From positions 19,282,001 through 19,346,000 of the forward strand of contig OX597823.1 in assembly GCA_951406725.2 (NCBI GenBank): a stretch of 64,000 nt of DNA, given 5' to 3'. This stretch comes from Octopus vulgaris (lineage: Eukaryota). Each line of letters begins with the position of its first letter. Within the stretch, counting starts at the first letter, position 1. A program made the translations under genes and the position numbers. The notes under the pieces are model-generated. The model saw nothing but the letters and a program-made list of their open reading frames with translations. It ran no database searches and was not told the DNA's origin. This document shows, piece after piece, positions 1 through 64,000 of the stretch.

Positions 1-63
1 ACCCCGGTTGAACCGTCCAACCCATGCTAGCATGGAAAGCGGACGTTAAACGATGATGATGAT
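1..63 (+). mobile_element. RTE 3' tail fragment
   Basis: cccatgctagcatggaaagcggacgttaaacgatgatgat, as at the LINE end 3340-3388. Confidence 0.85.
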
Positions 64-398
64 GTGTGTGTGTGTGCACGTAGACACCCATGCTCTTAAA
101 CACAGATATACACTTTCACCGTTCACACACTCACACACACGCTCTTGTATGAAGTATGTGTCTGTATTTCAACATTTTAGAATGTCCTCGAATGTCAGAG
201 TTTCTGTGAAAGTTATGTGATAGGCCAATAAAGGATATTTGTCATTGATCTGATCATTGGTGCTGAAACTAGAGTTTGGTACCTGTACTGGAGCTTTTTA
301 GCTTTTGCAAAAATTCAAGCCAAAACTCCAGTCTGAGAATAACTTCTCTTTTTGCCCACTTCAACTTGGATATTTTATTAGAATAAACATTAAAAATC

Positions 399-792
399 AA
401 TGGAAATTTTAGTTGTGATCCCTGTGCCAGTGGCATGTAAAAAGCACCATCCGAACATGGCCGATGCCAGCGCCACCTTGACTGGTTTCTGTGCCAGTGG
501 CACGTAAAAGGCATCATCCGAATGTGGCCGATGTCAGTGCCACCTTGACTGGCTTCCGTGCCGGTGGCACATAAAAAGCACCAATCCGATCGTGGCCGTG
601 GCCAGCCTCACCTGGCACGTAAAAAGCACCCACTACACTCATGGAGTGGTTGGCGTTAGGAAAGGCATCCAGCTGTAGAAACACTGCCAGATCAGACTAG
701 AGCCTGATGCAGCCTTCTGGCTTCCCAGATCCCGGTCAAACTGTCCAACCCATGCTAGCATGGAGAACAGACGTTAAACGATGATGATGATG
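399..792 (+). mobile_element. RTE 3' UTR/tail copy
   Basis: ggcacgtaaaaagcacc subrepeats, shared 3' end and (GAT)n tail. Confidence 0.85.
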
Positions 793-1122
793 AAACTTTA
801 TACGGTAGATACCATGAGAACAACTCTCACATTAGCATTTGATGCAGAATGCACTCTTGTTTATATTGGTAGCAGGGAGATAAATCCTCTTCACCTCCAG
901 TGCTGAGACCACCAGATCACATGATTTCAACCTTGTTTTGTCTTGTCAGTGATGGACACTCGGTTGCTAGAGACAGCAGCGATTCAGTGGTGGTGGTGAT
1001 GATGATTTCAGCACTAGAGGTAGCAGAGATTTATCTTCCCATTAGCATTATAAACAAGTGTGTATTTTGCACCAAAAATCCAGTATGAGAGGCTCTCTCA
1101 TGGTATCTACCCCAGTATAGTT
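793..1122. repeat. Imperfect fold-back element (about 330 bp)
   Basis: Three nested complementary blocks: ggtagataccatgaga/tctcatggtatctacc, cttgtttata/tataaacaag, cctccagtgctga/tcagcactagagg. Confidence 0.85.
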
Positions 1123-1234
1123 TGTTCTAACAGAACATCTACATTTAGTGGGGATAAATATTATCTCTCGGTATTAATAGGTTACGGAGAGGGTCATAGC
1201 CCAACTAATTAGAGAGAGAGTTAGTTTAGATGAG

Positions 1235-2572
1235 ATGCAGTTTGGGTTCGTGCCAGGGAAAAGTACCACTGATGCTATATTCCTGGTAAGGCAGCTGCAG
1301 GAGAAATACCTAGCCAAAGATAAGCACCTGTACCTGGCTTTCGTTGACATGGAGAAAGCTTTTGATAGGGTCCCCCGATCCCTTATCTGGTGGTCAATGA
1401 GGAAACTAGGGATAGATGAATGGCTGGTGAGGACTGTGCAAGCCATGTACAGAGATGCCGTAAGTAAGGTTAGGGTTGGCAACATGTACACAGAAGAATT
1501 CAAAGTAGAGGTTGGGGTCCACCAGGGTTCAGTACTCAGCCCCCTCCTATTTATCATAGTACTCCAGGCAATTACGGAGGAATTCAAGACAGGCTGTCCC
1601 TGGGAGCTCCTCTACGCTGACGACCTTGCTCTTATTGCTGAGTCACTATCAGAACTGGAGGAGAAGTTCCAGGTGTGGAAGGAGGGTTTAGAATCAAGGG
1701 GCCTTAGAGTCAACCTAGCTAAAACCAAAGTACTAATAAGTAGAAAGGTAGACAATCCACAAATATCTTCAGGAAGATGGCCCTGCTCGATCTGTAGAAA
1801 AGGTGTAGGTAGAAACTCTATAAGATGTACCCAGTGTAAGCTATGGACACATAAGAGGTGCAGCAATGTCAAAGGTAGGCTAACTGGGAAGATAGTTTTT
1901 GTATGTGGCAGATGCTCGGGAGCATTAACCTCCGAAAATCTGCAGAAAACAACTTCCGTCACTTTCCAGGGGGAAAAACTAGAAGTAGTTGATAGCTTCC
2001 GTTATCTAGGTGACCAAGTCAGTAGTGGGGGTGGGTGCGCTGAAAGTGTAACTGCTAGAATAAGAATAGCCTGGGCAAAGTTTAGGGAGCTCTTACCTCT
2101 GCTGGTGACTAAAGGCCTCTCGCTCAGAGTAAAAGGCAGACTGTATGATGCGTGTGTACGAACAGCCATGCTACATGGCAGCGAAACATGGGCCGTGACT
2201 GCTGAGGACGTGCGTAAGCTCATGAGGAATGAAGCCAGTATGCTCCGATGGATGTGTAATGTCAGTGTACATACTCGACAGAGCGTTAGCACCTTGAGAG
2301 AAATGTTGTACCTAAGAAGCATCAGTTGTGGTGTGCAAGAGAGACGATTGCGCTGGTATGGTCATGTGGCGAGAATGGATGAAGATAGGTGTGTGAGAAA
2401 GTGCCAATCCCTAGCAGTTGAGGGAACCCGTGGAAGAGGTAGACCCAGGAAAACCTGGGACGAGGTGGTGGTGAAGCACGACCTTCGAACTTTAGGCCTC
2501 ACTGAGGAAATGACCAGAGACCGAGACCTTTGGAAATATTCTGTACGTGAGAAGACCAGGCAGGACAAGTGA
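1235..2572 (+). CDS. RTE LINE reverse transcriptase (truncated ORF) with an internal C4HC3 finger
   Basis: QFGF, FVDMEKAFD, GVHQGSVLSP, YADD, FRYLG and RGRPRKTW motifs. The frame continues upstream to the truncation at about 1180. Confidence 0.95.
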   Translation: MQFGFVPGKSTTDAIFLVRQLQEKYLAKDKHLYLAFVDMEKAFDRVPRSLIWWSMRKLGIDEWLVRTVQAMYRDAVSKVRVGNMYTEEFKVEVGVHQGSVLSPLLFIIVLQAITEEFKTGCPWELLYADDLALIAESLSELEEKFQVWKEGLESRGLRVNLAKTKVLISRKVDNPQISSGRWPCSICRKGVGRNSIRCTQCKLWTHKRCSNVKGRLTGKIVFVCGRCSGALTSENLQKTTSVTFQGEKLEVVDSFRYLGDQVSSGGGCAESVTARIRIAWAKFRELLPLLVTKGLSLRVKGRLYDACVRTAMLHGSETWAVTAEDVRKLMRNEASMLRWMCNVSVHTRQSVSTLREMLYLRSISCGVQERRLRWYGHVARMDEDRCVRKCQSLAVEGTRGRGRPRKTWDEVVVKHDLRTLGLTEEMTRDRDLWKYSVREKTRQDK

Positions 2573-2657
2573 GCCCAGCCCACTTATGAATGCCTTTCCT
2601 CCCTTGGACACAAAGACCGGTTGAGGCAAGCGAAGTCGATATAGAACCTCATCCGAC

Positions 2658-3103
2658 GACAGACACCCATGCCAACCCCCCATGCTTGCGAAGACATGTT
2701 GGGGCAAGCGAAATCGAAACCGAATTGAACCAGCCAGGATCCCTGGCCTGGTGGTACGTAAAAAGCACTATCCGACTCGTGGCCGTGGCACGTAAAATAC
2801 TCCAATGCGACCGTACGACAGGCACCCATGCCAACCCCCTTTGCTTGTGAAGACATGTTGGGGCAAGCGAAATCGAAATCGAATTGAACCAGCCAGGATC
2901 CCTGGTCTGATGGTATGTAAAAAGCACTATCCGACTCGTGGCCGTGGCACGTAAAATACTCCAATGCGACCGTACGACAGGCACCCTTGCCAACCCCCTT
3001 TGCTTGTGAAGACATGTTGGGGCAAGCGAAATCGAAATCGAATTGAACCAGCCAGGATCCCTGGTCTGGTGGTACGTAAAAAGCACTATCCGACTCGTGG
3101 CCG
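2658..3103 (+). repeat. 159-bp tandem repeat (about 2.8 copies) in the LINE 3' UTR
   Basis: Units start at 2658, 2817 and 2976 and are nearly identical. Confidence 0.9.
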
Positions 3104-3672
3104 ATGCCAGCACCGCCTCGACTGGCTTCCGTGCCGGTGGCACATAAAATACACCAATCTGACCGTGGCCGTTGCCAGCCCCGCCTGGCACCTGTGCAGG
3201 TGGCACGTAAAAAGCACCCACTACACTCACGGAGTGGTTGGCGTTAGGAAGGGCATCCAGCTGTAGAAACATTGCCAAATTTAGACTGGAGCCTGGTGCA
3301 GCCTTCTGGCTTCCCAGAACCCCGGTCGAACCGTCCAACCCATGCTAGCATGGAGAACGGACGTTAAACGACGATGACGACGATGATGATTAATACTTCC
3401 TTTGTCACTGATATGTAACTTCTCTTTCTCCCACCAACCAAAAAGCTTTGAATGAGCAATGACAAGTATGTCTTTATATAATGTATATGTATGTATGTGT
3501 ACAAAATAAGATAGGGGTTATGAGTGTAACCCACTATGGGATATCATTTATCCAATATACTGCCAGTAAAGTACCCATAAAGGCTAATACATAAATGCTA
3601 AGAATTGCAATGCAATTAATTCATTTATTGTATTATATGGGCAAAGGTAAAATGTTTTACCTCAAATTCATA

Positions 3673-4024
3673 ATACAAAATAAGAAAATGGAGGAATAGA
3701 TTTCTATCAATCATGAACTACTAGATAATACCAGTTCATATAATTTATTAACTAATTATTTAGGAACATCCAGATCAAACAGAATAATACAGAATACATC
3801 AATAAGTAAGATAATACCATAAGAACAATACATTTTTATATTTTTATATTTATATGTATTGTTCTTATGGTATTATCTTACTAATTGATGTGTACTGTTT
3901 TATTCTGTATTATTCTGTTTGATCTGGATGTTCCTAAATAATTAGTTAATAAATTATATGAATTGGTATTATCTTGTAGTTGATGATTGATAGAAATCTA
4001 TTCCTACATTTTCTTATTTTGTAT
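3673..4024. repeat. Long near-perfect inverted repeat (arms about 160 bp, loop about 20 nt)
   Basis: 3673-3832 is the reverse complement of 3854-4024 with few mismatches and one indel. Confidence 0.92.
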
Positions 4025-4033
4025 GTGTGTATG

Positions 4034-4076
<43 letters not shown>

Positions 4077-4081
<5 letters not shown>

Positions 4082-4380
4082 TGTGACCGACCAGGCTATC
4101 AGATGTTGCTACACATCGCTGGTCACAATGCGCTTTGCATTGTTTTAGCCTTCAAATGATGCCACCCCGCTGGCTAAGCGACCAGGCCAACAGAAAAAAG
4201 AGTGAAAGAAAGTTGTGGCGAAAGAGTACAGCAGGGTTCGCCACCACCCCCTGCTGGAGCCTCGTGGAGCTTTAGGTGTTTTCGCTCAATTAACACTCAC
4301 AACGCCCGGTCTGGGAATCGAAACCTGCGATCCTACGACTGCGAGTCCGCTGCCCTAACCACTGGGCCATTGCGCCTCCA
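4077..4380 (-). mobile_element. tRNA-Arg-like SINE family B, tail type 1
   Basis: Head ggaggcgcaatggcccagtggttagggcagcggacTCG...ggtttcgattccc; flanked by (TA)n. Confidence 0.85.
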
Positions 4381-4804
4381 TATATATATATACACACACA
4401 CACACACACCTCACTCCTGTTCCCAATGATATACTGTGACATCATTTATTTCTCTGTACACTAAGCCATCCTCATCATCTCTGATTGTCTTCCTTCTCCA
4501 CCTTCCCACGCCTCACTCCTTCTTTAAACATTAATCTGTAAACTGGATAAACAAACTCTGGTTGCTTTTGATCTGACCTTTTGTTGGAATGGTGGTGGTG
4601 GGAGTGGTGTCAGTGTTACTGTGGTGCTGGTGAGATGGAGTGGTGCTGGTATCTAATAATGATTGTGTACCAATCATGTGGTTGTTATTTAGCCCTAGGT
4701 GAGTTCTGATCAAGCAGACATTCAAACCACGACCATCCCTTCTTTTTGTAAAAATAGAATTTTGTTATCCCAAAGTATTTTCTAAGACTAGTATGACATG
4801 AATA

Positions 4805-5219
4805 GGTGCAGGAGTGGCTGTGTGGTAAGTAGCCTGCTTACCAACCACACGGTTCCAGGTTCAGTCCCACTGCGTGGCATCTTGGACAAGTGTCTTCTGC
4901 TATAGCTCCGGGCTGACCAATGCCTTGTGTGTGGATTCGGTAGACGGAAACTGAAAGAAGCCCGTCGTATATATGTATATATATATATATGTGTGTGTGT
5001 GTGTATGTTTGTGTGTCTGTGTTTGTCCCCCTGGCATTGCTTGACAACCGATGCTGGTGTGTTTATGTCCCCGTAACTTAGTGGTTCGGCAAAAGAGACT
5101 GATAGAATAAGTACTGGGCTTACAAAGAATAAGTCCCAGGATCATGTTGCTCGACTAAAGGCGGTGCTCCAGCATGGCCGCAGTCAACTGACTGAAACAA
5201 GTAAAAAGAGTAAAAGAGA
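4805..5219 (+). mobile_element. tRNA-derived SINE, family A
   Basis: A/B-box-like head (tggctgtgtggt...ggttcagtccc), internal TA/TG microsatellite, gtaaaagag tail. Multiple copies in the window. Confidence 0.88.
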
Positions 5220-7734
5220 GAGTATGATTCAAAGGAGATTTTACTACTGTTTCTAGTAGATCAAGCAACAGTGTAGATTCCCTCTGTAGTAGGTGGATGG
5301 AAGTGTTGATGAATTAATCTGTCCCACTTCTCCCCTACAACTGTCCCCCACCCACGCTCTACAGTTAGTGGACACTGAGCTTGTCTTCTCTGCTGTATCA
5401 ACAGAATGTTGTTATTCCAGTGCAACAAAGTAGTTACCTTGTCAAGTCTTGTCTCACCATCACTGCTACTACTGTTGTGGTTGGTCAATAATGAGATGGG
5501 GTGGTGGTGGTAGTGGTGGTCATTCGTGTCTCCTACTGTCCAGGAAACTGATTATATAAATCTGTTTTTATTTGATGAGGCTGTTTTTCTAAGCATCTGT
5601 TGCCCTTCACAACTCTCACATTTCACCACTGCTACTCTGCTCCCTCCACACACACACCACTCAACCCCTCCACACCACTCCATTCCTACCCCGTCTCTTT
5701 GCTATCTCACCATCTCTCCTCCACCACTACTTTACCTTTCTGTCCCCCACCCCATCATATTGTTACCCCCATGTTGCTTCCCCCTCTCTGGTTCTCTACT
5801 GTCATTATCACCACCATGATTCTTGCAACCTCCCCACATCTCTTTGCCACCCCACAATGTCTCTTCGTGTCCCTCCCCCACTCCAATCACTCTAGTCCCA
5901 TCCACGTCTCTTCACCACCCCTGTATCTCTGGCCCTTCTTCGCAATGCTTCTCACCATCACCACTACCACTGTTACCACTTCCATTATACCTCTTAACTA
6001 CTCCCAACCTTCCTCCTCCCCTCTCATGTCACTACCCCACTCCCTCACACCTCAGCTGTCTAATTTCCAATTGGAGCTAATTAATACTGCCGAAAACCTC
6101 CATCTTTGTCCCTCTCTTCCGCTATGTAAGTTCTTACAGACTTTGGTAATATTTCTACACCAAACTTCTGACAACATGTTAGAACACTTTATAGTGTTTG
6201 TTTGTGTCTTTTTGTTGTTATCTCTTTTTTTTTATTTTTTTTATTATGGATCCCAAGATTTTATTTGAAGTTTTCTTCTCTGGCACCACAAACATATCAA
6301 CTCAATTATGGACATTCCTCTATCTCTTTCGGACTGAATTACACACAACATACATATATTATTTTTGTATGGCTTACATCTGTTTTTCTTTGCTAGCAGA
6401 GGCAAGATAAATACTTACTCGAGGCAATATTTTTACCACTGGTGGCTCTTATCGCCAACCTTTGCCGCTTTTACAAGAATGGATTTTTTATTCTGTTACT
6501 CTGCACAGGCAACTTCATGTGAAAAGCAGAAATGACAACTTTCATACATGTACACATGCATGTGCATAAACACACACACACACACACACGCATGTCATTT
6601 GCTAACCCTCGTTTTAAATCATTGCAAAACCACACACATGTACCTGTCTCTATATTCTAAATGTTTTGAAAACAAATACATGCGTATGTACATGTACCCA
6701 GATGTGTATACAAGTATGTTTTAGTTTATGTATGTGTGTAAAAGATTTCACTTTGTAACTTTTGTTCTGATAGTGAAAAAAATAGCAAAAATAGTTTTGA
6801 AAGATTAATCCAATCTCACAGACACACGTACATTCATTCACCTTTTTATATTACTTCTTTCTTTCCCAGATCTCTACAATCTTTGTCCCCTGAATTGTCT
6901 GCTGCAATTCCCTTCCTATACACATTTTTGTCAGACATCAACTACAGCCTCACTGATCTGAGAGGTTCTGCAAAGATCGTAGGCCATAGTCCTGTATCCT
7001 CTGTTTATTATGGTTCCTGCTAATGTATGTCTTGCTGGGGTGAAGTAATTTAAAACAAAAAAAACTAGAGTTGGCATTCTACCAAAATTATAGGGTCTGG
7101 TTAAAAGGATTCTGCAGGATGTTAATTTGTTGAGGGATTTTGTAGGTGGAAGATTACAAGATGTTAGTTTGTCCTGGGTCACGTTGAAAAAAAAATTTGC
7201 AGATTCAGGACACAGCAAATAAATGTTTGTCTTTTCCTAATTGAAAAATTCAACCTTTTCTGAATTATTATTATTTTTTTTTTTGCAAAGAGGAGTTAAA
7301 ATTGATTTAATTTCTCATATTTTATTTTGATTTATATATTTTATTTTGTTATATATTAACATAATAAGAATACTATTTTTCCCAACATACAAGTCAGTAT
7401 AGTATATTTTGTAAGCTTGTAGTGTAAATATTTGAACATTGCCACTATCTTTCTAAATCCTGCTACAGTTCACATAAAATTTTTGGTCCTCCTAAGTTGT
7501 CTTGGTCTAAAAGTTGACCTTTTCTGGGCTGTAAACTTTTGTCTGAAAAATTCAGCTTGTATGCCTGAAAATATGGCTTTTAATTTTTGTTTTTTTTTCA
7601 ACATGATTGCTTTAAATGTTATATATATTTCAAAATAACTAGGTTTAAAAAAAGAAAAAAAAATTTTTTCTAGTTTAGACATTTTTACAAGCTTGTTAAT
7701 AATGTTATTGTTTATAAAACACTCTCCGAAGGTG

Positions 7735-8058
7735 ATTGATGTCAGTACCCCCCGACTGGTTCCTGTACCAGTGGCATGTAATAAGCACCATCCGAACGTG
7801 ACCGATGCCAGTACCTCTTGACTGGCTCATGTATCGGTGGCTCATAAAAAGACACTATCTGAACGTGATTGATGCCAGAGGTGGCAAGTAAAAAGCACCC
7901 ACTACACTCTCGGAGTGGTTGGCATTAGGAAGGGCATCCAGCTGTAGAAACTTTGCCAGATCAGACTGGAGCTGAGTGCAGCCGCTGGCTCTCCAAACCT
8001 CAGTCAAACCGTCCAACCTGTGCCAGCATGGAAAACAGACGTTAAACAATGGTGATGA
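7735..8058 (+). mobile_element. RTE 3' UTR/tail copy
   Basis: Homologous to the LINE 3' end at 3100-3388. Confidence 0.85.
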
Positions 8059-8293
8059 TCCCCCTACTGCTATAGGGGGATCCTGCATTACTACTCTACT
8101 AGTTATACCGTACACACCACCACTTTTGTCCTAGTTATATTACACAATATTAATGCCACCACATTACTCATATTCACCATATTTTGTTGACCTAACAGCA
8201 ATTCCATTACAACTAATGCAATTCTGTATTTCCAAGGGATAAACTCTGTTCTTGTTGAGATCTTCTAATTCTAACCAAACATTTACCTTTCAG

Positions 8294-8425
8294 ATTCATC
8301 AGAAGGAAGGAGGATTTCCAGCACATGTGCCACACTCAGATGAATTGCCACCAGAACCTGAAATAATTGAAGTTGTGTTTGAGAAAGTGAAAGGCAGTAT
8401 AGGACTAAGTATTGTAGCTGCTAAG
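8294..8425 (+). CDS. AFDN: Afadin/AF-6/canoe exon: pre-PDZ linker and PDZ betaA-betaB (IHQKEGG...PEPEIIEVVFEKVKGSIGLSIVAAK). Upstream exons lie outside the window.
   Basis: ctttcag acceptor, AAG|gtgaat donor, 132 nt, phase 0/0. Matches the afadin PDZ start PEIITVTLKKQNGMGLSIVAAK. Confidence 0.95.
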
Positions 8426-8974
8426 GTGAATATAGTCTACTTTACGTTTTTCCTTCACTGAATTATGACAAATGTTTAGTCAAAGTACTAAAGCTTTCCC
8501 CCATCATCATCATCATCATCATCTTTTGTGTCCTTGCTATTAGTCACCCTTATTGTCATCATCTTTGTTTTAAATGTCCATTTCCCATGCTTAGCATATA
8601 CTGAACGTACCAATCATACAGTATATGTCGCTTGTCTCATCCTTTCGTTAACTTTTCTGTGTTGCACAACATCCCGAGATTTTGTCTTCTTTCTTCCCCC
8701 ACCCCCACTGTCTTTCTCTGCTAAAAAAAAAAAAAAAATCCGCCTCTGACAGCATGATACCTTTTCCTTCAGAACCCATTTTCCTCTTTGCCCACACATC
8801 CATACCAGATCAGCTCACGTCACCCAGTAGCTCATATTCAGTTACCTTTCCTGTATGTCTCTGCTTATACATTAATATTTAACTAATCTCAACTTGTGCA
8901 AATTCTACTTTTCATGTAGGTTAAGCATTGCACATCCAATGCATCATACTTCGTTTGTCCCTAAACTCTATTTT

Positions 8975-9215
8975 TCAGTAGTGTCCTATAAACCTTTGAA
9001 TTACTGGAACACAGTCTTCTCTACTGTTCCATATTCCTTCAGATTATTGTGACACACAATCTTCAATACTGTCTCATAAACCTTTGAATGATTGGGACAC
9101 AGTCTTCAGCAGAGTCCCATATTCCTTCAAATTATTGTGACCCTACAGATTTCAGTAGTGTCCCCATATGCCTTCAAGTTACCAGTGCAATTAGTCTTCA
9201 GCAGTGTTCCATTAT
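8975..9215. repeat. Degenerate minisatellite, about 44-bp unit with about 88-bp higher-order period
   Basis: Recurring ttcagtagtgtcc, acacagtcttc and ccatattccttca. Confidence 0.7.
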
Positions 9216-9619
9216 CATTGATTACTTTTTCAATCAAATGCAGCAGTTTGCACCAGTAGTTACCTAATTCTCCAATTTTAGATTAATCAACCCAAAATTA
9301 AATGAAGAGCTGCAAAACTTGGATGAATTCAATTTGAATTCTGGTGGAAAGTATTTAAGTTTTTCAAGGGTTTCAATGTTTTCATGAACACGGACCACCC
9401 CCCCAAGTTCTTTGCACATCCATTTAAAAAAAAAACTTAAACCATCATTTTTATACAATGTCCCCTTGTTGGGAAATTTGCTTTGATGAAATTATACTGG
9501 TCAAAGGGTTAGAGGACATGCATTAATGTATCTTTTTTTGCATGTCAGACTGACCCCACCACCTATTCACATTTTGTTGATATATTTCCACATAAGACAG
9601 TGAATTGGTAGATTCAGTA

Positions 9620-9846
9620 GTGTTGGACATTGTTGTAGAGCTGAAAACGAGGTAATTTCTACTCTTCTCCTCTGGAAACCATCTGCTCGCGATACCAGAG
9701 GGCACACACTCTCCTACCCTGATGTAATCTCCAGGGATACAGGCATCCAGCAACAGGACCTCCATAATGCTATGACAGACCGTGAAGTCTGGTGTAACAT
9801 AGTAAATTCCATTGTCTCGACCATGGTCGAACAATGATGATGATGA
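9620..9846 (+). mobile_element. 3' fragment of a different RTE-like LINE family
   Basis: Reads GHCCRAENEVISTLLLWKP...DLHNAMTDREVW, followed by a (TGA)n tail. Confidence 0.7.
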
Positions 9847-10333
9847 GTGTTGGACAAAATGCCTTTTTGATATTTGCCCTGCTTCTGTACATTCTGTGTT
9901 CAAATCCTGCTGAGCTCAACTTTGTTTTTCATTCTTATAGAGATGTTAAAATAAAATACCAGTCATGTACTGGTGTTGATGCTGCCAACTGTCTCCTTCC
10001 CACAAATTCCTGACCTTGAGGACATACATATATAAAATCCTTGTTTATTGATCTAACACCCCACTGTTATCATCCTGGTATTAACTTCACTCTCCTTTGT
10101 TAAATGCCTTGTTTGTAAATACCCTGTTAACTTAACCTTTTGTTAAATACCCCATGTTAACTCCCTGTTATTAACCCTGTTCTTCTTGTTAACCCTCGCC
10201 TTGTTGTTAATCACCTCTCTCCACTGTTAACATTCCCTGCTTTTTGTTATCCTTCCCTCTGTTGTTATCCCACCAGTTTCTAAAACCGCCTAAACCCTAT
10301 CATTATCAACAGCCACGTTTTCTCATTGTGTAG

Positions 10334-10363
10334 ATTACTATAGTGGACAGCCATGGTCGTACG
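10334..10363 (+). CDS. AFDN: Candidate alternative 30-nt microexon A of afadin (ITIVDSHGRT) in the PDZ betaB-betaC loop
   Basis: ttttctcattgtgtag acceptor, ACG|gtaagt donor, 10 open codons in phase 0 matching the flanking exons. Paralogous copy at 18261. Confidence 0.6.
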
Positions 10364-11007
10364 GTAAGTAAGCGTGAAATGACCAAGCCATTGGTCTCAC
10401 ACTCTGTGTGTCCGATGACTATTTACGACTGTGTTGTCTCTCTCTCTCTCTCTCCCTCTCTCTCTTTGCCTGGTCATGTTATGACAAATGTATATTGGTC
10501 TTGATTTAATATCATGGTCACTTCACGGTCACCTTACCTCAATATTTGAGGAAATGCTGGATCACTTATTCACTTATGCATGGTTTCATGTACGTATGTG
10601 ACACAAATGCAAACACACACACATATTTACACAATTGTATGCACTCGTACACAACCTGCACAGAAGACACATGCATATCTACACTCACACACACACACAA
10701 ACACATATATATATAATGTTGTAACGTGCCAGTAGACTATTTGTTGTAAGCTTTTGAAAATTTCTCCTTCTTTCGCTCACTGACTTTTAGATTTCTTCAG
10801 ATCTGTAGATCTAGTGTTAACTCTACTCTATATACCACCGCCTATCTTCAGTTTGTATCAAGTACAAAACAAGTGTAATTTATACTCTATATTCTGCTGT
10901 CTGTTCCTCTCTTCAGCTGTGTTGCTAATTCAGCTTCATAAACCAGCAAAATTTTAAGGGATACTGTTAGAAAGTAGTCCAAAATAAATGAAAATATTGC
11001 TAAATGG

Positions 11008-11596
11008 ACATTATTTACATTTGACGGATATTTGTCCTCACCTTGTTTGTTGTTAACACAACTTTTCAGCTGATATCCTCTCTAAACATCATGAACCTGG
11101 GTTCTCATTCCTAAGGTATTTTTCGATGCTGTTATTATTCAGGTCACTGCCTGGAATCGAACTCGGAATCTTGGGGTTAGTAGCCCGCACTTTTAACCAC
11201 TACGCCATATGCCCGTAGGCAATTATAAAGTGAATTTTAGGGCTTATAAATCTAATATTTTTCTATCCTTCCTTAATACCGGTTCCCATATGCTACTCAT
11301 ATCTGCATTAGGTCTGCTTAGGAGGTTATTATGTCCTAGCATATGTGCTGCTTCTTTTGGTTTTTGTATTTTCCAGTTTGATTCCAGACAGTGACCGGAA
11401 TAATAATAATAATAATAATAGTAATATTGAAAAATACCTTAGGAATGAGAACCCAGGTTTGAAATTTCCCCAAGACACCTGATGAAGGCTGGAGAGTATA
11501 TCAACCGAAATGTTAGGTTAACAACAAACAAGATGAGGACAAATATCTGTCAAATGTAAATGTACATAATTCCTTGTCTCTTAAATATAGAACTGT
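11008..11596 (-). mobile_element. Penelope-like element 3' fragment with an inverted terminal-repeat copy, a tRNA-like segment and hammerhead-like motifs
   Basis: 11244-11396(-) reads ESNWKIQKPKEAAHMLGHNNLLSRPNADMSSIWEPVL, typical of the C-terminus of Penelope GIY-YIG ORFs. 11008-11160 is inversely repeated at 11378-11565. CTGATGA...GAAA at about 11479-11509. Confidence 0.7.
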
Positions 11597-12639
11597 ATGT
11601 AGAATTGTTTGTCATATTCACATAAATATACTGTTGAAAGTGTAGAAACTATGACACTCATCTTGAGGAATCATCTTGTATCAATGTATTAGTAGCAGAT
11701 GAAAAATGTCTGGCAGCAGTTATGGAATTGCTGAATATGTATTTCTGCGTCTATGAGTATCATCAACAGCAAGCATTGACAAACACCACATACCAAGATA
11801 AATTTAGTCTCTACTTGATAAGAAAAAAAAAAAAAGACTTGAGAGATATCCTAGAAGAAAAATAAACTTTTATTTTTTAAAATTATTTTTTCACATTCAG
11901 CACTTGTGTCAATTAGAGAATGGAAGGTTTAAAATACATTCTCAGTTAAGAACAATTTCTTAAGTCTTCATCTCTCCACCCTAAGTAAAAATATAAGAAT
12001 TTTATTTTATGCAGTTTCATATCAGCTGCAAAGCATGAAGGAATTAATAAATTTTCCTAAATGATCAATGCTATCAAAATCTGCATGACAAGCTTACAAA
12101 CACTGATTTTATTATTTTCCTACTATTTTAGTTGATAGTGTGTTGCAAATTTAAGTTTACTATTGGTACCTTGTGTTTCACTAAAGAAGCATGCTTTGTT
12201 AAATCAGATTTCTGAGCTCATCTTTCAACATCACTTTCTTTACAAAATACTTTATTGCTATCATACTTTCTTTCTCTCTCACTGAGTTTGAAAATTGTAG
12301 ATTGGTTAAGCGCGACTTTTGAAGCATTTTAGTCACTTGAATAATTGAAATTTAGTTTGTTCAGACTTTTATCACAATGAAATGCCATCATCAACTCCAG
12401 ATTCCTTTGAATTTAGTACATCAGGGAGCTTAATGATAGCTCAATATGTTAGAAGTAACAGCCAAATATTCCTCAATTTACACCGTAATCTTAAAGAGGA
12501 ATACATGGAAAAAAAGTCACTCCACTGTCTTTAAAAAGTGTATATTAGCACAAATATAAATTTATAACTGATTTCCTGTCACACTATCTTATTCTATCCT
12601 TAGAGTAAACTGTTACTAAACAGATCTAATCATAAAATA

Positions 12640-13030
12640 GGCGCAGGAGTGGCTGTGTGGTAAGTAGCTTGCTAACCAACCACATGGTTCCGGGTTCAGT
12701 CCCACTGCATGGCATCTTGGGCAAGTGTCTTCTGCTATAACCCCAGGCCGACCAATGCCTTGTGAGTGGATTTGGTAGACGGAAACTGAAAGAAGCCTGT
12801 CGTATATATATGTGTTTGTGTGTCTGTGTTTGTCCCCCTAGCATTGCTTGACAACCGAAGCTGGTGTGTTTACGTCCCCGTCACTTAGTGGTTCGGCAAA
12901 AGTGACCGATAGAATAAGTACTGGGCTTACAAAGAATAAGTCCCAGGGTCGATTTGCTCAACTAAAGGCGGTGCTCCAGCATGGCCGCAGTCAAATGACT
13001 GAAACAAGTAAAAGAGTAAAGAGTAAGAGT
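12640..13030 (+). mobile_element. SINE family A
   Basis: Homologous to 4805-5219. Confidence 0.88.
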
Positions 13031-13475
13031 ATACCTGCCCACGAAGATTTCAATTCCAAATTCAATAATGCCATTTGGAATGATTGAAACCAGATGTCAA
13101 AATTAATTTTAAGAAATATTGAAATTTTACATTGAATTTCTGAAAATGATGTTTAAAAATGGTACTGCGAATGTGTAATTTTTGATTGAGCTGGAAGAAT
13201 TTATTTAGGACAGTTGATATAAGTGATAGTCCTGTATGAGTTATTGTATGATGTAATCAATGCTAACTGATCAATACTTCTGTGAATTTCAAATGGGAAA
13301 TAAAAGTTTGAAGAATTTCACATTACTAGATCTTTATTTATTCATTGTTTCCTTGAGCTGTATTGATGAATTACAGTTCAGATATAATTCCACAGTAATT
13401 ACACTCACCTGTGATATATTTTTTCAAGGTTGTGTGTTTATAATACAATATCAACCAAAGTAAGAGAGACTATGG

Positions 13476-13672
13476 CAGTGGTTTTCAACCAAGGTTCCTC
13501 GGAACCTTAGGGTTCCACAAGAAGTTACAAAACTGCTAAAATCGGCAGTAATTTTTAATTCTCCTGTGCAGATATGTGTGCATAAGACTATTAAATTATT
13601 GCACAGGGGTTCCTCGAGCGAGTGGAATGTTTCCTTGGGGTTCCGCTCCAGCAAAATGTTTGAAAAGCACTG
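13476..13672. mobile_element. hAT-type MITE (same family as 36831-37034)
   Basis: Same TIRs, 8-bp TSD GACTATGG. Confidence 0.9.
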
Positions 13673-13687
13673 GACTATGGTATTTAA

Positions 13688-13908
13688 CCCTTTCGTTACC
13701 AACTCAGCTGAAACCGGCTCTGGCTCTGTAGTACAAATGTCTTGTTTTCATAAGTTTTGAATTAAAATCTTTCACCAAACCTTAGTCACAATTTAGGTTC
13801 CTAACACTAGCTGAATGATAACTAAGTTATTTTACTAAATTCTTTGTTATATTTTAAGTAATTGAAAGAAATACAGAGCATCTCAAAATAAATACAGTAA
13901 CGAAAGGG
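13688..13908. mobile_element. TTAA-flanked (piggyBac-type) MITE
   Basis: TTAA|CCCTTTCGTTAC...GTAACGAAAGGG|TTAA. Confidence 0.88.
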
Positions 13909-14533
13909 TTAATTAGTCGACAAATTTTACTTGTCAGCTAAAAATTTCATATAAATGAATGTTGGAATAGAAAACTAAACTGTGTTACCCACAAAATTTT
14001 CAAGTTATGCAACCCCCCCCCCCCCAAAAAAAAACAACAAAAAACAGCATAATCCAATACTTGTAGCCCAATCTGATAACCATAGTCTTCAGTTAGTACC
14101 AACTCTAGAATTAACGTAAGCTATATACAGCTGTTGTCTACTCCTGTCTAATTACTAGTTTTGGCACCACTGCTTGGCTATAATTAAAGTATCAGGTCTT
14201 TGATTAATGGTTTTGTACGTGGCTAATCTAATATAGCCATAGAAACTCTCTCTGTTTATCTCTCTCTCTCTCTCTCTCTCTTTTACTCTGTCTCTCTCTC
14301 TATCTCTCTCTCTGAATGAGTTTCTTCTTGGCATTCTCCTTGCCTGCCTCCCTCTGACTTGCCTTCCTTCTATCCTTATCATTCTCTCCCTACTTTTTCA
14401 CTTCCACTCTTTGTCTCTCTCTCCCTTCTACCTATTCTCTTACCTCTGTCTCTTACACTCACTCATTCCTGAACTCAGAACTCCCTAAGTACTAAGCAGA
14501 AAAAGAAAAGAAAAAACAAAAAAAAAGAACAGA

Positions 14534-14745
14534 CAATGGCCCAGTGGTTAGGGCAGCGGACTTGCGGTCGGAGGATCGCGGTTTCGATTCCCAGACCGGG
14601 CGTTGTGTGTGTTTATTGAGCGAAAACACCTAAAAGCTCCACGAGGCTCCGGCAGGGGATGGTGGTGATCCCTGCTGTACTCTTTCACCACTCTAAAAGG
14701 CGGTGCTCCAGCATGGCTGCAGTCAAATGACTGAAACAAGTACAA
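14534..14745 (+). mobile_element. Chimeric SINE: family B head joined to the family A 3' end
   Basis: B head to about 14692, then aaaggcggtgctccagcatgg...gaaacaagta. Confidence 0.8.
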
Positions 14746-15395
14746 AAAAAAAAAAAAAAATACAATGACATGTTCCTTTCAAATTAGTCATCTGTTTCCT
14801 GTATTAGTATACCACACCATTGCACCTATGCCTATAGCTGTTACTTTGCTACTTCACAATCATTAAATCTCAATCCTTCACTCTTGTTACTCCATTTTCA
14901 CTAACATTTTAATCCTTGATAATAAACAACCACATTCTGGCCACTTCAGTGATTAATATTGTGCTGGTGCTCCAGCCTGGTCAGGAACATCACAGTAATC
15001 TAAAATGATTAATGAAGGCCTCCAGTTTTCATCTATTCGACTTGATCCTCACTAACCTCACCCATATCAGTTGTGGGTTGCATGCAACCTGCAGGACTTT
15101 CTGTGTGGCCTGCTGAACGAAAACCTTTTTTTAGTAATGTGGTTTGCTTTATGGTAAGCTTTGTCTCATGTGGGCCCACTTCATGGAAAAGGTTGCCCCA
15201 AAATGAGAAACCTGTTATTTCAACAACACATTGAGTCAGATGTAATTTAATAAGGCCTCATTGAGGTAAATGTCATTAACTATATTATTATTCTACTTGT
15301 CATATGTGTTCGAGTGTTACACCTTGAACAACCTTCACTATGGAACTGAATTCTTAACCTGATAAAATATGAAAGTCTGTAAAGTGATGCTTTAA

Positions 15396-15918
15396 CCCTT
15401 TAGCATTTAAACCACCCATATCTGGCCAAATATTCTACTTATTTTACGTTCAAACCAGCCAGATCCAGCCTCTTACACCTACCCTATCATGTCATTCCAA
15501 AAAAAATACTTTACTTACAGTGAGCCACCACATAGTGTGCTATCAGTGATTGAAATAGCATAAGAGAGACAATCTCTTTGATCAGTTCGAGGTGTCACCT
15601 GCCTGGTGTCTGTGACCAAAGAGGAGACAACTGCTCCGAAATGCTGACATTTCAGTAGGTGGTGCTGTGAACTGATCTAGGTGTATCCACACCATTTGTC
15701 AGCAGCAAGAAATTTTCTGTATGCCAAAACACAGTGAATAGCTTGTTCTTCAGTTTGAATGTACCTCAAGCATATTTGCACTGGTAAATAACATTGCATT
15801 AAAAAAAAATATTATCACATCATTGAAATTTTAAAGCTGCAAGGTAATGCGTGATGAATTCAAAGCAATGTAAATGAATATGCCTTACATTTGACAGAAT
15901 AATCTGAACGCTAAAGGG
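15396..15918. mobile_element. TTAA-flanked MITE, second family
   Basis: TTAA|CCCTTTAGC...GCTAAAGGG|TTAA. Confidence 0.78.
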
Positions 15919-15946
15919 TTAAAATTGAAATAGCAACAATTATTAA

Positions 15947-16432
15947 TCATCATCGTTTAATGTCTGCTTTCCATGCTAGCATGGGTTGGATGATTTTGAC
16001 TGAAGGCTGGCCAACCAGATGGCTGCACCAGGCCCCAGTCTGGCAGATTTTCTACAGTTGGATGCCCTTTCTAATACCAACCACTCCGAGAGTAGTGGGT
16101 GCTTTTTACGTACCACCGGCACGGGGGCCAGTCAGGCGGTACTGGCAATGACCTCACTCGAATCTTTTTACAGGTGCCAGTGAAGTGACGTTGGTAACGA
16201 TCACGCTCGAATGGTGCCTTTTTACGTGCCATGGGTACGGAGGCCAGTTGGCTGCTCTGGCAACGATCATGCTTGGATGGTGTTCTTGGCACCCTACTAG
16301 CACAGGCATAAGTGCCAGTAAGGCGACGCTGGTAACAATCATACTCGAATAGCTGCTCTGTCAACGATCACACTTGTATGGTGCTCTTTGCACCCCGCTA
16401 GCATGGATGCCAGTCATCGAAATGATTTTGAT
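15947..16432 (-). mobile_element. RTE 3' UTR/tail copy
   Basis: Reverse complement of the shared 3' end. Confidence 0.85.
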
Positions 16433-16665
16433 TTAATCATGTAAATATTAAAGAAATTCAGCTGTCTGGTGCTTAAGCCATTTGATACCGGTCCATGTGA
16501 GATTGCTCCTGGTTCTGTTGTACAAACATCTTGTTTGAAAAGAACCTCAATCAAAACCTTCCATCAAAATTCTGTTTTGCGTGTCAAACACCAGCTTAAT
16601 AACAGACAACATTATTTTACTAAATTCTCCATTATTTTAAAAATAAATGGAAACGAGGGTAGTGT

Positions 16666-17096
16666 ATCATCATCATTTAATGTCCGCTTTCCATGCTAGC
16701 ATGGGTTGGACGATTTGACTGAGGTCTGGCGAATCAGACTCCAGTCTGATCTGGCAGAGTTTCTACAGCTTGATGCCCTTCCTAACGCCAACCACTCCGA
16801 GAGTGTAGTGGGTGCTTTTACGTGCCAGTTTGGTGGTACTGGCAACGGCCACGTCCAAATAGTGCTTTTTACGTGCCACCTGCACAGGAGCCAGTCCAGC
16901 AGCACTGGCGACGTCCTCGCTCGAATGTTTCACGTGCCACTAGCACGAGTGCTAGTAATGATCATGCTCGAACGGTGTGCTTAACGTGCCACCGGCACGA
17001 AGGCAGGTTTGTTGCTCTGGCAACGTTCTCACTCGTATGGTACTCTTAGCGCTCCACTAGCAACGGATGTCAGTCACCAAGTTTGATTTCGACTTC
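16666..17096 (-). mobile_element. RTE 3' UTR/tail copy nested in a degenerate TTAA-type MITE (about 16484-17130)
   Basis: Shared tail; the flanks resemble the MITE at 13688-13908. Confidence 0.8.
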
Positions 17097-17204
17097 AAAT
17101 CAACAGAAATTTGGTGGTGAAAGGGTTAAACAATCTGCTGTGCCTTGACGATAGCAACGATTAAAGTGTGCTATATGGTTGGTGGGTTGTTTTTCTTTCT
17201 CTAG

Positions 17205-17310
17205 AGTGTAAGGCTAACAGAGAAAATTACGGATATTTTATTACGACAGAGATAATAAAAAAAACAGTTTGCTAAGTAATAATGATGCTAGGACACAGAT
17301 CTCCATCACG
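17205..17310 (+). other. Candidate cassette exon: 106 nt with a premature stop from acceptor 17205, or 90 nt in frame from acceptor 17221 (RKLRIFYYDRDNKKNSLLSNNDARTQISIT)
   Basis: ttttctttctctag ends at 17204, a second cag ends at 17220, ACG|gtgagt donor at 17311. Non-repetitive island between transposons. Confidence 0.35.
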
Positions 17311-17410
17311 GTGAGTCTTCTGTCTCTGTTATTACCTAGCACGCTCTTTTTTATCGTCTCTAACTATTGCAACGTAGTGTAATCAGTGGCAACACTGTTT
17401 TATTGTAACC

Positions 17411-17650
17411 TATTTCTTTATTACCCACAAAGGGCTAAACATAGAGGGGACAAACAAGGACAGACATAGGTATTAAGTCGATTACATCGACCCCAGTGCG
17501 TAACTGGTACTTTAATTTATCGACCCCGAAAGGATGAAAGGCAAAGTCGACCTCGGCGGAATTTGAACTCAGAACGTAACGGCAGACGAAATACCGCAAA
17601 GCATTTCGCCCGGCGTGCTAACGTTTCTGCCAGCTCGCCACCTTTTATAA
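17411..17650 (-). mobile_element. SINE family C (MetaSINE-like core)
   Basis: gcctttcatcctttcggggtcgataaattaaagtaccag core. 20-bp TSD AACACTGTTTTATTGTAACC at 17391-17410 and 17651-17670. Confidence 0.88.
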
Positions 17651-18260
17651 AACACTGTTTTATTGTAACCGTTTTACTACATCTTTCACTGTCTTGTGTT
17701 AGTACTGACTGTAGACTTCACCTTTCATTGTGCTTCATTTTTAATATATTTAAATATTTTCTTTCTTCTCTCCAATAAAATCTCTACACCAAGTAGAAAA
17801 AGAAAATATTTTGAAATTTCTTTGTCAAACTCACTATTCCTCACATACATTCACTTTCATTGTTATAATTTCACGCATAGACATATATTTGATGTTAAAC
17901 CCCTGTTTAATGACTTAATTTTCCCTTTTTGTTAATCACCACCCCTGCATTGTTAAATGTATCCTATTTTCAACCACCACCCTTGAATATACCCTGTTAA
18001 CACCTTCTCTATTAACCTGTTCCTCCCTCGTTAACCTCCTTCCCATCCTTCGTGTTTAACCATGTCCTGCTAACAACCTTGTGTTTTTTAACCATTTCTT
18101 ATATTGTTAATGCTATATTGTTTAACTTTTACCCCTGCTCATGTTAACCCAACCCTATAGCTGATGTTCACCTCTGTTAATACCTACAATTGTTAACCCT
18201 CAGTTTCTAAAACCTTTCAAACCCTGTTGTTATCAATAGTCACATTTTCTCATTGTGTAG

Positions 18261-18290
18261 ATTACTATAGTGGACAGCCATGGTCGTGTG
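18261..18290 (+). CDS. AFDN: Candidate alternative 30-nt microexon B of afadin (ITIVDSHGRV)
   Basis: ttttctcattgtgtag acceptor, GTG|gtaagt donor, phase 0, 28/30 nt identical to microexon A. Confidence 0.6.
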
Positions 18291-18949
18291 GTAAGTAAGC
18301 GTGAAATGACCAAGCCATTGGTCTCGCACTCTGTGTGTCTGGTGACTATTTACGACTGTGTTGTGTCTCTCTCTCTCTCTCTGCCTGTTCATGTTATGAC
18401 AAACGTATATTGGTCTTGATTTAATGTCATGGTCACTTCAGGGTCACCTTACCTCAATATTTGAGGAAATGGTGAATCATTTATTCACTGATGCATGGTT
18501 TCATGTATAACACAGGTGCATACACACTGTGTGATTTTATATACATATATGCACACACACATACATTAATATGCATGTGTATATGTGTATATGTATGATG
18601 AATGCAAAATGTTCATATATATATATACACAAATATTCACACACATATATACACACATGTGCACATATACATGTGCATATATTGTATAAGTAGCATGTTG
18701 TTATGAAATTGTACCTATTGGCTATTTTGTAGTATAGTTTCTTGTCTCAGTCACTGACTTTGAGTCAATTTTCTTCTGTTAGTACTGTTTGTAGAACTAG
18801 TTTCTAAAATAGTGTAACTCTACTCTATATACAACTGCCTGTCTTCTGTTAGTACCAACTGTAGAATTAGTGTAAACTATACTGTATATGCTACTGCCTG
18901 TCTTCAGATATCACCTGTCAGAACTACTGTAAACTATATATATATATGT

Positions 18950-19334
18950 AATATTATTGTTCTTTCTTATGTAAAATATAGAACTGCTTTAGAATTAAGA
19001 TATAAACTCAAATTAGGCAATTACACAGTTATAAATTTGACTTAAAATGCACATACATATATTAATACATATTGGCACATGAATTTTTTTTTTATATTTA
19101 TAAAATGTATATATATAAATGGGTTGTATTTACATACACTTTTACGCATGTATATGTTTTATAAATATTTAAAAAAATATTCATATGTGTCCATGTATTA
19201 ATATATGTATGTGCATTTTAAGTCGAATTTATAACTGTATGAGTATGATTGCCTAATTTGAGTTTATATCTTAATTATCTTTTGTTTTACGTTCGACCTG
19301 CGCGGTTCTATATTTTTCGTAAGAAAGAAGAGCA

Positions 19335-19339
<5 letters not shown>
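18950..19339. repeat. Long inverted repeat flanked by (TA)n
   Basis: aattaagatataaactcaaattaggcaat / attgcctaatttgagtttatatcttaatt and further nested matches. Confidence 0.88.
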
Positions 19340-19373
<34 letters not shown>

Positions 19374-20133
19374 TCTGCTGCCTGTTCTCAGTTAGTATCA
19401 ACCAGAGAACTAGTGTAAATGCTACTGTAGCTTAGACAACTGTACATGTTTACAAAAACTTGAAATCGGTTCTGTCTTTAGTTAAACCAACTCGAGAACT
19501 AGTGCAAATTACACTATTTATGCTACTGCCTGCTCTGATCTAATTACTAGTTTTAAACTCCAATTCTATGCATTTGTTTATTACTGGTCTGTAATCAAGG
19601 TATTAGGTCTTCGATAAAGGTTTTACCTGTGACTAATCTAACACAGCTCCATAAACTTGGTCTGCCTGTCTCTCTACCTTTGAGTTTCTTCTTGGCAATC
19701 TTGTACTTGCTTGCCTCTTTGATTCACCCCCTTCTGCATTTTCTTCTCTTTCTCCCTTCTATTATCTCTCTTCTGTCTATCCATTCTCTTTTATTTACAC
19801 ACCTACTCTTTTATTTTCTTCTCTCTGTCTTTCAGATTCATTCTCAACCTTATTAACTCTAAGGAATTTATGTAGACATTTGATGTCCTGCTCCTTTCAA
19901 ATTAGTGATTGCTTTATTGTAGCGTTGTACCACCTCATTGCACCTATGCAATAGCTGTTACTTTGCTGCTTTCACTTACAGTAATCGAATCCTCAACCTT
20001 AAGCAATTTACTGTACTTTCAACTGAAAGATCAGTTCCTTGTAATAAACAATCACATTCTGGCTATTTTATTGGTTACAGTTGTGCTTGATACTTCTGCC
20101 TGATCCAGAACACATCTATAATCTAAATTGACT

Positions 20134-20506
20134 GGATGGAAGCACTCCGTCGGTTACGACGACAAGGGTTCCGGTTGATCCGAATCAACGGAACAGCCTG
20201 CTCGTGAAATTAACGTGTAAGTGGCTGAGCATTCCACAGACACGTGTACCCTTAACGTAGTTCTCGGGGATATTCAGCGTGACACAGAGAGTGACAAGGC
20301 CAGCCCTTTGAAATACAGGTACAACAGAAACAGGAAGTAAGAGTGAGAGGGAGAGAAAGTTGTGGTGAAAGAGTACAGCAGGGATCACCACCACCCCCTG
20401 CCGGAGCCTCATGGAGCTTTAGGTGTTTTCGCTTAATACACTCACAACGCCCGGTCTGGGAATCGAAACCGCGATCCTACGACCGCGAGTTCGCTGCCCT
20501 AACCAC
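20134..20506 (-). mobile_element. SINE family B, tail type 2
   Basis: Same head, different 3' half. 11-bp TSD CTAAATTGACT at 20123-20133 and 20507-20517. Confidence 0.88.
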
Positions 20507-20763
20507 CTAAATTGACTAAATCTCCAGTCAAGACACTGGTACACCAGCTTAGTCAAACCCTCCCTTTTAGTATATTAAGTGTTCTAGAAATTAAAGAATT
20601 GAAGACACTAAACCAATACCTTGAAAAGTGACTCAAAGCAAAGAATAGAGCTTTATTTATCAAATAAGACAGACAACTTGAAAGTTTTACGCAAATTGGT
20701 TTTCCAAACACTTTTGTTGACTTCAGCCAAACTTTGAGAGCTTCTGTTTCCTCTACATGTTTC

Positions 20764-21005
20764 TTATTTCTTTATTGCCCACAAGGGGCTAAACAGAGAG
20801 GGGACAAACAAGGACAGACAAAGGGATTAAGTTGATTACATCGACCCCAGTGCGTAACTGGTACTTAATTCATCAACTCTGAAAGGAGGAAAAGCAAAAA
20901 AGCAAAGTTGACCTCAGTGGAATTTGAACTCAGAATGTATCGGCAGACGAAATACCGCTAAACATTTCACCCGGCATGCTAACGTTTCTGCCAGCTCGCT
21001 GCCTT
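20764..21005 (-). mobile_element. SINE family C
   Basis: Homologous to 17411-17650. Confidence 0.85.
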
Positions 21006-21569
21006 CTGTTTCTGCCCCTCTATCATGCTTTTATGTCCTTCAATACCCCACTCAGTCAAAGGGTCTTGTTTTGCAAGTTCTTGGTATCCCCACTTGTGCT
21101 GGTTCTATGAAAAAGCATTCAGTACAATCTATAGAAAGGGCATCCTGCTGTAGAAAACATGCCAAAGATGTTGGAGCTCTGTGCAGCCCTCTGGTTTGTC
21201 GGTTCCTATTAAACTATCCGTTCCATACCAGTATGGAAAAAGGGATATTAAATGATTTGTAATTGATTTAGAAATACATTAAAATTTCTTGACAGAAGGG
21301 CAACTACTGCTAGTTTCAAATCTAAAATTCTAGCCTGCTACACACATGTACAGGTTTTGCAACTTGATGAGAATCCAAATATTTTGGGGGATTCTAAAAT
21401 GGCTGGTGTCACCTTTTCAGTTCAGGAATTTTATATTTCTGAATCAGTAATTATTGAATATATGAGAAGAAAAAAAAGACACAGATACAGGCATACACAC
21501 TTTTATAAAATAATTTCATTAGTTTTTAGTTTTGGAGAAAATGGCATGATTATAAAAATCATTTTTAAA

Positions 21570-21757
21570 GTTTTATATTTAAGAGATGAGGAATTATGTA
21601 CATTATTTACATCTGACATATTTTTGTCCTCATCTTGTTAACATTTCAGCTGATATACCCAAGACACCTGATGAAGGCTGGAGGGTAGATCAGCCAAAAC
21701 ATTGTGTTAACAACAAACAAGATGAGGACAAATATCCGCCAAATGTAAATAATGTCC
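21570..21757. mobile_element. Palindromic deletion derivative of the same Penelope-like terminal repeat
   Basis: Both arms match 11008-11075 and 11470-11596; degenerate hammerhead core at 21661-21710. Confidence 0.7.
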
Positions 21758-22779
21758 ATTTTTAAAGGTTCTGCATTTCCTCTACAAGTATTCACTGTCA
21801 CGTTTATTTGAGATTTTCTTTAATGCAACACACCCATAGTTCTCTTAGCTAGTGAGTAACTAGTTTGATTATTATCATTATTATTATTAAGGTGGTGAGC
21901 TGGCGGCATAATTGGGATGAAACTTCATTCCAAAAATGTTTGTTCCAGTAAATTGTGGCATTTTTAAAGAATTGTCCAAAGAGAATATTTATCAAAATTC
22001 TTTAAAATTGTGTTCATTGATTGGCAGCAGTGTGTGTTCTCTCTCTCTTTTTAATGTCCATTGTCCATGCTGGCATGGGTTGGACGGTTTGATTGAAAAC
22101 TGATAAACTGGGGAGCTGCACCAGGCTTAAATCTGATTCGGCATGGTTTTTTTCAGCTGGATACCCTTCCTAATACCAAACACTCCAGGAGTGTAGTGAG
22201 TGCTTTTTACATACCACCAGCACAGGTGCCAGTTATGAAACACTGGCATTGACCACAACTGTGATCTAACTTGGCTTGACAGGTGAGCTGGCACACCAGA
22301 CAAAATGCTTAGTGGAATTTCGTCCACGTTTATATTCTGTGTTCAAATGCTGCCAAGGTCGACTTTGCCTTTCAGCCTCTCATGGTTGATAAAAGAAATA
22401 CCAGTCAAGCACTGGGGTCAGTGTAGTTGACTAGCCCACTTACCTAAAATTTCAGCCTTTGTGGCTATAGTAGAATGGATTATTATTATTACATTTTTAT
22501 TATTATTATTATAATTAAGTGTCCAATATTATAAAATTTTCACCACCCACAAAATAATAATCCCTTTATGAACTATTATTAATGAACACCTGATCTGTTG
22601 CTGCTGAGCTCCAGAGCAGTACTGATCATGTGCACTTAGTTCAAAGGCATTGTTAAATAAATGCATGACCTGCTAAATATAGCAGCCAGGTCTCCCTTCC
22701 TACTTACCTCTTAAATAGGGAAAGACACATTGGTTAATGTAATTGTCCTATATATATATATATATATATATATATGACT

Positions 22780-23074
22780 GTGGAGGCGCAATGGACAAGT
22801 GGTTAGGGCAGCGGACTTGCGGTCGTAGGATCGTAGTTTCGATTCCCAGACCGGGCGTTGTGTTTATTGAGCGAAAACACCTAAAGCTCCATGAGGCTCC
22901 GGCAGGGGGTGGTGGCGATCCCTGCTGTACTCTTTCGCCACAACTTTCTCTCACTCTTTCTTCTGTTGGCCTGCTCGCTTAGCCAGCGGGGTGGCATCAT
23001 TTGAAGGCTAAAACAATGCAAAACGCATTGTGACCAGCGATGTGTAACAACATCTGATAGCCTGGTCGGTCACG

Positions 23075-23080
<6 letters not shown>
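22780..23080 (+). mobile_element. SINE family B, tail type 1
   Basis: Reverse complement of 4077-4380; flanked by (TA)n. Confidence 0.85.
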
Positions 23081-23105
<25 letters not shown>

Positions 23106-24163
23106 GACTACATTCACTGGTGTATAGTGGAGATCATGCTGCTATATTTAGCATGCCATGCATCCACTTGGACGGTGTCTTCTTGACTCAACAAGACCTG
23201 TTGTATTTTGGGTGGCTGAAAATTAATTTAAATGTATTTATGATAAATATTTTTATAGTCTTGGTAATTACTTATTAATATTGGCTTTAGAACACATTTT
23301 TTTTTATTACTATTGTATGTAATTTCAACTTTATCAACAAAGAGATAGACTTTGTTATAAGGTTTGCATGCAATTTGAGTCTTTGACTTCTTTCTTTCTT
23401 TCTCTCTCTCTCTCTCCCTTCCTCACTATCTCTTTCTCTCTCTTCCTTTGATTTTGTCAACAATGGAGAAACCATATTGTTCCCTCAATCCTTCCATCTT
23501 CTCTCATGTCACCTAAAATAACAAATCAGTTATGTAAGTAAAGTTGGCAACAGATTCTGTCGCCGTCATATTACTGCTGACTATAACTTGCAATTTAATT
23601 ATCAAAGTTGAAATTTTGTTGCTTTTGATTATACACACACGCACATATGTGTGTTTACTGGCTAATTTTCATTTTTCCTTTTTTTGTGTGTAGTATTTTA
23701 TGTGGTCTATATAAATTAGTTTTAGAATTGTAAAATACCATTTTCTGTTCTATTGAGGATCACACAAGTAGTTAATTGTTTCACAAATCAAGCATAGTCT
23801 CAGGTTCTATTTAGTTTTCTTACCACTTAGTCTCCAAACCACTGACCATAAGAGATCATTGTCAAAAAAAACTTAAAGAATTTGCTAAAGAAATAAAACA
23901 GGCATTGAATATTAAGTCGAGGTTTATTTGGATTGTTTAAAAATACTTGCTAATTGTCAAAGCAAACCCTCACTTGTTTCTGGAAGGAAAGATGGGCTGT
24001 TATAAAATTGTGCTATAGATCACAAGAGACCATTTAATTTTGCTAATTATCTTCTGGAATGCAAAAGTTTGGTTGAAGTATGAAATCAAACTCTGTCCTG
24101 GTACACATTTCTTGTTCCTCTTCCTGAATATAATTTCTTTACTCTTTCTTCTGTTATTTCCAG

Positions 24164-24229
24164 GGTGATGGCCAGATGTCACGAGGAATCTACATCAAGT
24201 CAGTTGTGCCTGGTGGAGCAGCTGCTTTG
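24164..24229 (+). CDS. AFDN: Afadin PDZ exon (GDGQMSRGIYIKSVVPGGAAAL)
   Basis: Polypyrimidine tract plus ttccag, TTG|gtaagt donor, 66 nt, phase 0/0. Matches GAGQDKLGIYVKSVVKGGAAD. Confidence 0.95.
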
Positions 24230-25854
24230 GTAAGTCATTCAATATATAATAATAATAATAATAATGAAATTATTGTATACAGTGCTAAGGTGCACCACAA
24301 CTTGTCAAAAGTGCGTATAAAGCATATGCAGTAATGTACAAATGTCTGGAAAGTGAACAGTGTATGAGTCAGATACATGCTTACATGTGTATGGAGAGGA
24401 GAAATATTCTCCAGGTATATGGATACCAGGAGAATATATTTAAACGGGTACCTTAAGAATAATTGGGATGAAACTTCATTCCAAAGATATGTTTGTTCCA
24501 GTAAATTGTGGCATTTTTAGAGAATTGTCCAAAGAGAATATTTATGAAAATTCTTTAAAACTGTATACATTGATTAGCAGCAGTGTGTGTTCTCTCTCTC
24601 TTGTTAATGTCCATTGTCCATGCTGGCATGGGTTGGACGGTTTGATTGAAAACTGGGGAGCTGCATCAGGTTTAAATCTGATTTGGCATGGTTTTTTCAG
24701 CTGGATACCCTTCCTAATGCCAAACACTCCAAGACTATTGACGAATCCTCTGTTGTTTACTGGTCTTTAATTTTAAGTATTTTGCGGTAAGAAGAAAAGG
24801 CGATGCCCATGATCAGTTACTGTGCTTCTAAGGCTTCCATATTCCAAGGAGTCGTTGCTAAACCACATGATGGCTTCAGTCTGCATCCAACTAGACTATG
24901 GCCAGACTTGAAACTAGAAAGCAAAGGGCTGGAACAAATGCTGAAATAAATACGATCCAAAGTTTTTACATTTCTATCAGTCCATTATATTGGATTAATA
25001 CATTTTTAGCGATCCCGGAAGAATGAGAACCAAAGTTGACTTCAGCTGTATTTGAACTCATGGGATCATAGAGCAGAGCCGGAACAAACACTCACAAGCA
25101 TTGTCCGACACTCTGCTAGTTCGCTGTCTGTAGTGAGTGCTTTTTACATGCCACCAGCACAGGTGCCTGTTATGAAACACTGGCATTGACCACGACTGTG
25201 ATCTGACTTGACAGGTCTTCTCATTGCCAAAGGGGTCAGTCACTTGCCACTGCCTCCATTAGGCCCAAAGTTTGAAGGGTGCTTTTTATATGCCACCAGC
25301 ACAGGTGCCAGGTATACAAGACTGACATCAGCCACAACTACAATTTTACTTGGCTTGATGGGTTTTCTCAAGCACAGCATATCACCCAATGTTTGAAGTG
25401 TGCTTTTTATGTGTCACCAGCACAAGTGCCAGTTAATCAAAATGAAATAAACTCCACTAATTATAAGTTAACGACCAATATTTTAATGTGAACCTTATTA
25501 AATATTGTAAATACCAATCTGAGATGAAAAGAAAATACCAACAGGTTTCACTCTAAAACTCAAACTATATTTTCTTATTTAAATTACTTAAAATGTCTAC
25601 TAAAGAATAAGTCCTGGGGGTCAATTTCCTTGACTAAAGGCGCTGCTCCAGCATGGCCGCAGTCAAATGACTGAAACGAGTAAAAGAGTAATGTTTATCA
25701 TATTTAATGTGTTAAAGGTGTATAAATTATTTTGTTTATAATTTTTTTATAATTTTATTTTTATTCCTGTTTGGTCCTGCTTATATCTGTCCACAACAGC
25801 TTTTTTTAAAATTTGGCTGCAATCACTTTCTCTATCTCCATCTCCAGGATGGAG

Positions 25855-26117
25855 CAATAATAATTTTGTTGAACTTAAAGAATGCATTCAGTTAGCAGTG
25901 CAGGAGATAACTCCTGAAATGATTCAGAATATGTTTTGCAATGCTAAAGATAGATTTGAAATTTGCAGGAATACACACAACACATGTTGGAAATTTTCAG
26001 TAAAGTTTTGACATAAGATTTTAAAATCTTTTTGTTGTGGTATCATAATTAATAAACATAGAATTCTGTCATTTTTCATTAAAATTTGCCTGATTTCATT
26101 GAAATAGATAATCCTGG
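25855..26117 (+). pseudogene. Tc1/mariner-superfamily transposase C-terminal relic
   Basis: Reads NNFVELKECIQLAVQEITPEMIQNMF..AKDRFEIC. Confidence 0.55.
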
Positions 26118-26119
26118 AA

Positions 26120-26378
26120 CATCATCATCATCTTTTAACATCTGCTTTCCATGCTAGCATGGGTTGGACGGTTTGACCGGGGTCTGGGAAGCCAGGAGGC
26201 TGCACCAGGCCCAGTCTGATCTGGCAGTGTTTCTACAGCTGGATGCCCTTCCTAGCGCCAACCACTCCGTGAGTGTAGTGGGTGCTTTTTACGTGCTACC
26301 AGCACAGGTGCCAGGCAGGGCTGGCAACAACCACGATCGGTTGGTGCTTTTTACGTGCCACTGGCACGGAGGCCAGTC
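26120..26378 (-). mobile_element. RTE 3' tail copy
   Basis: Reverse complement of the shared 3' end, about 80 nt upstream of a PDZ exon. Confidence 0.85.
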
Positions 26379-26460
26379 TAAATTTCATAACCAGAATGTC
26401 TTAAATACTGCATCACTAAATATTTAGAGGAAATTAACTTGACTATGTTTATCATTGCAG

Positions 26461-26534
26461 GATGGTCGGTTGCAGGCTGGTGACCAGTTACTGGAAGTAG
26501 ATGGTCGAAGTTTAGTGGGTTTAAGCCAAGAGAA
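26461..26534 (+). CDS. AFDN: Afadin PDZ exon (DGRLQAGDQLLEVDGRSLVGLSQE-K)
   Basis: cattgcag acceptor, AA|gtaagt donor, phase 0/2. Near-identical to afadin DGRLAAGDQLLSVDGRSLVGLSQE. Confidence 0.97.
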
Positions 26535-26695
26535 GTAAGTTCTTTTCTCTGTTGATTGACCTTTTTTCTGTTTCTTGTGTTATCTCTGGGATTTTATTGA
26601 TAAAAAAATAACTCAATGCAGTAGTAATAAGTCTTTATTTTTCTACCTTATTAATCTTGCCTTGTGCTGTTAAGATTTGATAGATTTATTTTTAA

Positions 26696-27070
26696 CTAGC
26701 AGTATCGCCGGGCGTTGCTCGGGTTTGTAAGGGAAATAACTATAAAGCATTTTTAGAGAGTTATAGCAAAAAAATGGGAAAAAAATTATGGTAAATTTTT
26801 TTTTAATCGTTGACTCATCATAGACATTTTTAGAGAATTACTTCCCTTATATAATAGCGAAAAAAATGCATTAAAATAAAAAAAAAATGATGGTAAATTT
26901 TTTTTAAATCGTAGACTCATCGTAGACGCGCGCTAATACCCAGAAGGGCTCGATATGAATCACGACTATAAGATACCCGGTTTGGGTTAAACTGCACCGC
27001 AAAATGTGGGAGTAGTTAGGAATCTAAATTGTAGGAGACAGACACACAACCTTACTTTTATATATAAAGA
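26696..27070 (-). mobile_element. Non-autonomous Helitron
   Basis: - strand starts TC(TTTATATATAAA), ends with a GC-rich hairpin then CTAG, inserted between A and T. Confidence 0.85.
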
Positions 27071-27414
27071 TTATAATAATAATAATGAAATTATTGTATA
27101 CAGTGCTCAGGTGCACCACAATGCTCAGATTGTCTTCAGCTGCTCTTCATCTTATGTCCATACATTTACCTTGATTCAGAACTTTTATTTCAAGTAATTA
27201 AGAGGGTTGGGACATTGTGTTAGAAATAAAGGTCAGTAGAAATAAAGTTGTGTATGCTATAATCAACATTATCATCATTTTACATCTGGTTTTCCTAGCT
27301 GGCATGGGTTGGATGGTTTGACAAAAGTTAATTGCTAATGATACTGTTTATGATGTCTCCTAACTAAGATAATGCCTATGATGTTACTATGATATTTCTC
27401 TCTTTGTTTTGTAG

Positions 27415-27533
27415 AGCTGCTAATTTGATGACAAAAACTGGCCATGTGGTTCGGTTGAAAGTATCGAAACAAGGAGCAATTTACCATGGTCTAGCAACTC
27501 TGCTCAGTCAACCATCACCAGTCATCCCAAGAG
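27415..27533 (+). CDS. AFDN: Afadin PDZ C-terminal exon (AANLMTKTGHVVRLKVSKQGAIYHGLATLLSQPSPVIPR)
   Basis: ttttgtag acceptor, G|gtgagg donor, phase 2/1. Contains the afadin/canoe signature KQGAIYHGLATLLxQPSP. Confidence 0.97.
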
Positions 27534-27815
27534 GTGAGGAAAGAGGTTTCCATTTCAAACCAGTTTACTTGGAGTGGCATGGTTTGGTGTGGTGGTCGTA
27601 TTGATATTGTTTAGTGTGGGTTGATGTTTCTAGCATGGAGTGTTTGGTCTGTGTGCTGCGTGCGCTGTACTTGTGGTGTATTGTTCACTGTTTATACTTT
27701 GACTATGCACTTAATCTTTGAAGCTTAGTGACCTGTTTCTAATGTAAAGTGCCAAGTTGTCATAGAACCATGTTAACATATGAATAATGTAATAAATTTC
27801 TCATTTCTCTCACAG

Positions 27816-28553
27816 CTAACAGTCCCAAGAGGAATGGTCCACCTGGTCCACCTAATGCTTACCCAAATAAGGGTCGCCACAGAAGCGAGGAAAATCTGAA
27901 TGTAAATGGTATGCCTAATGATATGGCTCGACAAACTCCCCTTCATCAAGGTCCATCTCGTGATTTCCGTGATATGCCTCGACAGGGGACTCCTCTGCAA
28001 CAAGGCCCACCTCCAGAAATGGCACGTCATGGACCACCTCATCAAGGGCCACCTCATCAAGGACCACCTCATCAAGGGCCACCTCATCAAGGGCCTCCTC
28101 ATCAAGGGCCTCCTCATCAAGGGCCACCTCATCAAGGGCCACCTCATCAAGGGCCACCTCATCAAGGGCCACCTCATCAAGGGCCTCCTCATCAAGGACC
28201 ACTTTATGAAATGGCTCACTCAGGTATGCCAGTCCAAGGTTCCTCTCGTGAAATGCCTCGCCAGGGTATGCCTCATGACATGGTCCGACCTGGCCCTCCA
28301 CGCCAAGGCTCTCCTCAAACTAGTTCTCCTCGAGAAATGTCTCGCCAAGGGCCACCACAGCCAGGTTCTCCCCGTAACCCGAACCAAGGTTCACCACAGT
28401 ACCAAGGCTCTCCACGGGATATGATTCGTCACCAGGGACCACCTCCACCTGGATATAAAAAGGAATTTCGTGATGGTCCACCTAGAATTCAAGCACATGA
28501 TGTGAGGCCACAATATTATACCCTTGCACCACAGTCTTCTCCTTCCATAAACA
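27816..28553 (+). CDS. AFDN: Afadin exon, Pro/Gln/Gly-rich disordered region with (GPPHQ)11
   Basis: ctctcacag acceptor, A|gtaagt donor, phase 1/1, open throughout (frame of ORF 27911..28567). Confidence 0.9.
28031..28195 (+). repeat. Coding 15-bp tandem repeat, 11 units (GPPHQ)
   Basis: GGRCCWCCTCATCAA x11; units vary only at synonymous positions. Confidence 0.97.
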
Positions 28554-31003
28554 GTAAGTACTGCTAATTTGTTCATTTTACTTTGTCTCTTCTCTTCAGA
28601 AAGCAGGGTCTCCCCCCTCCCCCAACAATAACCAAAATACTAAAATATTCAAACCTAGTATCAGCTGAAGAGAGTTGTATGATTAAGTTTTCTTTGCAAT
28701 TTCTCTTTGTGGCAAGTGTCTTCTATCACTGAGTCGTCTGGCTAACTAAATCCGAATGAGTGAAATTTCATTAGTCGATTGCAGCCGCTTGCTTTCCAGA
28801 CCTCAGTCAAACCATCCAACCCATGCCAGCATGGAAAACAAACATTAAACTATGATGATATTGTGTGGGAGCCTTTTGAATGGACCCATCCTGTACTTCA
28901 GTGATAGACTTAATCTGTTGCTACCTGACATTTGGTTACCTTTAGATTGGTACACGCTCTTGTAAACATTTATATCTGGTCTCCAGTCTGAGAAGAACTG
29001 ATAGAAATGCCTTAGGGACATTGAAGAAAGCTATGAGTATTGCCCTCACATCTCTGATCAAGCCATAGAAAAAATAAAAGAAATAGTTATGGAAGACTGC
29101 ATAAATAGTTGCGTTCAAATAAATATAGTCTTTATTTTTTTAAACCAGTGTCAGAAGCAATACTTATGGCTTTTGTACATTCTCCCAGTCTGGTGAGATT
29201 GATGTGGTTAATGTTCAGTTTGAACGTATGTTGGCCAGTGTTTGTTGAAAGATGTTGGGACACCAACATTCAGGGGTCAATTATATCAGTCTCAGTATTT
29301 AGTATGGTACTCATTTTATTGACTACTATACTCCAACCATCTGAGGCCTGCAGACTTTTATCTTGCAGCCTGCTTGATACTTTCTTGAAGTTTTGTGTTT
29401 AATTTAAAAATTAAAATTGTGTAAAACATCTGTTTCAAAATAAATTAAAAATTTATAAGTAGCAATAAAGCAATAGCTTACAATTTTATAATTTTAAAAC
29501 AAACAAAAAGTATGAAAAGTTCTTGATTCTGTAATTTGGTTATTTGACTATTAGTGCATAAAGTATACAAGCGGCCCTCAAAAAAAATTTCTGTGATTAA
29601 AGTGGCCCACAATGTAATTCAAGTTGGCCAGACCCGCCTTAGAGAATTATTTTTCTCTTGCAAACTTACCATTAAAACATCCACTCTTCCAGGCTATCAA
29701 GGCAGATTTTCTACAGCCACACACCTTTCCTATCTACTAGCCCTTGCCTGTTTCCATGCAAGGTAATATTTTCCATGCCCAAACATGATTTTCATGGAAG
29801 ACTGGAAACAAATAACTTTGCTTTTATGGCAGTGATGCTCATTTGCAACCATCACTTAATGTCTAGACATGAGCAACACACAACCACATACACATGGCAG
29901 GCTTCCGCACAGTTTCCATCCCTCAAATCTACTCACAAGGCTTTCGTTAACCTAGCACTATAATAGAAGACACTTGCGCAAAGGGCTGTTCTGTAAGATT
30001 AAAGCCTTGACATGATTGGGAAGGAAGCTTTTTTAACTACACAGCCACACCAGCGCCTGTCTATACATGTTACATGTCAAATTTCACTCATTAAACTTTG
30101 GTCAACCTGACACTTTGATAGAAGACGTAGTCATACAAGGGATCAAATCCAGAACCACTTAGTTACAAAGTGAACTTTTCAACCCCCAACAGTCATGCCT
30201 GTACCCATTTGTAGACACAATAAAACAAGTGACTATAATAAAGGTGACTCTGCAATAACGTAACTATTTTACAAAAACACAATCTCAGATTAAGTCTTTT
30301 GCCAAACAAAACCAACAAAAGAATTTTTGCATTTCAGTTAATCTGGATTTGTGAGATTATTTTAAGTAAGACTTATTTGATTTGTTTCTGAGAGTAAACT
30401 GTTGGGTTTACTGGTCACCTGATACTGAATTCAAACTTTTGCTTTTGATTTTTTTCCAACATCACTATTATTGAAACCATTGTGTGGTGTTCGTGACCAA
30501 GGTACATATTTTTGCTTGTCTCAGTCTGCCTGACTGACAAATTGGTATTGTTTATGTTTGAATTACAAGCAAATAAGTTCTATCTTTTCTTCACAGTTAA
30601 GAGGTTAATAATGTTGAAAGAGCTGACATCTAGATGTAAAAAGAGTCAATCCTGTAATTTAACAAGCCATTTCACCTGCAGAGAAATTTATGTAAAATTG
30701 GGGGCGTGGGGGGGGGGGGGTAATTTTTTTAAAAAAAAGCTCACATCATTGTTATGCATCTGAATTTGCATGTCTGTTGCATAAATGTTTTTGCTTGGTT
30801 ATGACACAAATTTCCTGAGCAAACAGTTTGACTTTTCTTGCCATTTTTATTTCACTTTGCTGCAATTTATGGAATGTTATTTGAATTTTGTTCTTCTTTA
30901 ATTTTTTTTTTTTATGTTTGTTTGTTTAAAATTTTATATATTGAATCTTTGAAATGAAAAACAAAAACAAAAAAAAAAGAAAAGAAAATGGGGCTTTTTT
31001 CAG

Positions 31004-31267
31004 ACTTGCATGATAGATCTTGGTCCAATGCTGAGTGCACTCTGCAGGAACTCCAGTGCAGGAAAAATGTCAAAGACCTTGTCCTCGAAGCTGAATGGCG
31101 AGGTCTTTCTGCTTCTACTTCTGCTCCTGTTAATGTTTCATTTGGTGCCAGAAATAACCGCAAAGTTGTTTCAAGTCAAACTAAAATGGGTCTGCACAGT
31201 ATTCGTAGAAATTCCAACTATATCAGTTCATCTCTGCCAATATTATGGCAACCAGCTCCAGATTTTC
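31004..31267 (+). CDS. AFDN: Probable alternatively spliced 264-nt symmetric cassette exon of afadin (LHDRSWSNAEC...LWQPAPDF)
   Basis: cttttttcag acceptor, C|gtaagt donor, 88 codons open in phase 1/1 matching both neighbours. TGCATG at 30767, 31007 and 31388. Confidence 0.7.
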
Positions 31268-31926
31268 GTAAGTCGGTTCAGCACATAGCACAGGCAGCAC
31301 TTGTTTAGAAATTAGAGTGGGACAAATCCACCTTGTCTTAGACTTAATTTGAAGTTCTAGCTCTCCTATATACCCTCTTATATTATCTGCATGATTAAAT
31401 TGTAGCATTTTTAATTCCAGTTTCCTGATCTTATTTGCTTGATCCTTCTGTCTTGATCACATTTGCTTGATCCCTCTTTTGATTCCCTTGATCCATATTT
31501 TGATCCCCTTTGCTTTGATCTCTTTGCATAGTCTTAGCTGCACTGCTAGACATGTCTTAGTAATTTTGTAGCAGTCTTGATTTTTCAGAACCCCAATATC
31601 TTGTAAACAGTTAGTAAAGATAGTAATATTGATTGTAAGTTATCAATGTCAACTGACTAATGAAATTACTATCTTGGTTTATTTGGAAAAGCTATCGGAA
31701 GCATCCTCATTGATGTCACCATTTACATATACCTAAATTGGAAGCTACTATCTCCCATCATCACTACTACTACAACTACAACTACAAGATAGTGAAGGGA
31801 ATCTGAAGTGGAGAGTAGGAGTGTTGAACTGGTGGTGATGAATTTGGAAATCACTTGTTTAAGAATGTCATTTTTACGATTATTGGTAACTGAATAAGCA
31901 GATACCAAACTTGGATATTGAGAAAG

Positions 31927-31969
<43 letters not shown>

Positions 31970-31970
<1 letters not shown>

Positions 31971-32360
31971 TAGCAGTATCACCCGGCGTTGCTTGGGTTT
32001 TGTAAGGGAAATAACTATATAAGCATTTTTAGAGTTATAGTCAAAAAATAGCAAAAAAATGCATTAAAAATGGGAAAAAAATTATGGTAAATTTTTTTTA
32101 AATCGTTGACTCATCGTAGACATTTTTAGAGAGTTACTTCCCTTACATAATAGCGAAAAAATGCATTAAAATGGGAAAAAATTATGGTAAATTTTTTTTT
32201 AAATCATACTCATCGTAGACGCGCGCTAATACCCAGAAGGGCCCGATATGAATCACGACTATAAGATACCCGGTTTTGGTTAAACTGCACCGCAAAATGT
32301 GGGAGTAAGGAATCTAAATCGTAGGAGACAGACACACAACTTCACTTTTATATATAAAGA
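31970..32360 (-). mobile_element. Non-autonomous Helitron, same family
   Basis: Same termini, inserted in (TA)n. Confidence 0.85.
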
Positions 32361-32716
32361 TATATATATATATATGGGAAGGGTGTCATTTTTAGGTTAA
32401 ATTTTTGTGATACAAGTGGTCCTTTAATAAAGATTATTTTTCAGTTTTTAACCTTAAACAGTCTTAACAGCAAAATTCAATGTAAATACTGTCTTAGCTA
32501 TAGGGGTGGACACTAACACATGAGTAGTGGTGGTGGTAGTGGGGTGCAGTGGGTTGGGGGCTAGGTACTTTGTTATTGGTACATCAGTGTGTGAACAGTG
32601 ACATGATGTACCTATATTACTAATTTTTAATGTAATTTCTTTCGGAAGTGTATTTATAAGTGTAAAAAAAGTAACCTTTAAGAAACTTCAATTTAGTAAA
32701 TTGTCACCTTACTTAC

Positions 32717-33047
32717 CAGCATCACCTTACTGGCACTTGTGTCGGTGGCACATGAAAAAACATTTGAGCGAGGTTGTTACCGGTGCCGCTGGACTGACTC
32801 CTGTGCAGGTGGCACGTAAAAAACACCATTTTAGTGTGGCCGTTGCCAGTACTGCCAGACTGGCCCTCATGCCGGTGGCCTGTAAAAGCACCCACTACAC
32901 TCAGTGGTTGGCATTAGGAAAGGCATCTAGCTGTAGAATCTCTGCCAGATCAGATTGGAGCCTGGTGCATCCATCTTGTTCGGCAGTTCTCAGTCAAATG
33001 GTCCAACTCATGCTAGCATGTAAAGCGGACGTTAAACGATGATGATG
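32717..33047 (+). mobile_element. RTE 3' tail copy
   Basis: Shared 3' end and (GAT)n tail. Confidence 0.85.
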
Positions 33048-33224
33048 AAACAAAACACATTCAAGTTTTAAAGGTTTATAACTGATATCATCCGACTCCC
33101 CCTACTAGTTCTTTAGTAGTTCAGGTCCTCTACTTGGTGCTTGGTATGTCATCTTCTGATATTCTTCAAAAATTGTCCTATTGTGATTTTGTTGATTGAT
33201 TGATTGTTGTTGTTGTTGTTACAG

Positions 33225-35143
33225 GTGAAGGATCTGCTTCTGATCCCCGCAACCAGAAAAACAATGCCAACTACCAGAGCCGTACTTTACCTCAAGGTGA
33301 AGTGATGAAGCCACCCCCAGGGAGTATGCAACACCTACGTGACCCCAACATGTCTAATCAACAAGACTCTCCGAGTAACCTCCGGAACCCAGCTGCAAAT
33401 GGCCCCATGAGAGTGAATCAGGGTTCTCCACACCGGCAGCAACAGCACCACCTAGGGCAGCCCTTCATGAACGGTGGTAACAGACCAGGTTTTGAACAAC
33501 GAAATGCTTCTCCTAACAATCAAATTCCTCCAACAGATCCTCGCTACCCTGGACCCCTCGCTAGAAGTCCAGATATAAGCAAGCAGCAAGATCCACCAGG
33601 GAAAGCTATGGACAATCGGAACATTGACCCATATCAAAGAATTCCAGAAAATGCCAGACAAGGAAGCATCAACAAACAGCAGGACCCTCTGCGATATTCT
33701 CGAGCTGGCCCCACAGAAATGGTCAGACATGTCCAAAGCATACCTGATCGAGGGGCTGCTTACACACCAAGTCCTATTCCACCATATCAGCAAAAAGGTA
33801 CACCACCACTTGCTAATCAACCTCCTACTTCTGTTCATTCACCAGTGAATAACGCAATGAAGGATGATCGACCAGTTTCAGTTGCATATCCTGGCAGTCG
33901 TCCTGACCGTCAAGATTATTCTGGAAACCAGCTGCGTCCGAGGTCAGACGAGATAAGTACAGATAAGGTGCGTGAATGGCAGATGAAATATGACTTGGAC
34001 AACAGTCGAAACTACGGCGGCCTTAATGGCACTGAACAGAATTTCAATCGGTTTGGTAATCTCACGGAATCACCTGAGCAGAAAGTACAGCCATCACACT
34101 ATGCAAAAATTCGAGCAGAACCTCCTTCTCAAGAAATCAGACAAGACATTCCAAAAGCATCGGTCAACAACCAAGCTCGCCAACAGCATTTCTTTGAGAA
34201 AACCAAAGAACGTATGCAAGAACCAGCACCTCCTTTCCACCAGCTGCCAAAGGCAGGAGACCAACATATTGTAAAGAAACCAACAGTTCCTCCAAAGAAG
34301 GTAGCTCTGAAACCAGTTGAACCAATTCCAGCAACTGCTGATATTGGTCGTGTCAATGTCCAAGAGAATCATGTGTTGCATCAGAACCTCTATAATGCAA
34401 GGCTTGGACCTGAAGAACATCTGTACATGCCGCCAACATCAACAGCAACTGCAAACAGAATGACTTATGTTGATCACGAAGGTTCCTACTTACCACCACC
34501 CCCAGAGATTCCACCCGATTTGCCTCCACCCCCTGCACCTGAAGATCTTCAGGATATTCTCCCTCCACCGCCACCTGATAACATCAAGTATAACAACTAC
34601 CCCCCAGAGAATGTGCAGTGGAATCAGTCAAACAGATACTCTGAAGAATTCAGTCGAGTTGATTTCCATGATAATCTCAAAGAAGGCACTACATACCAAC
34701 ACATGGTCCCTAACAACATGAACTCCAACTCCCATACTCAGTACACCATCCAGCAGAACAACTACAACCGGGACCCCCATGCAAACGAGAAGCAGTTTGG
34801 CCATCAAGGCTTCCTTCCATCCCACACAGGCCCTGATAACATTGTCAAGAACAAGAGTGGGCCACCCCTACCACCTCCCCCACAAGAACAACCTCAGCTT
34901 TCTTCAAGTGTCCCCTATTGGGATGGTGACGAAGATATAGACCCTCATGATATAAACAGGCTTAGGGAGCTTGAGATAAAGAAGCTGATTGAGATGAAGT
35001 ATCGTCAACCACAGGACGAAGACAGACTGAGGAAGCTACAGCTGGAAGAGGAATTCCAACGCCGTGTCAAAGAAGTTGGTGATAGAGATGATGACGATGA
35101 TGATGATGGCTCAGAAGCTGGTTACAGTCAATACAGAGTTCAG
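33225..35143 (+). CDS. AFDN: Afadin large exon: Pro-rich disordered region, LPPPP motifs and start of the coiled coil (EDRLRKLQLEEEFQRRVKE)
   Basis: gttacag acceptor, CAG|gtttga donor, phase 1/0, 1919 nt open. RLRKLxLExEFQRR motif of afadin/canoe. Confidence 0.93.
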
Positions 35144-35210
35144 GTTTGATTTCTTTTTGATGTTTGTTTTTAATTTTTTTTTTTTTGGTCATATCTGTGA
35201 GCAATTTGTC

Positions 35211-35546
35211 CAGGAGTGGCTGTGTGGTAAGTAGCTTTCTAACCAACCACATGGTTCCGGGTTCAGTCCCATTGCGTGGCATCTTGGGCAAGTGTCTTCT
35301 GCTATAGCCCCGGGCCAACCAATGCATATATATGTGTATGTATGTGTGTGTTTGTCTCCCTAGCATTGCTTGACAACCGATGCTGGTGTGTTTACGTCCC
35401 CGTAACTTAGCGGTTCGGCAAAAGAGACCGATAGAATAAGTACTGGGCTTACAAAGAATAAGACCTGGGGTCGATTTGCTCGACTAAAGGCGGTGCTCCA
35501 GCATGGCCGCAGTCAAATGACTGAAACAAGTAAAAGAGTAAAGAGT
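35211..35546 (+). mobile_element. SINE family A, internally deleted
   Basis: Homologous to 4805-5219; starts about 70 nt after an afadin donor. Confidence 0.88.
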
Positions 35547-36158
35547 ATTCACAACCCTTTTCAGGGTTTCAATAACTGATGGGAGGAAGTTATCCTCAGA
35601 GTTGTTTGTCATTCAAAGGGCTAGGTAAAAATATTCCCTTGCTTGGAAACAGGTGAGTGTTGGTGACAGAAAGTGCATCCAGCTGTGGAAAATCAGTTTC
35701 ATCTGGCCTATGCAACCATGGAAAAGTGGACATTAAAAGATGAGGATAACAGATGTAATAAAGAATTTGATAGATTCTGATCCTTGTTGTTATTGTGGCC
35801 CACGGCCATGCTGTGATAGTGACCTGGGCCCTGCTCACTTGGTGGCTTGCTTGATGTCCTGGTTGTATACTGTTTGGTTTTGCATTCAATCTGTAGATCT
35901 GTGATGATTCCTACTGAGGCCTGCTATTTCCTCTCATTGTCACATCTACTGTTGTTAAAACAACTTCTGCTCTTCTGAAGTTACAAGCTGTGTAACACAG
36001 CTGCTACAAACCTACCTGTTGCACACACTTCTCTTCCCCTCATTGTCCCATACCCCAAACACTTCATCATGACTCTAAAACTCTATCTGCCCATGTCTTT
36101 CCTACAATCTTCTGCTTACTCAAGTTCAAACCGGACATCATCCACATTGCTTCACTAG

Positions 36159-36317
36159 GCGCAGGAGCGGTTGTGTGGTAAGTAGCTTGCTTACCAACCA
36201 CATGGTTCCGGGTTCGGTCCCACTGCGTAGAACCTTGGGCAAGTGTCTTCTACTATAGCCTCGGGCCGACCAAAGCCTTCTGAGTGGATTTTGTAGACGG
36301 AAACTGAAAGAAACCCG

Positions 36318-36371
<54 letters not shown>

Positions 36372-36582
36372 ATATATTTGTGTGTCTGTGTTTGTCCCCA
36401 CCCCTAGCATTGCTTGACAACCGATGCTGGTGTGTTTACGTCCCCGTAACTTAGAAGTTCGGCAAAAGAGACTGATAGAATAAGTGCTAGGCTTACAAAG
36501 AATAAGTCCTGGGGTCGATTTGCTCGACTAAAGGCGGTGCTCCAGCATGGCCGCAGTCAAATGACTGAAACAAGTAAAAGAG
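36159..36582 (+). mobile_element. SINE family A
   Basis: Homologous to 4805-5219. Confidence 0.88.
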
Positions 36583-36805
36583 TCATGGGTTGAGGGTCTC
36601 TACCCTAATGATCATGGATACTGACTTGGCTTTTAGACAACAGTTTTAAAACCATTGTCTTGAGTTGTTTGCTTGTTGTCCACTTTCTCACTGTCTCTTC
36701 ATTTCTTACACTTTTTGTTAGCTTTTTGTGTCCTGTATTGATGTATTACATCATCTGATGTGATGTTATCTGGTGTATTAAACCATGTTTTCAATGAACC
36801 TTGTG

Positions 36806-37350
36806 AAGGTGCATGGTTGAGTGGTTAGAGCAGTGGTTTTCAACTAGGGTTCCGCGGAACCTTAGGGTTCTGCCAATACAGTCTAGGGGTTCCGCAAGAA
36901 GTTACAAAACTGCTAAAATCGGCAGTAATTCTCCTGTGCAGATATGTGTGCTTAAGACTATTGCACAGGGGTTCCTCGAGCCAGTGGAATGTTTCCTTGG
37001 GGTTCCGCTCCAGCAAAAAGTTTGAAAAGCACTGGGTTAGAGCATTGAGCTCACAATCATGAGGTAGTGAGTTCAATTCCTGGACTGGGCTGTGTGTTGT
37101 GTTCTTGAGCAAGACACTTTATTTTACGTTGCTCCAGTTCACATCAGCTGTAGAAATGAGTTGCGACGTCACTGGTGCCAAGCTGTATCGGTCTTTGCCT
37201 TTCCCTTGGATAACGTCAATGGTATGGAGAAGGGAGGCATGGTATGCATGGGCCACTGCTGGTGTTCCATAAACAACCTTGCCCAGACTTGTGGCTTGGA
37301 GGGAAACTTTCTAGGTGCAATCCCATGGTCATTCATGTCCAGGGGGTCTC
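36806..37350 (+). mobile_element. tRNA-Val-like SINE interrupted in its A-box region by a hAT-type MITE
   Basis: tggttgagtggttagag|cattgagctCACaatc...gagttcaattcc, followed by the core cttgagcaagacactt. Confidence 0.7.
36831..37034. mobile_element. hAT-type MITE
   Basis: TIRs CAGTGGTTTTCAA / TTGAAAAGCACTG, 8-bp TSD GGTTAGAG. Confidence 0.9.
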
Positions 37351-37471
37351 CTCAAACCCTGTTTCTTTGTGTCACTTTGTATATCAATCCATTTGACTGT
37401 GTGACAGTGTATACAGCTGACCTATAAGTAGCAACACCTGATCTGTTAATCCATCTATTGTCACTCCACCT

Positions 37472-37709
37472 TTATAAGGCGGCGAGCTGCCAGACACGTT
37501 AGCGTGCCGGGCGGAATGCTTAGCGGTATTTCGGCTGTCGTTACGTTCTGAGTTCAAATTCCGCCGGGGTCAACTTTGCCTTTCATCCTTTCGGGGTCGA
37601 TAAATAAAAGTACCAGTTTCGCACTGGGGTCGATGTAATTGACTTAATCCCTTTGTCTATCCTTGTTTGTCCTCTCTATGTTTAGCCTTTTGTGGGCAAT
37701 AAAGAAATA
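37472..37709 (+). mobile_element. SINE family C
   Basis: 16-bp TSD TATTGTCACTCCACCT at 37456-37471 and 37710-37725. Confidence 0.88.
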
Positions 37710-37780
37710 TATTGTCACTCCACCTGGTCACTGTTTCTCTTTGTATCTAATTGCTTTCTTTTTGCTCTCTCTCTCCACAG

Positions 37781-37902
37781 AGTAGAGAATGGCTGATTAA
37801 TACTATGCAAGATGACCTCCAGAAGATTCTTAACCGGCTTCGACAGATGGAAGAGGACCAAGCAACTGAAGAATATGAAAAAGAAAAAGACAGAATGAAG
37901 TG
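37781..37902 (+). CDS. AFDN: Afadin coiled-coil exon (SREWLINTMQDDLQKILNRLRQMEE...)
   Basis: Long pyrimidine tract plus ccacag. Phase 0/2 donor TG|gtgtgt, with an alternative AA|gtggtg donor after 37899. Confidence 0.85.
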
Positions 37903-38419
37903 GTGTGTTGGTTTTTCTGGTTTTGCAGATTTTATTTTTTTAGGGCTTTATTTTTTCCTTTGGAGTTTTCTCAAGAACTTGTTTGTCAGTATTTGCACTC
38001 GAAGGAGAATTCGCTTATTGTAATATATGATATTGTACTCTTGATTGTCACCTCAAATTTAATCATTTGTTTATCACAATACTTCTCAGAAAAATTCATC
38101 TTGATGAGTTGGGAGAGAGAGTTACCACTAGAAGTGTGAGAAAAGAGGGGTTAAAATAATGCTGTAACATTGCATAATATTAATGTACAGCCTTACTACT
38201 TAATTCCTCGACTTGCCTTGTATTTTTTATTCTTGCAGTATAGAAATGTGTGCGATTTAATCACTCTTAAGTCCTGCTTTTGTATTTCTTGTGAGACAAA
38301 TCATAGGGCTTATGAGAAGACAGCTGTTGCTATCAAGACTTTTTTTTATTAACTTTGATATGGACTTCCATGAACAGGGTTTTTTTTTTTTTTCATATTT
38401 TATCAGCTTCACATAGCCA

Positions 38420-38813
38420 GCCCCAGCCCATCCAAAGTACCTTGGATCGCAGGATGGCCTGCTGTGCTCACCTTGGATTGTAGGGCGACCTGCTGTGCTT
38501 GAGGAGACCTATTGAGTCAAGTACATCAACATCAAAATAAAAATCAAATGGAAATTGTAGTTGTGATCCCCTTGCTAGTGGCATGTAAAAAGCACCATCC
38601 GAACATGGCCGATGCCAGCGACGCCTTGACTGGCTTCTGTGCCGGTGGCACGTAAAAAGCACCCACTACACTCACGGAGTGGTTGGCATTAGGAAGGGCA
38701 TCCAGCTGTAGAAACACTGCCAGATCAGACTGGAACCTGGTGCAACCTTCTGACTTCCCAGATTCGGTCAAACCGTCCAGCCCATGCTAGCATGGAAAAC
38801 GGATGATAAATGA
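38420..38813 (+). mobile_element. RTE 3' UTR/tail copy
   Basis: Homologous to 399-792. Confidence 0.85.
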
Positions 38814-38814
38814 T

Positions 38815-38870
<56 letters not shown>

Positions 38871-39230
38871 CAAGGAAGATGAGAGATGCTGCATCTCACT
38901 GACCAGATGACCAGGTTTAATTTTCAGTGTCCTGAGAATGCAACCAACCTCTGCTAGTATGGGGAAAAAAATGTTAAAGCAATATTGATGATAGTTATGT
39001 AGCTAAAAGGCATCTACCTAAGAGTGGAGGAGATCAGTAAAAGCAAAAATATAACCTAGTAGTTAGACGCTCTTTGTCTTCTGTTTAGTTCACTTTTATA
39101 TTGGGTTGTACAGATCTGTAAATCCTTATTATTGTGTGATTTAGTGTTGAAGATAATTTCCATCTTTTGTTATTTCTCATTCACGAAGAATATTGACCTT
39201 TTTTTTTTTATTTACTAATTTCTTTCTTAG

Positions 39231-39345
39231 CCTTCGTCAGAGACTTGAAATCTTTGAGAAGGAAAAGGCTGAAGATCAAATTCGTCAACAGAAACGGCAA
39301 CAACGGAAACAGTTAGAACAGGAACAACACCTTCAGAAACAAAGG
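39231..39345 (+). CDS. AFDN: Afadin coiled-coil exon (LRQRLEIFEKEKAEDQIRQQKRQQRKQLEQEQHLQKQR)
   Basis: tttcttag acceptor, AGG|gtacat donor, phase 2/0, charged helical composition. Confidence 0.88.
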
Positions 39346-39380
39346 GTACATTAGATGATTATTATTATTATTATTATTAT

Positions 39381-39885
39381 GTGAGAGAGCAGTGCATGCC
39401 ATCAAAGTGACACTGGGGTAAAATATACGAAGCCCAGTATACCCATCATGACTACCCGTCTGATAAGGGTACACTAGGCACATGCATCACAGCCATATGT
39501 GTGCGACATGGTGATCTCATATCAAGATAAACAGCACATGACCTTGCAGGTGGGGTTTGATTAGAATTTTCTTCTGGTCGAGTAGCCACATCCCGCTCAA
39601 AAGGTCCCTGAATAAGGGTTGTTTAAGGATTTTGAATGAAACACCCATGTTTCCAGAGGTGAATTGTTCAAACCCCAAAGAATCCCTCTCAACACATGGC
39701 TATGATGCTCCCCCACTACTTCTGCTCGTGATCAGAAATGCACATATCGTCAGCCACTAAGGGACATGCTCAGCTGGTTACGGTCAAACAAGTGACAAGC
39801 AAATCTGTGGTATTGAGCAGAATATTTGCTGTAGTCCATTTTTTTATACCAAGACAAAACAATGTACATGATAACACTTCCAATC
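39381..39885. repeat. Unclassified interspersed repeat; second copy, inverted, at about 63880-64000
   Basis: 39806-39885 is the reverse complement of 63924-64000; adjacent (ATT)n. Confidence 0.7.
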
Positions 39886-40664
39886 AAATCAACTTAGCCC
39901 TTCCCTGAAGTTTCTGGCCTTGTGCCGAAATTTGAAACCATTATTATTATTATTGTTGTTAACAACACAACTACAGTCCTTCATTTGGCTATGATTTGAC
40001 ATGTGTTTTCTGCTCTAGCTTTGGGTTGACCGATGCCTTGAGAGTGGAGTTTTTGTAGACAGCAGCTGTGTGGCAGCCCATCAGAAGCAACGATACTTGT
40101 TTAGGGATGATTGACTTATCCATCAAACTGTATAAAGCTCCACCTTGCATGTTGTTGCCTTTAGTGGAGTCTGTGAGTGGATTTGGTTGGTGGAAACTGA
40201 AAGAAGCCCATTATGTGTGTTCCTGGATCTTTGTTTTGACATTCTGCAGAAGTTATGAATGAGTGTCACTGCTATACAGGCAATATGGTGATGACACAGT
40301 CCTTCATTTCTAATCTTCTGTGAAAGCCTATCTGGCAAAATGAGGAAATATTATCTTGCTCAGAAACAAGTGAGGGTTGATGACAGGAATGGTATTGCCT
40401 GTAAAAAGTCTGTTCTAACAAATTCTGTCCAACTCTTGCCAGCATGGAAAAAGTTGGGCATGAAAATAATGTTGTGTGCTGTGTTTAATTGTATAGTGTT
40501 ACAAACAGGATAAATAAAACTTGGAATACAAAAGTATTCATATCATTTCATTTAGCTGTGGGACTACATTAAGGGACTCAAGTTTGGAGAATTTCATGTA
40601 TTGTAGTTATATAATGAGAATGTCTTTTGCCAAATTCATTTGCCTTTTTTTTATTTTGCTTCAG

Positions 40665-40778
40665 GAAATGAGAGAAAAACAGAGGAGAGATATTGAAGAA
40701 CAGAGAAAGTTATATTTGATGGAAGAAGAAATGATGAAAGAGAGAAAAATTGAAGAACTTCGTAAGAAAAAAGAAATG
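40665..40778 (+). CDS. AFDN: Afadin coiled-coil exon (EMREKQRRDIEEQRK...RKKKEM)
   Basis: ttgcttcag acceptor, ATG|gttagt donor, 114 nt, phase 0/0. Confidence 0.9.
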
Positions 40779-41152
40779 GTTAGTGTTTGCTTCGTTTAGA
40801 CTTGGTTTAATGATTTCGCTATAGCTGTCTCTTCTTTTCCTTTGACTTCACTCACTCACTTTGGTTTCTGGAGCTACCACTCCTCATTAGATCACTGGTT
40901 CTCCTACAGACAAATATCAGGGTATCCCTACCCCAAAGATATTAGTGAACTGTTTTCCCTACCCACCCACCAACTTCTCTTGACACTTTTGTTACCATAT
41001 TTCTTTTTGAAATTCACTGCTTTTGATCCAGTTAATTTTGAAAATAATAAAGATCTTAGTAAAATAACTTTTTTTACTATTAATGAGGTGTTTACAACAT
41101 AAATTAGCAAGAAATTTTGATGGAATGTCTTTATAATAGGAGGCAAGATTTA

Positions 41153-41614
41153 TGATATTGGGAGAATATCGCCTTTTCCCGTTATATCTTGTTCTTCGTG
41201 TAGTTCAGGCTCCAGCAAGCGGGGAAAGAAGTCTTTAAATACAAATGCAATTTACAGCCGGTTTATTTACAAGTTTTACTGAACAGGTGAAGTGTGCTGC
41301 TCTCAGCAACCATCTCAAGCTGTGTGCGTTGTGTTGTATCTCCGTTACTGCGGGCACATTGCCTCTGGAGGTACAACCTGCCGACAGGACTAACTTGGAG
41401 ACCCAGCCAGTGAAGTGTGCTCAGCAAGCGCTTGTGGTGAAAAGAGAACGAATCTGTTTTTGTTGGGCCCTTATATCCAGTTCACCATCGCGAGCCTTGC
41501 TGTGATCTTGCACATGGCAAATGGATGCAGGTGAGGTCTCGCTCCTGTCTCAGAGATGGGAATGGCTGCTGCGAGATCTCATCCAATATGGCGCTGACTG
41601 CTTGTGCCGCTACA
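41153..41614 (-). mobile_element. Probable solo LTR inserted in a degenerate MITE
   Basis: - strand TGTAG...TATCA, TATA-like GGATATAAGGG (about 41468-41479) followed by AATAAA (41262-41267). No perfect TSD seen. Confidence 0.6.
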
Positions 41615-42561
41615 TCTTAATTTAAACAGGAAGTTAGTAACACAGATCTTGGGCAGTCTTTGGCAGTTGATCTCAAAAAAGTTGATACGGTAAAATAGTT
41701 TGCATCCATGCAAGTCTTTCTTCTTTGTCATGGTGTTATGCAAATTTAGAAAGTTTCAAACCAGCTTAATTCTATTAAACATGTTAATTTGCTGACAAAC
41801 TTTTCAATCTGTAGTGATGTCATTTTGACAGTCTTCAGTGCGCGCGTGTGGGGTTGGAATCTTCTAGAAGGCCTGAGGAGGTTCCCTCATGCACATGTGT
41901 TAAAAGATGGACGGAAAAGTTCTGTTGCGTTCCTTGCTTGCGTCGAAGACTCGGGACGCAGCCGTTGAACACTGTAGATGTGTTTTAATTAACTCCAGAT
42001 TTGCTGTTTGGTTGCTGACTGACCAAATGTACATTTTACATATACCCGAATAAAGAGTTATATATATTGTTCGGATGCTTTTCTTGTTTCCTTACATTTA
42101 CATTTTTTAAAACAAAGAGGAAGAAATTCTACAAATCCTCTACCACCAATAAAAACACTGCATTAATTTGTTTTCATACCTTAGGATGTAATTTTTGGGT
42201 AATGTATGAATGGTCTGTGAGCCTGGTCAATCCTGTTACTGTTCCTTCTAGGAGTTGAAAACATGACTTTAAATTAGCAAAACTTTTACTGAAATTTTTT
42301 TCAGTTTTGCTCTTGCTGCTTATAAATTGTGTTCCCACTCTGTGGTACCTAAATAATAACTCAGTTGAGTGAACCATTTGTATTTTTGACACAGACAGCA
42401 CAATGCTGATAGTTGGCTACAAACAACACCTAGTACTCTGTTGATGTACTCATCCTCACGTAGGCTCTAATTTATTCTCTTAATCATTGCAGCAATTTTT
42501 GTAGAGATGGAGTAGGATGTTTTTTCTTACAAACTAACCATTTTTCTTTTTTCCATTCTAG

Positions 42562-43440
42562 GAAAAAGAACAAATCCTTGCAACACGGGAAGCTGAAGAA
42601 TTCCGTCAGCAAGCTGAACAAAAGCGCTTGGAAGAGAAACAGCTTCAGGAACAAGCTGACAGACAGATGGGCCGATACTCAAACATATCCAAGTCGAATA
42701 TCAGCTCTAAAATGTATTCAAATAATACTTATACAGAACACGGTCCCAATCTGACATACCAAACAGCCCCCGAGAAGAACTTCACAGCAGCACCACAACC
42801 TCCTGAGAGAGGGTCTTCATTTGAAACCCTCAACCAATACCAGCAGCGTAATTTGATAAAACCTCTCCCTTCTGATCAAATGACCCCTGATAACAACAAT
42901 ATGGGTAAAAGTGTTAGCACGTCTGCTTTGCGAACAAACCAGGATGTGACTGCCCCGAAAAAATCAGTTTCCTTCAATACTCAACTGGAAACCCGGATCA
43001 GTGCTGCCTATAGTGACGATGAACGATCATCCAACCCTTCTTTCCGTTCTTCTGGTGAGTTTTCCCCAAATCTCAGCCCCTCTTTCCTTGGAAACAGTGA
43101 ACCGTCTGAATTGACGTCAAAAATGACCAATGAGGTATTCACTCAAGACTCTCACCAATCAACACCACCACCACCTCCAACAGCAAATTCAGTTGAAGTG
43201 CACTATAGGATTGCTGAAACCCCTGGTGTGATTGGTGGACAGGAAATCTATCGCGATCCCCGCACAAGAATCCAAGCAAAGAAAGCTGCAGGTTCTGCAA
43301 AATCTCCCGGTCCTGAACGGATGTCATTTAGGGATAAAATGAAATACTTTGCCCAAGAAGCTGGAGAAGGAACTCCGAAGGAGAAATCGAAAGCATCTCG
43401 TGTACAAAGAGATATAGAATATGCTATGAATGGTCAGTGA
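42562..43440 (+). CDS. AFDN: Afadin terminal coding exon with C-terminal F-actin-binding region
   Basis: ttccattctag acceptor, phase 0, TGA at 43438-43440. Conserved KKSVSF, TPGVIGGQEIYRDPR and PERMSFRDKMKYF motifs of canoe/l-afadin. Confidence 0.95.
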   Translation, partial: EKEQILATREAEEFRQQAEQKRLEEKQLQEQADRQMGRYSNISKSNISSKMYSNNTYTEHGPNLTYQTAPEKNFTAAPQPPERGSSFETLNQYQQRNLIKPLPSDQMTPDNNNMGKSVSTSALRTNQDVTAPKKSVSFNTQLETRISAAYSDDERSSNPSFRSSGEFSPNLSPSFLGNSEPSELTSKMTNEVFTQDSHQSTPPPPPTANSVEVHYRIAETPGVIGGQEIYRDPRTRIQAKKAAGSAKSPGPERMSFRDKMKYFAQEAGEGTPKEKSKASRVQRDIEYAMNGQ

Positions 43441-43449
43441 ACTACTGCA

Positions 43450-44011
43450 AATAAAAACTACAAAAATTGACAAAGAAATATTTGGTAAATAAAGGAGCCA
43501 TTTGGCTTGAGGGGTGAGAATTGGGAGAAGGTTGTGGAGTGAGATGGGATAGCAATTTCTTCCAAAATTTTGTGTGTGTGTGTGTGTATGATTTACACAC
43601 TTCTCACTCCTTCATAAATGGCATTTAGTTTTTTTTTTTTTTTTTTCATTGTATTTTCTTCTCCTGGGATATTAACTGTACATTATGCTCCAGAAGTGAG
43701 GCACAAACACTGCTGTTCATCACCCCCCTCCTTTTTTTTTTATTTTGATAGTCAAAACAGTCATATTATTTTTATTTTGGCCTTGTGCCTAATGTTAGAA
43801 ATTATTACTAATATTGTTATACAGGATAAATTCTTTATTTAAAAAAAAAAAAAAAAGGAATAAAAATACATAGTTGACTATTTATTACCGAAAATAATGA
43901 CTGCCGCTGCCGCCAAGTTCCTGGATCTGTCTTTCTGATGTAAATAAACATAATAAAAAAACAATAAAAATGAGGTTATCTCACTTACCTGCAGCAGTAA
44001 ATATCAATAAA
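43450..44011 (+). promoter_or_regulatory. Cluster of AATAAA candidate polyadenylation signals in the afadin 3' UTR
   Basis: AATAAA near 43450, 43488, 43859, 43943, 43963 and 44006. The site actually used cannot be determined from sequence. Confidence 0.4.
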
Positions 44012-44863
44012 ATATATTTTAAAAAGAAAATTTCAATTTTTTTTTTAACATCTCGTCCTGCCGTGTATGTAATTTATGTCTGATGGGGGGTACTGCGATA
44101 AGTAGTTGATAACACTGCTACTGTGTACGTACTGTATATTATAACAGCCTGGACTGTCCAGTACAATAGATATTTGCATTGTAGAACAAACAGAGCTTTG
44201 TGGGGCTGCCCAGTACAGTAATGCCTACACGTAGCTTTATGGACACTTCCATATAGTATCGCTTTATAATGTTGACCTAACATTATACATTTAACTGTAC
44301 GATATATCTACACATTTGTATAGACTATCCAGTACAGTATACCAGTGTGATGCAACCCAAATATTACAACTGTGCAGTAACCTGTACTGCTTACTATATC
44401 ACTGAAGTGGTTACCAAGCTAACATCCACTGCAGAGCAAAGCTCTTTACCTCCAAAGACCTTCTTAAAATCATAGTACGTTTTTTGTTTGTTTTAAGTTT
44501 ATTTTTAAGTGATGTTTATTCCTCTCTCCATGCTTTTGTCTTTTATCTATAACAATATGAATCAGACTTACTGGTCAACTCAGTAGATATTTGTTGTAGA
44601 TCTTAATTTTTTCACATTACAATTTTTGTTGTAAGATTTAATATAAGATAGTAAACACAAAATTTGGTGTCCCAAAACCTATTAGTTTAACGTATTTGGA
44701 TTGTTTTTTCCCATAGAAATCCTGCCTTACAGCCATAGCAGACTCATAAAGTGTGTGCTAAGACCTTTCCTGTATTTTATATTACTGTCTAGTACTTCGT
44801 CAAATAACTTAGCATCTGTTGAACCTGTTCTGCTTTCTGTGATTACAATTTGAAGTCAAATAA

Positions 44864-44911
<48 letters not shown>

Positions 44912-47900
44912 CCTTGGAAAAACTATTTTCACACACACACATTGGATATATATATATAAAGTGTATTGTATTCATTCAGCTGTCCCCATCTGGTTTATCT
45001 GACTTGTCAAAATAATTTACTTGGGTCCAGCTACTGATACATGTGAAGAGGTAGGGTGGGAGTGACCAGTGGAGCTGAACTATTGTGAAAAATAGTTGAC
45101 GATTTTCCAATTAAAGGTGGTAATTTTATAATTGGAAACTCATTTTTAATAAATGATTCAGATTACTACTTTTAATTTAATGAGAACAAATCTGGTGGGT
45201 TTGCAGAATTAGTAGAGCATTGGGCCAAGTATCTTGTGATGTTGGTATCCTATAATGGTCAGAATTTGAATCCTGTTAAGACTGCCTTCCTTATGGGGCA
45301 GAGGCAATAAAATAAGTACCGATCAAGCCCTGGAGTTGATAAAATATGGACTGGTCAAGTTATTGTGCTTGGAATAATTGACCAGTTCCTTTTCCCTAAA
45401 TTAATCTTGTACCTGTATTAGAAATCCTTTTTAGCATTCAGATATCTTTTAGTCCTCGTTAAGAGGTTGTCAAATCAATTTTTATTCTTTTAGATCAGCC
45501 ATGATATTTAGTTATGAAGATATTTGTATCGTTGAAATGACCTTCGTTAAAAATGTAAAGATTTAATTTAAGGGTTTATCATGGTCGTTGTAGTGGTAGG
45601 GGGTCAGTTAGCTGGGTTAAAAAAATTAGTTTCCGACATGGCCCATCACCAGTTTCCCCAGATTTTTTTTCAAATTCCTAGCATCTGTAGAAAATCCCTT
45701 TTTTTTTCTTTCTTTTTTCTTCCAGACATTGACTTCTTGTTCAGCCCTAGTCAACTCTAATCCAGTAAACCTGTGACTGAAGGCATTTCAGCCATGGCCA
45801 TCACTTCATATTGTTTCGTATCTCTAGGGCTACATTATCTTGTGTCCTTCCATTTCTGGAGATCGCAAGGTGAAAAAGACTTGGCTGTTATTTTTAGCCA
45901 ATCAAGTGACTACATAGTCTCTATTGTTGGCTCTCTGCTTCTCTTGACCTATGTCAGTAACTAGGTAAGAGAAGACCTCTACTAATTTACTGCGATCACT
46001 CTGCAAGGATACATTTTTGAAGTGACCGAATAACCTACTGATAGAAGTGTCTTTGACAACCCATTATTTCATCTATTCATTCAGTGTTGTTAGATGATTC
46101 ATCTGCAAAATAATTTGTATCAAATTCCTCTTTGTCATGTTCTTTGAGAGAGATGTAAAAAGATTATTTAAAAAAAAAAAAAAAAAGTAAAATGAGGAAA
46201 TTTAACTTGCTATAATTTTCTCTTCAGTTTTGTTACATGGGAGTGAGAAAGAGGAATGTTCCTGCTAAATCATGCCATGGTTCTTGCCAATAAATTCTTT
46301 GAGTGTAGATATGGAGTAGGTGGATTTTGGTGTCAATTTAAAGATTTTAAGTAACCGTGGTGGATAAACCAAACATATGAGAAGTGATGGGAGGGCAAGC
46401 ATAACTATATAAAATACAAGCAGTTGTTTAACCAAAGGGCGTCTCTGATTGAGCAGTAGTAATATAATCAAAGGTGTTCAAATCATGATGATCTTGACAT
46501 TTTAAGGATATGTGCGTTTCCCTTTGCTTTTGTTTTGTTCACTACCCCTCAAAATAAGGGTATAATTTGAGGGAGATTTGACTGCTATTTGTAACATGTT
46601 TAATGACTGCTTAGATGCACCTGTGATGGTTAAATACAATTTGACTGGAATTTCTAGCAGCTGTTATAATAATAATAATAATAATGATAATAATAATAAT
46701 AATAATAATGATGGTTTTAGAAGGACCCTGGCTAAATGTGATAAATTCCAGCTGTCTCTGCTGCATCTTGGATACCAGAAGATTTTTTTATATTTTTTTA
46801 GCATTAGTAAGATACCTGTGATAGATAATATATAATCAGACACATACTAAGACATAGAGAAACTTTGAAATTTGCCTCAGTGGATTCCTCACGATGTGTT
46901 AACATTTGTGTTGTTGAAGTTGGTGTAGTGGTTTGGAAGAATCAGGTGAGCATCGGACCAAATGGTTAGAGACTGGCAAAAATCGTTAGAGTAACTAACA
47001 AAACACTTTGTGGGGTTTTTAGCTACATCACTTCAGGTTCTAAGTTCAAATCCAACTAAGGTCAAGTCTGTCTTTTAACCTTTCATATAATCTATCATAC
47101 GTCTTCTTTCGCTCAAATATGTCCTCTTGTACTTTGTTAGAGAAAGTTGTGTTGGATGAGGTACCTTGTAGCTTATTCAGGATCTTTGCATTCTCAGTTC
47201 AAATACCCTGTGTTTGTGGTGAAAAATAGGGGGGCTTTGAGAACTGATTAATGGTAACAAGGCTCCAATGTCAAAACATATGGACCCTGAACTGAAGTAA
47301 GATACATGCAAGAGCAGAAATCAAACCCATGTCAGCTGTTAGCTGTCAGGACACAGCATCCTTCGAAAATACCATAAATTTGCTGAAATCTGTCAACACT
47401 ACTTTTCTTGACAGGTTTATGTCTCTTCCATCTCCTCTCTATGGTTCTTTTTACTCTTCACTTCCTGGTTATCATTGCTGTCCTTGATTTATTGCTGCTC
47501 ACTGTCTCTTAAAATAATTAAAAAAAAATTTTTTTTCAGGTAAAATGTTAGAAAAAAAAAATGCATTTAAGCATTTTATACAATAAACTCATTTCTATCT
47601 TATATTTTTAATCACAGCAGTGTACTAGGTTAGACTAAATCCTCAACATTTACTTTCATTCCTCCAATATTTCGAGTTCAAATCTTACTGATACCAACTT
47701 TTCCTTTTTAACCGCCTGGATAGTAAGTACTAATGATGTGTTGAGGATTGATTCAATCAGTTTTATATCTCACCTGATTCAAATATGTGGGTTTTGTGTA
47801 GAGAATATCCTTTATTCTGGTATTCAATTCCTCACAAATTTCTGGGGAATTGAATCGTCATCGTTTAACTTCCACTTTTCCATGCATCAATCAGAATTTG

Positions 47901-49501
47901 TTCAGACTGATTTCCCTATGGCTGAATACCCTTCTCGCCAATCCTCACCTGTTTCCAAATAAGGTAATATTTCCCACATGGCCAGACAGGATTTTCGCAG
48001 GAGATCAGAAACACACACACACACATATGTACGACTGGCTTCTCTCAGTTTCTGTCTATTAAATCCATTGACAAAGTTTTAATGAATATTTCAGTAAATT
48101 ACCTTCCTAGTTTTTAACTGGTATTTTATCAGACTTCAAAAGGATTAAAAAGCAGTCTACCGTAACAGGATTTGAACTCAGAACACAGAGAAACATAACT
48201 AAATGCTATACACTATTTCATCCATCATTCCACTGTTTTGGTTTTCTTTTCCTGCTGCAGTTATATATTTTTTTTCTATTTTCATAATGTTATTTATTTA
48301 TAAGATATATTTAATTATATTTTTTCCTTTGTTTGACTTAATGGTGATGGATGGCAGAATCGGTAGAGCACCAGACAAGATGCCTTATAACATTAAGTTA
48401 CATCCCTTGACATCATAAGTTCAAATTCTGTCCAAATAAACTTTACCTTTCAGCTTTCTGGAGACATAATTATCATCATTATTATTTAGATTTTAGTCAA
48501 TCTTGGTCGAACAGACAAAGGAAAAATGTTTCGACTATGAATTTCCTGTATTTAAAAAAAATTTAATAAAGTTTTTTTTTTTTTGCAGTCTTAGTTCATC
48601 TTGGGCTACAATATATAGTATGTCCTTCCATTTATAAAACAGACGTAGTGAGTTTATAAGGGAGATTTCAATGCTATTACTAACAGGTTGACTGGCCACA
48701 TTCCAGTTAGGTATCAATACAATTGATATAATCCTCTCACAAAGATGTGTACCACTTCCACCCCAGGGCCATTCTAATAAAATCTTTGCATTCTCTTCTG
48801 AACACTGTTTATAAGCCAAGTTGTAAATATTCTTGAAATGTTTGTCTGATTTGTCAGTCAATGTTTGTTTGGTTTCCAATTCCTGCTGAAACTGTTTCTG
48901 TTGTTGTTGTTGTGAGACTTTCTCCTATCACGTACAAAAATCAACAAACAAGCCTTGATAAAATTACATTGGTATATGTAATAATAATAATAATAATAAT
49001 AACATTGATAATAATAAATAATTAACATTTTCATTTGTGTCTTATTTTTCTTTTCCATTGATTCTTTTTCCTTTTCTCTCACTTTGTGTCCTCATCCCCA
49101 CCCCTTAATCTTTCCCCTCTCGGTCAGTTAGTTCTTAAATACAATATGACTAACTTATTCATTTTGATCATGTCTCAAAATGATACGAGTCTTAATGTCA
49201 ACAGTTTGTTTTTTTTTGTTTTGATTTTGAAAATGAACATCAACTTTGAGCAAACCTATGAATGAAGTTATTCCAACCATGACCATCCTGTCTCCTGCTT
49301 CATCCACAGTACAGTACACTCAAGACTGAATCATTCAAATGTTCAATACCCACCACTCCCCCCAAAAAAAAAAAAAAACGGTGTGATTTGGAGATTTGAC
49401 TGCTACTTCTAGCTGGTCAAGTGACTACATAGAGACTCCTGTGTTAGCTCATTTATGCATATAAGTGTGAAAATATACGAACACAAGTGTGTGTGTATGT
49501 A

Positions 49502-49532
<31 letters not shown>

Positions 49533-49573
49533 GTGTATATATGTGTGTGTGTGTATATATATATATGTGTATA

Positions 49574-49604
<31 letters not shown>

Positions 49605-49686
49605 GTCCCACCCATGCCAGCATGGAAGGCAGATGTTAAATGATGATATATACACACGTGTGTGTATGTCATCATATGGGTGTGCT

Positions 49687-49898
49687 ACTCTTACTTCCTG
49701 TTTCTGTTGTACCTTGTATTTCAAAGGGCCAGCCTTATCACTCTCTGTGTCACACTGAATATCCCCGAGAACTACGTTAAGGGTACACATGTCTGTGGAG
49801 TGCTCAGCCACTTACACGTTAATTTCACGAGCAGGCTGTTCCGTTGATTCGGATCAACCGGAACCCTCGTCATCGTAACCAACAGAGTGCTTCCATCC
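49687..49898 (+). mobile_element. SINE family B tail type 2, 5'-truncated
   Basis: Matches 57993-58202. Confidence 0.82.
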
Positions 49899-50323
49899 GC
49901 TTTCAAGTGGATACAGCTATAAATAATAGCATTTAATATACTGAGTTAAAATCCTTTGGCTAGGAAAGAGGCTGAATGTTGCCTGTGGAATGCTAACCTC
50001 CATTCACAAGATGCAGGTTCAATTCCTGAGATAGTCTTTTTTGTCCAAGGAATTTTTTTTAACCCAATATAGTAAATGCTGTTACTTATGTCTATCAAAG
50101 GTTACAGGCTGACAGAATTGGGAACACACCAGACAAAATGCCAAATAGCATTTTGCATTCTGCTGACATCCGCTTTGCCTTTCAGGCTTGATAAAATAAG
50201 TCCTTGTTAAATACTTGATGAAATTGACCAGCACCATGCCACAAGATTTCAGGCCTTGTGCCTATAGTAGAAAGTGTTTATGGCTGTATTCCATTTTGAA
50301 ATTTGGTGTGTGTGTGTGTGTGT

Positions 50324-50740
50324 ATCATCATCATCATCATCGTTTAACGTCCGTTTTCCGTGCTAGCATGGGTTGGACGGTTCGACCGGGGTCTGGGAAG
50401 CCAGGAGGCTACACCAGGCTCCAGTCTGATCTGGCAGAGTTTCTACGGCTGGATGCCCTTCCTAACGCCAACTACTCCGCGAGTGTAGTGGGTGCTTTTT
50501 ACGTGCCACCTGCACAGGTGCCAGGGGGGTCCGGCATCGACCACAATCGGTTGGAGCTTTTAACGTGCCAGCGGCACGGAAGCCAGCCAAGGCGGATCTG
50601 GCAACGTTCAGATGGTGCTTTTTATGTGCCACCGGCACAGAAGCCAGTCGGAGCGGCGGTGGCATCGGCCACGTTCGGATGGTGCTTTTTATGTGCCACC
50701 GGCACAGGAGCCAGTCGGGGCGGCGCTGGCATCGGCCACG
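50324..50740 (-). mobile_element. RTE 3' UTR/tail copy
   Basis: Reverse complement of the shared 3' end with internal subrepeats. Confidence 0.85.
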
Positions 50741-50815
50741 TTATATATATGTAATAAAATAGGGTAAGATTATTAATAATTTTACCAAGTATATATATAT
50801 ATATATATATATATA

Positions 50816-50975
50816 GGCGCAGGAGTGGCTGTGTGGTAAGTAGCTTGCTTACCAACTACATGGTTCTGGGTTCAGCCCCACTACATGGCACCTTGGGCAA
50901 GTGTCTTCTATATCCTCGGATCAACCAGTGCCTTGTGAGTGGATTTTGTAGAAGGAAACTGGAAGAAGCCCGTCG

Positions 50976-51007
<32 letters not shown>

Positions 51008-51210
51008 TATATATATATATATACACACGTGTTTGTGTGTCTGTGTTTGTCTCCCCAACATCACTTGACAACCGATGCTGGTGTGTTTATGTCCCCGTAA
51101 CCTAGCGGTTCGGCAAAAGAGGCTTACACAGAATAAATTCTGGGGTTGATTTGCTCGACTATAGGCGATGCTCCAGCATGGCTGCAGTCAAATTACAAAC
51201 AAGTAAAAGA
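50816..51210 (+). mobile_element. SINE family A
   Basis: Homologous to 4805-5219. Confidence 0.85.
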
Positions 51211-51213
51211 AAA

Positions 51214-51250
<37 letters not shown>

Positions 51251-51765
51251 TACATATAAGATCAAAGAAAGCTTCAAGCAATCCATAGTAAATATTAAAA
51301 AAAAAACTTTGGGGGACAAGAGTGGTTTATTGAGATGGTAGGTTGTGGATTTTGTTTCGAAGAACGATAAGCTAAAAAAAGCTCTTTTTTTTTATATTCC
51401 ACAGTAGGCGACCAGGGTTGCCAGGTGTGTGAATAAGAATACAAGAGTTACGGAATGCAGTAGGAAAGATCTGGGCTGCATATGTTTCATAGCAAATGGA
51501 ACCTCAGAAGTGGTAAAATCCAAGTGAGGTGTATACTGCAGGCTACTCTCCAAGCCAAGGACACCTTCATTAGATTAAAGATTACATTGTTGCAAAGAGG
51601 TACATGTTGATACAAAGAATATTCAATCAGGATGTGTCAACTCTTGTATGTATGTATGTATGTATGTATATATCATCATTTGATGATGATGATGATTATA
51701 AATAATATGGATGGCTAATTTGCAATTTTACAACCTAAAGGCAGAAATATGTCACTAAAGTGAAG

Positions 51766-52150
51766 CAGGAGTGGCTGTGTGGTAAGCAGATTGCTTACCA
51801 ACCACAGGGTTCCGGGTTCAGTCCTACTGCATGGCACCTTGGGCAAGTGTCTTGGGCTGACCAAAGACTTGTGAGGTAGATTTAGTAGATAGAAACTGAA
51901 AGAAGCCCATTGTATATATATATATATATGTATGTATGTATGTATGTGTTTGTGTGTCTGTCTGTACCCCCACCATCGCTTGACAACCAATGTTGGCGTA
52001 TTTATGTTCCTGTAACTTAGCGGTTCGGCAAAAGTGGCCAGTAGTTTAAGTACTAGGCTTACTAAGAATAAGTCCTGGGGTCGATTTGTTTGACTAAAGG
52101 CGGTGCTCCAGTATGGCTACAGTCAAATAAATGAATGATACAAATAAAAG
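51766..52150 (+). mobile_element. SINE family A, diverged
   Basis: Homologous to 4805-5219. Confidence 0.82.
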
Positions 52151-52501
52151 AAAGGGTACTAATCAGCACCACTCATATTGCTAGAAATAAGAGCTAAAAC
52201 AACTCAATAGTCAATGAAAGCACTATCTTAATGATCTATGTTACCAGTAGCATTGAAAAGCAATCTGACATAATGGAAACAAAAAAAAAAAACATGGAAA
52301 ACCTAAACTTAAATTCAAAGATACTGCAAAAAGGAATATGAAGTGCAAAGGAATTGGTCAAAATAAATGGCAAACTAAAGCAAAGAACTGACCAGTAAGG
52401 AGAAAGGTTATCCCAGTCATACCAAAAGCCATGAACAGTTATAGTCACAATGGCTGGCTGCAGATAATAATACACACACACATATATATACACACACATG
52501 T

Positions 52502-52534
<33 letters not shown>

Positions 52535-52659
52535 CACCAACACATGTACATACAGCTTAATAGCTATGTACCTCTGTATGCATACATATTTAGTAGAAGG
52601 TATTGATGAGTGTGTGTATATGTAATCACAGACTTGTGTAGTAATTGGTACATGTATAT

Positions 52660-52943
52660 TTTTGTGTAAGTGTATATATGTATATATGTATGTGTATATA
52701 TATATATATATATGTGTGTGTGTATATATATATGTGTATATATATATGTGTGTATATATATATGTGTGTATATATATATGTGTATATATATATGTGTGTA
52801 TATATATATGTGTATATGTATATATATATGTGTATATATATATATATATGTGTATATATATATATATATGTGTATATATATATGTATATATATATATATA
52901 TATATGTGTATATATATATGTGTATATATATATATATATATAT
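52660..52943. repeat. Compound (TA)n/(TG)n microsatellite
   Basis: Directly visible. Confidence 0.97.
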
Positions 52944-53087
52944 AGGGAGAATTCACAAAAAAAACAAAAGACGAAGACAGGTGTTGTAGAAAACAAACAG
53001 ATGTATTAGTATAATGCTCGGGAAGTGAAAAAGTCTTTAATGTTTCAAGCCTACTCTCTTCCACAGAAAGAAACAAGGAGAGAAAAT
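52944..53087 (-). mobile_element. Probable Penelope-like terminal-repeat fragment with a variant hammerhead-like fold
   Basis: - strand TCTTT CTGTGGA AGAG AGTAGG CTT GAAAC ATT AAAGA at 53034-53071, embedded in TA microsatellite. Confidence 0.45.
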
Positions 53088-53834
53088 ATATATATATTTG
53101 TAGATTTATGTGTGGTTTGTATAAATATATATATCTATGAATGTATGATTGTCAATTTGTTCACCTGCCAGTTTGCAGAAAGAAGTAAATAAAGATTTTA
53201 TTTTAAATTGTTGAAAAGCTTTGTTAAACAAACTCTGTGTACGTGTTTGTTTGTTTGTATATTGTTTGTATGTCTTCCACCATTGATCTATATACGTCTC
53301 TTCTTTTGCACACATGACCTAAATATCTGTTCTATTATACAGTCACGAAGTAAATAAATGTGTCGTATGTCTTTTGTGGTGCCACCATCATCATCATCAT
53401 CATCCCTTTGAGGTTCACTTTCCCATGTTTTTATGGGTCACACAGTTTTCTGAGGCAGATTTTCTACAGCTGGATGCCCTTCCTGTCACCAACCTTCACC
53501 TGTTTCCAAACAAGGTGATATTTCCCCATGGCCAGACATGTTTCTGCAGGACATTGGAAATGAATGAATGCCTTTTACTCAATTACAACTTTCACATGAT
53601 ATCAGACAAGGGGGGCACAAACATACCCCCACTCACTCACACATCTCCACACACCCACACAATGGCTTTCTCTTGTAGTTTCCATCAACCAAATCTACTT
53701 TGATCAGTCCAGGGCTATAATAGAACACACTCAGTGGAACTGAACCCAGAACTACATGATTGGGAGACAAACTTCTTAACCACACAGCCACCTGTGCCCT
53801 CTCTCCTGTATACACACACACACACAGACATATA

Positions 53835-56102
53835 TCATCATCATCATCATCGTTTAACGTCCGCTTTCCGCGCTAGCACGGGTTGGACGGTTTGACCGGG
53901 TCTGGGAAGCCAGGGGCCGCTCCAGGCTCCAGTCTGAATCTGGCAGAGTTTCTACGGCTGGATGCCCTTCCTAACGCCAACCACTCCGTGAGTGGATTGG
54001 GTGCTTTTTACGTGCCACCTGCACAGGGGCCGGAGGGTCCGGCATCGTCACGATCGGTTCGAGCATTTTAACGTGTCAGCGGCACGGGGGCAACAAGGTC
54101 CGGGGTACTTTGGGGATCGGGGTACTTTGGGGATCCAGGGTACTTTGGGGATCCGGGGTACTTAGAATGGGTAGGGGGTATGTGGAATTGCTGCAGAAAG
54201 CAGCCCGGGTCTTTGTAGTCACAGCATATCTCCAGAGATCTCGGTCCTTCGCCATTGCCTCAGTGAGGCCCAATGCTCTGAGGTCATGCTTGACCACCTC
54301 ATCCCATGTCTTCCTGGGTCTACCTCTCCCCCTGATACCTTCAACTGTTTGGGAGTGGCACTTCTTCACACATCTCTCTTCATCCATCCGCAGCACATGA
54401 CCATACCATCGCAAGCGTCGCTCTTGCACACCACATCTGATGCTTCTTATATCCAGCATTTCTCTCAGGATACTTACACTCTGTTTTGCGTGCACACTGA
54501 CACTACACATCCAGCGGATCATGCTAGCTTCATTTCTTTCAAGTCTACGCATGTCTTCTGCAGTCACAGCCCATGTTTCATTACCGTGAAGCATGGCAGT
54601 TCGCACACATGCATCATACAATCTACCTTTCGCTCTGAGGGAGAGGCCTTTTGTTGCCAGTAGGGGTAGGAGCTTTCTGAACTTTGCCCAGGCTATTCGT
54701 ATTCTAGTGGTGATACTCTCTGTGCATCCACCTCCGCTACTAACTTGGTCTCCCAGGTAGCGGAAACTATCAACTACTTCTAGTTTCTCTCCCTGGAGTG
54801 TGATGGAATCTGTTTTCTGAGTGTCTGTTGTGTCTATTGTCCCTGTGCATCTGCCGCACATGAAAGCTATCTTATCTGTTAATTTCCCTTTAATGTTGCT
54901 GCACCTCTTATGTGTCCATAACTTACATTGGGTGCATCTTATGGAGTTTCTACCTGTACCTTTCCTACAGGTTGAGCAGGGCCACCTACCCGAGGGGATG
55001 TGTGTTGCGTACCTCTTGCTGCTTACTAATACTTTGGTCTTTGCTACATTTATTCTAAGGCCCTTTGATTCCAACCCTTGCTTCCACACCCGAAATTTCT
55101 CTTCTAGTTCCGGTAGTGATTCTGCTATGAGAGCTAGGTCATCGGCATAGAGGAGCTCCCAGGGGCATCCCGTTTTGAATTCCTCTGTTATTGCCTGAAG
55201 GACTATGATGAATAAAAGGGGACTGAGGGCTGAGCCCTGGTGCACACCTACTTCTACTCGGAATTCTTCACTATATTCGTTGCCAATCCTAACCTTGCTA
55301 ACAGCCTCTCTGTATAGAGCCTGTACAGCCCTTATTAGCCATTCTTCAATCTCCAGTTTCCGCATCGACCACCAGATAAGGGAACGGGGAACCCTGTCAA
55401 AGGCTTTCTCCAAGTCTACAAAAGCTATGTAGAGGGGTTTATCTTTAGCTAGGTACTTCTCCTGCAGTTGTCGGACCAGGAATATAGCATCAGTGGTGCT
55501 TCTACCTGGTACAAAACCGAACTGCATTTCATCTAAACAAATTCTCTCCCTAATGAGATTGGTTATGACCTTCTCTGAGACCTTCATCACCTGGTCCAAC
55601 AGTTTGATACCTCTGTAGTTATTTCTATCTAGAGCATCACCCTTACCCTTGTAGCAGTTGACTATGGTACTGCTGCACCAGTCATTGTGTATGGCTCCAT
55701 TGTGAACTACCTGGTTTACAATGCGGGTGACTATGGCATGGCCCACATAGCCAGCTGTTTTAAGTATCTCAGCAGTGATTCCTGATAGGCCAGGGGCTTT
55801 GCCTGGTTTCATATCCTTAATTGCCTTATCTACAAGGGAGCTGTCTATTCGGGTAGCTGGTCCCTCTACTGGGTCAACATTTGGCAGGCTCTCCTCCTCC
55901 CATTCATTCTCCTCATTCAGCAGTCTTTCATAATGGCTTCTCCAAGCCTCTTTCTTTTCACTAGTAGTAAAAGCAAGTGCCCCATCATCCATGCGAACAC
56001 ATTTCTCTCCTATAACATCGCTATTTTCTCTGACACACTGTCTGGCAATCCGAAATACTTCAGCTCTTTGATCCTCGCGACGCTGGACATTGGCAAACTT
56101 CT
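53835..56102 (-). mobile_element. 5'-truncated RTE LINE, related subfamily
   Basis: RT ORF on the - strand, same 3' end and (GAT)n tail at about 53835-53851. Confidence 0.93.
54076..55992 (-). CDS. RTE LINE reverse transcriptase with an internal C4HC3 finger; frame open upstream to about 56100
   Basis: KPGKAPG, NYRGIKLL, FVDLEKAFD, GVHQGSALSP and YADD motifs. Confidence 0.95.
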   Translation of the reverse strand: MDDGALAFTTSEKKEAWRSHYERLLNEENEWEEESLPNVDPVEGPATRIDSSLVDKAIKDMKPGKAPGLSGITAEILKTAGYVGHAIVTRIVNQVVHNGAIHNDWCSSTIVNCYKGKGDALDRNNYRGIKLLDQVMKVSEKVITNLIRERICLDEMQFGFVPGRSTTDAIFLVRQLQEKYLAKDKPLYIAFVDLEKAFDRVPRSLIWWSMRKLEIEEWLIRAVQALYREAVSKVRIGNEYSEEFRVEVGVHQGSALSPLLFIIVLQAITEEFKTGCPWELLYADDLALIAESLPELEEKFRVWKQGLESKGLRINVAKTKVLVSSKRYATHIPSGRWPCSTCRKGTGRNSIRCTQCKLWTHKRCSNIKGKLTDKIAFMCGRCTGTIDTTDTQKTDSITLQGEKLEVVDSFRYLGDQVSSGGGCTESITTRIRIAWAKFRKLLPLLATKGLSLRAKGRLYDACVRTAMLHGNETWAVTAEDMRRLERNEASMIRWMCSVSVHAKQSVSILREMLDIRSIRCGVQERRLRWYGHVLRMDEERCVKKCHSQTVEGIRGRGRPRKTWDEVVKHDLRALGLTEAMAKDRDLWRYAVTTKTRAAFCSNSTYPLPILSTPDPQSTLDPQSTPIPKVPRTLLPPCR

Positions 56103-56580
56103 ATGTGTATGTTTAATGCTTCCCATGGTGCATGTGTCTCTATCTGCTTATATACCCCTTTTATGTGTCATCTTTTATGTGACCTGGTGCATGGTCGGGT
56201 CGTCGGCGAATAAACCGGCAACCCCACCAAGCTTGCTTGGTGAGGAGGGTGTTTATTGGACACCCTGCGGGATGAAAAACAAAACCCGTCAAAGGACGGA
56301 GGAACTCTTGAGAGTCAACGGGCATCCAATAAATGTCTTAAGGATGTATCTTGCGTGGGGACATAGAAATAATCGGACTGAATACCCGATCACACAGTTA
56401 AACCATTGGGAGTTAAGGACTCCTAGCCTTTGTTAGGGCATCCTTCTAGGAGAAGGTAACTCAGGTAACTGGGATAACTCCGAAATAAAACCTGCGGCTC
56501 AGTGGTTACCGATGATGTTGACTTGTTCTTCTTTTCGGATTATGGCTGCTGTTGCTTAGTGAGTGGGATTGACTCAGTGC
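56103..56580 (+). mobile_element. Probable RTE 5' UTR segment in opposite orientation, abutting the LINE truncation point
   Basis: GC-richer, hairpin-rich block with ggcatccttctaggagaaggtaactc...aaacc, resembling the RTE 5' UTR motif ctaggagaagg..aactct..aaacc. Confidence 0.5.
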
Positions 56581-57189
56581 ACAGCCTTTTCTCACTTTAA
56601 AAAAAAAATCTTCTTGCACAGGCATTGCACGATAACAACATTGATTAAGCTTTGTGCAATGGCCATACTCGATAACGAGGGGGCAGCCACCATGTGTTGT
56701 CTGCATATTTCATTCTCCCCAATTACTTTATCAGCCTGTCAGTCAAACTCGTAATCTTGTTCATAATCATTAATTCTTGCTAACCCCCCACCCCCACCCC
56801 ACCGTTTCCTCTTTCTTACATAACTAAATCCTTCAACATGTCCAACAGGTGAACCACAACAACCATCACCAAAACACCTGTAACCCACCCCACCTACCAA
56901 CTCTTCTGTTACATAAATTCCACTACAACTTTCATTGCAGTAACATGATAACATTGTGAAAGTTGTCTGTTTGACATTTCCATCATAGAAAAACAAACAA
57001 TCTACTTGGAATGTAAATGTCTCTTCTAACAAGGTTTCTTCCAACATACAGTTCCTCTTAGTCTTTTCCTTCCCTTCATTATTCCACTATTTAAACTTTT
57101 TTTGTTGTTGTTTAAGACATTAACCTTTCCCCACTTTCTCTCACCGTTTCTTAGCACCACTTCCATTTCCCTGTCCTTTTTTGTTTTTA

Positions 57190-57336
57190 ATACCCACAAG
57201 GGGCTAAACATACAGGGGACAAACAAGGACAGACAACGGGATTAAGTCGATTACATCAACCCCAGTGCGAAACTGGTACTTAATTTATCGACCCCGAAAG
57301 TATGAAAGGCAAAGTTGACATCGGTGGAATTTGAAC
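57190..57336 (-). mobile_element. SINE family C, partial
   Basis: Matches 17423-17567. Confidence 0.8.
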
Positions 57337-57813
57337 TTTTTTTTTTTAAATTCCTCACCCCTTTGATATCTCAGGCATTTTTTTTTTCTGCCTCAGACAA
57401 AAAAATTGACTTGTAAAGACAAGAAATGTCTTCATATATCGATAAGACGGGGAAAGAATTTTGTAATCATCACTGCCATTTCCCTATCTTTTTCTGCACC
57501 TTTCACTCCCAGACTTTGGATTCACTCACAAAACCTCTATTTTTCTATCTCCCTCTCATTTTTTCTCCTCCTCTCTCTCTCTCCCCGTCTTCGTATTGTT
57601 CTATTAGATGAACAGACAAAAGAAATACCTTGCAGTATTTTTTTATGGCTCCTTTACATTCAAATCCTATTTTAATGTCCACTTTTCCAAACTTGCATGA
57701 GTTACACAGAATTCATTGAAGTATATTTTCTACAGCTAAATGTCCTTCTGTTTGTCAACACTTGTTTGTTTCCAAATAAGGAAATGTTTTCCTATAGCCA
57801 GACATTCTTTCAT

Positions 57814-58202
57814 TGTGGAGGCGCAATGGTCCAGGGGTTAGGGCAGCTGACTCGCGGTCGTAGGATCGTGGTTTCGATTCCCATACCGGGCATTGTGAGT
57901 GTTTATTGAGCGAAAACACCTAAAAAGCTCCACGAGGCTCCGGCAGGGATGGTGGTGATCCCTGCTGTACTCTTTCACCACAACTTTCTCTCACTCTTAC
58001 TTCCTGTTTCTGTTGTATCTGTATTTCAAAGGGCCGGCCTTGTCACTCTCTGTGTCATGCTGAATATCCCCGAGAACTACGTTAAGGGTACACGTGTCTG
58101 TGGAGTGCTCAGCCACTTACACGTTAATTTCACGAGCAGGCTGTTCCGTTGATCGGATCAACCGGAACCCTCGTCGTTGTAACCGATGGAGAGCTTCCAT
58201 TC
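57814..58202 (+). mobile_element. SINE family B, tail type 2
   Basis: 11-bp TSD CATTCTTTCAT at 57803-57813 and 58203-58213. Confidence 0.88.
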
Positions 58203-58228
58203 CATTCTTTCATGGAAGATAAGAAATG

Positions 58229-58445
58229 AAAGGCAGCGAGCTAGCAGAATTGTTAGCATGCTGGGCATAATGCTTAGTGGTTTTTGTCGGTCTTTACGTT
58301 CTGAGTTCAAATTCCACCAAGGTCAACTTTGCCTTTTATCCTTTCGGAGTTGATAAATTAAGAACAGTTGCGTACTGGGGTCGATCTAATCGACTGGCCT
58401 CTTTCCCCACCCCCCAATTTCAAGCCTTGTGCCCATAGTAGAAAG
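58229..58445 (+). mobile_element. SINE family C head with a different tail
   Basis: Family C head and core; ggaagataagaaa repeated on both flanks. Confidence 0.75.
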
Positions 58446-59555
58446 GAAGATAAGAAACGAACAGCACTACCACTACTTGTGTGACAATAACACTTGTTTA
58501 AAACCATTGTGTAATGTCATGACAAGGACACACACACACACACACATATCATCATCGTCATCATCCGTCTTCCATGCTATCATGGGTTGTTCAGTCCAAT
58601 AGGAACCAACAAGTCAGAGAGAGCTGAACCAAGCTCCAATGTCTGCTTTGGCATGGCTTCTATAACTGGGTGCCCTTCATAACGCCACCACCTTACACAG
58701 TGTACTGGGTACATTATTCATAGCACCAGCATTTGTGAGGTTACCAAATAACTTGTAAGACAAGACCCCTTCGATGGAGTGGGAGGGTCAAGTATTGCAG
58801 AAGGAGAACGTAAGGGAGAGGGGCATGAAAATGGTGTTTTGCTGAAGAAGGGATACATGGCTTCCTTAACTCTTTCAAGCTGGGTGGTACAAATAAAGCA
58901 CTACTTATTTGTATCAGTTTAATGAGCGGTGGTATATAATTCGTATCGAAACTTAAAATTCTTTCTGCTGCATGGTTGGTAAAATGTACCACTTTGATCT
59001 ACTGTGCCCATAGTAGAAAGGAAGATAAGAAACGAACAGCACTACCACTACTTGTGTGACAATAACACTTGTTTAAAACCATTGTATAACAACCTTATTA
59101 GGACTTGTGCCTTGGAGGGTAACTTTCTAGGTGCAAACCCTTGGTCATTCAAGACAAGGGGGTCCTTCTAAATTTATATTTCACATGGAATCAAATTTCT
59201 ATAAGGTTACAAACTGATTTCTGTAAGGTTACAAATTGATTTTAGAAGATTCTGGTTTGGTATTTTCCAGAAATTAGTCAAAGTCACATATTGCAACCCA
59301 AAACCTCAAAGAAAAAGCAAGAATATACAAACCAAAGTTGCTAATACTGAAAAGGTGTAGGCATAGATGTGTGGTTAAGAAGTTCGCTTCACAACCATAT
59401 GGTTTGGGGTTCGGTCCCACAGCATGGTATCTTGGGCAAGTGTTTTTTACTATAGACCCTGGTCGGCCAATACCGTGTGAGTGAATTTGGTAGATGGAAA
59501 CTGTGAGAACAAGCAATCTATGGCAAACAAAGGTAGAGTCTTTAAAGTCTGTGGA

Positions 59556-59950
59556 CAGGAGTGGTTGTGTGGTAAGTAGCTTGCTTACCAGCCACATGGT
59601 TCCAGGTTCAGTCCCACTGCGTGGCATGTTGGGCAACTGTCTTCTACTATAGCCTCAGGCCGACCAAAGCTTTGTGAGTGGATTTGGTAGACGGAAACTG
59701 AAAGAAGCCTGTCATATATATATATATGTATATAAGCATGTGTGTGTTTGTGTGTCTGTGTTTGTCCCCCAACATCGCTTGACAACCGATGCTGGTGTGT
59801 TTAGGGTCCCATAACTTAGCGGTTCGGCAAAAGTCACCGATAGAATAAGTACTAGGCTTACAAAGAATAAGTGCTGGGGTCGATTTGCTCGACTGAAGAC
59901 GGTGCTCCAGCATGGCCGCAGTCAAATGACTGAAACAAGTAAAAGAGAGT
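59556..59950 (+). mobile_element. SINE family A
   Basis: Homologous to 4805-5219. Confidence 0.88.
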
Positions 59951-60192
59951 ACAACCAGCCAAAATGTGTAAATGTAGCAAAACACTGATAAGATAGAATG
60001 AGGCTCTGTTCACCATCATCATCATTTAATGTCTATTTTACATACTGCTATGTGTTGGATGGTGTGACAAGAATCAACAAGCCAGAAAATTGTGCTGTGC
60101 TCCGATGTCTGCTCTGGCTTGGTTTCCTGTGCTGGATGCCCTTTCTAATGCTACCACTTCACGTACTTGGAGTGGTTCTTGACCAATGTATG

Positions 60193-61432
60193 TACAGTAG
60201 AACCTCGCAGTACGAGTGCACCATTGTATGAGTAATTTGCAGTACGAGCCGAGACTCGTGCGAATTTGTGTCTTGATGTACGAGCAGAAACCAAAAGTAC
60301 GAGCACACAAGTCGTCCCATTTTTAAGGTAATTCAGTTAATAAAACCAGTTTCTCTTTTACTCTTTTATCTTTTACTTGTTTCAGACATTTGACCGCGGC
60401 CATGCTGGAGCACCGCCTTTAGTCGAGCAAATCGACCCCAGGACTTGTTCTTTGTAAGCCTAGTACTTATTCTATCAGACTCTTTTGCCAAACCACTAAG
60501 TTACGGGGATGTAAACATACCAGCATCGGTTGTCAAGCGATGTTGGGGGGACAAACATAGACACACAAACATATACACACACATGCATATATACATATGC
60601 ATATATACGACGGGCTTCTTTCAGTTTCCGTCTACCAAATCCACTCACAAGGCTTTGGTCAGCTCGAGGCTATAGTAGAAGACACTTGCCTAAGGTGCCA
60701 TGCAGTGGGAATGAACCCAGAACCATGTGGTTGGTAAGCATGCTACTTACCACACAGCCACTCCTGCATGTTCATATATATACATATACATACACACACA
60801 CACACATATATATATATATATGACGGGCTTCTTTCAGTTTCCGTCTACCAAATCCACTCACAAGGCTTTGGTCAGCCTGAGGCTATAGTAGAAGACACTT
60901 GCTCAAGGTGCCATGCAGTAGGAATGAACCCAGAACCATGTGGTTGGTAAGCAAGCTACTTACCACACAGCCACTCCTGCATGTTCATATATATACATAT
61001 ACATACATACACACACACATATATATATATATATGACGGGCTTCTTTCAGTTTCCGTCTACCAAATCCACTCACAAGGCTTTGGTCAGCCTGAGGCTATA
61101 GTAGAAGACACTTGCCCAAGGTGCTATACAGTGGGACTGAACCCAGAACCATGTGGTTGGTAAGCAAGCTACTTACCACACAGCCACTCCTGTGCCTATG
61201 GTTTACATATTTCTTTTGCATTCTTTTCTTTAAAATTGTCATTTTACTTGTAACTACTCCTTTTTTGTTTTGAATACCATAAAATAATTTTTTTGAGTGG
61301 TTTCAGGGGGCTGGAATGGATTAATTATATTTTCGTTAATTTCAATGAGGAAAACTGATTTGTGAAATGAATAAATTACAAGACAAGCTCAGTCATGGAA
61401 CGAATTAAACTCATACTGGAGGTATCATTGTA
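60193..61432. mobile_element. Degenerate pogo/Tigger-like element split by the SINE A array
   Basis: TA|CAGTAGAACCTC ... GAGGTATCATTG|TA termini. Confidence 0.5.
60355..61196 (-). mobile_element. SINE family A with a triplicated head (about 213-bp period)
   Basis: Three tandem head-plus-microsatellite units followed by one tail. Confidence 0.88.
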
Positions 61433-61438
61433 TCTGTG

Positions 61439-61442
<4 letters not shown>

Positions 61443-61502
<60 letters not shown>
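61443..61502. repeat. (TG)n microsatellite
   Basis: Directly visible. Confidence 0.97.
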
Positions 61503-61504
<2 letters not shown>

Positions 61505-61716
61505 TTCATGTGTGTCTGTTTGAGTGGTTACTTTCAGTCTTTGCAAGAAAATAATGCTAAGCTACAAAGAGTGATTTTCATTGACCATTTCCTGTCAACA
61601 AATCATATAACAAATGTTTTAGCTTTGAAATATCAAAGATGTGTGGAATGAAGAGAAAAAAAATCTGCTAGCATGCAAAACTTAACATAAAACAAACAAA
61701 GAAGCACATCCAGCAA

Positions 61717-61936
61717 CCCTTTCGATACCAACCCGGCTAAAACCGGCTCTGGCTCTGAGTACAAATGTCTTGTTTTCATATGTTTTGAATTAAAATCTTC
61801 CACCAAACCTTAGTCACAATTCATGTTCCTAACTCTAGCTTAATGATGACTAAGTTATTTTACTAAATTCTTTGTTATATTTAAAGTAATCGAAAGAAAC
61901 ACAGAGCATCTCAAAATAAATACAGTAACAAAAGGG
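61717..61936. mobile_element. TTAA-type MITE, same family as 13688-13908
   Basis: High similarity over the full length. Confidence 0.88.
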
Positions 61937-62395
61937 TTAATAAAACATGTCAAAAACATGAATTTTGTTTCCTTTATACGAACCACTTAACTGTGAATCA
62001 GAGTATTAAAGTCAAACCTGAAGTCAGCAAAACTAACAGGAATATTACTGTATAGCTTGTTGACAAAACAAACAGATTAGCCATTAATAAGATTTATATT
62101 TAGAGTTATTGTATTATTTGATGTGACAATGTGACCAGCCATGCAATGTTATAATCCCACAGGTGTTCTGTCTTCAATACAGAGAAACTTTTAAATGACG
62201 GAGTTAATTACTGGGTTTTATTCTTTTATCATTTTACTTGTTTTAATTATTTGATGGCGACCAAACTGGGGCACCACCTTGAAGAGTATAAGCAATCAAA
62301 GTGATCCTAGTACTGTGAGGCAAAGGGAGAGAGAGAGAGAGAGAGACATTAGGGTCCTGCACAAAACATATGCGTTATTTAGTTAGGGCCCTTTA

Positions 62396-62788
62396 TACGA
62401 GATCAGCAAAGGCATCCTCCTCCTGCAGGACAACGCTCTGGTCCACAGATCAGAAGCACAGGCGTGCGGCTATGAACTCCTCCCCCATCCCCCCTACTCT
62501 CCTGACCTTGCACCCTCTGATTTTCACCTCTTCCCAGCCATGAAGTTGTTTTTTGAAAGGAAAGCGTTTCCCAGATGATGCAGCCTTGATTTCTGAAGTC
62601 ACGTCGTGGTTGGAGGACCAAGCTGGGGTCCTCTACAAAACGGTCTCCAGAGCTGCATCAAACGATGGGAGAAATGCGTAACTCAGGGTGGTTCCTATGT
62701 AGAAAAAGACTAATAACTGTGCCAAGTTTCGTTGCTCTACTGCTATGGGAAGTGGGTCAGGGGCATTACTTATTGAACTCCCCTTGTA
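62396..62788 (+). pseudogene. mariner transposase relic with 3' TIR
   Basis: GILLLQDNA, PHPPYSPDLAPSDFHLFP and KRWEKCV..GGSYVEK, with frameshifts. Confidence 0.9.
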
Positions 62789-62910
62789 CTTGGAGTTCAA
62801 ATACTGCCATGAAGTAAACTTTGCTTTTCATTCTTTTGAGGTAAATAAAATATAAATGTCAGTCATACAGTTGAGCTGATTAAATTTTCTTCTAACACAA
62901 CTTATTCAAC

Positions 62911-63059
62911 CAGGGCCGGCTCAAGGGACTAACAACTTGGGCAGTCGCCCATGGTGCCATGTGCCGAGGGGCACCAAGGCAGGCTTGACAAAGATAAGGA
63001 AATTTCCACGACCATCAGCTTGTACACGCCGAAGTTCAGCTTGCTTAGGGCTGGTCCTG
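62911..63059. mobile_element. hAT-type MITE, second family
   Basis: CAGGGCCGGC / GCTGGTCCTG termini; flanks TATTCAAC and TATACAAC (7/8 match). Confidence 0.7.
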
Positions 63060-64000
63060 TATACAACAAGAAAAACTAAGATTCTGAGGAGAAATGATTT
63101 CTTTCTTTCAGGTTGTATGATCATTTAATGGTTTCCTTGTTGTCTTGCAGTCTTCAATGTTCATATATGTAGCAGAAGCACTGTCCCGGATATATAAGTT
63201 GTACTCCAATAGGGACCGTACTTCAGTTTCATAGAATATTAGTAACTAATCAAGACTAAAATATTTTCTGGCCTTAATGCTGGAAGCTAGCCTTTGGGAC
63301 ACAGATTTGCCAATACTATACATGTACATGGGTGGGTCCAGCAAATTTTTTTTTTTAATCACTATCTTAATTTAAAAGAACTGTAGCAAAATCAATTTCT
63401 TTTATGGTATATTGTAGTCGACTTTTATAGGCTCCACACATTAATCTTTAATGATTGGTCATTTGACCCATCATGTGAGCTTGGAACATTTGGTTGAGTT
63501 CTGTACTTTGATTGGCCAAGTTTTGCACTGGATATGGATCTCAGATCCAATCATGTTGTGTGTAATACATTCGAAAATAACTAACCTGAACCATCACATG
63601 TATCTAATGACAGCCAAAGCTGAATTATCCAATTGATGGATGAACTATACAACCATCAGAATCAGTGATGTGTTTATTTGGTCCACTGTATAAATTAGCA
63701 GAGGAATAAAGTCTCACTGTTTTTTTTAAAGTTTGTTTCTTGTATCATTTCCATGAGTTAACACACAACACATGTTATATAATAGTATGCAAAATTCCAT
63801 AGTAAACCAAGAGAGATTTACAACTGCACAGCTAAAGAACCATGAAGAAATACTACTACTACTACTAATAATAATGCCCTGATGCAGTACCAGGCAGTGG
63901 CTCTTGTGGCTTCTGATCATAACTGATTGGAAGTGTTATGTACATTGTTTTGTCTTGTTATAAAAGATGGGCTACAGCAAATATTCTGCTCAATACCACA

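Follow-up and report, generated by a model that had tools for sequence, protein, structure and literature searches.

A duplicated candidate 30-nt cassette exon in the PDZ-splitting intron of an octopus afadin gene

Spliced PDZ loops, duplicated exons and microexons

Splicing within PDZ domains is described as "considerably less reported" in the review literature, where the closest case is PDZ2as (PDZ2b) of PTP-BL/PTP-BAS, in which splicing adds 5 residues where the beta2-beta3 loop begins and thereby lowers or abolishes ligand binding (PMC4365404, PMC7094393). The afadin locus described here resembles PDZ2as in that the candidate exon would place an in-frame insert at the same loop start, but it lies in a different gene, encodes 10 rather than 5 residues and occurs in two tandem copies (A and B), whose inclusion and effect are predictions. 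In tandem duplicated exon substitution events (PMC9741552), one homologous segment is swapped for another. A and B are like such events in that their exons are homologous, match in length and phase, and arose in tandem within one intron. Mutually exclusive exons would have exactly one copy included; here both are skipped in P0177, the closest relative, double inclusion stays in frame and the copies are 7.9 kb apart. No mechanism that would enforce a single inclusion came to light: a search of the rest of the intron for docking-selector pairing (G-U pairs excluded) found no exact complement to the shared core words at 11-13 nt and 1 at 10 nt.

The third comparison system is that of the eMIC/SRRM3-4 neural microexons (10.1101/2021.02.24.432780; 10.1101/2024.09.17.613571), a class given a length of 3-27 nt and a UGC near the 3' splice site in 74-79% of targets (10.1101/2024.09.17.613571). 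A and B are eMIC-like in being short and frame-preserving and, apparently, in having a weak acceptor, an AG-poor upstream region and distant branch-point-like words; they are unlike the class in their conservation, which is skewed downstream, in the AGs at -21 and -57, in the lack of a UGC near the acceptor and in their length of 30 nt, which falls outside the 3-27 nt range. Wider microexon cut-offs (30 or 51 nt), used elsewhere, would admit a 30-nt exon. The nearest upstream TGC is at -96 (A) and -125 (B), with none within 95 nt of the acceptor, which does not exclude the eMIC class, since only 74-79% of targets are stated to carry the word. The AG-free runs of 256 nt (A) and 280 nt (B) are the fourth and second longest in the window, that is, the whole 64,000-nt stretch of DNA analysed, and the AGs at -21 and -57 intervene between these runs and the acceptor.

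The host gene and the duplicated unit

At junctions of epithelia and synapses, afadin's single PDZ domain links adhesion receptors with the actin cortex. By sequence homology, the host gene of the duplication is afadin/canoe (AF-6/Canoe). Splicing ten exons of the window yields one 1425-codon frame. The best named match in the homolog search is Mytilus afadin (E=1.5e-28), and the near-identical P0177 carries RA, FHA, DIL and PDZ domains according to Pfam profiles. Most window exons are 90-100% identical to P0177, the repeat-bearing exon 79%. The host gene thereby agrees with the RA-FHA-DIL-PDZ architecture and conserved C-terminus that mark afadin/Canoe proteins, the full architecture being seen in P0177; exons for RA, FHA and DIL were not found within the 64-kb window. 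The PDZ domain encoded in the window matches solved afadin and Canoe PDZ chains and aligns with them ungapped at the AAK|G junction, where it is split by the phase-0 intron that holds copies A and B. The idea that a donor inside 8294-8425 lets the new exon take the place of LSIVAAK was rejected, there being no GT after the required codon. The exons bordering the intron, the duplicated unit and the copy-specific sequences are as follows:

8294..8425, + strand: constitutive afadin exon whose 3' end encodes the beginning of the PDZ domain (..GLSIVAAK), phase-0 donor (tblastn; AG/GT ends, open spliced frame)
24164..24229, + strand: constitutive afadin exon continuing the PDZ domain (GDGQMSRGIYIKSV..), phase-0 acceptor (tblastn; splice ends, open frame; Pfam)
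10020..15020, + strand: duplicated unit, copy A, ends approximate (blastn self-comparison, alignment)
17880..20133, + strand: duplicated unit, copy B, start approximate (blastn self-comparison, alignment)
10960..14084, no strand: sequence of A without counterpart in B, including window-wide repeats (blastn)
14534..14760, no strand: A-specific short interspersed repeat, ~93% identical to other window copies (blastn self-comparison)
20134..20506, no strand: B-specific interspersed repeat that ends copy B (blastn; 11-bp target-site duplication 20123-20133/20507-20517)

The intragenic duplication is old and real. As the sequence-only reading had proposed, homology extends over 10050-10950/17900-18900 and again over 14080-15010/19380-20130: blastn self-comparison aligned 10262-10904 with 18190-18901 (72% identity), 14085-14426 with 19474-19826 (62%) and 14765-15008 with 19883-20131 (72%). 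The same reading's claim of diverged distal parts with different insertions also held, since four well-aligned flank blocks are identical at 408 of 545 positions (25.1% divergence), with 15 gap openings in these 545 columns, and copy A carries the ~3.1-kb insertion (no match in B 18900-19500) and the repeat at 14534-14760, copy B the repeat at 20134-20506. The alignment of 10020-10273 is loose, with 114 gap columns and identity in 76% of the ungapped ones, and the same aligner reaches 64+-3% on unrelated 250-nt pairs, so that collinearity and shared motifs are what speak for homology in this part. The 15010-17880 spacer matches upstream and downstream intron through window-wide repeats only, which leaves the breakpoints of the tandem junction unfixed. 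A 26-nt exon probe matched the window twice, as it did in none of 100 shuffles, and no third copy was detected in the window, whether 3 mismatches to the probe were tolerated or the core was searched with blastn.

Candidate exons and the identity peak

Within each copy lies a 30-nt segment bounded by splice signals:

10334..10363, + strand: candidate cassette exon A, 30 nt, TAG|...|GTAAGT, ITIVDSHGRT in phase 0 (sequence, splice signals, spliced frame)
18261..18290, + strand: candidate cassette exon B, 30 nt, TAG|...|GTAAGT, ITIVDSHGRV in phase 0 (sequence, splice signals, spliced frame)
10021..10274, + strand: AG-free pyrimidine-rich stretch of copy A that holds a branch-point-like TTAAC cluster and consists in part of a degenerate 15-28 bp tandem repeat
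17881..18201, + strand: AG-poor stretch of copy B (1 AG in 321 nt) with clustered TTAAC
10364..10592, + strand: conserved downstream intron of copy A with a YCAY cluster, one TGCATG and a CT run
18291..18507, + strand: conserved downstream intron of copy B

The two segments, 7897 nt apart, are identical at 28 of 30 nt, are both in phase 0 and encode peptides with a single difference, T in A and V in B. Both are open in frame 0, and inclusion of either copy introduces no stop in 96 codons, whereas frame 1 contains a stop, frame 2 (YYSGQPWSY/C) is incompatible with the phase-0 intron, and 20-nt and 13-nt forms shift the frame. When rough, self-made matrices were applied to the 195 AG..GT segments of 3-51 nt, A and B ranked third and fourth and were the top two with a length divisible by 3; they also have the top YTAAY counts and among the lowest upstream AG counts. 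On the same rough scale their acceptors score 2.2 (A) and 2.4 (B), compared with 0.3-9.9 for constitutive exons. The 300 nt upstream hold 2 (A) and 3 (B) AGs and 9 (A) and 11 (B) YTAAY words, versus 9-20 and 0-5, respectively, for 10 constitutive exons. These features are strand-specific, and each copy has one CTAAC and 7-8 TTAAC words. The upstream stretches contain fewer AGs than shuffled sequences (A, 0 versus 5.2, p 0.002; B, 1 versus 6.6, p 0.004), although CG is equally depleted, and a copy stayed AG-free in only 2-10% of neutral simulations even though the stretch has diverged. The TTAAC cluster of A, being partly a degenerate tandem repeat, may persist by descent.

Identity between the copies peaks sharply around the small exon rather than being flat, as the sequence-only reading had maintained: the core at 10319-10592 is identical in 248 of 262 ungapped columns (94.7%), with one 12-nt indel in the CT run, and its divergence of 5.3% contrasts with 25% in the flanks (Fisher p=3e-13). 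The near-identity originally assigned to the whole of 10274-10592 versus 18201-18507 (88.7% with the 12-nt gap counted) stood for the core but not for 10274-10318, where just 35 of 45 positions agree. The left edge, at 10318/10319, is abrupt; the right edge coincides with a CA/TA simple-repeat stretch and may owe its sharpness to slippage there. The profile had been called typical of regulated microexons, which is true only in part: the peak does lie over a splice-bounded, frame-preserving 30-nt segment in both copies, but the length of 30 nt, the missing TGC within 95 nt and the asymmetry do not fit, perfect identity covering only 15 nt upstream of the segment versus ~230 nt downstream. YCAY density lies only within the top 4% of windows.

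As to mature products, the 30-nt segment is a candidate exon that may be spliced in. P0177 skips both copies (tblastn), neither ITIVD nor VDSHG occurs in any of the 178 homologous proteins examined, and none of the 153 named homologs has a 10-residue insert at the AAK|G junction, unlike the predicted inclusion form. This absence is a weak negative, because the searches were length-limited, one gave the best 120 of 1007 matches, and no match was named as cephalopod. The length of the beta2-beta3 loop is constant in nearly all afadin sequences examined; oyster and pearl-oyster afadins have a loop two residues longer. Nothing joining afadin, microexon and PDZ was found in the literature covered, which largely comprised journals free of subscription, and nothing on this exon in titles and abstract openings concerning octopus afadin. 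The main text of 10.64898/2026.09.05.749416 mentions octopus 3 times and afadin 0 times; its exon tables could contain the 30-nt exon.

A candidate PDZ-loop insert and alternative explanations

With the duplication, identity peak, splice signals, phase match and open frame upon inclusion established, the best reading, to which we give a probability of about 0.5, is a duplicated 30-nt cassette exon whose inclusion makes the beta2-beta3 loop of the PDZ domain longer, in the manner of PTP-BL PDZ2as. An optional exon together with 2-5 kb of surrounding intron would have been duplicated within the PDZ-splitting afadin intron, both copies remaining splice-competent. Skipping would be the default, through the weak acceptor and the distant branch-point-like cluster, and inclusion in some cells would be promoted by the conserved downstream intron with its YCAY and TGCATG words, which we take to be Nova- and Rbfox-type sites. 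Inclusion would add 10 residues (20 with both copies) at the start of the beta2-beta3 loop, adjoining the peptide groove, and may weaken or retune the binding of C-terminal ligands such as nectins. The position of the insert follows from alignment to solved afadin PDZ chains and from the Pfam profile position, with strands assigned by general PDZ topology. Because the copies differ by a single residue, the duplication more likely alters the amount or place of inclusion than the encoded insert. If this reading is correct, a lineage-specific exon that retunes the afadin PDZ domain, present in two copies, would constitute a splicing innovation in cephalopod junction wiring; if neither copy is spliced, the locus amounts to an unexceptional ancient duplication in which one tract was converted.

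The sequence-only reading had offered purifying selection or gene conversion as the cause of the near-identity. Under the cassette-exon reading it would derive mainly from selection acting on A and B alike, to which gene conversion may have contributed. Conversion as the chief cause, that is, homogenization of a ~275-nt tract long after the duplication such that one copy or neither need function, is compatible with a cassette exon and, although we consider it unlikely, is the strongest of the alternatives. The core substitutions are spread uniformly (KS p=0.84) and do not avoid the YCAY/TGCATG words (3 of 12 fall within these motifs, which occupy 46 of 201 positions), the left edge is abrupt, and the core has diverged about as far as the window's youngest repeats, which are 92-95% identical. 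CpG-type changes, expected for young differences, are in excess in the core (4/14 versus 8/137 in flanks, p=0.015), but the core is also richer in CpG than the flanks (8 sites in 260 columns versus 11 in 742), which inflates the CpG share without conversion. The observed/expected CpG ratio of the cores (0.52 and 0.45), close to that of coding exons (0.47) and unlike that of ordinary intron (0.17), speaks for the cassette exon. Moreover, core conversion leaves unexplained the diverged yet AG-poor upstream stretch of both copies, and the tract begins 15 nt before the acceptor and spans the exon exactly. Given substitutions that are evenly spread, rich in CpG changes and as frequent inside motifs as elsewhere, selection and conversion are inseparable here; as a natural experiment, an exon-plus-intron pair in one gene, compared across orthologous loci, could separate the two, and such paralogous modules also indicate which intronic sequence matters.

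Use of an earlier acceptor, considerably less probable, would turn each copy into a poison exon, the 87-nt (or 51-nt) form placing a stop inside the PDZ domain and triggering nonsense-mediated decay that tunes afadin dose. The 87-nt forms predicted in silico are:

10277..10363, + strand: alternative exon of copy A, starting at the first AG after the AG-free zone, with an in-frame stop
18204..18290, + strand: alternative exon of copy B, with in-frame stops

In both copies the AGs at -57 and -21 are equally spaced and both lead to in-frame stops well upstream of later junctions, whereas the 30-nt form has no such stop; in A, the -57 AG closes the AG-free zone within a 14-nt identical block and scores higher than the 30-nt acceptor (4.0 versus 2.2). 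Poison exons are known for strongly conserved surroundings. However, 10277-10318 is as diverged as the flanks, identity rising only where the pyrimidine tract in front of the 30-nt acceptor begins; the 14-nt block does not stand out, since the flanks often contain identical runs of 13-18 nt (7 others listed); and in B the -57 AG scores lower (1.1 versus 2.4) and is preceded by a further AG at -100.

Conservation for RNA structure seems improbable. A 46-nt arm of copy A (10515-10560) can pair with the acceptor as well as the donor of exon A and could loop the exon out or serve as an ADAR editing-complementary sequence. Pair probabilities of this rod in A are 0.5-0.9 (~0.99 in another folding window), and a two-sequence consensus retains it, its 82 pairs including 1 double compatible change and 7 single ones, but that consensus was built from the same two sequences, which favours compatible changes. 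The same pairs have probabilities of 0-0.002 in B at 37 and 18 C, folding z-scores are -1.4 to +0.1, 10 (A) and 56 (B) of 192 random window segments paired equally well or better, and the rod of A is largely lost when the folded stretch begins at 10320. A stable exon-intron duplex common to both copies was therefore rejected, the hairpin being predicted in A only.

We find it equally improbable that the core, instead of being a cassette exon, acts as a DNA enhancer, yields a small non-coding RNA or begins an alternative last exon, despite conservation lying mainly downstream of the donor and a read-through frame that meets no stop for 56 (A) and 52 (B) codons after the acceptor, with a 12-nt sole indel. 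Rfam gave no match over the core at E<=1 (its 24 matches in 8000-24500, none at gathering score, touch the cores by 8 edge bases only), and nothing resembling a pre-microRNA emerged, the best single hairpins reaching only -15 to -28 kcal/mol over 80-90 nt. The read-through frames of A and B lack Pfam matches and AATAAA/ATTAAA is absent from the 300 nt downstream, so that a read-through terminal exon was discarded; conservation also extends beyond the stop codon. A 31-nt probe for bacterial or archaeal origin had 0 exact matches in the genome contig collection.

A more speculative variant of the insert, which we regard as very doubtful, would have the exon encode a plug that afadin inserts into the groove of its own PDZ domain, blocking nectin-type binding in cis. 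I-T-I-V-D resembles an internal class I ligand (T-x-V, then an aspartate mimicking the free carboxylate), and the insert, placed right after strand beta2, might form a hairpin that turns back, tightly, to occupy the groove, a geometry that we presume from the sequence pattern and from general PDZ structure. The duplication would then supply two separately regulated copies of an off-switch, one perhaps gated by the RNA rod or by editing. Internal ligands with a carboxylate-mimicking aspartate are described for Par6-PALS1 and Dvl2 in PMC7094393.

Least credible of all is an assembly artefact in which two haplotypes were joined in tandem, an explanation that the sequence-only reading, too, had argued against. 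The core's high identity, and nothing else, speaks for it; the 25% flank divergence, the gap openings and the copy-specific insertions, one with a target-site duplication, tell against a mis-join.

Host gene and location of the duplicated segment

The window is repeat-rich eukaryotic DNA with a G+C content of 39%. A frame at 42562-43440 matches afadin/canoe proteins (best named match, Mytilus afadin, E = 1.5e-28), and 10 exons from 8294 to 43440, all preceded by AG and 9 followed by GT, the tenth ending at the stop, splice into a single open frame of 1,425 codons. The best matches point to a mollusc, and the repeat types would fit an octopus. The window exons match the close relative P0177, a protein of 2,368 residues with RA, FHA, DIL, and PDZ domains, mostly at 90% to 100%. 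The PDZ part of the frame can be aligned with PDZ chains of known structure from afadin and Canoe (7qcr, 1xz9, 3axa, 7mfw). Both copies of the duplicated segment, A and B, lie inside a phase-0 intron of 15.7 kb (8426-24163), which separates ..GLSIVAAK from GDGQMSRGIY..; judging from standard PDZ topology, this AAK/G junction presumably marks the start of the beta2-beta3 loop. Elsewhere in the gene, exon 27816-28553 carries 11 copies of a GPPHQ pentapeptide repeat (3 in P0177). In Crassostrea afadins P0168, P0169, and P0170, the linker that precedes the PDZ exon is longer by 4 residues (FFSK/YFSK), which are missing from Saccostrea afadins P0164 and P0165 and possibly represent another small exon; the portion of the matching intron that lies in the window (1-8293) showed no exon resembling it.

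Divergence of the two copies

The collinear homology reported in the sequence-only reading was recovered by blastn self-comparison of the window.

Features of the duplicated segment (forward strand; identities from blastn self-comparison)
about 10020-15020, copy A
about 17880-20133, copy B
10262-10618 versus 18190-18527, A/B block, 86%
10812-10904 versus 18810-18901, A/B block, 80%
14178-14265 versus 19589-19675, A/B block, 73%
14765-15008 versus 19883-20131, A/B block, 72%
10319-10592 and 18246-18507, near-identical core by global alignment
10334-10363, candidate 30-nt exon of copy A, phase 0
18261-18290, candidate 30-nt exon of copy B, phase 0

In the global alignment, 248 of 262 ungapped core columns are identical, with 14 substitutions and a single indel of 12 nt inside a CT run; the 45 nt directly upstream match at 35 positions. 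Four well-aligned flank blocks, which we picked so as to avoid simple repeats, are identical at 408 of 545 positions. Thus, identity is not flat across the duplicated unit but peaks sharply, as had been proposed, with 5.3% divergence in the core versus 25.1% in the flanks (Fisher p = 3e-13). Identity estimates for the gappy stretches 10020-10273 and 10593-10790 are unreliable, because unrelated sequence pairs reach 64 ± 3% with the same aligner. Each copy carries its own insertions, one flanked by an 11-bp target-site duplication, which, together with the flank divergence, establishes an old duplication and excludes a haplotype mis-join, again in line with the earlier claim.

A unit of approximately 59 bp recurs within the segment (18810-18946, 19378-19532, 10803-10904, and 14085-14149), more often in B than in A. 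Positions 8463-8478, in the intron just 3' of the upstream constitutive exon, share 15 of 16 bases with core 10479-10494 (18394-18409; E = 0.69), a likeness at chance level on the window scale, but curiously close to a donor at all 3 places. GGTC, noticed after the fact, occurs 6 times in the 200 nt at 10350-10549 of A, the window maximum (0.04% of windows), and 5 times in B.

Splice signals and conservation of the candidate exons

In both copies, TAG is followed by 30 nt and then by GTAAGT. The peptides in the required frame are ITIVDSHGRT and ITIVDSHGRV, and the downstream frame stays open upon inclusion. The final 3 bases distinguish exon A (ACG) from exon B (GTG). Among 195 AG..GT segments of 3 to 51 nt in 400-42600 whose donors score 3 or more by our rough matrix, the 2 candidates rank third and fourth, and they are the top 2 among those with a length divisible by three. 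The 300 nt upstream contain 2 and 3 AG (9 to 20 for the 10 constitutive exons) and 9 and 11 YTAAY words (0 to 5). Nowhere else in the window is GTTAA as densely clustered (8 and 9 per 300 nt; elsewhere at most 3); part of the cluster of A is read by Tandem Repeats Finder as degenerate 15-28 bp repeats. The upstream stretches are 2 of the window's 4 longest AG-free runs; AG is depleted relative to shuffles (p = 0.002 and 0.004), with the ends of the tested stretches partly set by AG position, and CG is depleted as strongly. In a neutral simulation, a copy remains AG-free in 2% to 10% of runs. Downstream, a single TGCATG, a putative Rbfox site, is retained in each copy, together with a cluster of YCAY words, putative Nova sites, that number 10 in A and 8 in B and reach the top 4% of windows. 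The window's longest AG-free run (302 nt, pyrimidine-rich) lies in 5592-6130 and is followed by GTAAGT at 6126; the 49 nt ahead of this donor form a segment that scores poorly and whose length is no multiple of three.

The acceptor is ambiguous: both copies also retain AGs at −57 and −21 of it, whose use would produce exons of 87 and 51 nt that contain in-frame stops. We favor the 30-nt form, since its pyrimidine tract is exactly where identity rises abruptly and the extra 42 nt have diverged as much as the flanks.

With 2 sequences compared, selection on both copies may keep the core alike, as suggested by the avoidance of AG in the upstream stretch although it has diverged, by core CpG ratios (0.52 and 0.45) close to that of coding exons (0.47) and unlike that of the intron (0.17), and by 3 CpG shared in the core versus none in 742 flank columns. 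Gene conversion between the copies may also do so: the core substitutions are uniformly spread (KS p = 0.84), motifs are not spared (3 of 12 substitutions in 46 of 201 positions), and CpG-type changes make up 4 of 14 in the core versus 8 of 137 in the flanks (p = 0.015). RNA editing in cephalopods is linked to flanking conservation. Folding predictions for A pair 10515-10560 with both the donor and the acceptor region, looping out the exon, and a two-sequence consensus fold retains this pairing with one double change. Such a helix is not adopted as a cause common to both copies, since the probability of the same pairs is near 0 in B, folding z-scores are weak, and random window segments pair equally well in 10 of 192 (A) and 56 of 192 (B) cases; in the folding models, it may instead be a point of difference between A and B.

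Possible inclusion of the candidate exon and comparison with known systems

The candidate is most likely a cassette exon that is skipped by default. Both copies are skipped in P0177. The peptide was found in none of the 178 proteins compared, a weak negative because no match among them is named as cephalopod and isoforms within clusters lay outside the comparison. Among the matches listed, 15 residues run from GLSI to the GIY strand in 145 of 153 named homologs, the others showing long model-specific breaks at the junction (4), starting nearby (2), or lacking the motif (2), and none of the 153 has a 10-residue insert there. The 49-residue insert of the Tegillarca afadin model P0055, exactly at AAK/G, is probably a gene-model error; its sequence is unrelated to the candidate exon.

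Inclusion would add 10 residues beside the PDZ groove. The sequence establishes the duplication, the splice signals, the phase, and the position, and from these we infer inclusion itself along with a tissue pattern, regulators, and an effect on binding. In PTP-BL, a spliced insert of 5 residues at the start of the same loop abolishes APC and RIL binding (PMC4365404), and splicing inside PDZ domains is described as rarely reported in a review (PMC7094393). The same review lists internal PDZ ligands with aspartate at +1 (Par6-PALS1, Dvl2); the boldest reading, in which ITIVD would act as an internal self-ligand for the afadin PDZ, is very improbable. We found nothing enforcing mutual exclusion of A and B: the exons are 7,897 nt apart, the frame is preserved when both are included, and no exact docking complement of 11 nt or more to words shared by the 2 cores was found elsewhere in the intron.

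The sequence-only reading stands in part: the feature is real, its parts are already known, and the exon is a candidate. The candidate may resemble eMIC/SRRM4 microexons in AG avoidance, a weak acceptor, and distant branch-point-like words, but it lies outside their 3-27 nt range and has no nearby UGC (10.1101/2024.09.17.613571), and we therefore leave it out of that class. Its origin resembles that of tandem duplicated exon substitutions (PMC9741552), whereas here the reference protein skips both copies and the peptides differ by one residue. A literature search, with subscription journals and preprint supplements outside its reach, found no paper on this exon.

Among other repeats in the window, the long frames 1181-2572 (+) and 54076-56100 (−), 79% alike at the DNA level, look like reverse-transcriptase retrotransposon remnants, as we presume. 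Further local duplications comprise a 159-bp array (2656-3103; 96%), an 87-bp pair (58428-58514 versus 59003-59089; 99%), an array of approximately 213 bp (60569-61192; 91% to 95%), and a 43-bp array (8974-9181).

Follow-up and report, generated by a model that had tools for sequence, protein, structure and literature searches.

The window, i.e., the whole analysed stretch of 64,000 nucleotides of Octopus vulgaris DNA, carries exons of the gene for afadin, a scaffold protein of cell junctions that couples nectin/echinoid-type adhesion proteins to actin. These exons are 95–100% identical to the O. vulgaris afadin record P0273, and the afadin records P0276, P0158, P0275 and P0285 show the Pfam domain order RA-RA-FHA-DIL-PDZ. 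The assignment of the gene to afadin in the initial annotation agrees with the RefSeq isoforms of O. sinensis, the domain order and the structure models, and its placement of two microexons in the betaB-betaC loop, at the margin of the peptide-binding PDZ domain, is borne out by the same isoforms and models. The relevant exons are as follows:

8294..8425, + strand: afadin exon whose last part encodes PDZ betaA, the carboxylate-binding loop and betaB (...GSIGLSIVAAK), phase-0 donor; matches P0273
10334..10363, + strand: microexon A (ITIVDSHGRT), 30 nt, phase 0/0; from the sequence and six out of seven O. sinensis RefSeq isoforms
18261..18290, + strand: microexon B (ITIVDSHGRV), 30 nt, phase 0/0; in five out of seven O. 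sinensis RefSeq isoforms, never without A
24164..24229, + strand: afadin exon with the remainder of the betaB-betaC loop and betaC (GDGQMSRGIYIKSVVPGGAAAL), beginning GDGQ; sequence match
26462..26535, + strand: afadin PDZ exon with approximate bounds; tblastn and sequence
27415..27533, + strand: afadin exon closing the PDZ domain, used as query for the representative search; sequence match

The coordinates, the 30-nt length, the phase and the translations of A and B all proved exact on recheck. Both exons lie in a phase-0 intron between the upstream exon, which ends in GLSIVAAK at 8425, and the downstream exon from 24164. They have canonical splice sites and a length that is a multiple of three, and are open in the phase of the host intron. 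A and B differ at two out of 30 bases, 28 and 29, both within the last codon, and their borders are alike, with ...ttttctcattgtgtag before the exon and gtaagtaag after it. Of the splice signals initially described, the TAG acceptor and the GTAAGT donor stand, but the pyrimidine tract is only modest (13 out of 20) and both copies have a second AG 23 nt upstream of the acceptor, use of which leads to an in-frame stop. The pair is more than a chance occurrence: the intron was scanned for segments of 3–90 nt between YAG and GTRAG that keep the frame, and of the seven candidates, one being the true downstream exon, only A, B and the downstream exon have a GTAAGT donor. Length cut-offs for microexons vary by author (27, 30 or 51 nt), and the 30-nt exons A and B fall within the looser ones and outside the strictest.

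The seven RefSeq isoforms of O. sinensis afadin (X1–X7; XP_036361694-8 and XP_029640557-8), which are automated models without description rather than raw reads, splice exactly these ten-residue units independently of the window. Isoforms X1, X2, X4, X6 and X7 contain A and B, X3 contains A and X5 contains neither, i.e., included and skipped forms are both present among the models. Skipping, A and A+B from the series initially proposed (skipping, A, B or A+B, for 0, 10 or 20 residues) are found among the models of this species, whereas B alone is found in none of the seven. The occurrence of A and B together in five models rejects a pair of mutually exclusive exons. As the order A-then-B recurs in this second species, the pair is not an assembly duplication. 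Both exons are already present in the automated O. sinensis annotation; a published description of the octopus afadin PDZ exons was not found. The single O. vulgaris afadin record, three from O. bimaculoides and one from Argonauta have no insert. A search for shorter proteins gave 12 matches, and the insert is absent from the nine inspected over their full length and from every parsable junction among them; octopus afadin itself exceeds 2000 residues.

A and B are very probably real alternative exons. It is highly improbable that in O. vulgaris they are instead annotation artefacts, an alternative last exon reached by read-through of the donor, or a poison exon that uses the upstream AG. Such readings would fit the O. 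vulgaris record without the insert, the reading frame that runs without a stop over 56 codons past the acceptor of A and 52 past that of B, the stop that follows from the AG at -23 in both copies, and one unspliced contig that spans copy A. The A+B peptide, however, requires the end of A to be joined to the start of B, a junction absent from the genome, and the GTAAGT donors are strong. Moreover, no truncated isoform occurs among the eight members of the afadin cluster, and neither AATAAA nor ATTAAA lies near the read-through stops (one occurs about 480 nt past that of A, none in the 690 nt past that of B). Contigs of four presumed-RNA runs were aligned to the stretch with the upstream exon and both copies; dispersed repeats dominate the matches, and no relevant splice joint appears among those listed. 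One high-depth contig stops exactly at the donor at 8425, which intron retention in the contig would explain as well. Depth is higher in the bin of copy A, but a CT microsatellite located there confounds this observation.

The similarity between the copies extends beyond the exons:

10262..10618, + strand: duplicated block, copy A (looser similarity over 10021-10917)
18190..18527, + strand: duplicated block, copy B (looser similarity over 17880-18908)

The blocks are 86% identical. A segment around exon A (10240-10460) has two matches in the octopus's own 2.8-Gb genome, where repeat counts are lower bounds, and on this count an exonised transposon or dispersed repeat was rejected. The tandem duplication initially claimed is upheld by two related copies 7.9 kb apart; a high-copy dispersed repeat, set beforehand as one refuting outcome, was not found. 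In segments picked after inspecting the alignment, the copies diverge at 14 out of 236 sites around the exon. The distal flank has 32 differences in 151 sites (Fisher p = 9e-6 against the exon segment), and the part just upstream has 11 in 51 (p = 1e-3). Around 230 nt of intron downstream of the exon are well kept between the copies. Gene conversion between A and B would produce an equal divergence gradient. An intronic structured RNA such as a miRNA or snoRNA was rejected too: none of the 24 Rfam hits with E <= 1 reaches its gathering threshold or overlaps the exons, and none of the six segments folds with unusual stability (z between -1.15 and 0.34).

Upstream and downstream of the exons, both copies carry candidate splicing elements:

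10019..10275, + strand: pyrimidine-rich tract without AG that precedes copy A and contains degenerate TGTTAAC units (seven TTAAC in 320 nt)
17879..18159, + strand: tract without AG that precedes copy B and is rich in TGTTAAC (eight TTAAC in 320 nt)
10577..10582, + strand: TGCATG, 214 nt past exon A; present in both copies
18492..18497, + strand: TGCATG, 202 nt past exon B; present in both copies

A TTAAC count of at least seven per 320 nt occurs in two out of 352 bins, i.e., in the two tracts alone within 113 kb, and the density of either tract was reached in none of 1000 composition-matched simulations. This density is kept in both copies despite poor sequence alignment of the tracts. The tract is absent at afadin's other microexon. 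Genome-wide, the TGTTAAC-array pattern has 369 matches, of which those listed are nearly all minisatellites. Each copy has an AG at -23 and another at -59, and the AG-free zone immediately at the acceptor is about 20 nt; farther up, no AG occurs for 256–280 nt. CTAAY is found upstream of A and B only at -281 and -191, respectively, compared to seven to eight TTAAC. The TGCATG downstream of A and B is an Rbfox-type motif, a hexamer that occurs 24 times in the 64-kb window. UGC does not occur within 93 nt of either acceptor. This trinucleotide near the 3' splice site is a feature of eMIC/SRRM234-dependent neural microexons (10.1101/2021.02.24.432780), yet according to an excerpt of a later study about one quarter of eMIC-dependent exons lack it (10.1101/2024.09.17.613571), so its absence is compatible with A and B belonging to this class.

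Optional inserts at this junction are not confined to octopus. In a sister cephalopod lineage, which groups with the octopods with support of 100/100 and 100/99, two of the eight junction-bearing cluster members listed (transcript-derived) contain a ten-residue insert. Octopus and sister-lineage inserts share one out of ten residues (BLOSUM62 score of -8), their DNA aligns no better than shuffles, and the octopus intron contains no homologue of the sister-lineage insert. Littorina has an optional four-residue insert, and oysters have two extra residues. The inserts in the sister lineage (ten residues) and Littorina (four) are new observations. The standard length is found in 181 of the 206 parsable afadin junctions of a biased sample, and among the proteins examined in that sample, neither vertebrate afadin nor fly Canoe was seen with an insert, as initially claimed. 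The uniqueness implied by the initial annotation is weaker than suggested, given the variation in other molluscs, the precedent of PTP-BL PDZ2 and the existing annotation of both exons.

The unconserved insert sequence and the variation in oysters and Littorina fit a loop that merely tolerates insertions. One possibility is that A and B are spliced but near-neutral, the loop accepting unrelated in-frame additions, and that the duplicate arose recently as a by-product whose similarity gene conversion has maintained. This is rather unlikely but has several observations in its favour: inserts unrelated in sequence and length occupy one junction in octopus, its sister lineage, Littorina and oysters, no insert is present in the records of Argonauta or O. 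bimaculoides, and the PDZ core is unaffected in models. Dedicated and unusual upstream tracts, with a motif density that outlasts their alignment, speak against a neutral addition, as do the well-kept downstream intron and the ten-residue length common to two cephalopod lineages.

AlphaFold models with A or A+B predict that the PDZ fold is kept, with the insert located in the betaB-betaC loop. The core remains intact with pLDDT above 90, and the models match the PDZ structures of afadin and Canoe best. In the presence of A, the two strands betaB and betaC are predicted at low confidence to lengthen into a longer hairpin with its turn at DSHGR, while A+B gives a mostly loose, flexible loop; the insert reaches a pLDDT of 56 as a block for A and 41–56 for A+B, with no aligned row containing it. 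The secondary-structure strings of the models do not suggest that the insert folds back into the groove of its own domain. The protruding extended hairpin of the PDZ+A model may also be taken as a beta-finger. The insert would then add a new binding surface instead of changing the groove, a surface in which I-T-I-V-D, with Thr at -2, Val at 0 and Asp at +1, acts as an internal PDZ ligand that docks another PDZ domain or promotes afadin dimers, and two copies double the motif. Excerpts of PMC2891790 and PMC7094393 describe precedents for internal ligands that carry Val(0)-Asp(+1) (Pals1/Par-6) and for beta-fingers (nNOS), and the latter source, likewise in part, describes long beta2-beta3 loops that mediate Shank1 and GRIP1 PDZ dimers. 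We nevertheless consider this reading improbable: so short a motif is common, the sister-lineage insert lacks it, and in the A model these residues prolong betaB.

Our preferred reading, an optional duplicated exon with regulated inclusion and changed binding, seems likely, though far from assured. One optional 30-nt afadin exon would have been copied by local duplication, giving A and B, and inclusion at the start of the betaB-betaC loop would be additive (none, A, A+B) as in the O. sinensis gene models. From the unusual upstream tract and the conserved downstream intron with TGCATG we infer that inclusion is regulated, probably by tissue. According to the models, the PDZ domain stays folded with the insert, which likely shifts the strength or selectivity of peptide binding in cells that include it. 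The effect would fall on the part of the ligand that precedes the residues in the C-terminal pockets, or on the opening of the groove. The splicing switch initially put forward, for the choice of junction or synapse partners, is a candidate role of the exons. The most likely outcome would be weaker binding to nectin/echinoid-type tails, as with the five-residue insert of PTP-BL PDZ2. A bolder version appears unlikely: coleoids would have placed a ten-residue cassette in this loop twice, or via full sequence turnover, and the duplication in Octopus would have made a 0/10/20 dial, driven by an undescribed splicing element of TGTTAAC arrays rather than the UGC code, that sets the binding of neuronal adhesion partners. 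As for the function at stake, bonds of the afadin PDZ with adhesion-protein tails strengthen under force according to part of 10.1101/2023.09.24.559210. Against the preferred reading counts that the Canoe PDZ of flies is largely dispensable at normal expression, as stated in a section of PMC8590279.

A PDZ insert restricted to cephalopods offers a cheaply testable case of conserved junction and synapse proteins that cephalopods may have diversified through splicing. The two near-identical exons in one intron, apparently used in order (A before B) and preceded by a tract of an unfamiliar motif, form a natural experiment, and the unrelated exon of equal length in the sister lineage raises the question whether selection keeps length or sequence. 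If inclusion is low and untargeted, the pair is an annotation detail only.

Among known systems, the PDZ domains of Afadin/AF-6/Canoe (PDB 3axa, 7mfw, 1t2m, 2ain) share domain and domain order with the octopus protein and are its best sequence and fold matches. Yet the loop is short in these solved structures and in the proteins examined from vertebrates and arthropods, none of which has the octopus insert. Dscam exemplifies mutually exclusive clusters of tandemly duplicated alternative exons. The octopus pair resembles these in the local duplication of an exon plus its flanks, but A and B are additive in five out of seven models, 7.9 kb apart and nearly identical; the octopus duplicate alters the length of the loop, not its sequence. 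With eMIC/SRRM234-dependent neural microexons, A and B share a very short, frame-keeping cassette exon inside an interaction domain, AG-poor upstream sequence with many branch-point-like motifs, and conserved flanking intron. They differ in the lack of UGC within 93 nt, the AG-free zone of only about 20 nt at the acceptor, TTAAC instead of CUAAY, and a strong donor. The closest precedent is PDZ2 of PTP-BL/PTP-BAS (PTPN13), whose splice variant PDZ2as likewise begins its beta2-beta3 (betaB-betaC) loop with an optional insert that keeps the frame, as excerpts of PMC4365404 and PMC7094393 describe. There, the VLFDK insert keeps the fold and cuts association about tenfold (PMC4365404, in part), and extended beta2-beta3 loops make extra contacts with the ligand, as far as its position -7 (PMC7094393, in part). 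In octopus afadin, fold retention is predicted and the loss of binding, measured for PTP-BL, is expected by analogy; gene and sequence differ, and the insert has ten residues, is duplicated and forms a 0/10/20 series. The octopus afadin PDZ exon pair adds a genuine new example, of modest interest, to a type of system already described.

The octopus afadin gene spans more than 150 kb, and its window exon translations are 95–100% identical to the Octopus vulgaris afadin P0273, the lower identities including alignment run-over at exon edges. Afadin proteins carry two RA domains followed by FHA, DIL and PDZ domains, and the best matches of the PDZ domain, by sequence as well as by fold, are the solved afadin and Canoe PDZ structures. 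The region coding for the betaB-betaC loop of this domain is interrupted by an intron of 15,738 nt, from the end of the GLSIVAAK exon (8425) to the start of the GDGQ exon (24164), which holds two paralogous microexons:

10334-10363, forward strand: microexon A (ITIVDSHGRT), 30 nt, open in phase 0, tgtgtag before and gtaagtaag after
18261-18290, forward strand: microexon B (ITIVDSHGRV), 30 nt, open in phase 0, tgtgtag before and gtaagtaag after

The paired segments, their frame, their donors and their position in this intron are as the initial annotation described them from sequence. The surrounding sub-introns measure 1908, 7897 and 5873 nt, and exon bases 28-29 are the sole differences between A and B. 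Both acceptors are moderate (13 of 20 pyrimidines), and each is preceded by additional AGs at -23 and -59. Each microexon lies inside a duplicated block whose two copies are 86% identical over about 350 nt and more loosely similar across approximately 0.9-1.0 kb. The concern that this block might be a high-copy dispersed repeat is not borne out, as a DNA search of the octopus's own genome returned two matches, A and B themselves. Downstream, the reading frame stays open beyond both donors (window 10364-10504 and 18291-18419; 56 and 52 codons counted from the acceptors), a 12-nt microsatellite difference between the two stretches preserves the frame, and no polyadenylation hexamer occurs nearby.

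The afadin cluster of Octopus sinensis comprises seven RefSeq isoforms. In five (X1, X2, X4, X6 and X7) the sequence is SIVAAK-ITIVDSHGRT-ITIVDSHGRV-GDGQ, whereas X3 contains just the first unit and X5 lacks both, a 5:1:1 ratio among automated models that does not measure abundance. The anticipated series of variants with 0, 10 or 20 extra residues is thus represented by none, A and A+B, while the B-only form is absent (0/7). RefSeq models of this kind are normally built from aligned spliced RNA. The exon join required by the A+B peptide does not exist in the genome. An artefact, or a terminal or poison exon, is a very improbable reading of A and B, even though the insert is absent from one O. 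vulgaris record, three full-length O. bimaculoides records and one Argonauta record. Duplication during assembly is ruled out as the source of the pair, since the order A then B recurs in the second species.

A second afadin microexon of 24 nt lies upstream of the window, after the second RA domain (L004:437-460, on G000:C10); it is skipped in O. sinensis X2 and in Argonauta, and has optional 8- and 4-residue counterparts in the sister-lineage cluster, the former with visible similarity, unlike the PDZ inserts. A large exon at window 27815-28558 encodes GPPHQ pentapeptide repeats, whose number is the sole difference among several RefSeq isoforms; these may be alignment artefacts. An AG-free intronic stretch of 1.1 kb directly follows an afadin exon (L006:2475-3564), and an inverted pair of 1.4-kb repeats (window 1179-2544 and 54221-55583; 79% identical) contains a reverse-transcriptase-like reading frame, LINE-like by reading of its translation.

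Among 380 proteins surveyed, the betaB-betaC junction could be parsed in 206: 181 of standard length, 14 with two extra residues, three with four, three with ten and five with 20. Many fish isoforms make this set redundant, and insert-free queries determined its ranking, so that insert-bearing forms are under-sampled. The +2 class consists of oysters, Pinctada and look-alikes, with the two residues present in every oyster and Pinctada record seen. In Littorina saxatilis, P0368, P0369 and P0371 (3/5 records) differ from P0184 and P0370 by four residues, probably through an alternative acceptor. Two of the +10 proteins, P0285 and P0286 from the Logan cluster of P0160, carry TKDPDYDIQK at exactly the octopus insert junction. 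Their full-length ORFs lie on 9-kb contigs, compared with the far longer octopus gene, which suggests spliced transcripts. Six other junction-bearing members among those listed skip the peptide, which occurs in 2/8 proteins and 8/54 contigs (15 of 19 cluster members listed). In a phylogeny of 24 afadin proteins, this and one further Logan cluster come out as sister to octopods (100/100), and are therefore likely squid or cuttlefish. Only one of ten residues is identical to the octopus insert, and the coding match in octopus DNA is no better than for shuffled peptides at any offset; by sequence comparison, these same-length unrelated inserts at one junction point either to convergence or to a full replacement of the sequence with its length retained.

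Several features resemble splicing regulation. With the CT microsatellite excluded, the two copies differ at 14/236 aligned sites across the acceptor, the exon and some 230 nt of the intron that follows, compared with 32/151 in the distal flank (p 9e-6) and 11/51 in the 51 nt above the acceptors (p 1e-3), the segments having been drawn after the alignment was seen; gene conversion would give an identical picture. Upstream of each microexon lies an AG-free tract of 256-280 nt with degenerate TGTTAAC-plus-pyrimidine units. TTAAC, which fits the general branch-point consensus, reaches at least seven per 320 nt in 2/352 bins (window plus 49.5 kb upstream), sliding windows locate both peaks at these tracts, and 0/1000 first-order simulations matched the count of either; the 24-nt microexon has no such tract. 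Alignment between the two tracts is poor, with 23% mismatch and 107 gap columns (14/300 unit-shuffled versions score equally well), so motif density is kept better than sequence. A decayed minisatellite would look alike. Elsewhere in the genome, a 24-nt minisatellite contains TGTTAAC (G000:C1:4248051-4250095). The Rbfox motif TGCATG follows A by 214 nt and B by 202 nt, one inherited event against an expectation of about 0.11 per 300 nt. UGC, described in one study as typical of eMIC-dependent microexons (10.1101/2021.02.24.432780) and in another as not strictly required (10.1101/2024.09.17.613571), does not occur within 93 nt upstream of either acceptor.

The exons themselves are already known in that RefSeq models contain them. 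The pair is real and otherwise undescribed, with a predicted function: no description of these afadin exons was found in the open-access literature searched. The main text of a preprint on tissue-specific splicing in species that include O. bimaculoides mentions neither afadin, canoe nor PDZ, and its supplements may list the exon (10.64898/2026.09.05.749416). Fresh features are the additive duplicate, the same-length unrelated insert in the sister lineage and the TTAAC tract.

AlphaFold2 was run on PDZ+A with an 18-row alignment, none of whose rows has the insert. In the resulting model (mean pLDDT 84), betaB extends across ITIV, the chain reverses at DSHGR and a single long betaC strand leads back, the hairpin tip block scoring 56; with A+B, core blocks exceed 90 and the insert is mostly coil (41-56). 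The modelled insert sits where betaB ends furthest from the carboxylate-binding loop, which in the Canoe-Echinoid structure holds the last ligand residue (PMC8590279). It would be expected to affect upstream residues of the ligand or the dynamics of the groove, and not the terminal pockets. The same paper reports only subtle effects of PDZ deletion in the fly, which caps the likely phenotype. A tolerated, neutral insert is a decidedly less probable reading than the one we favour. It is improbable that the insert forms a new binding surface or an internal PDZ motif (cf. PMC2891790). According to a review, long beta2-beta3 loops can widen ligand recognition or mediate dimers, and splicing within PDZ domains is little reported (PMC7094393). 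We lean towards a regulated cassette: inclusion of A or A+B would lengthen the betaB-betaC loop and retune, most likely weaken, binding of adhesion-protein tails. The closest precedent is found in PTP-BL PDZ2: splicing in five residues where the same loop begins leaves the domain as stable as before and reduces association roughly tenfold (PMC4365404).
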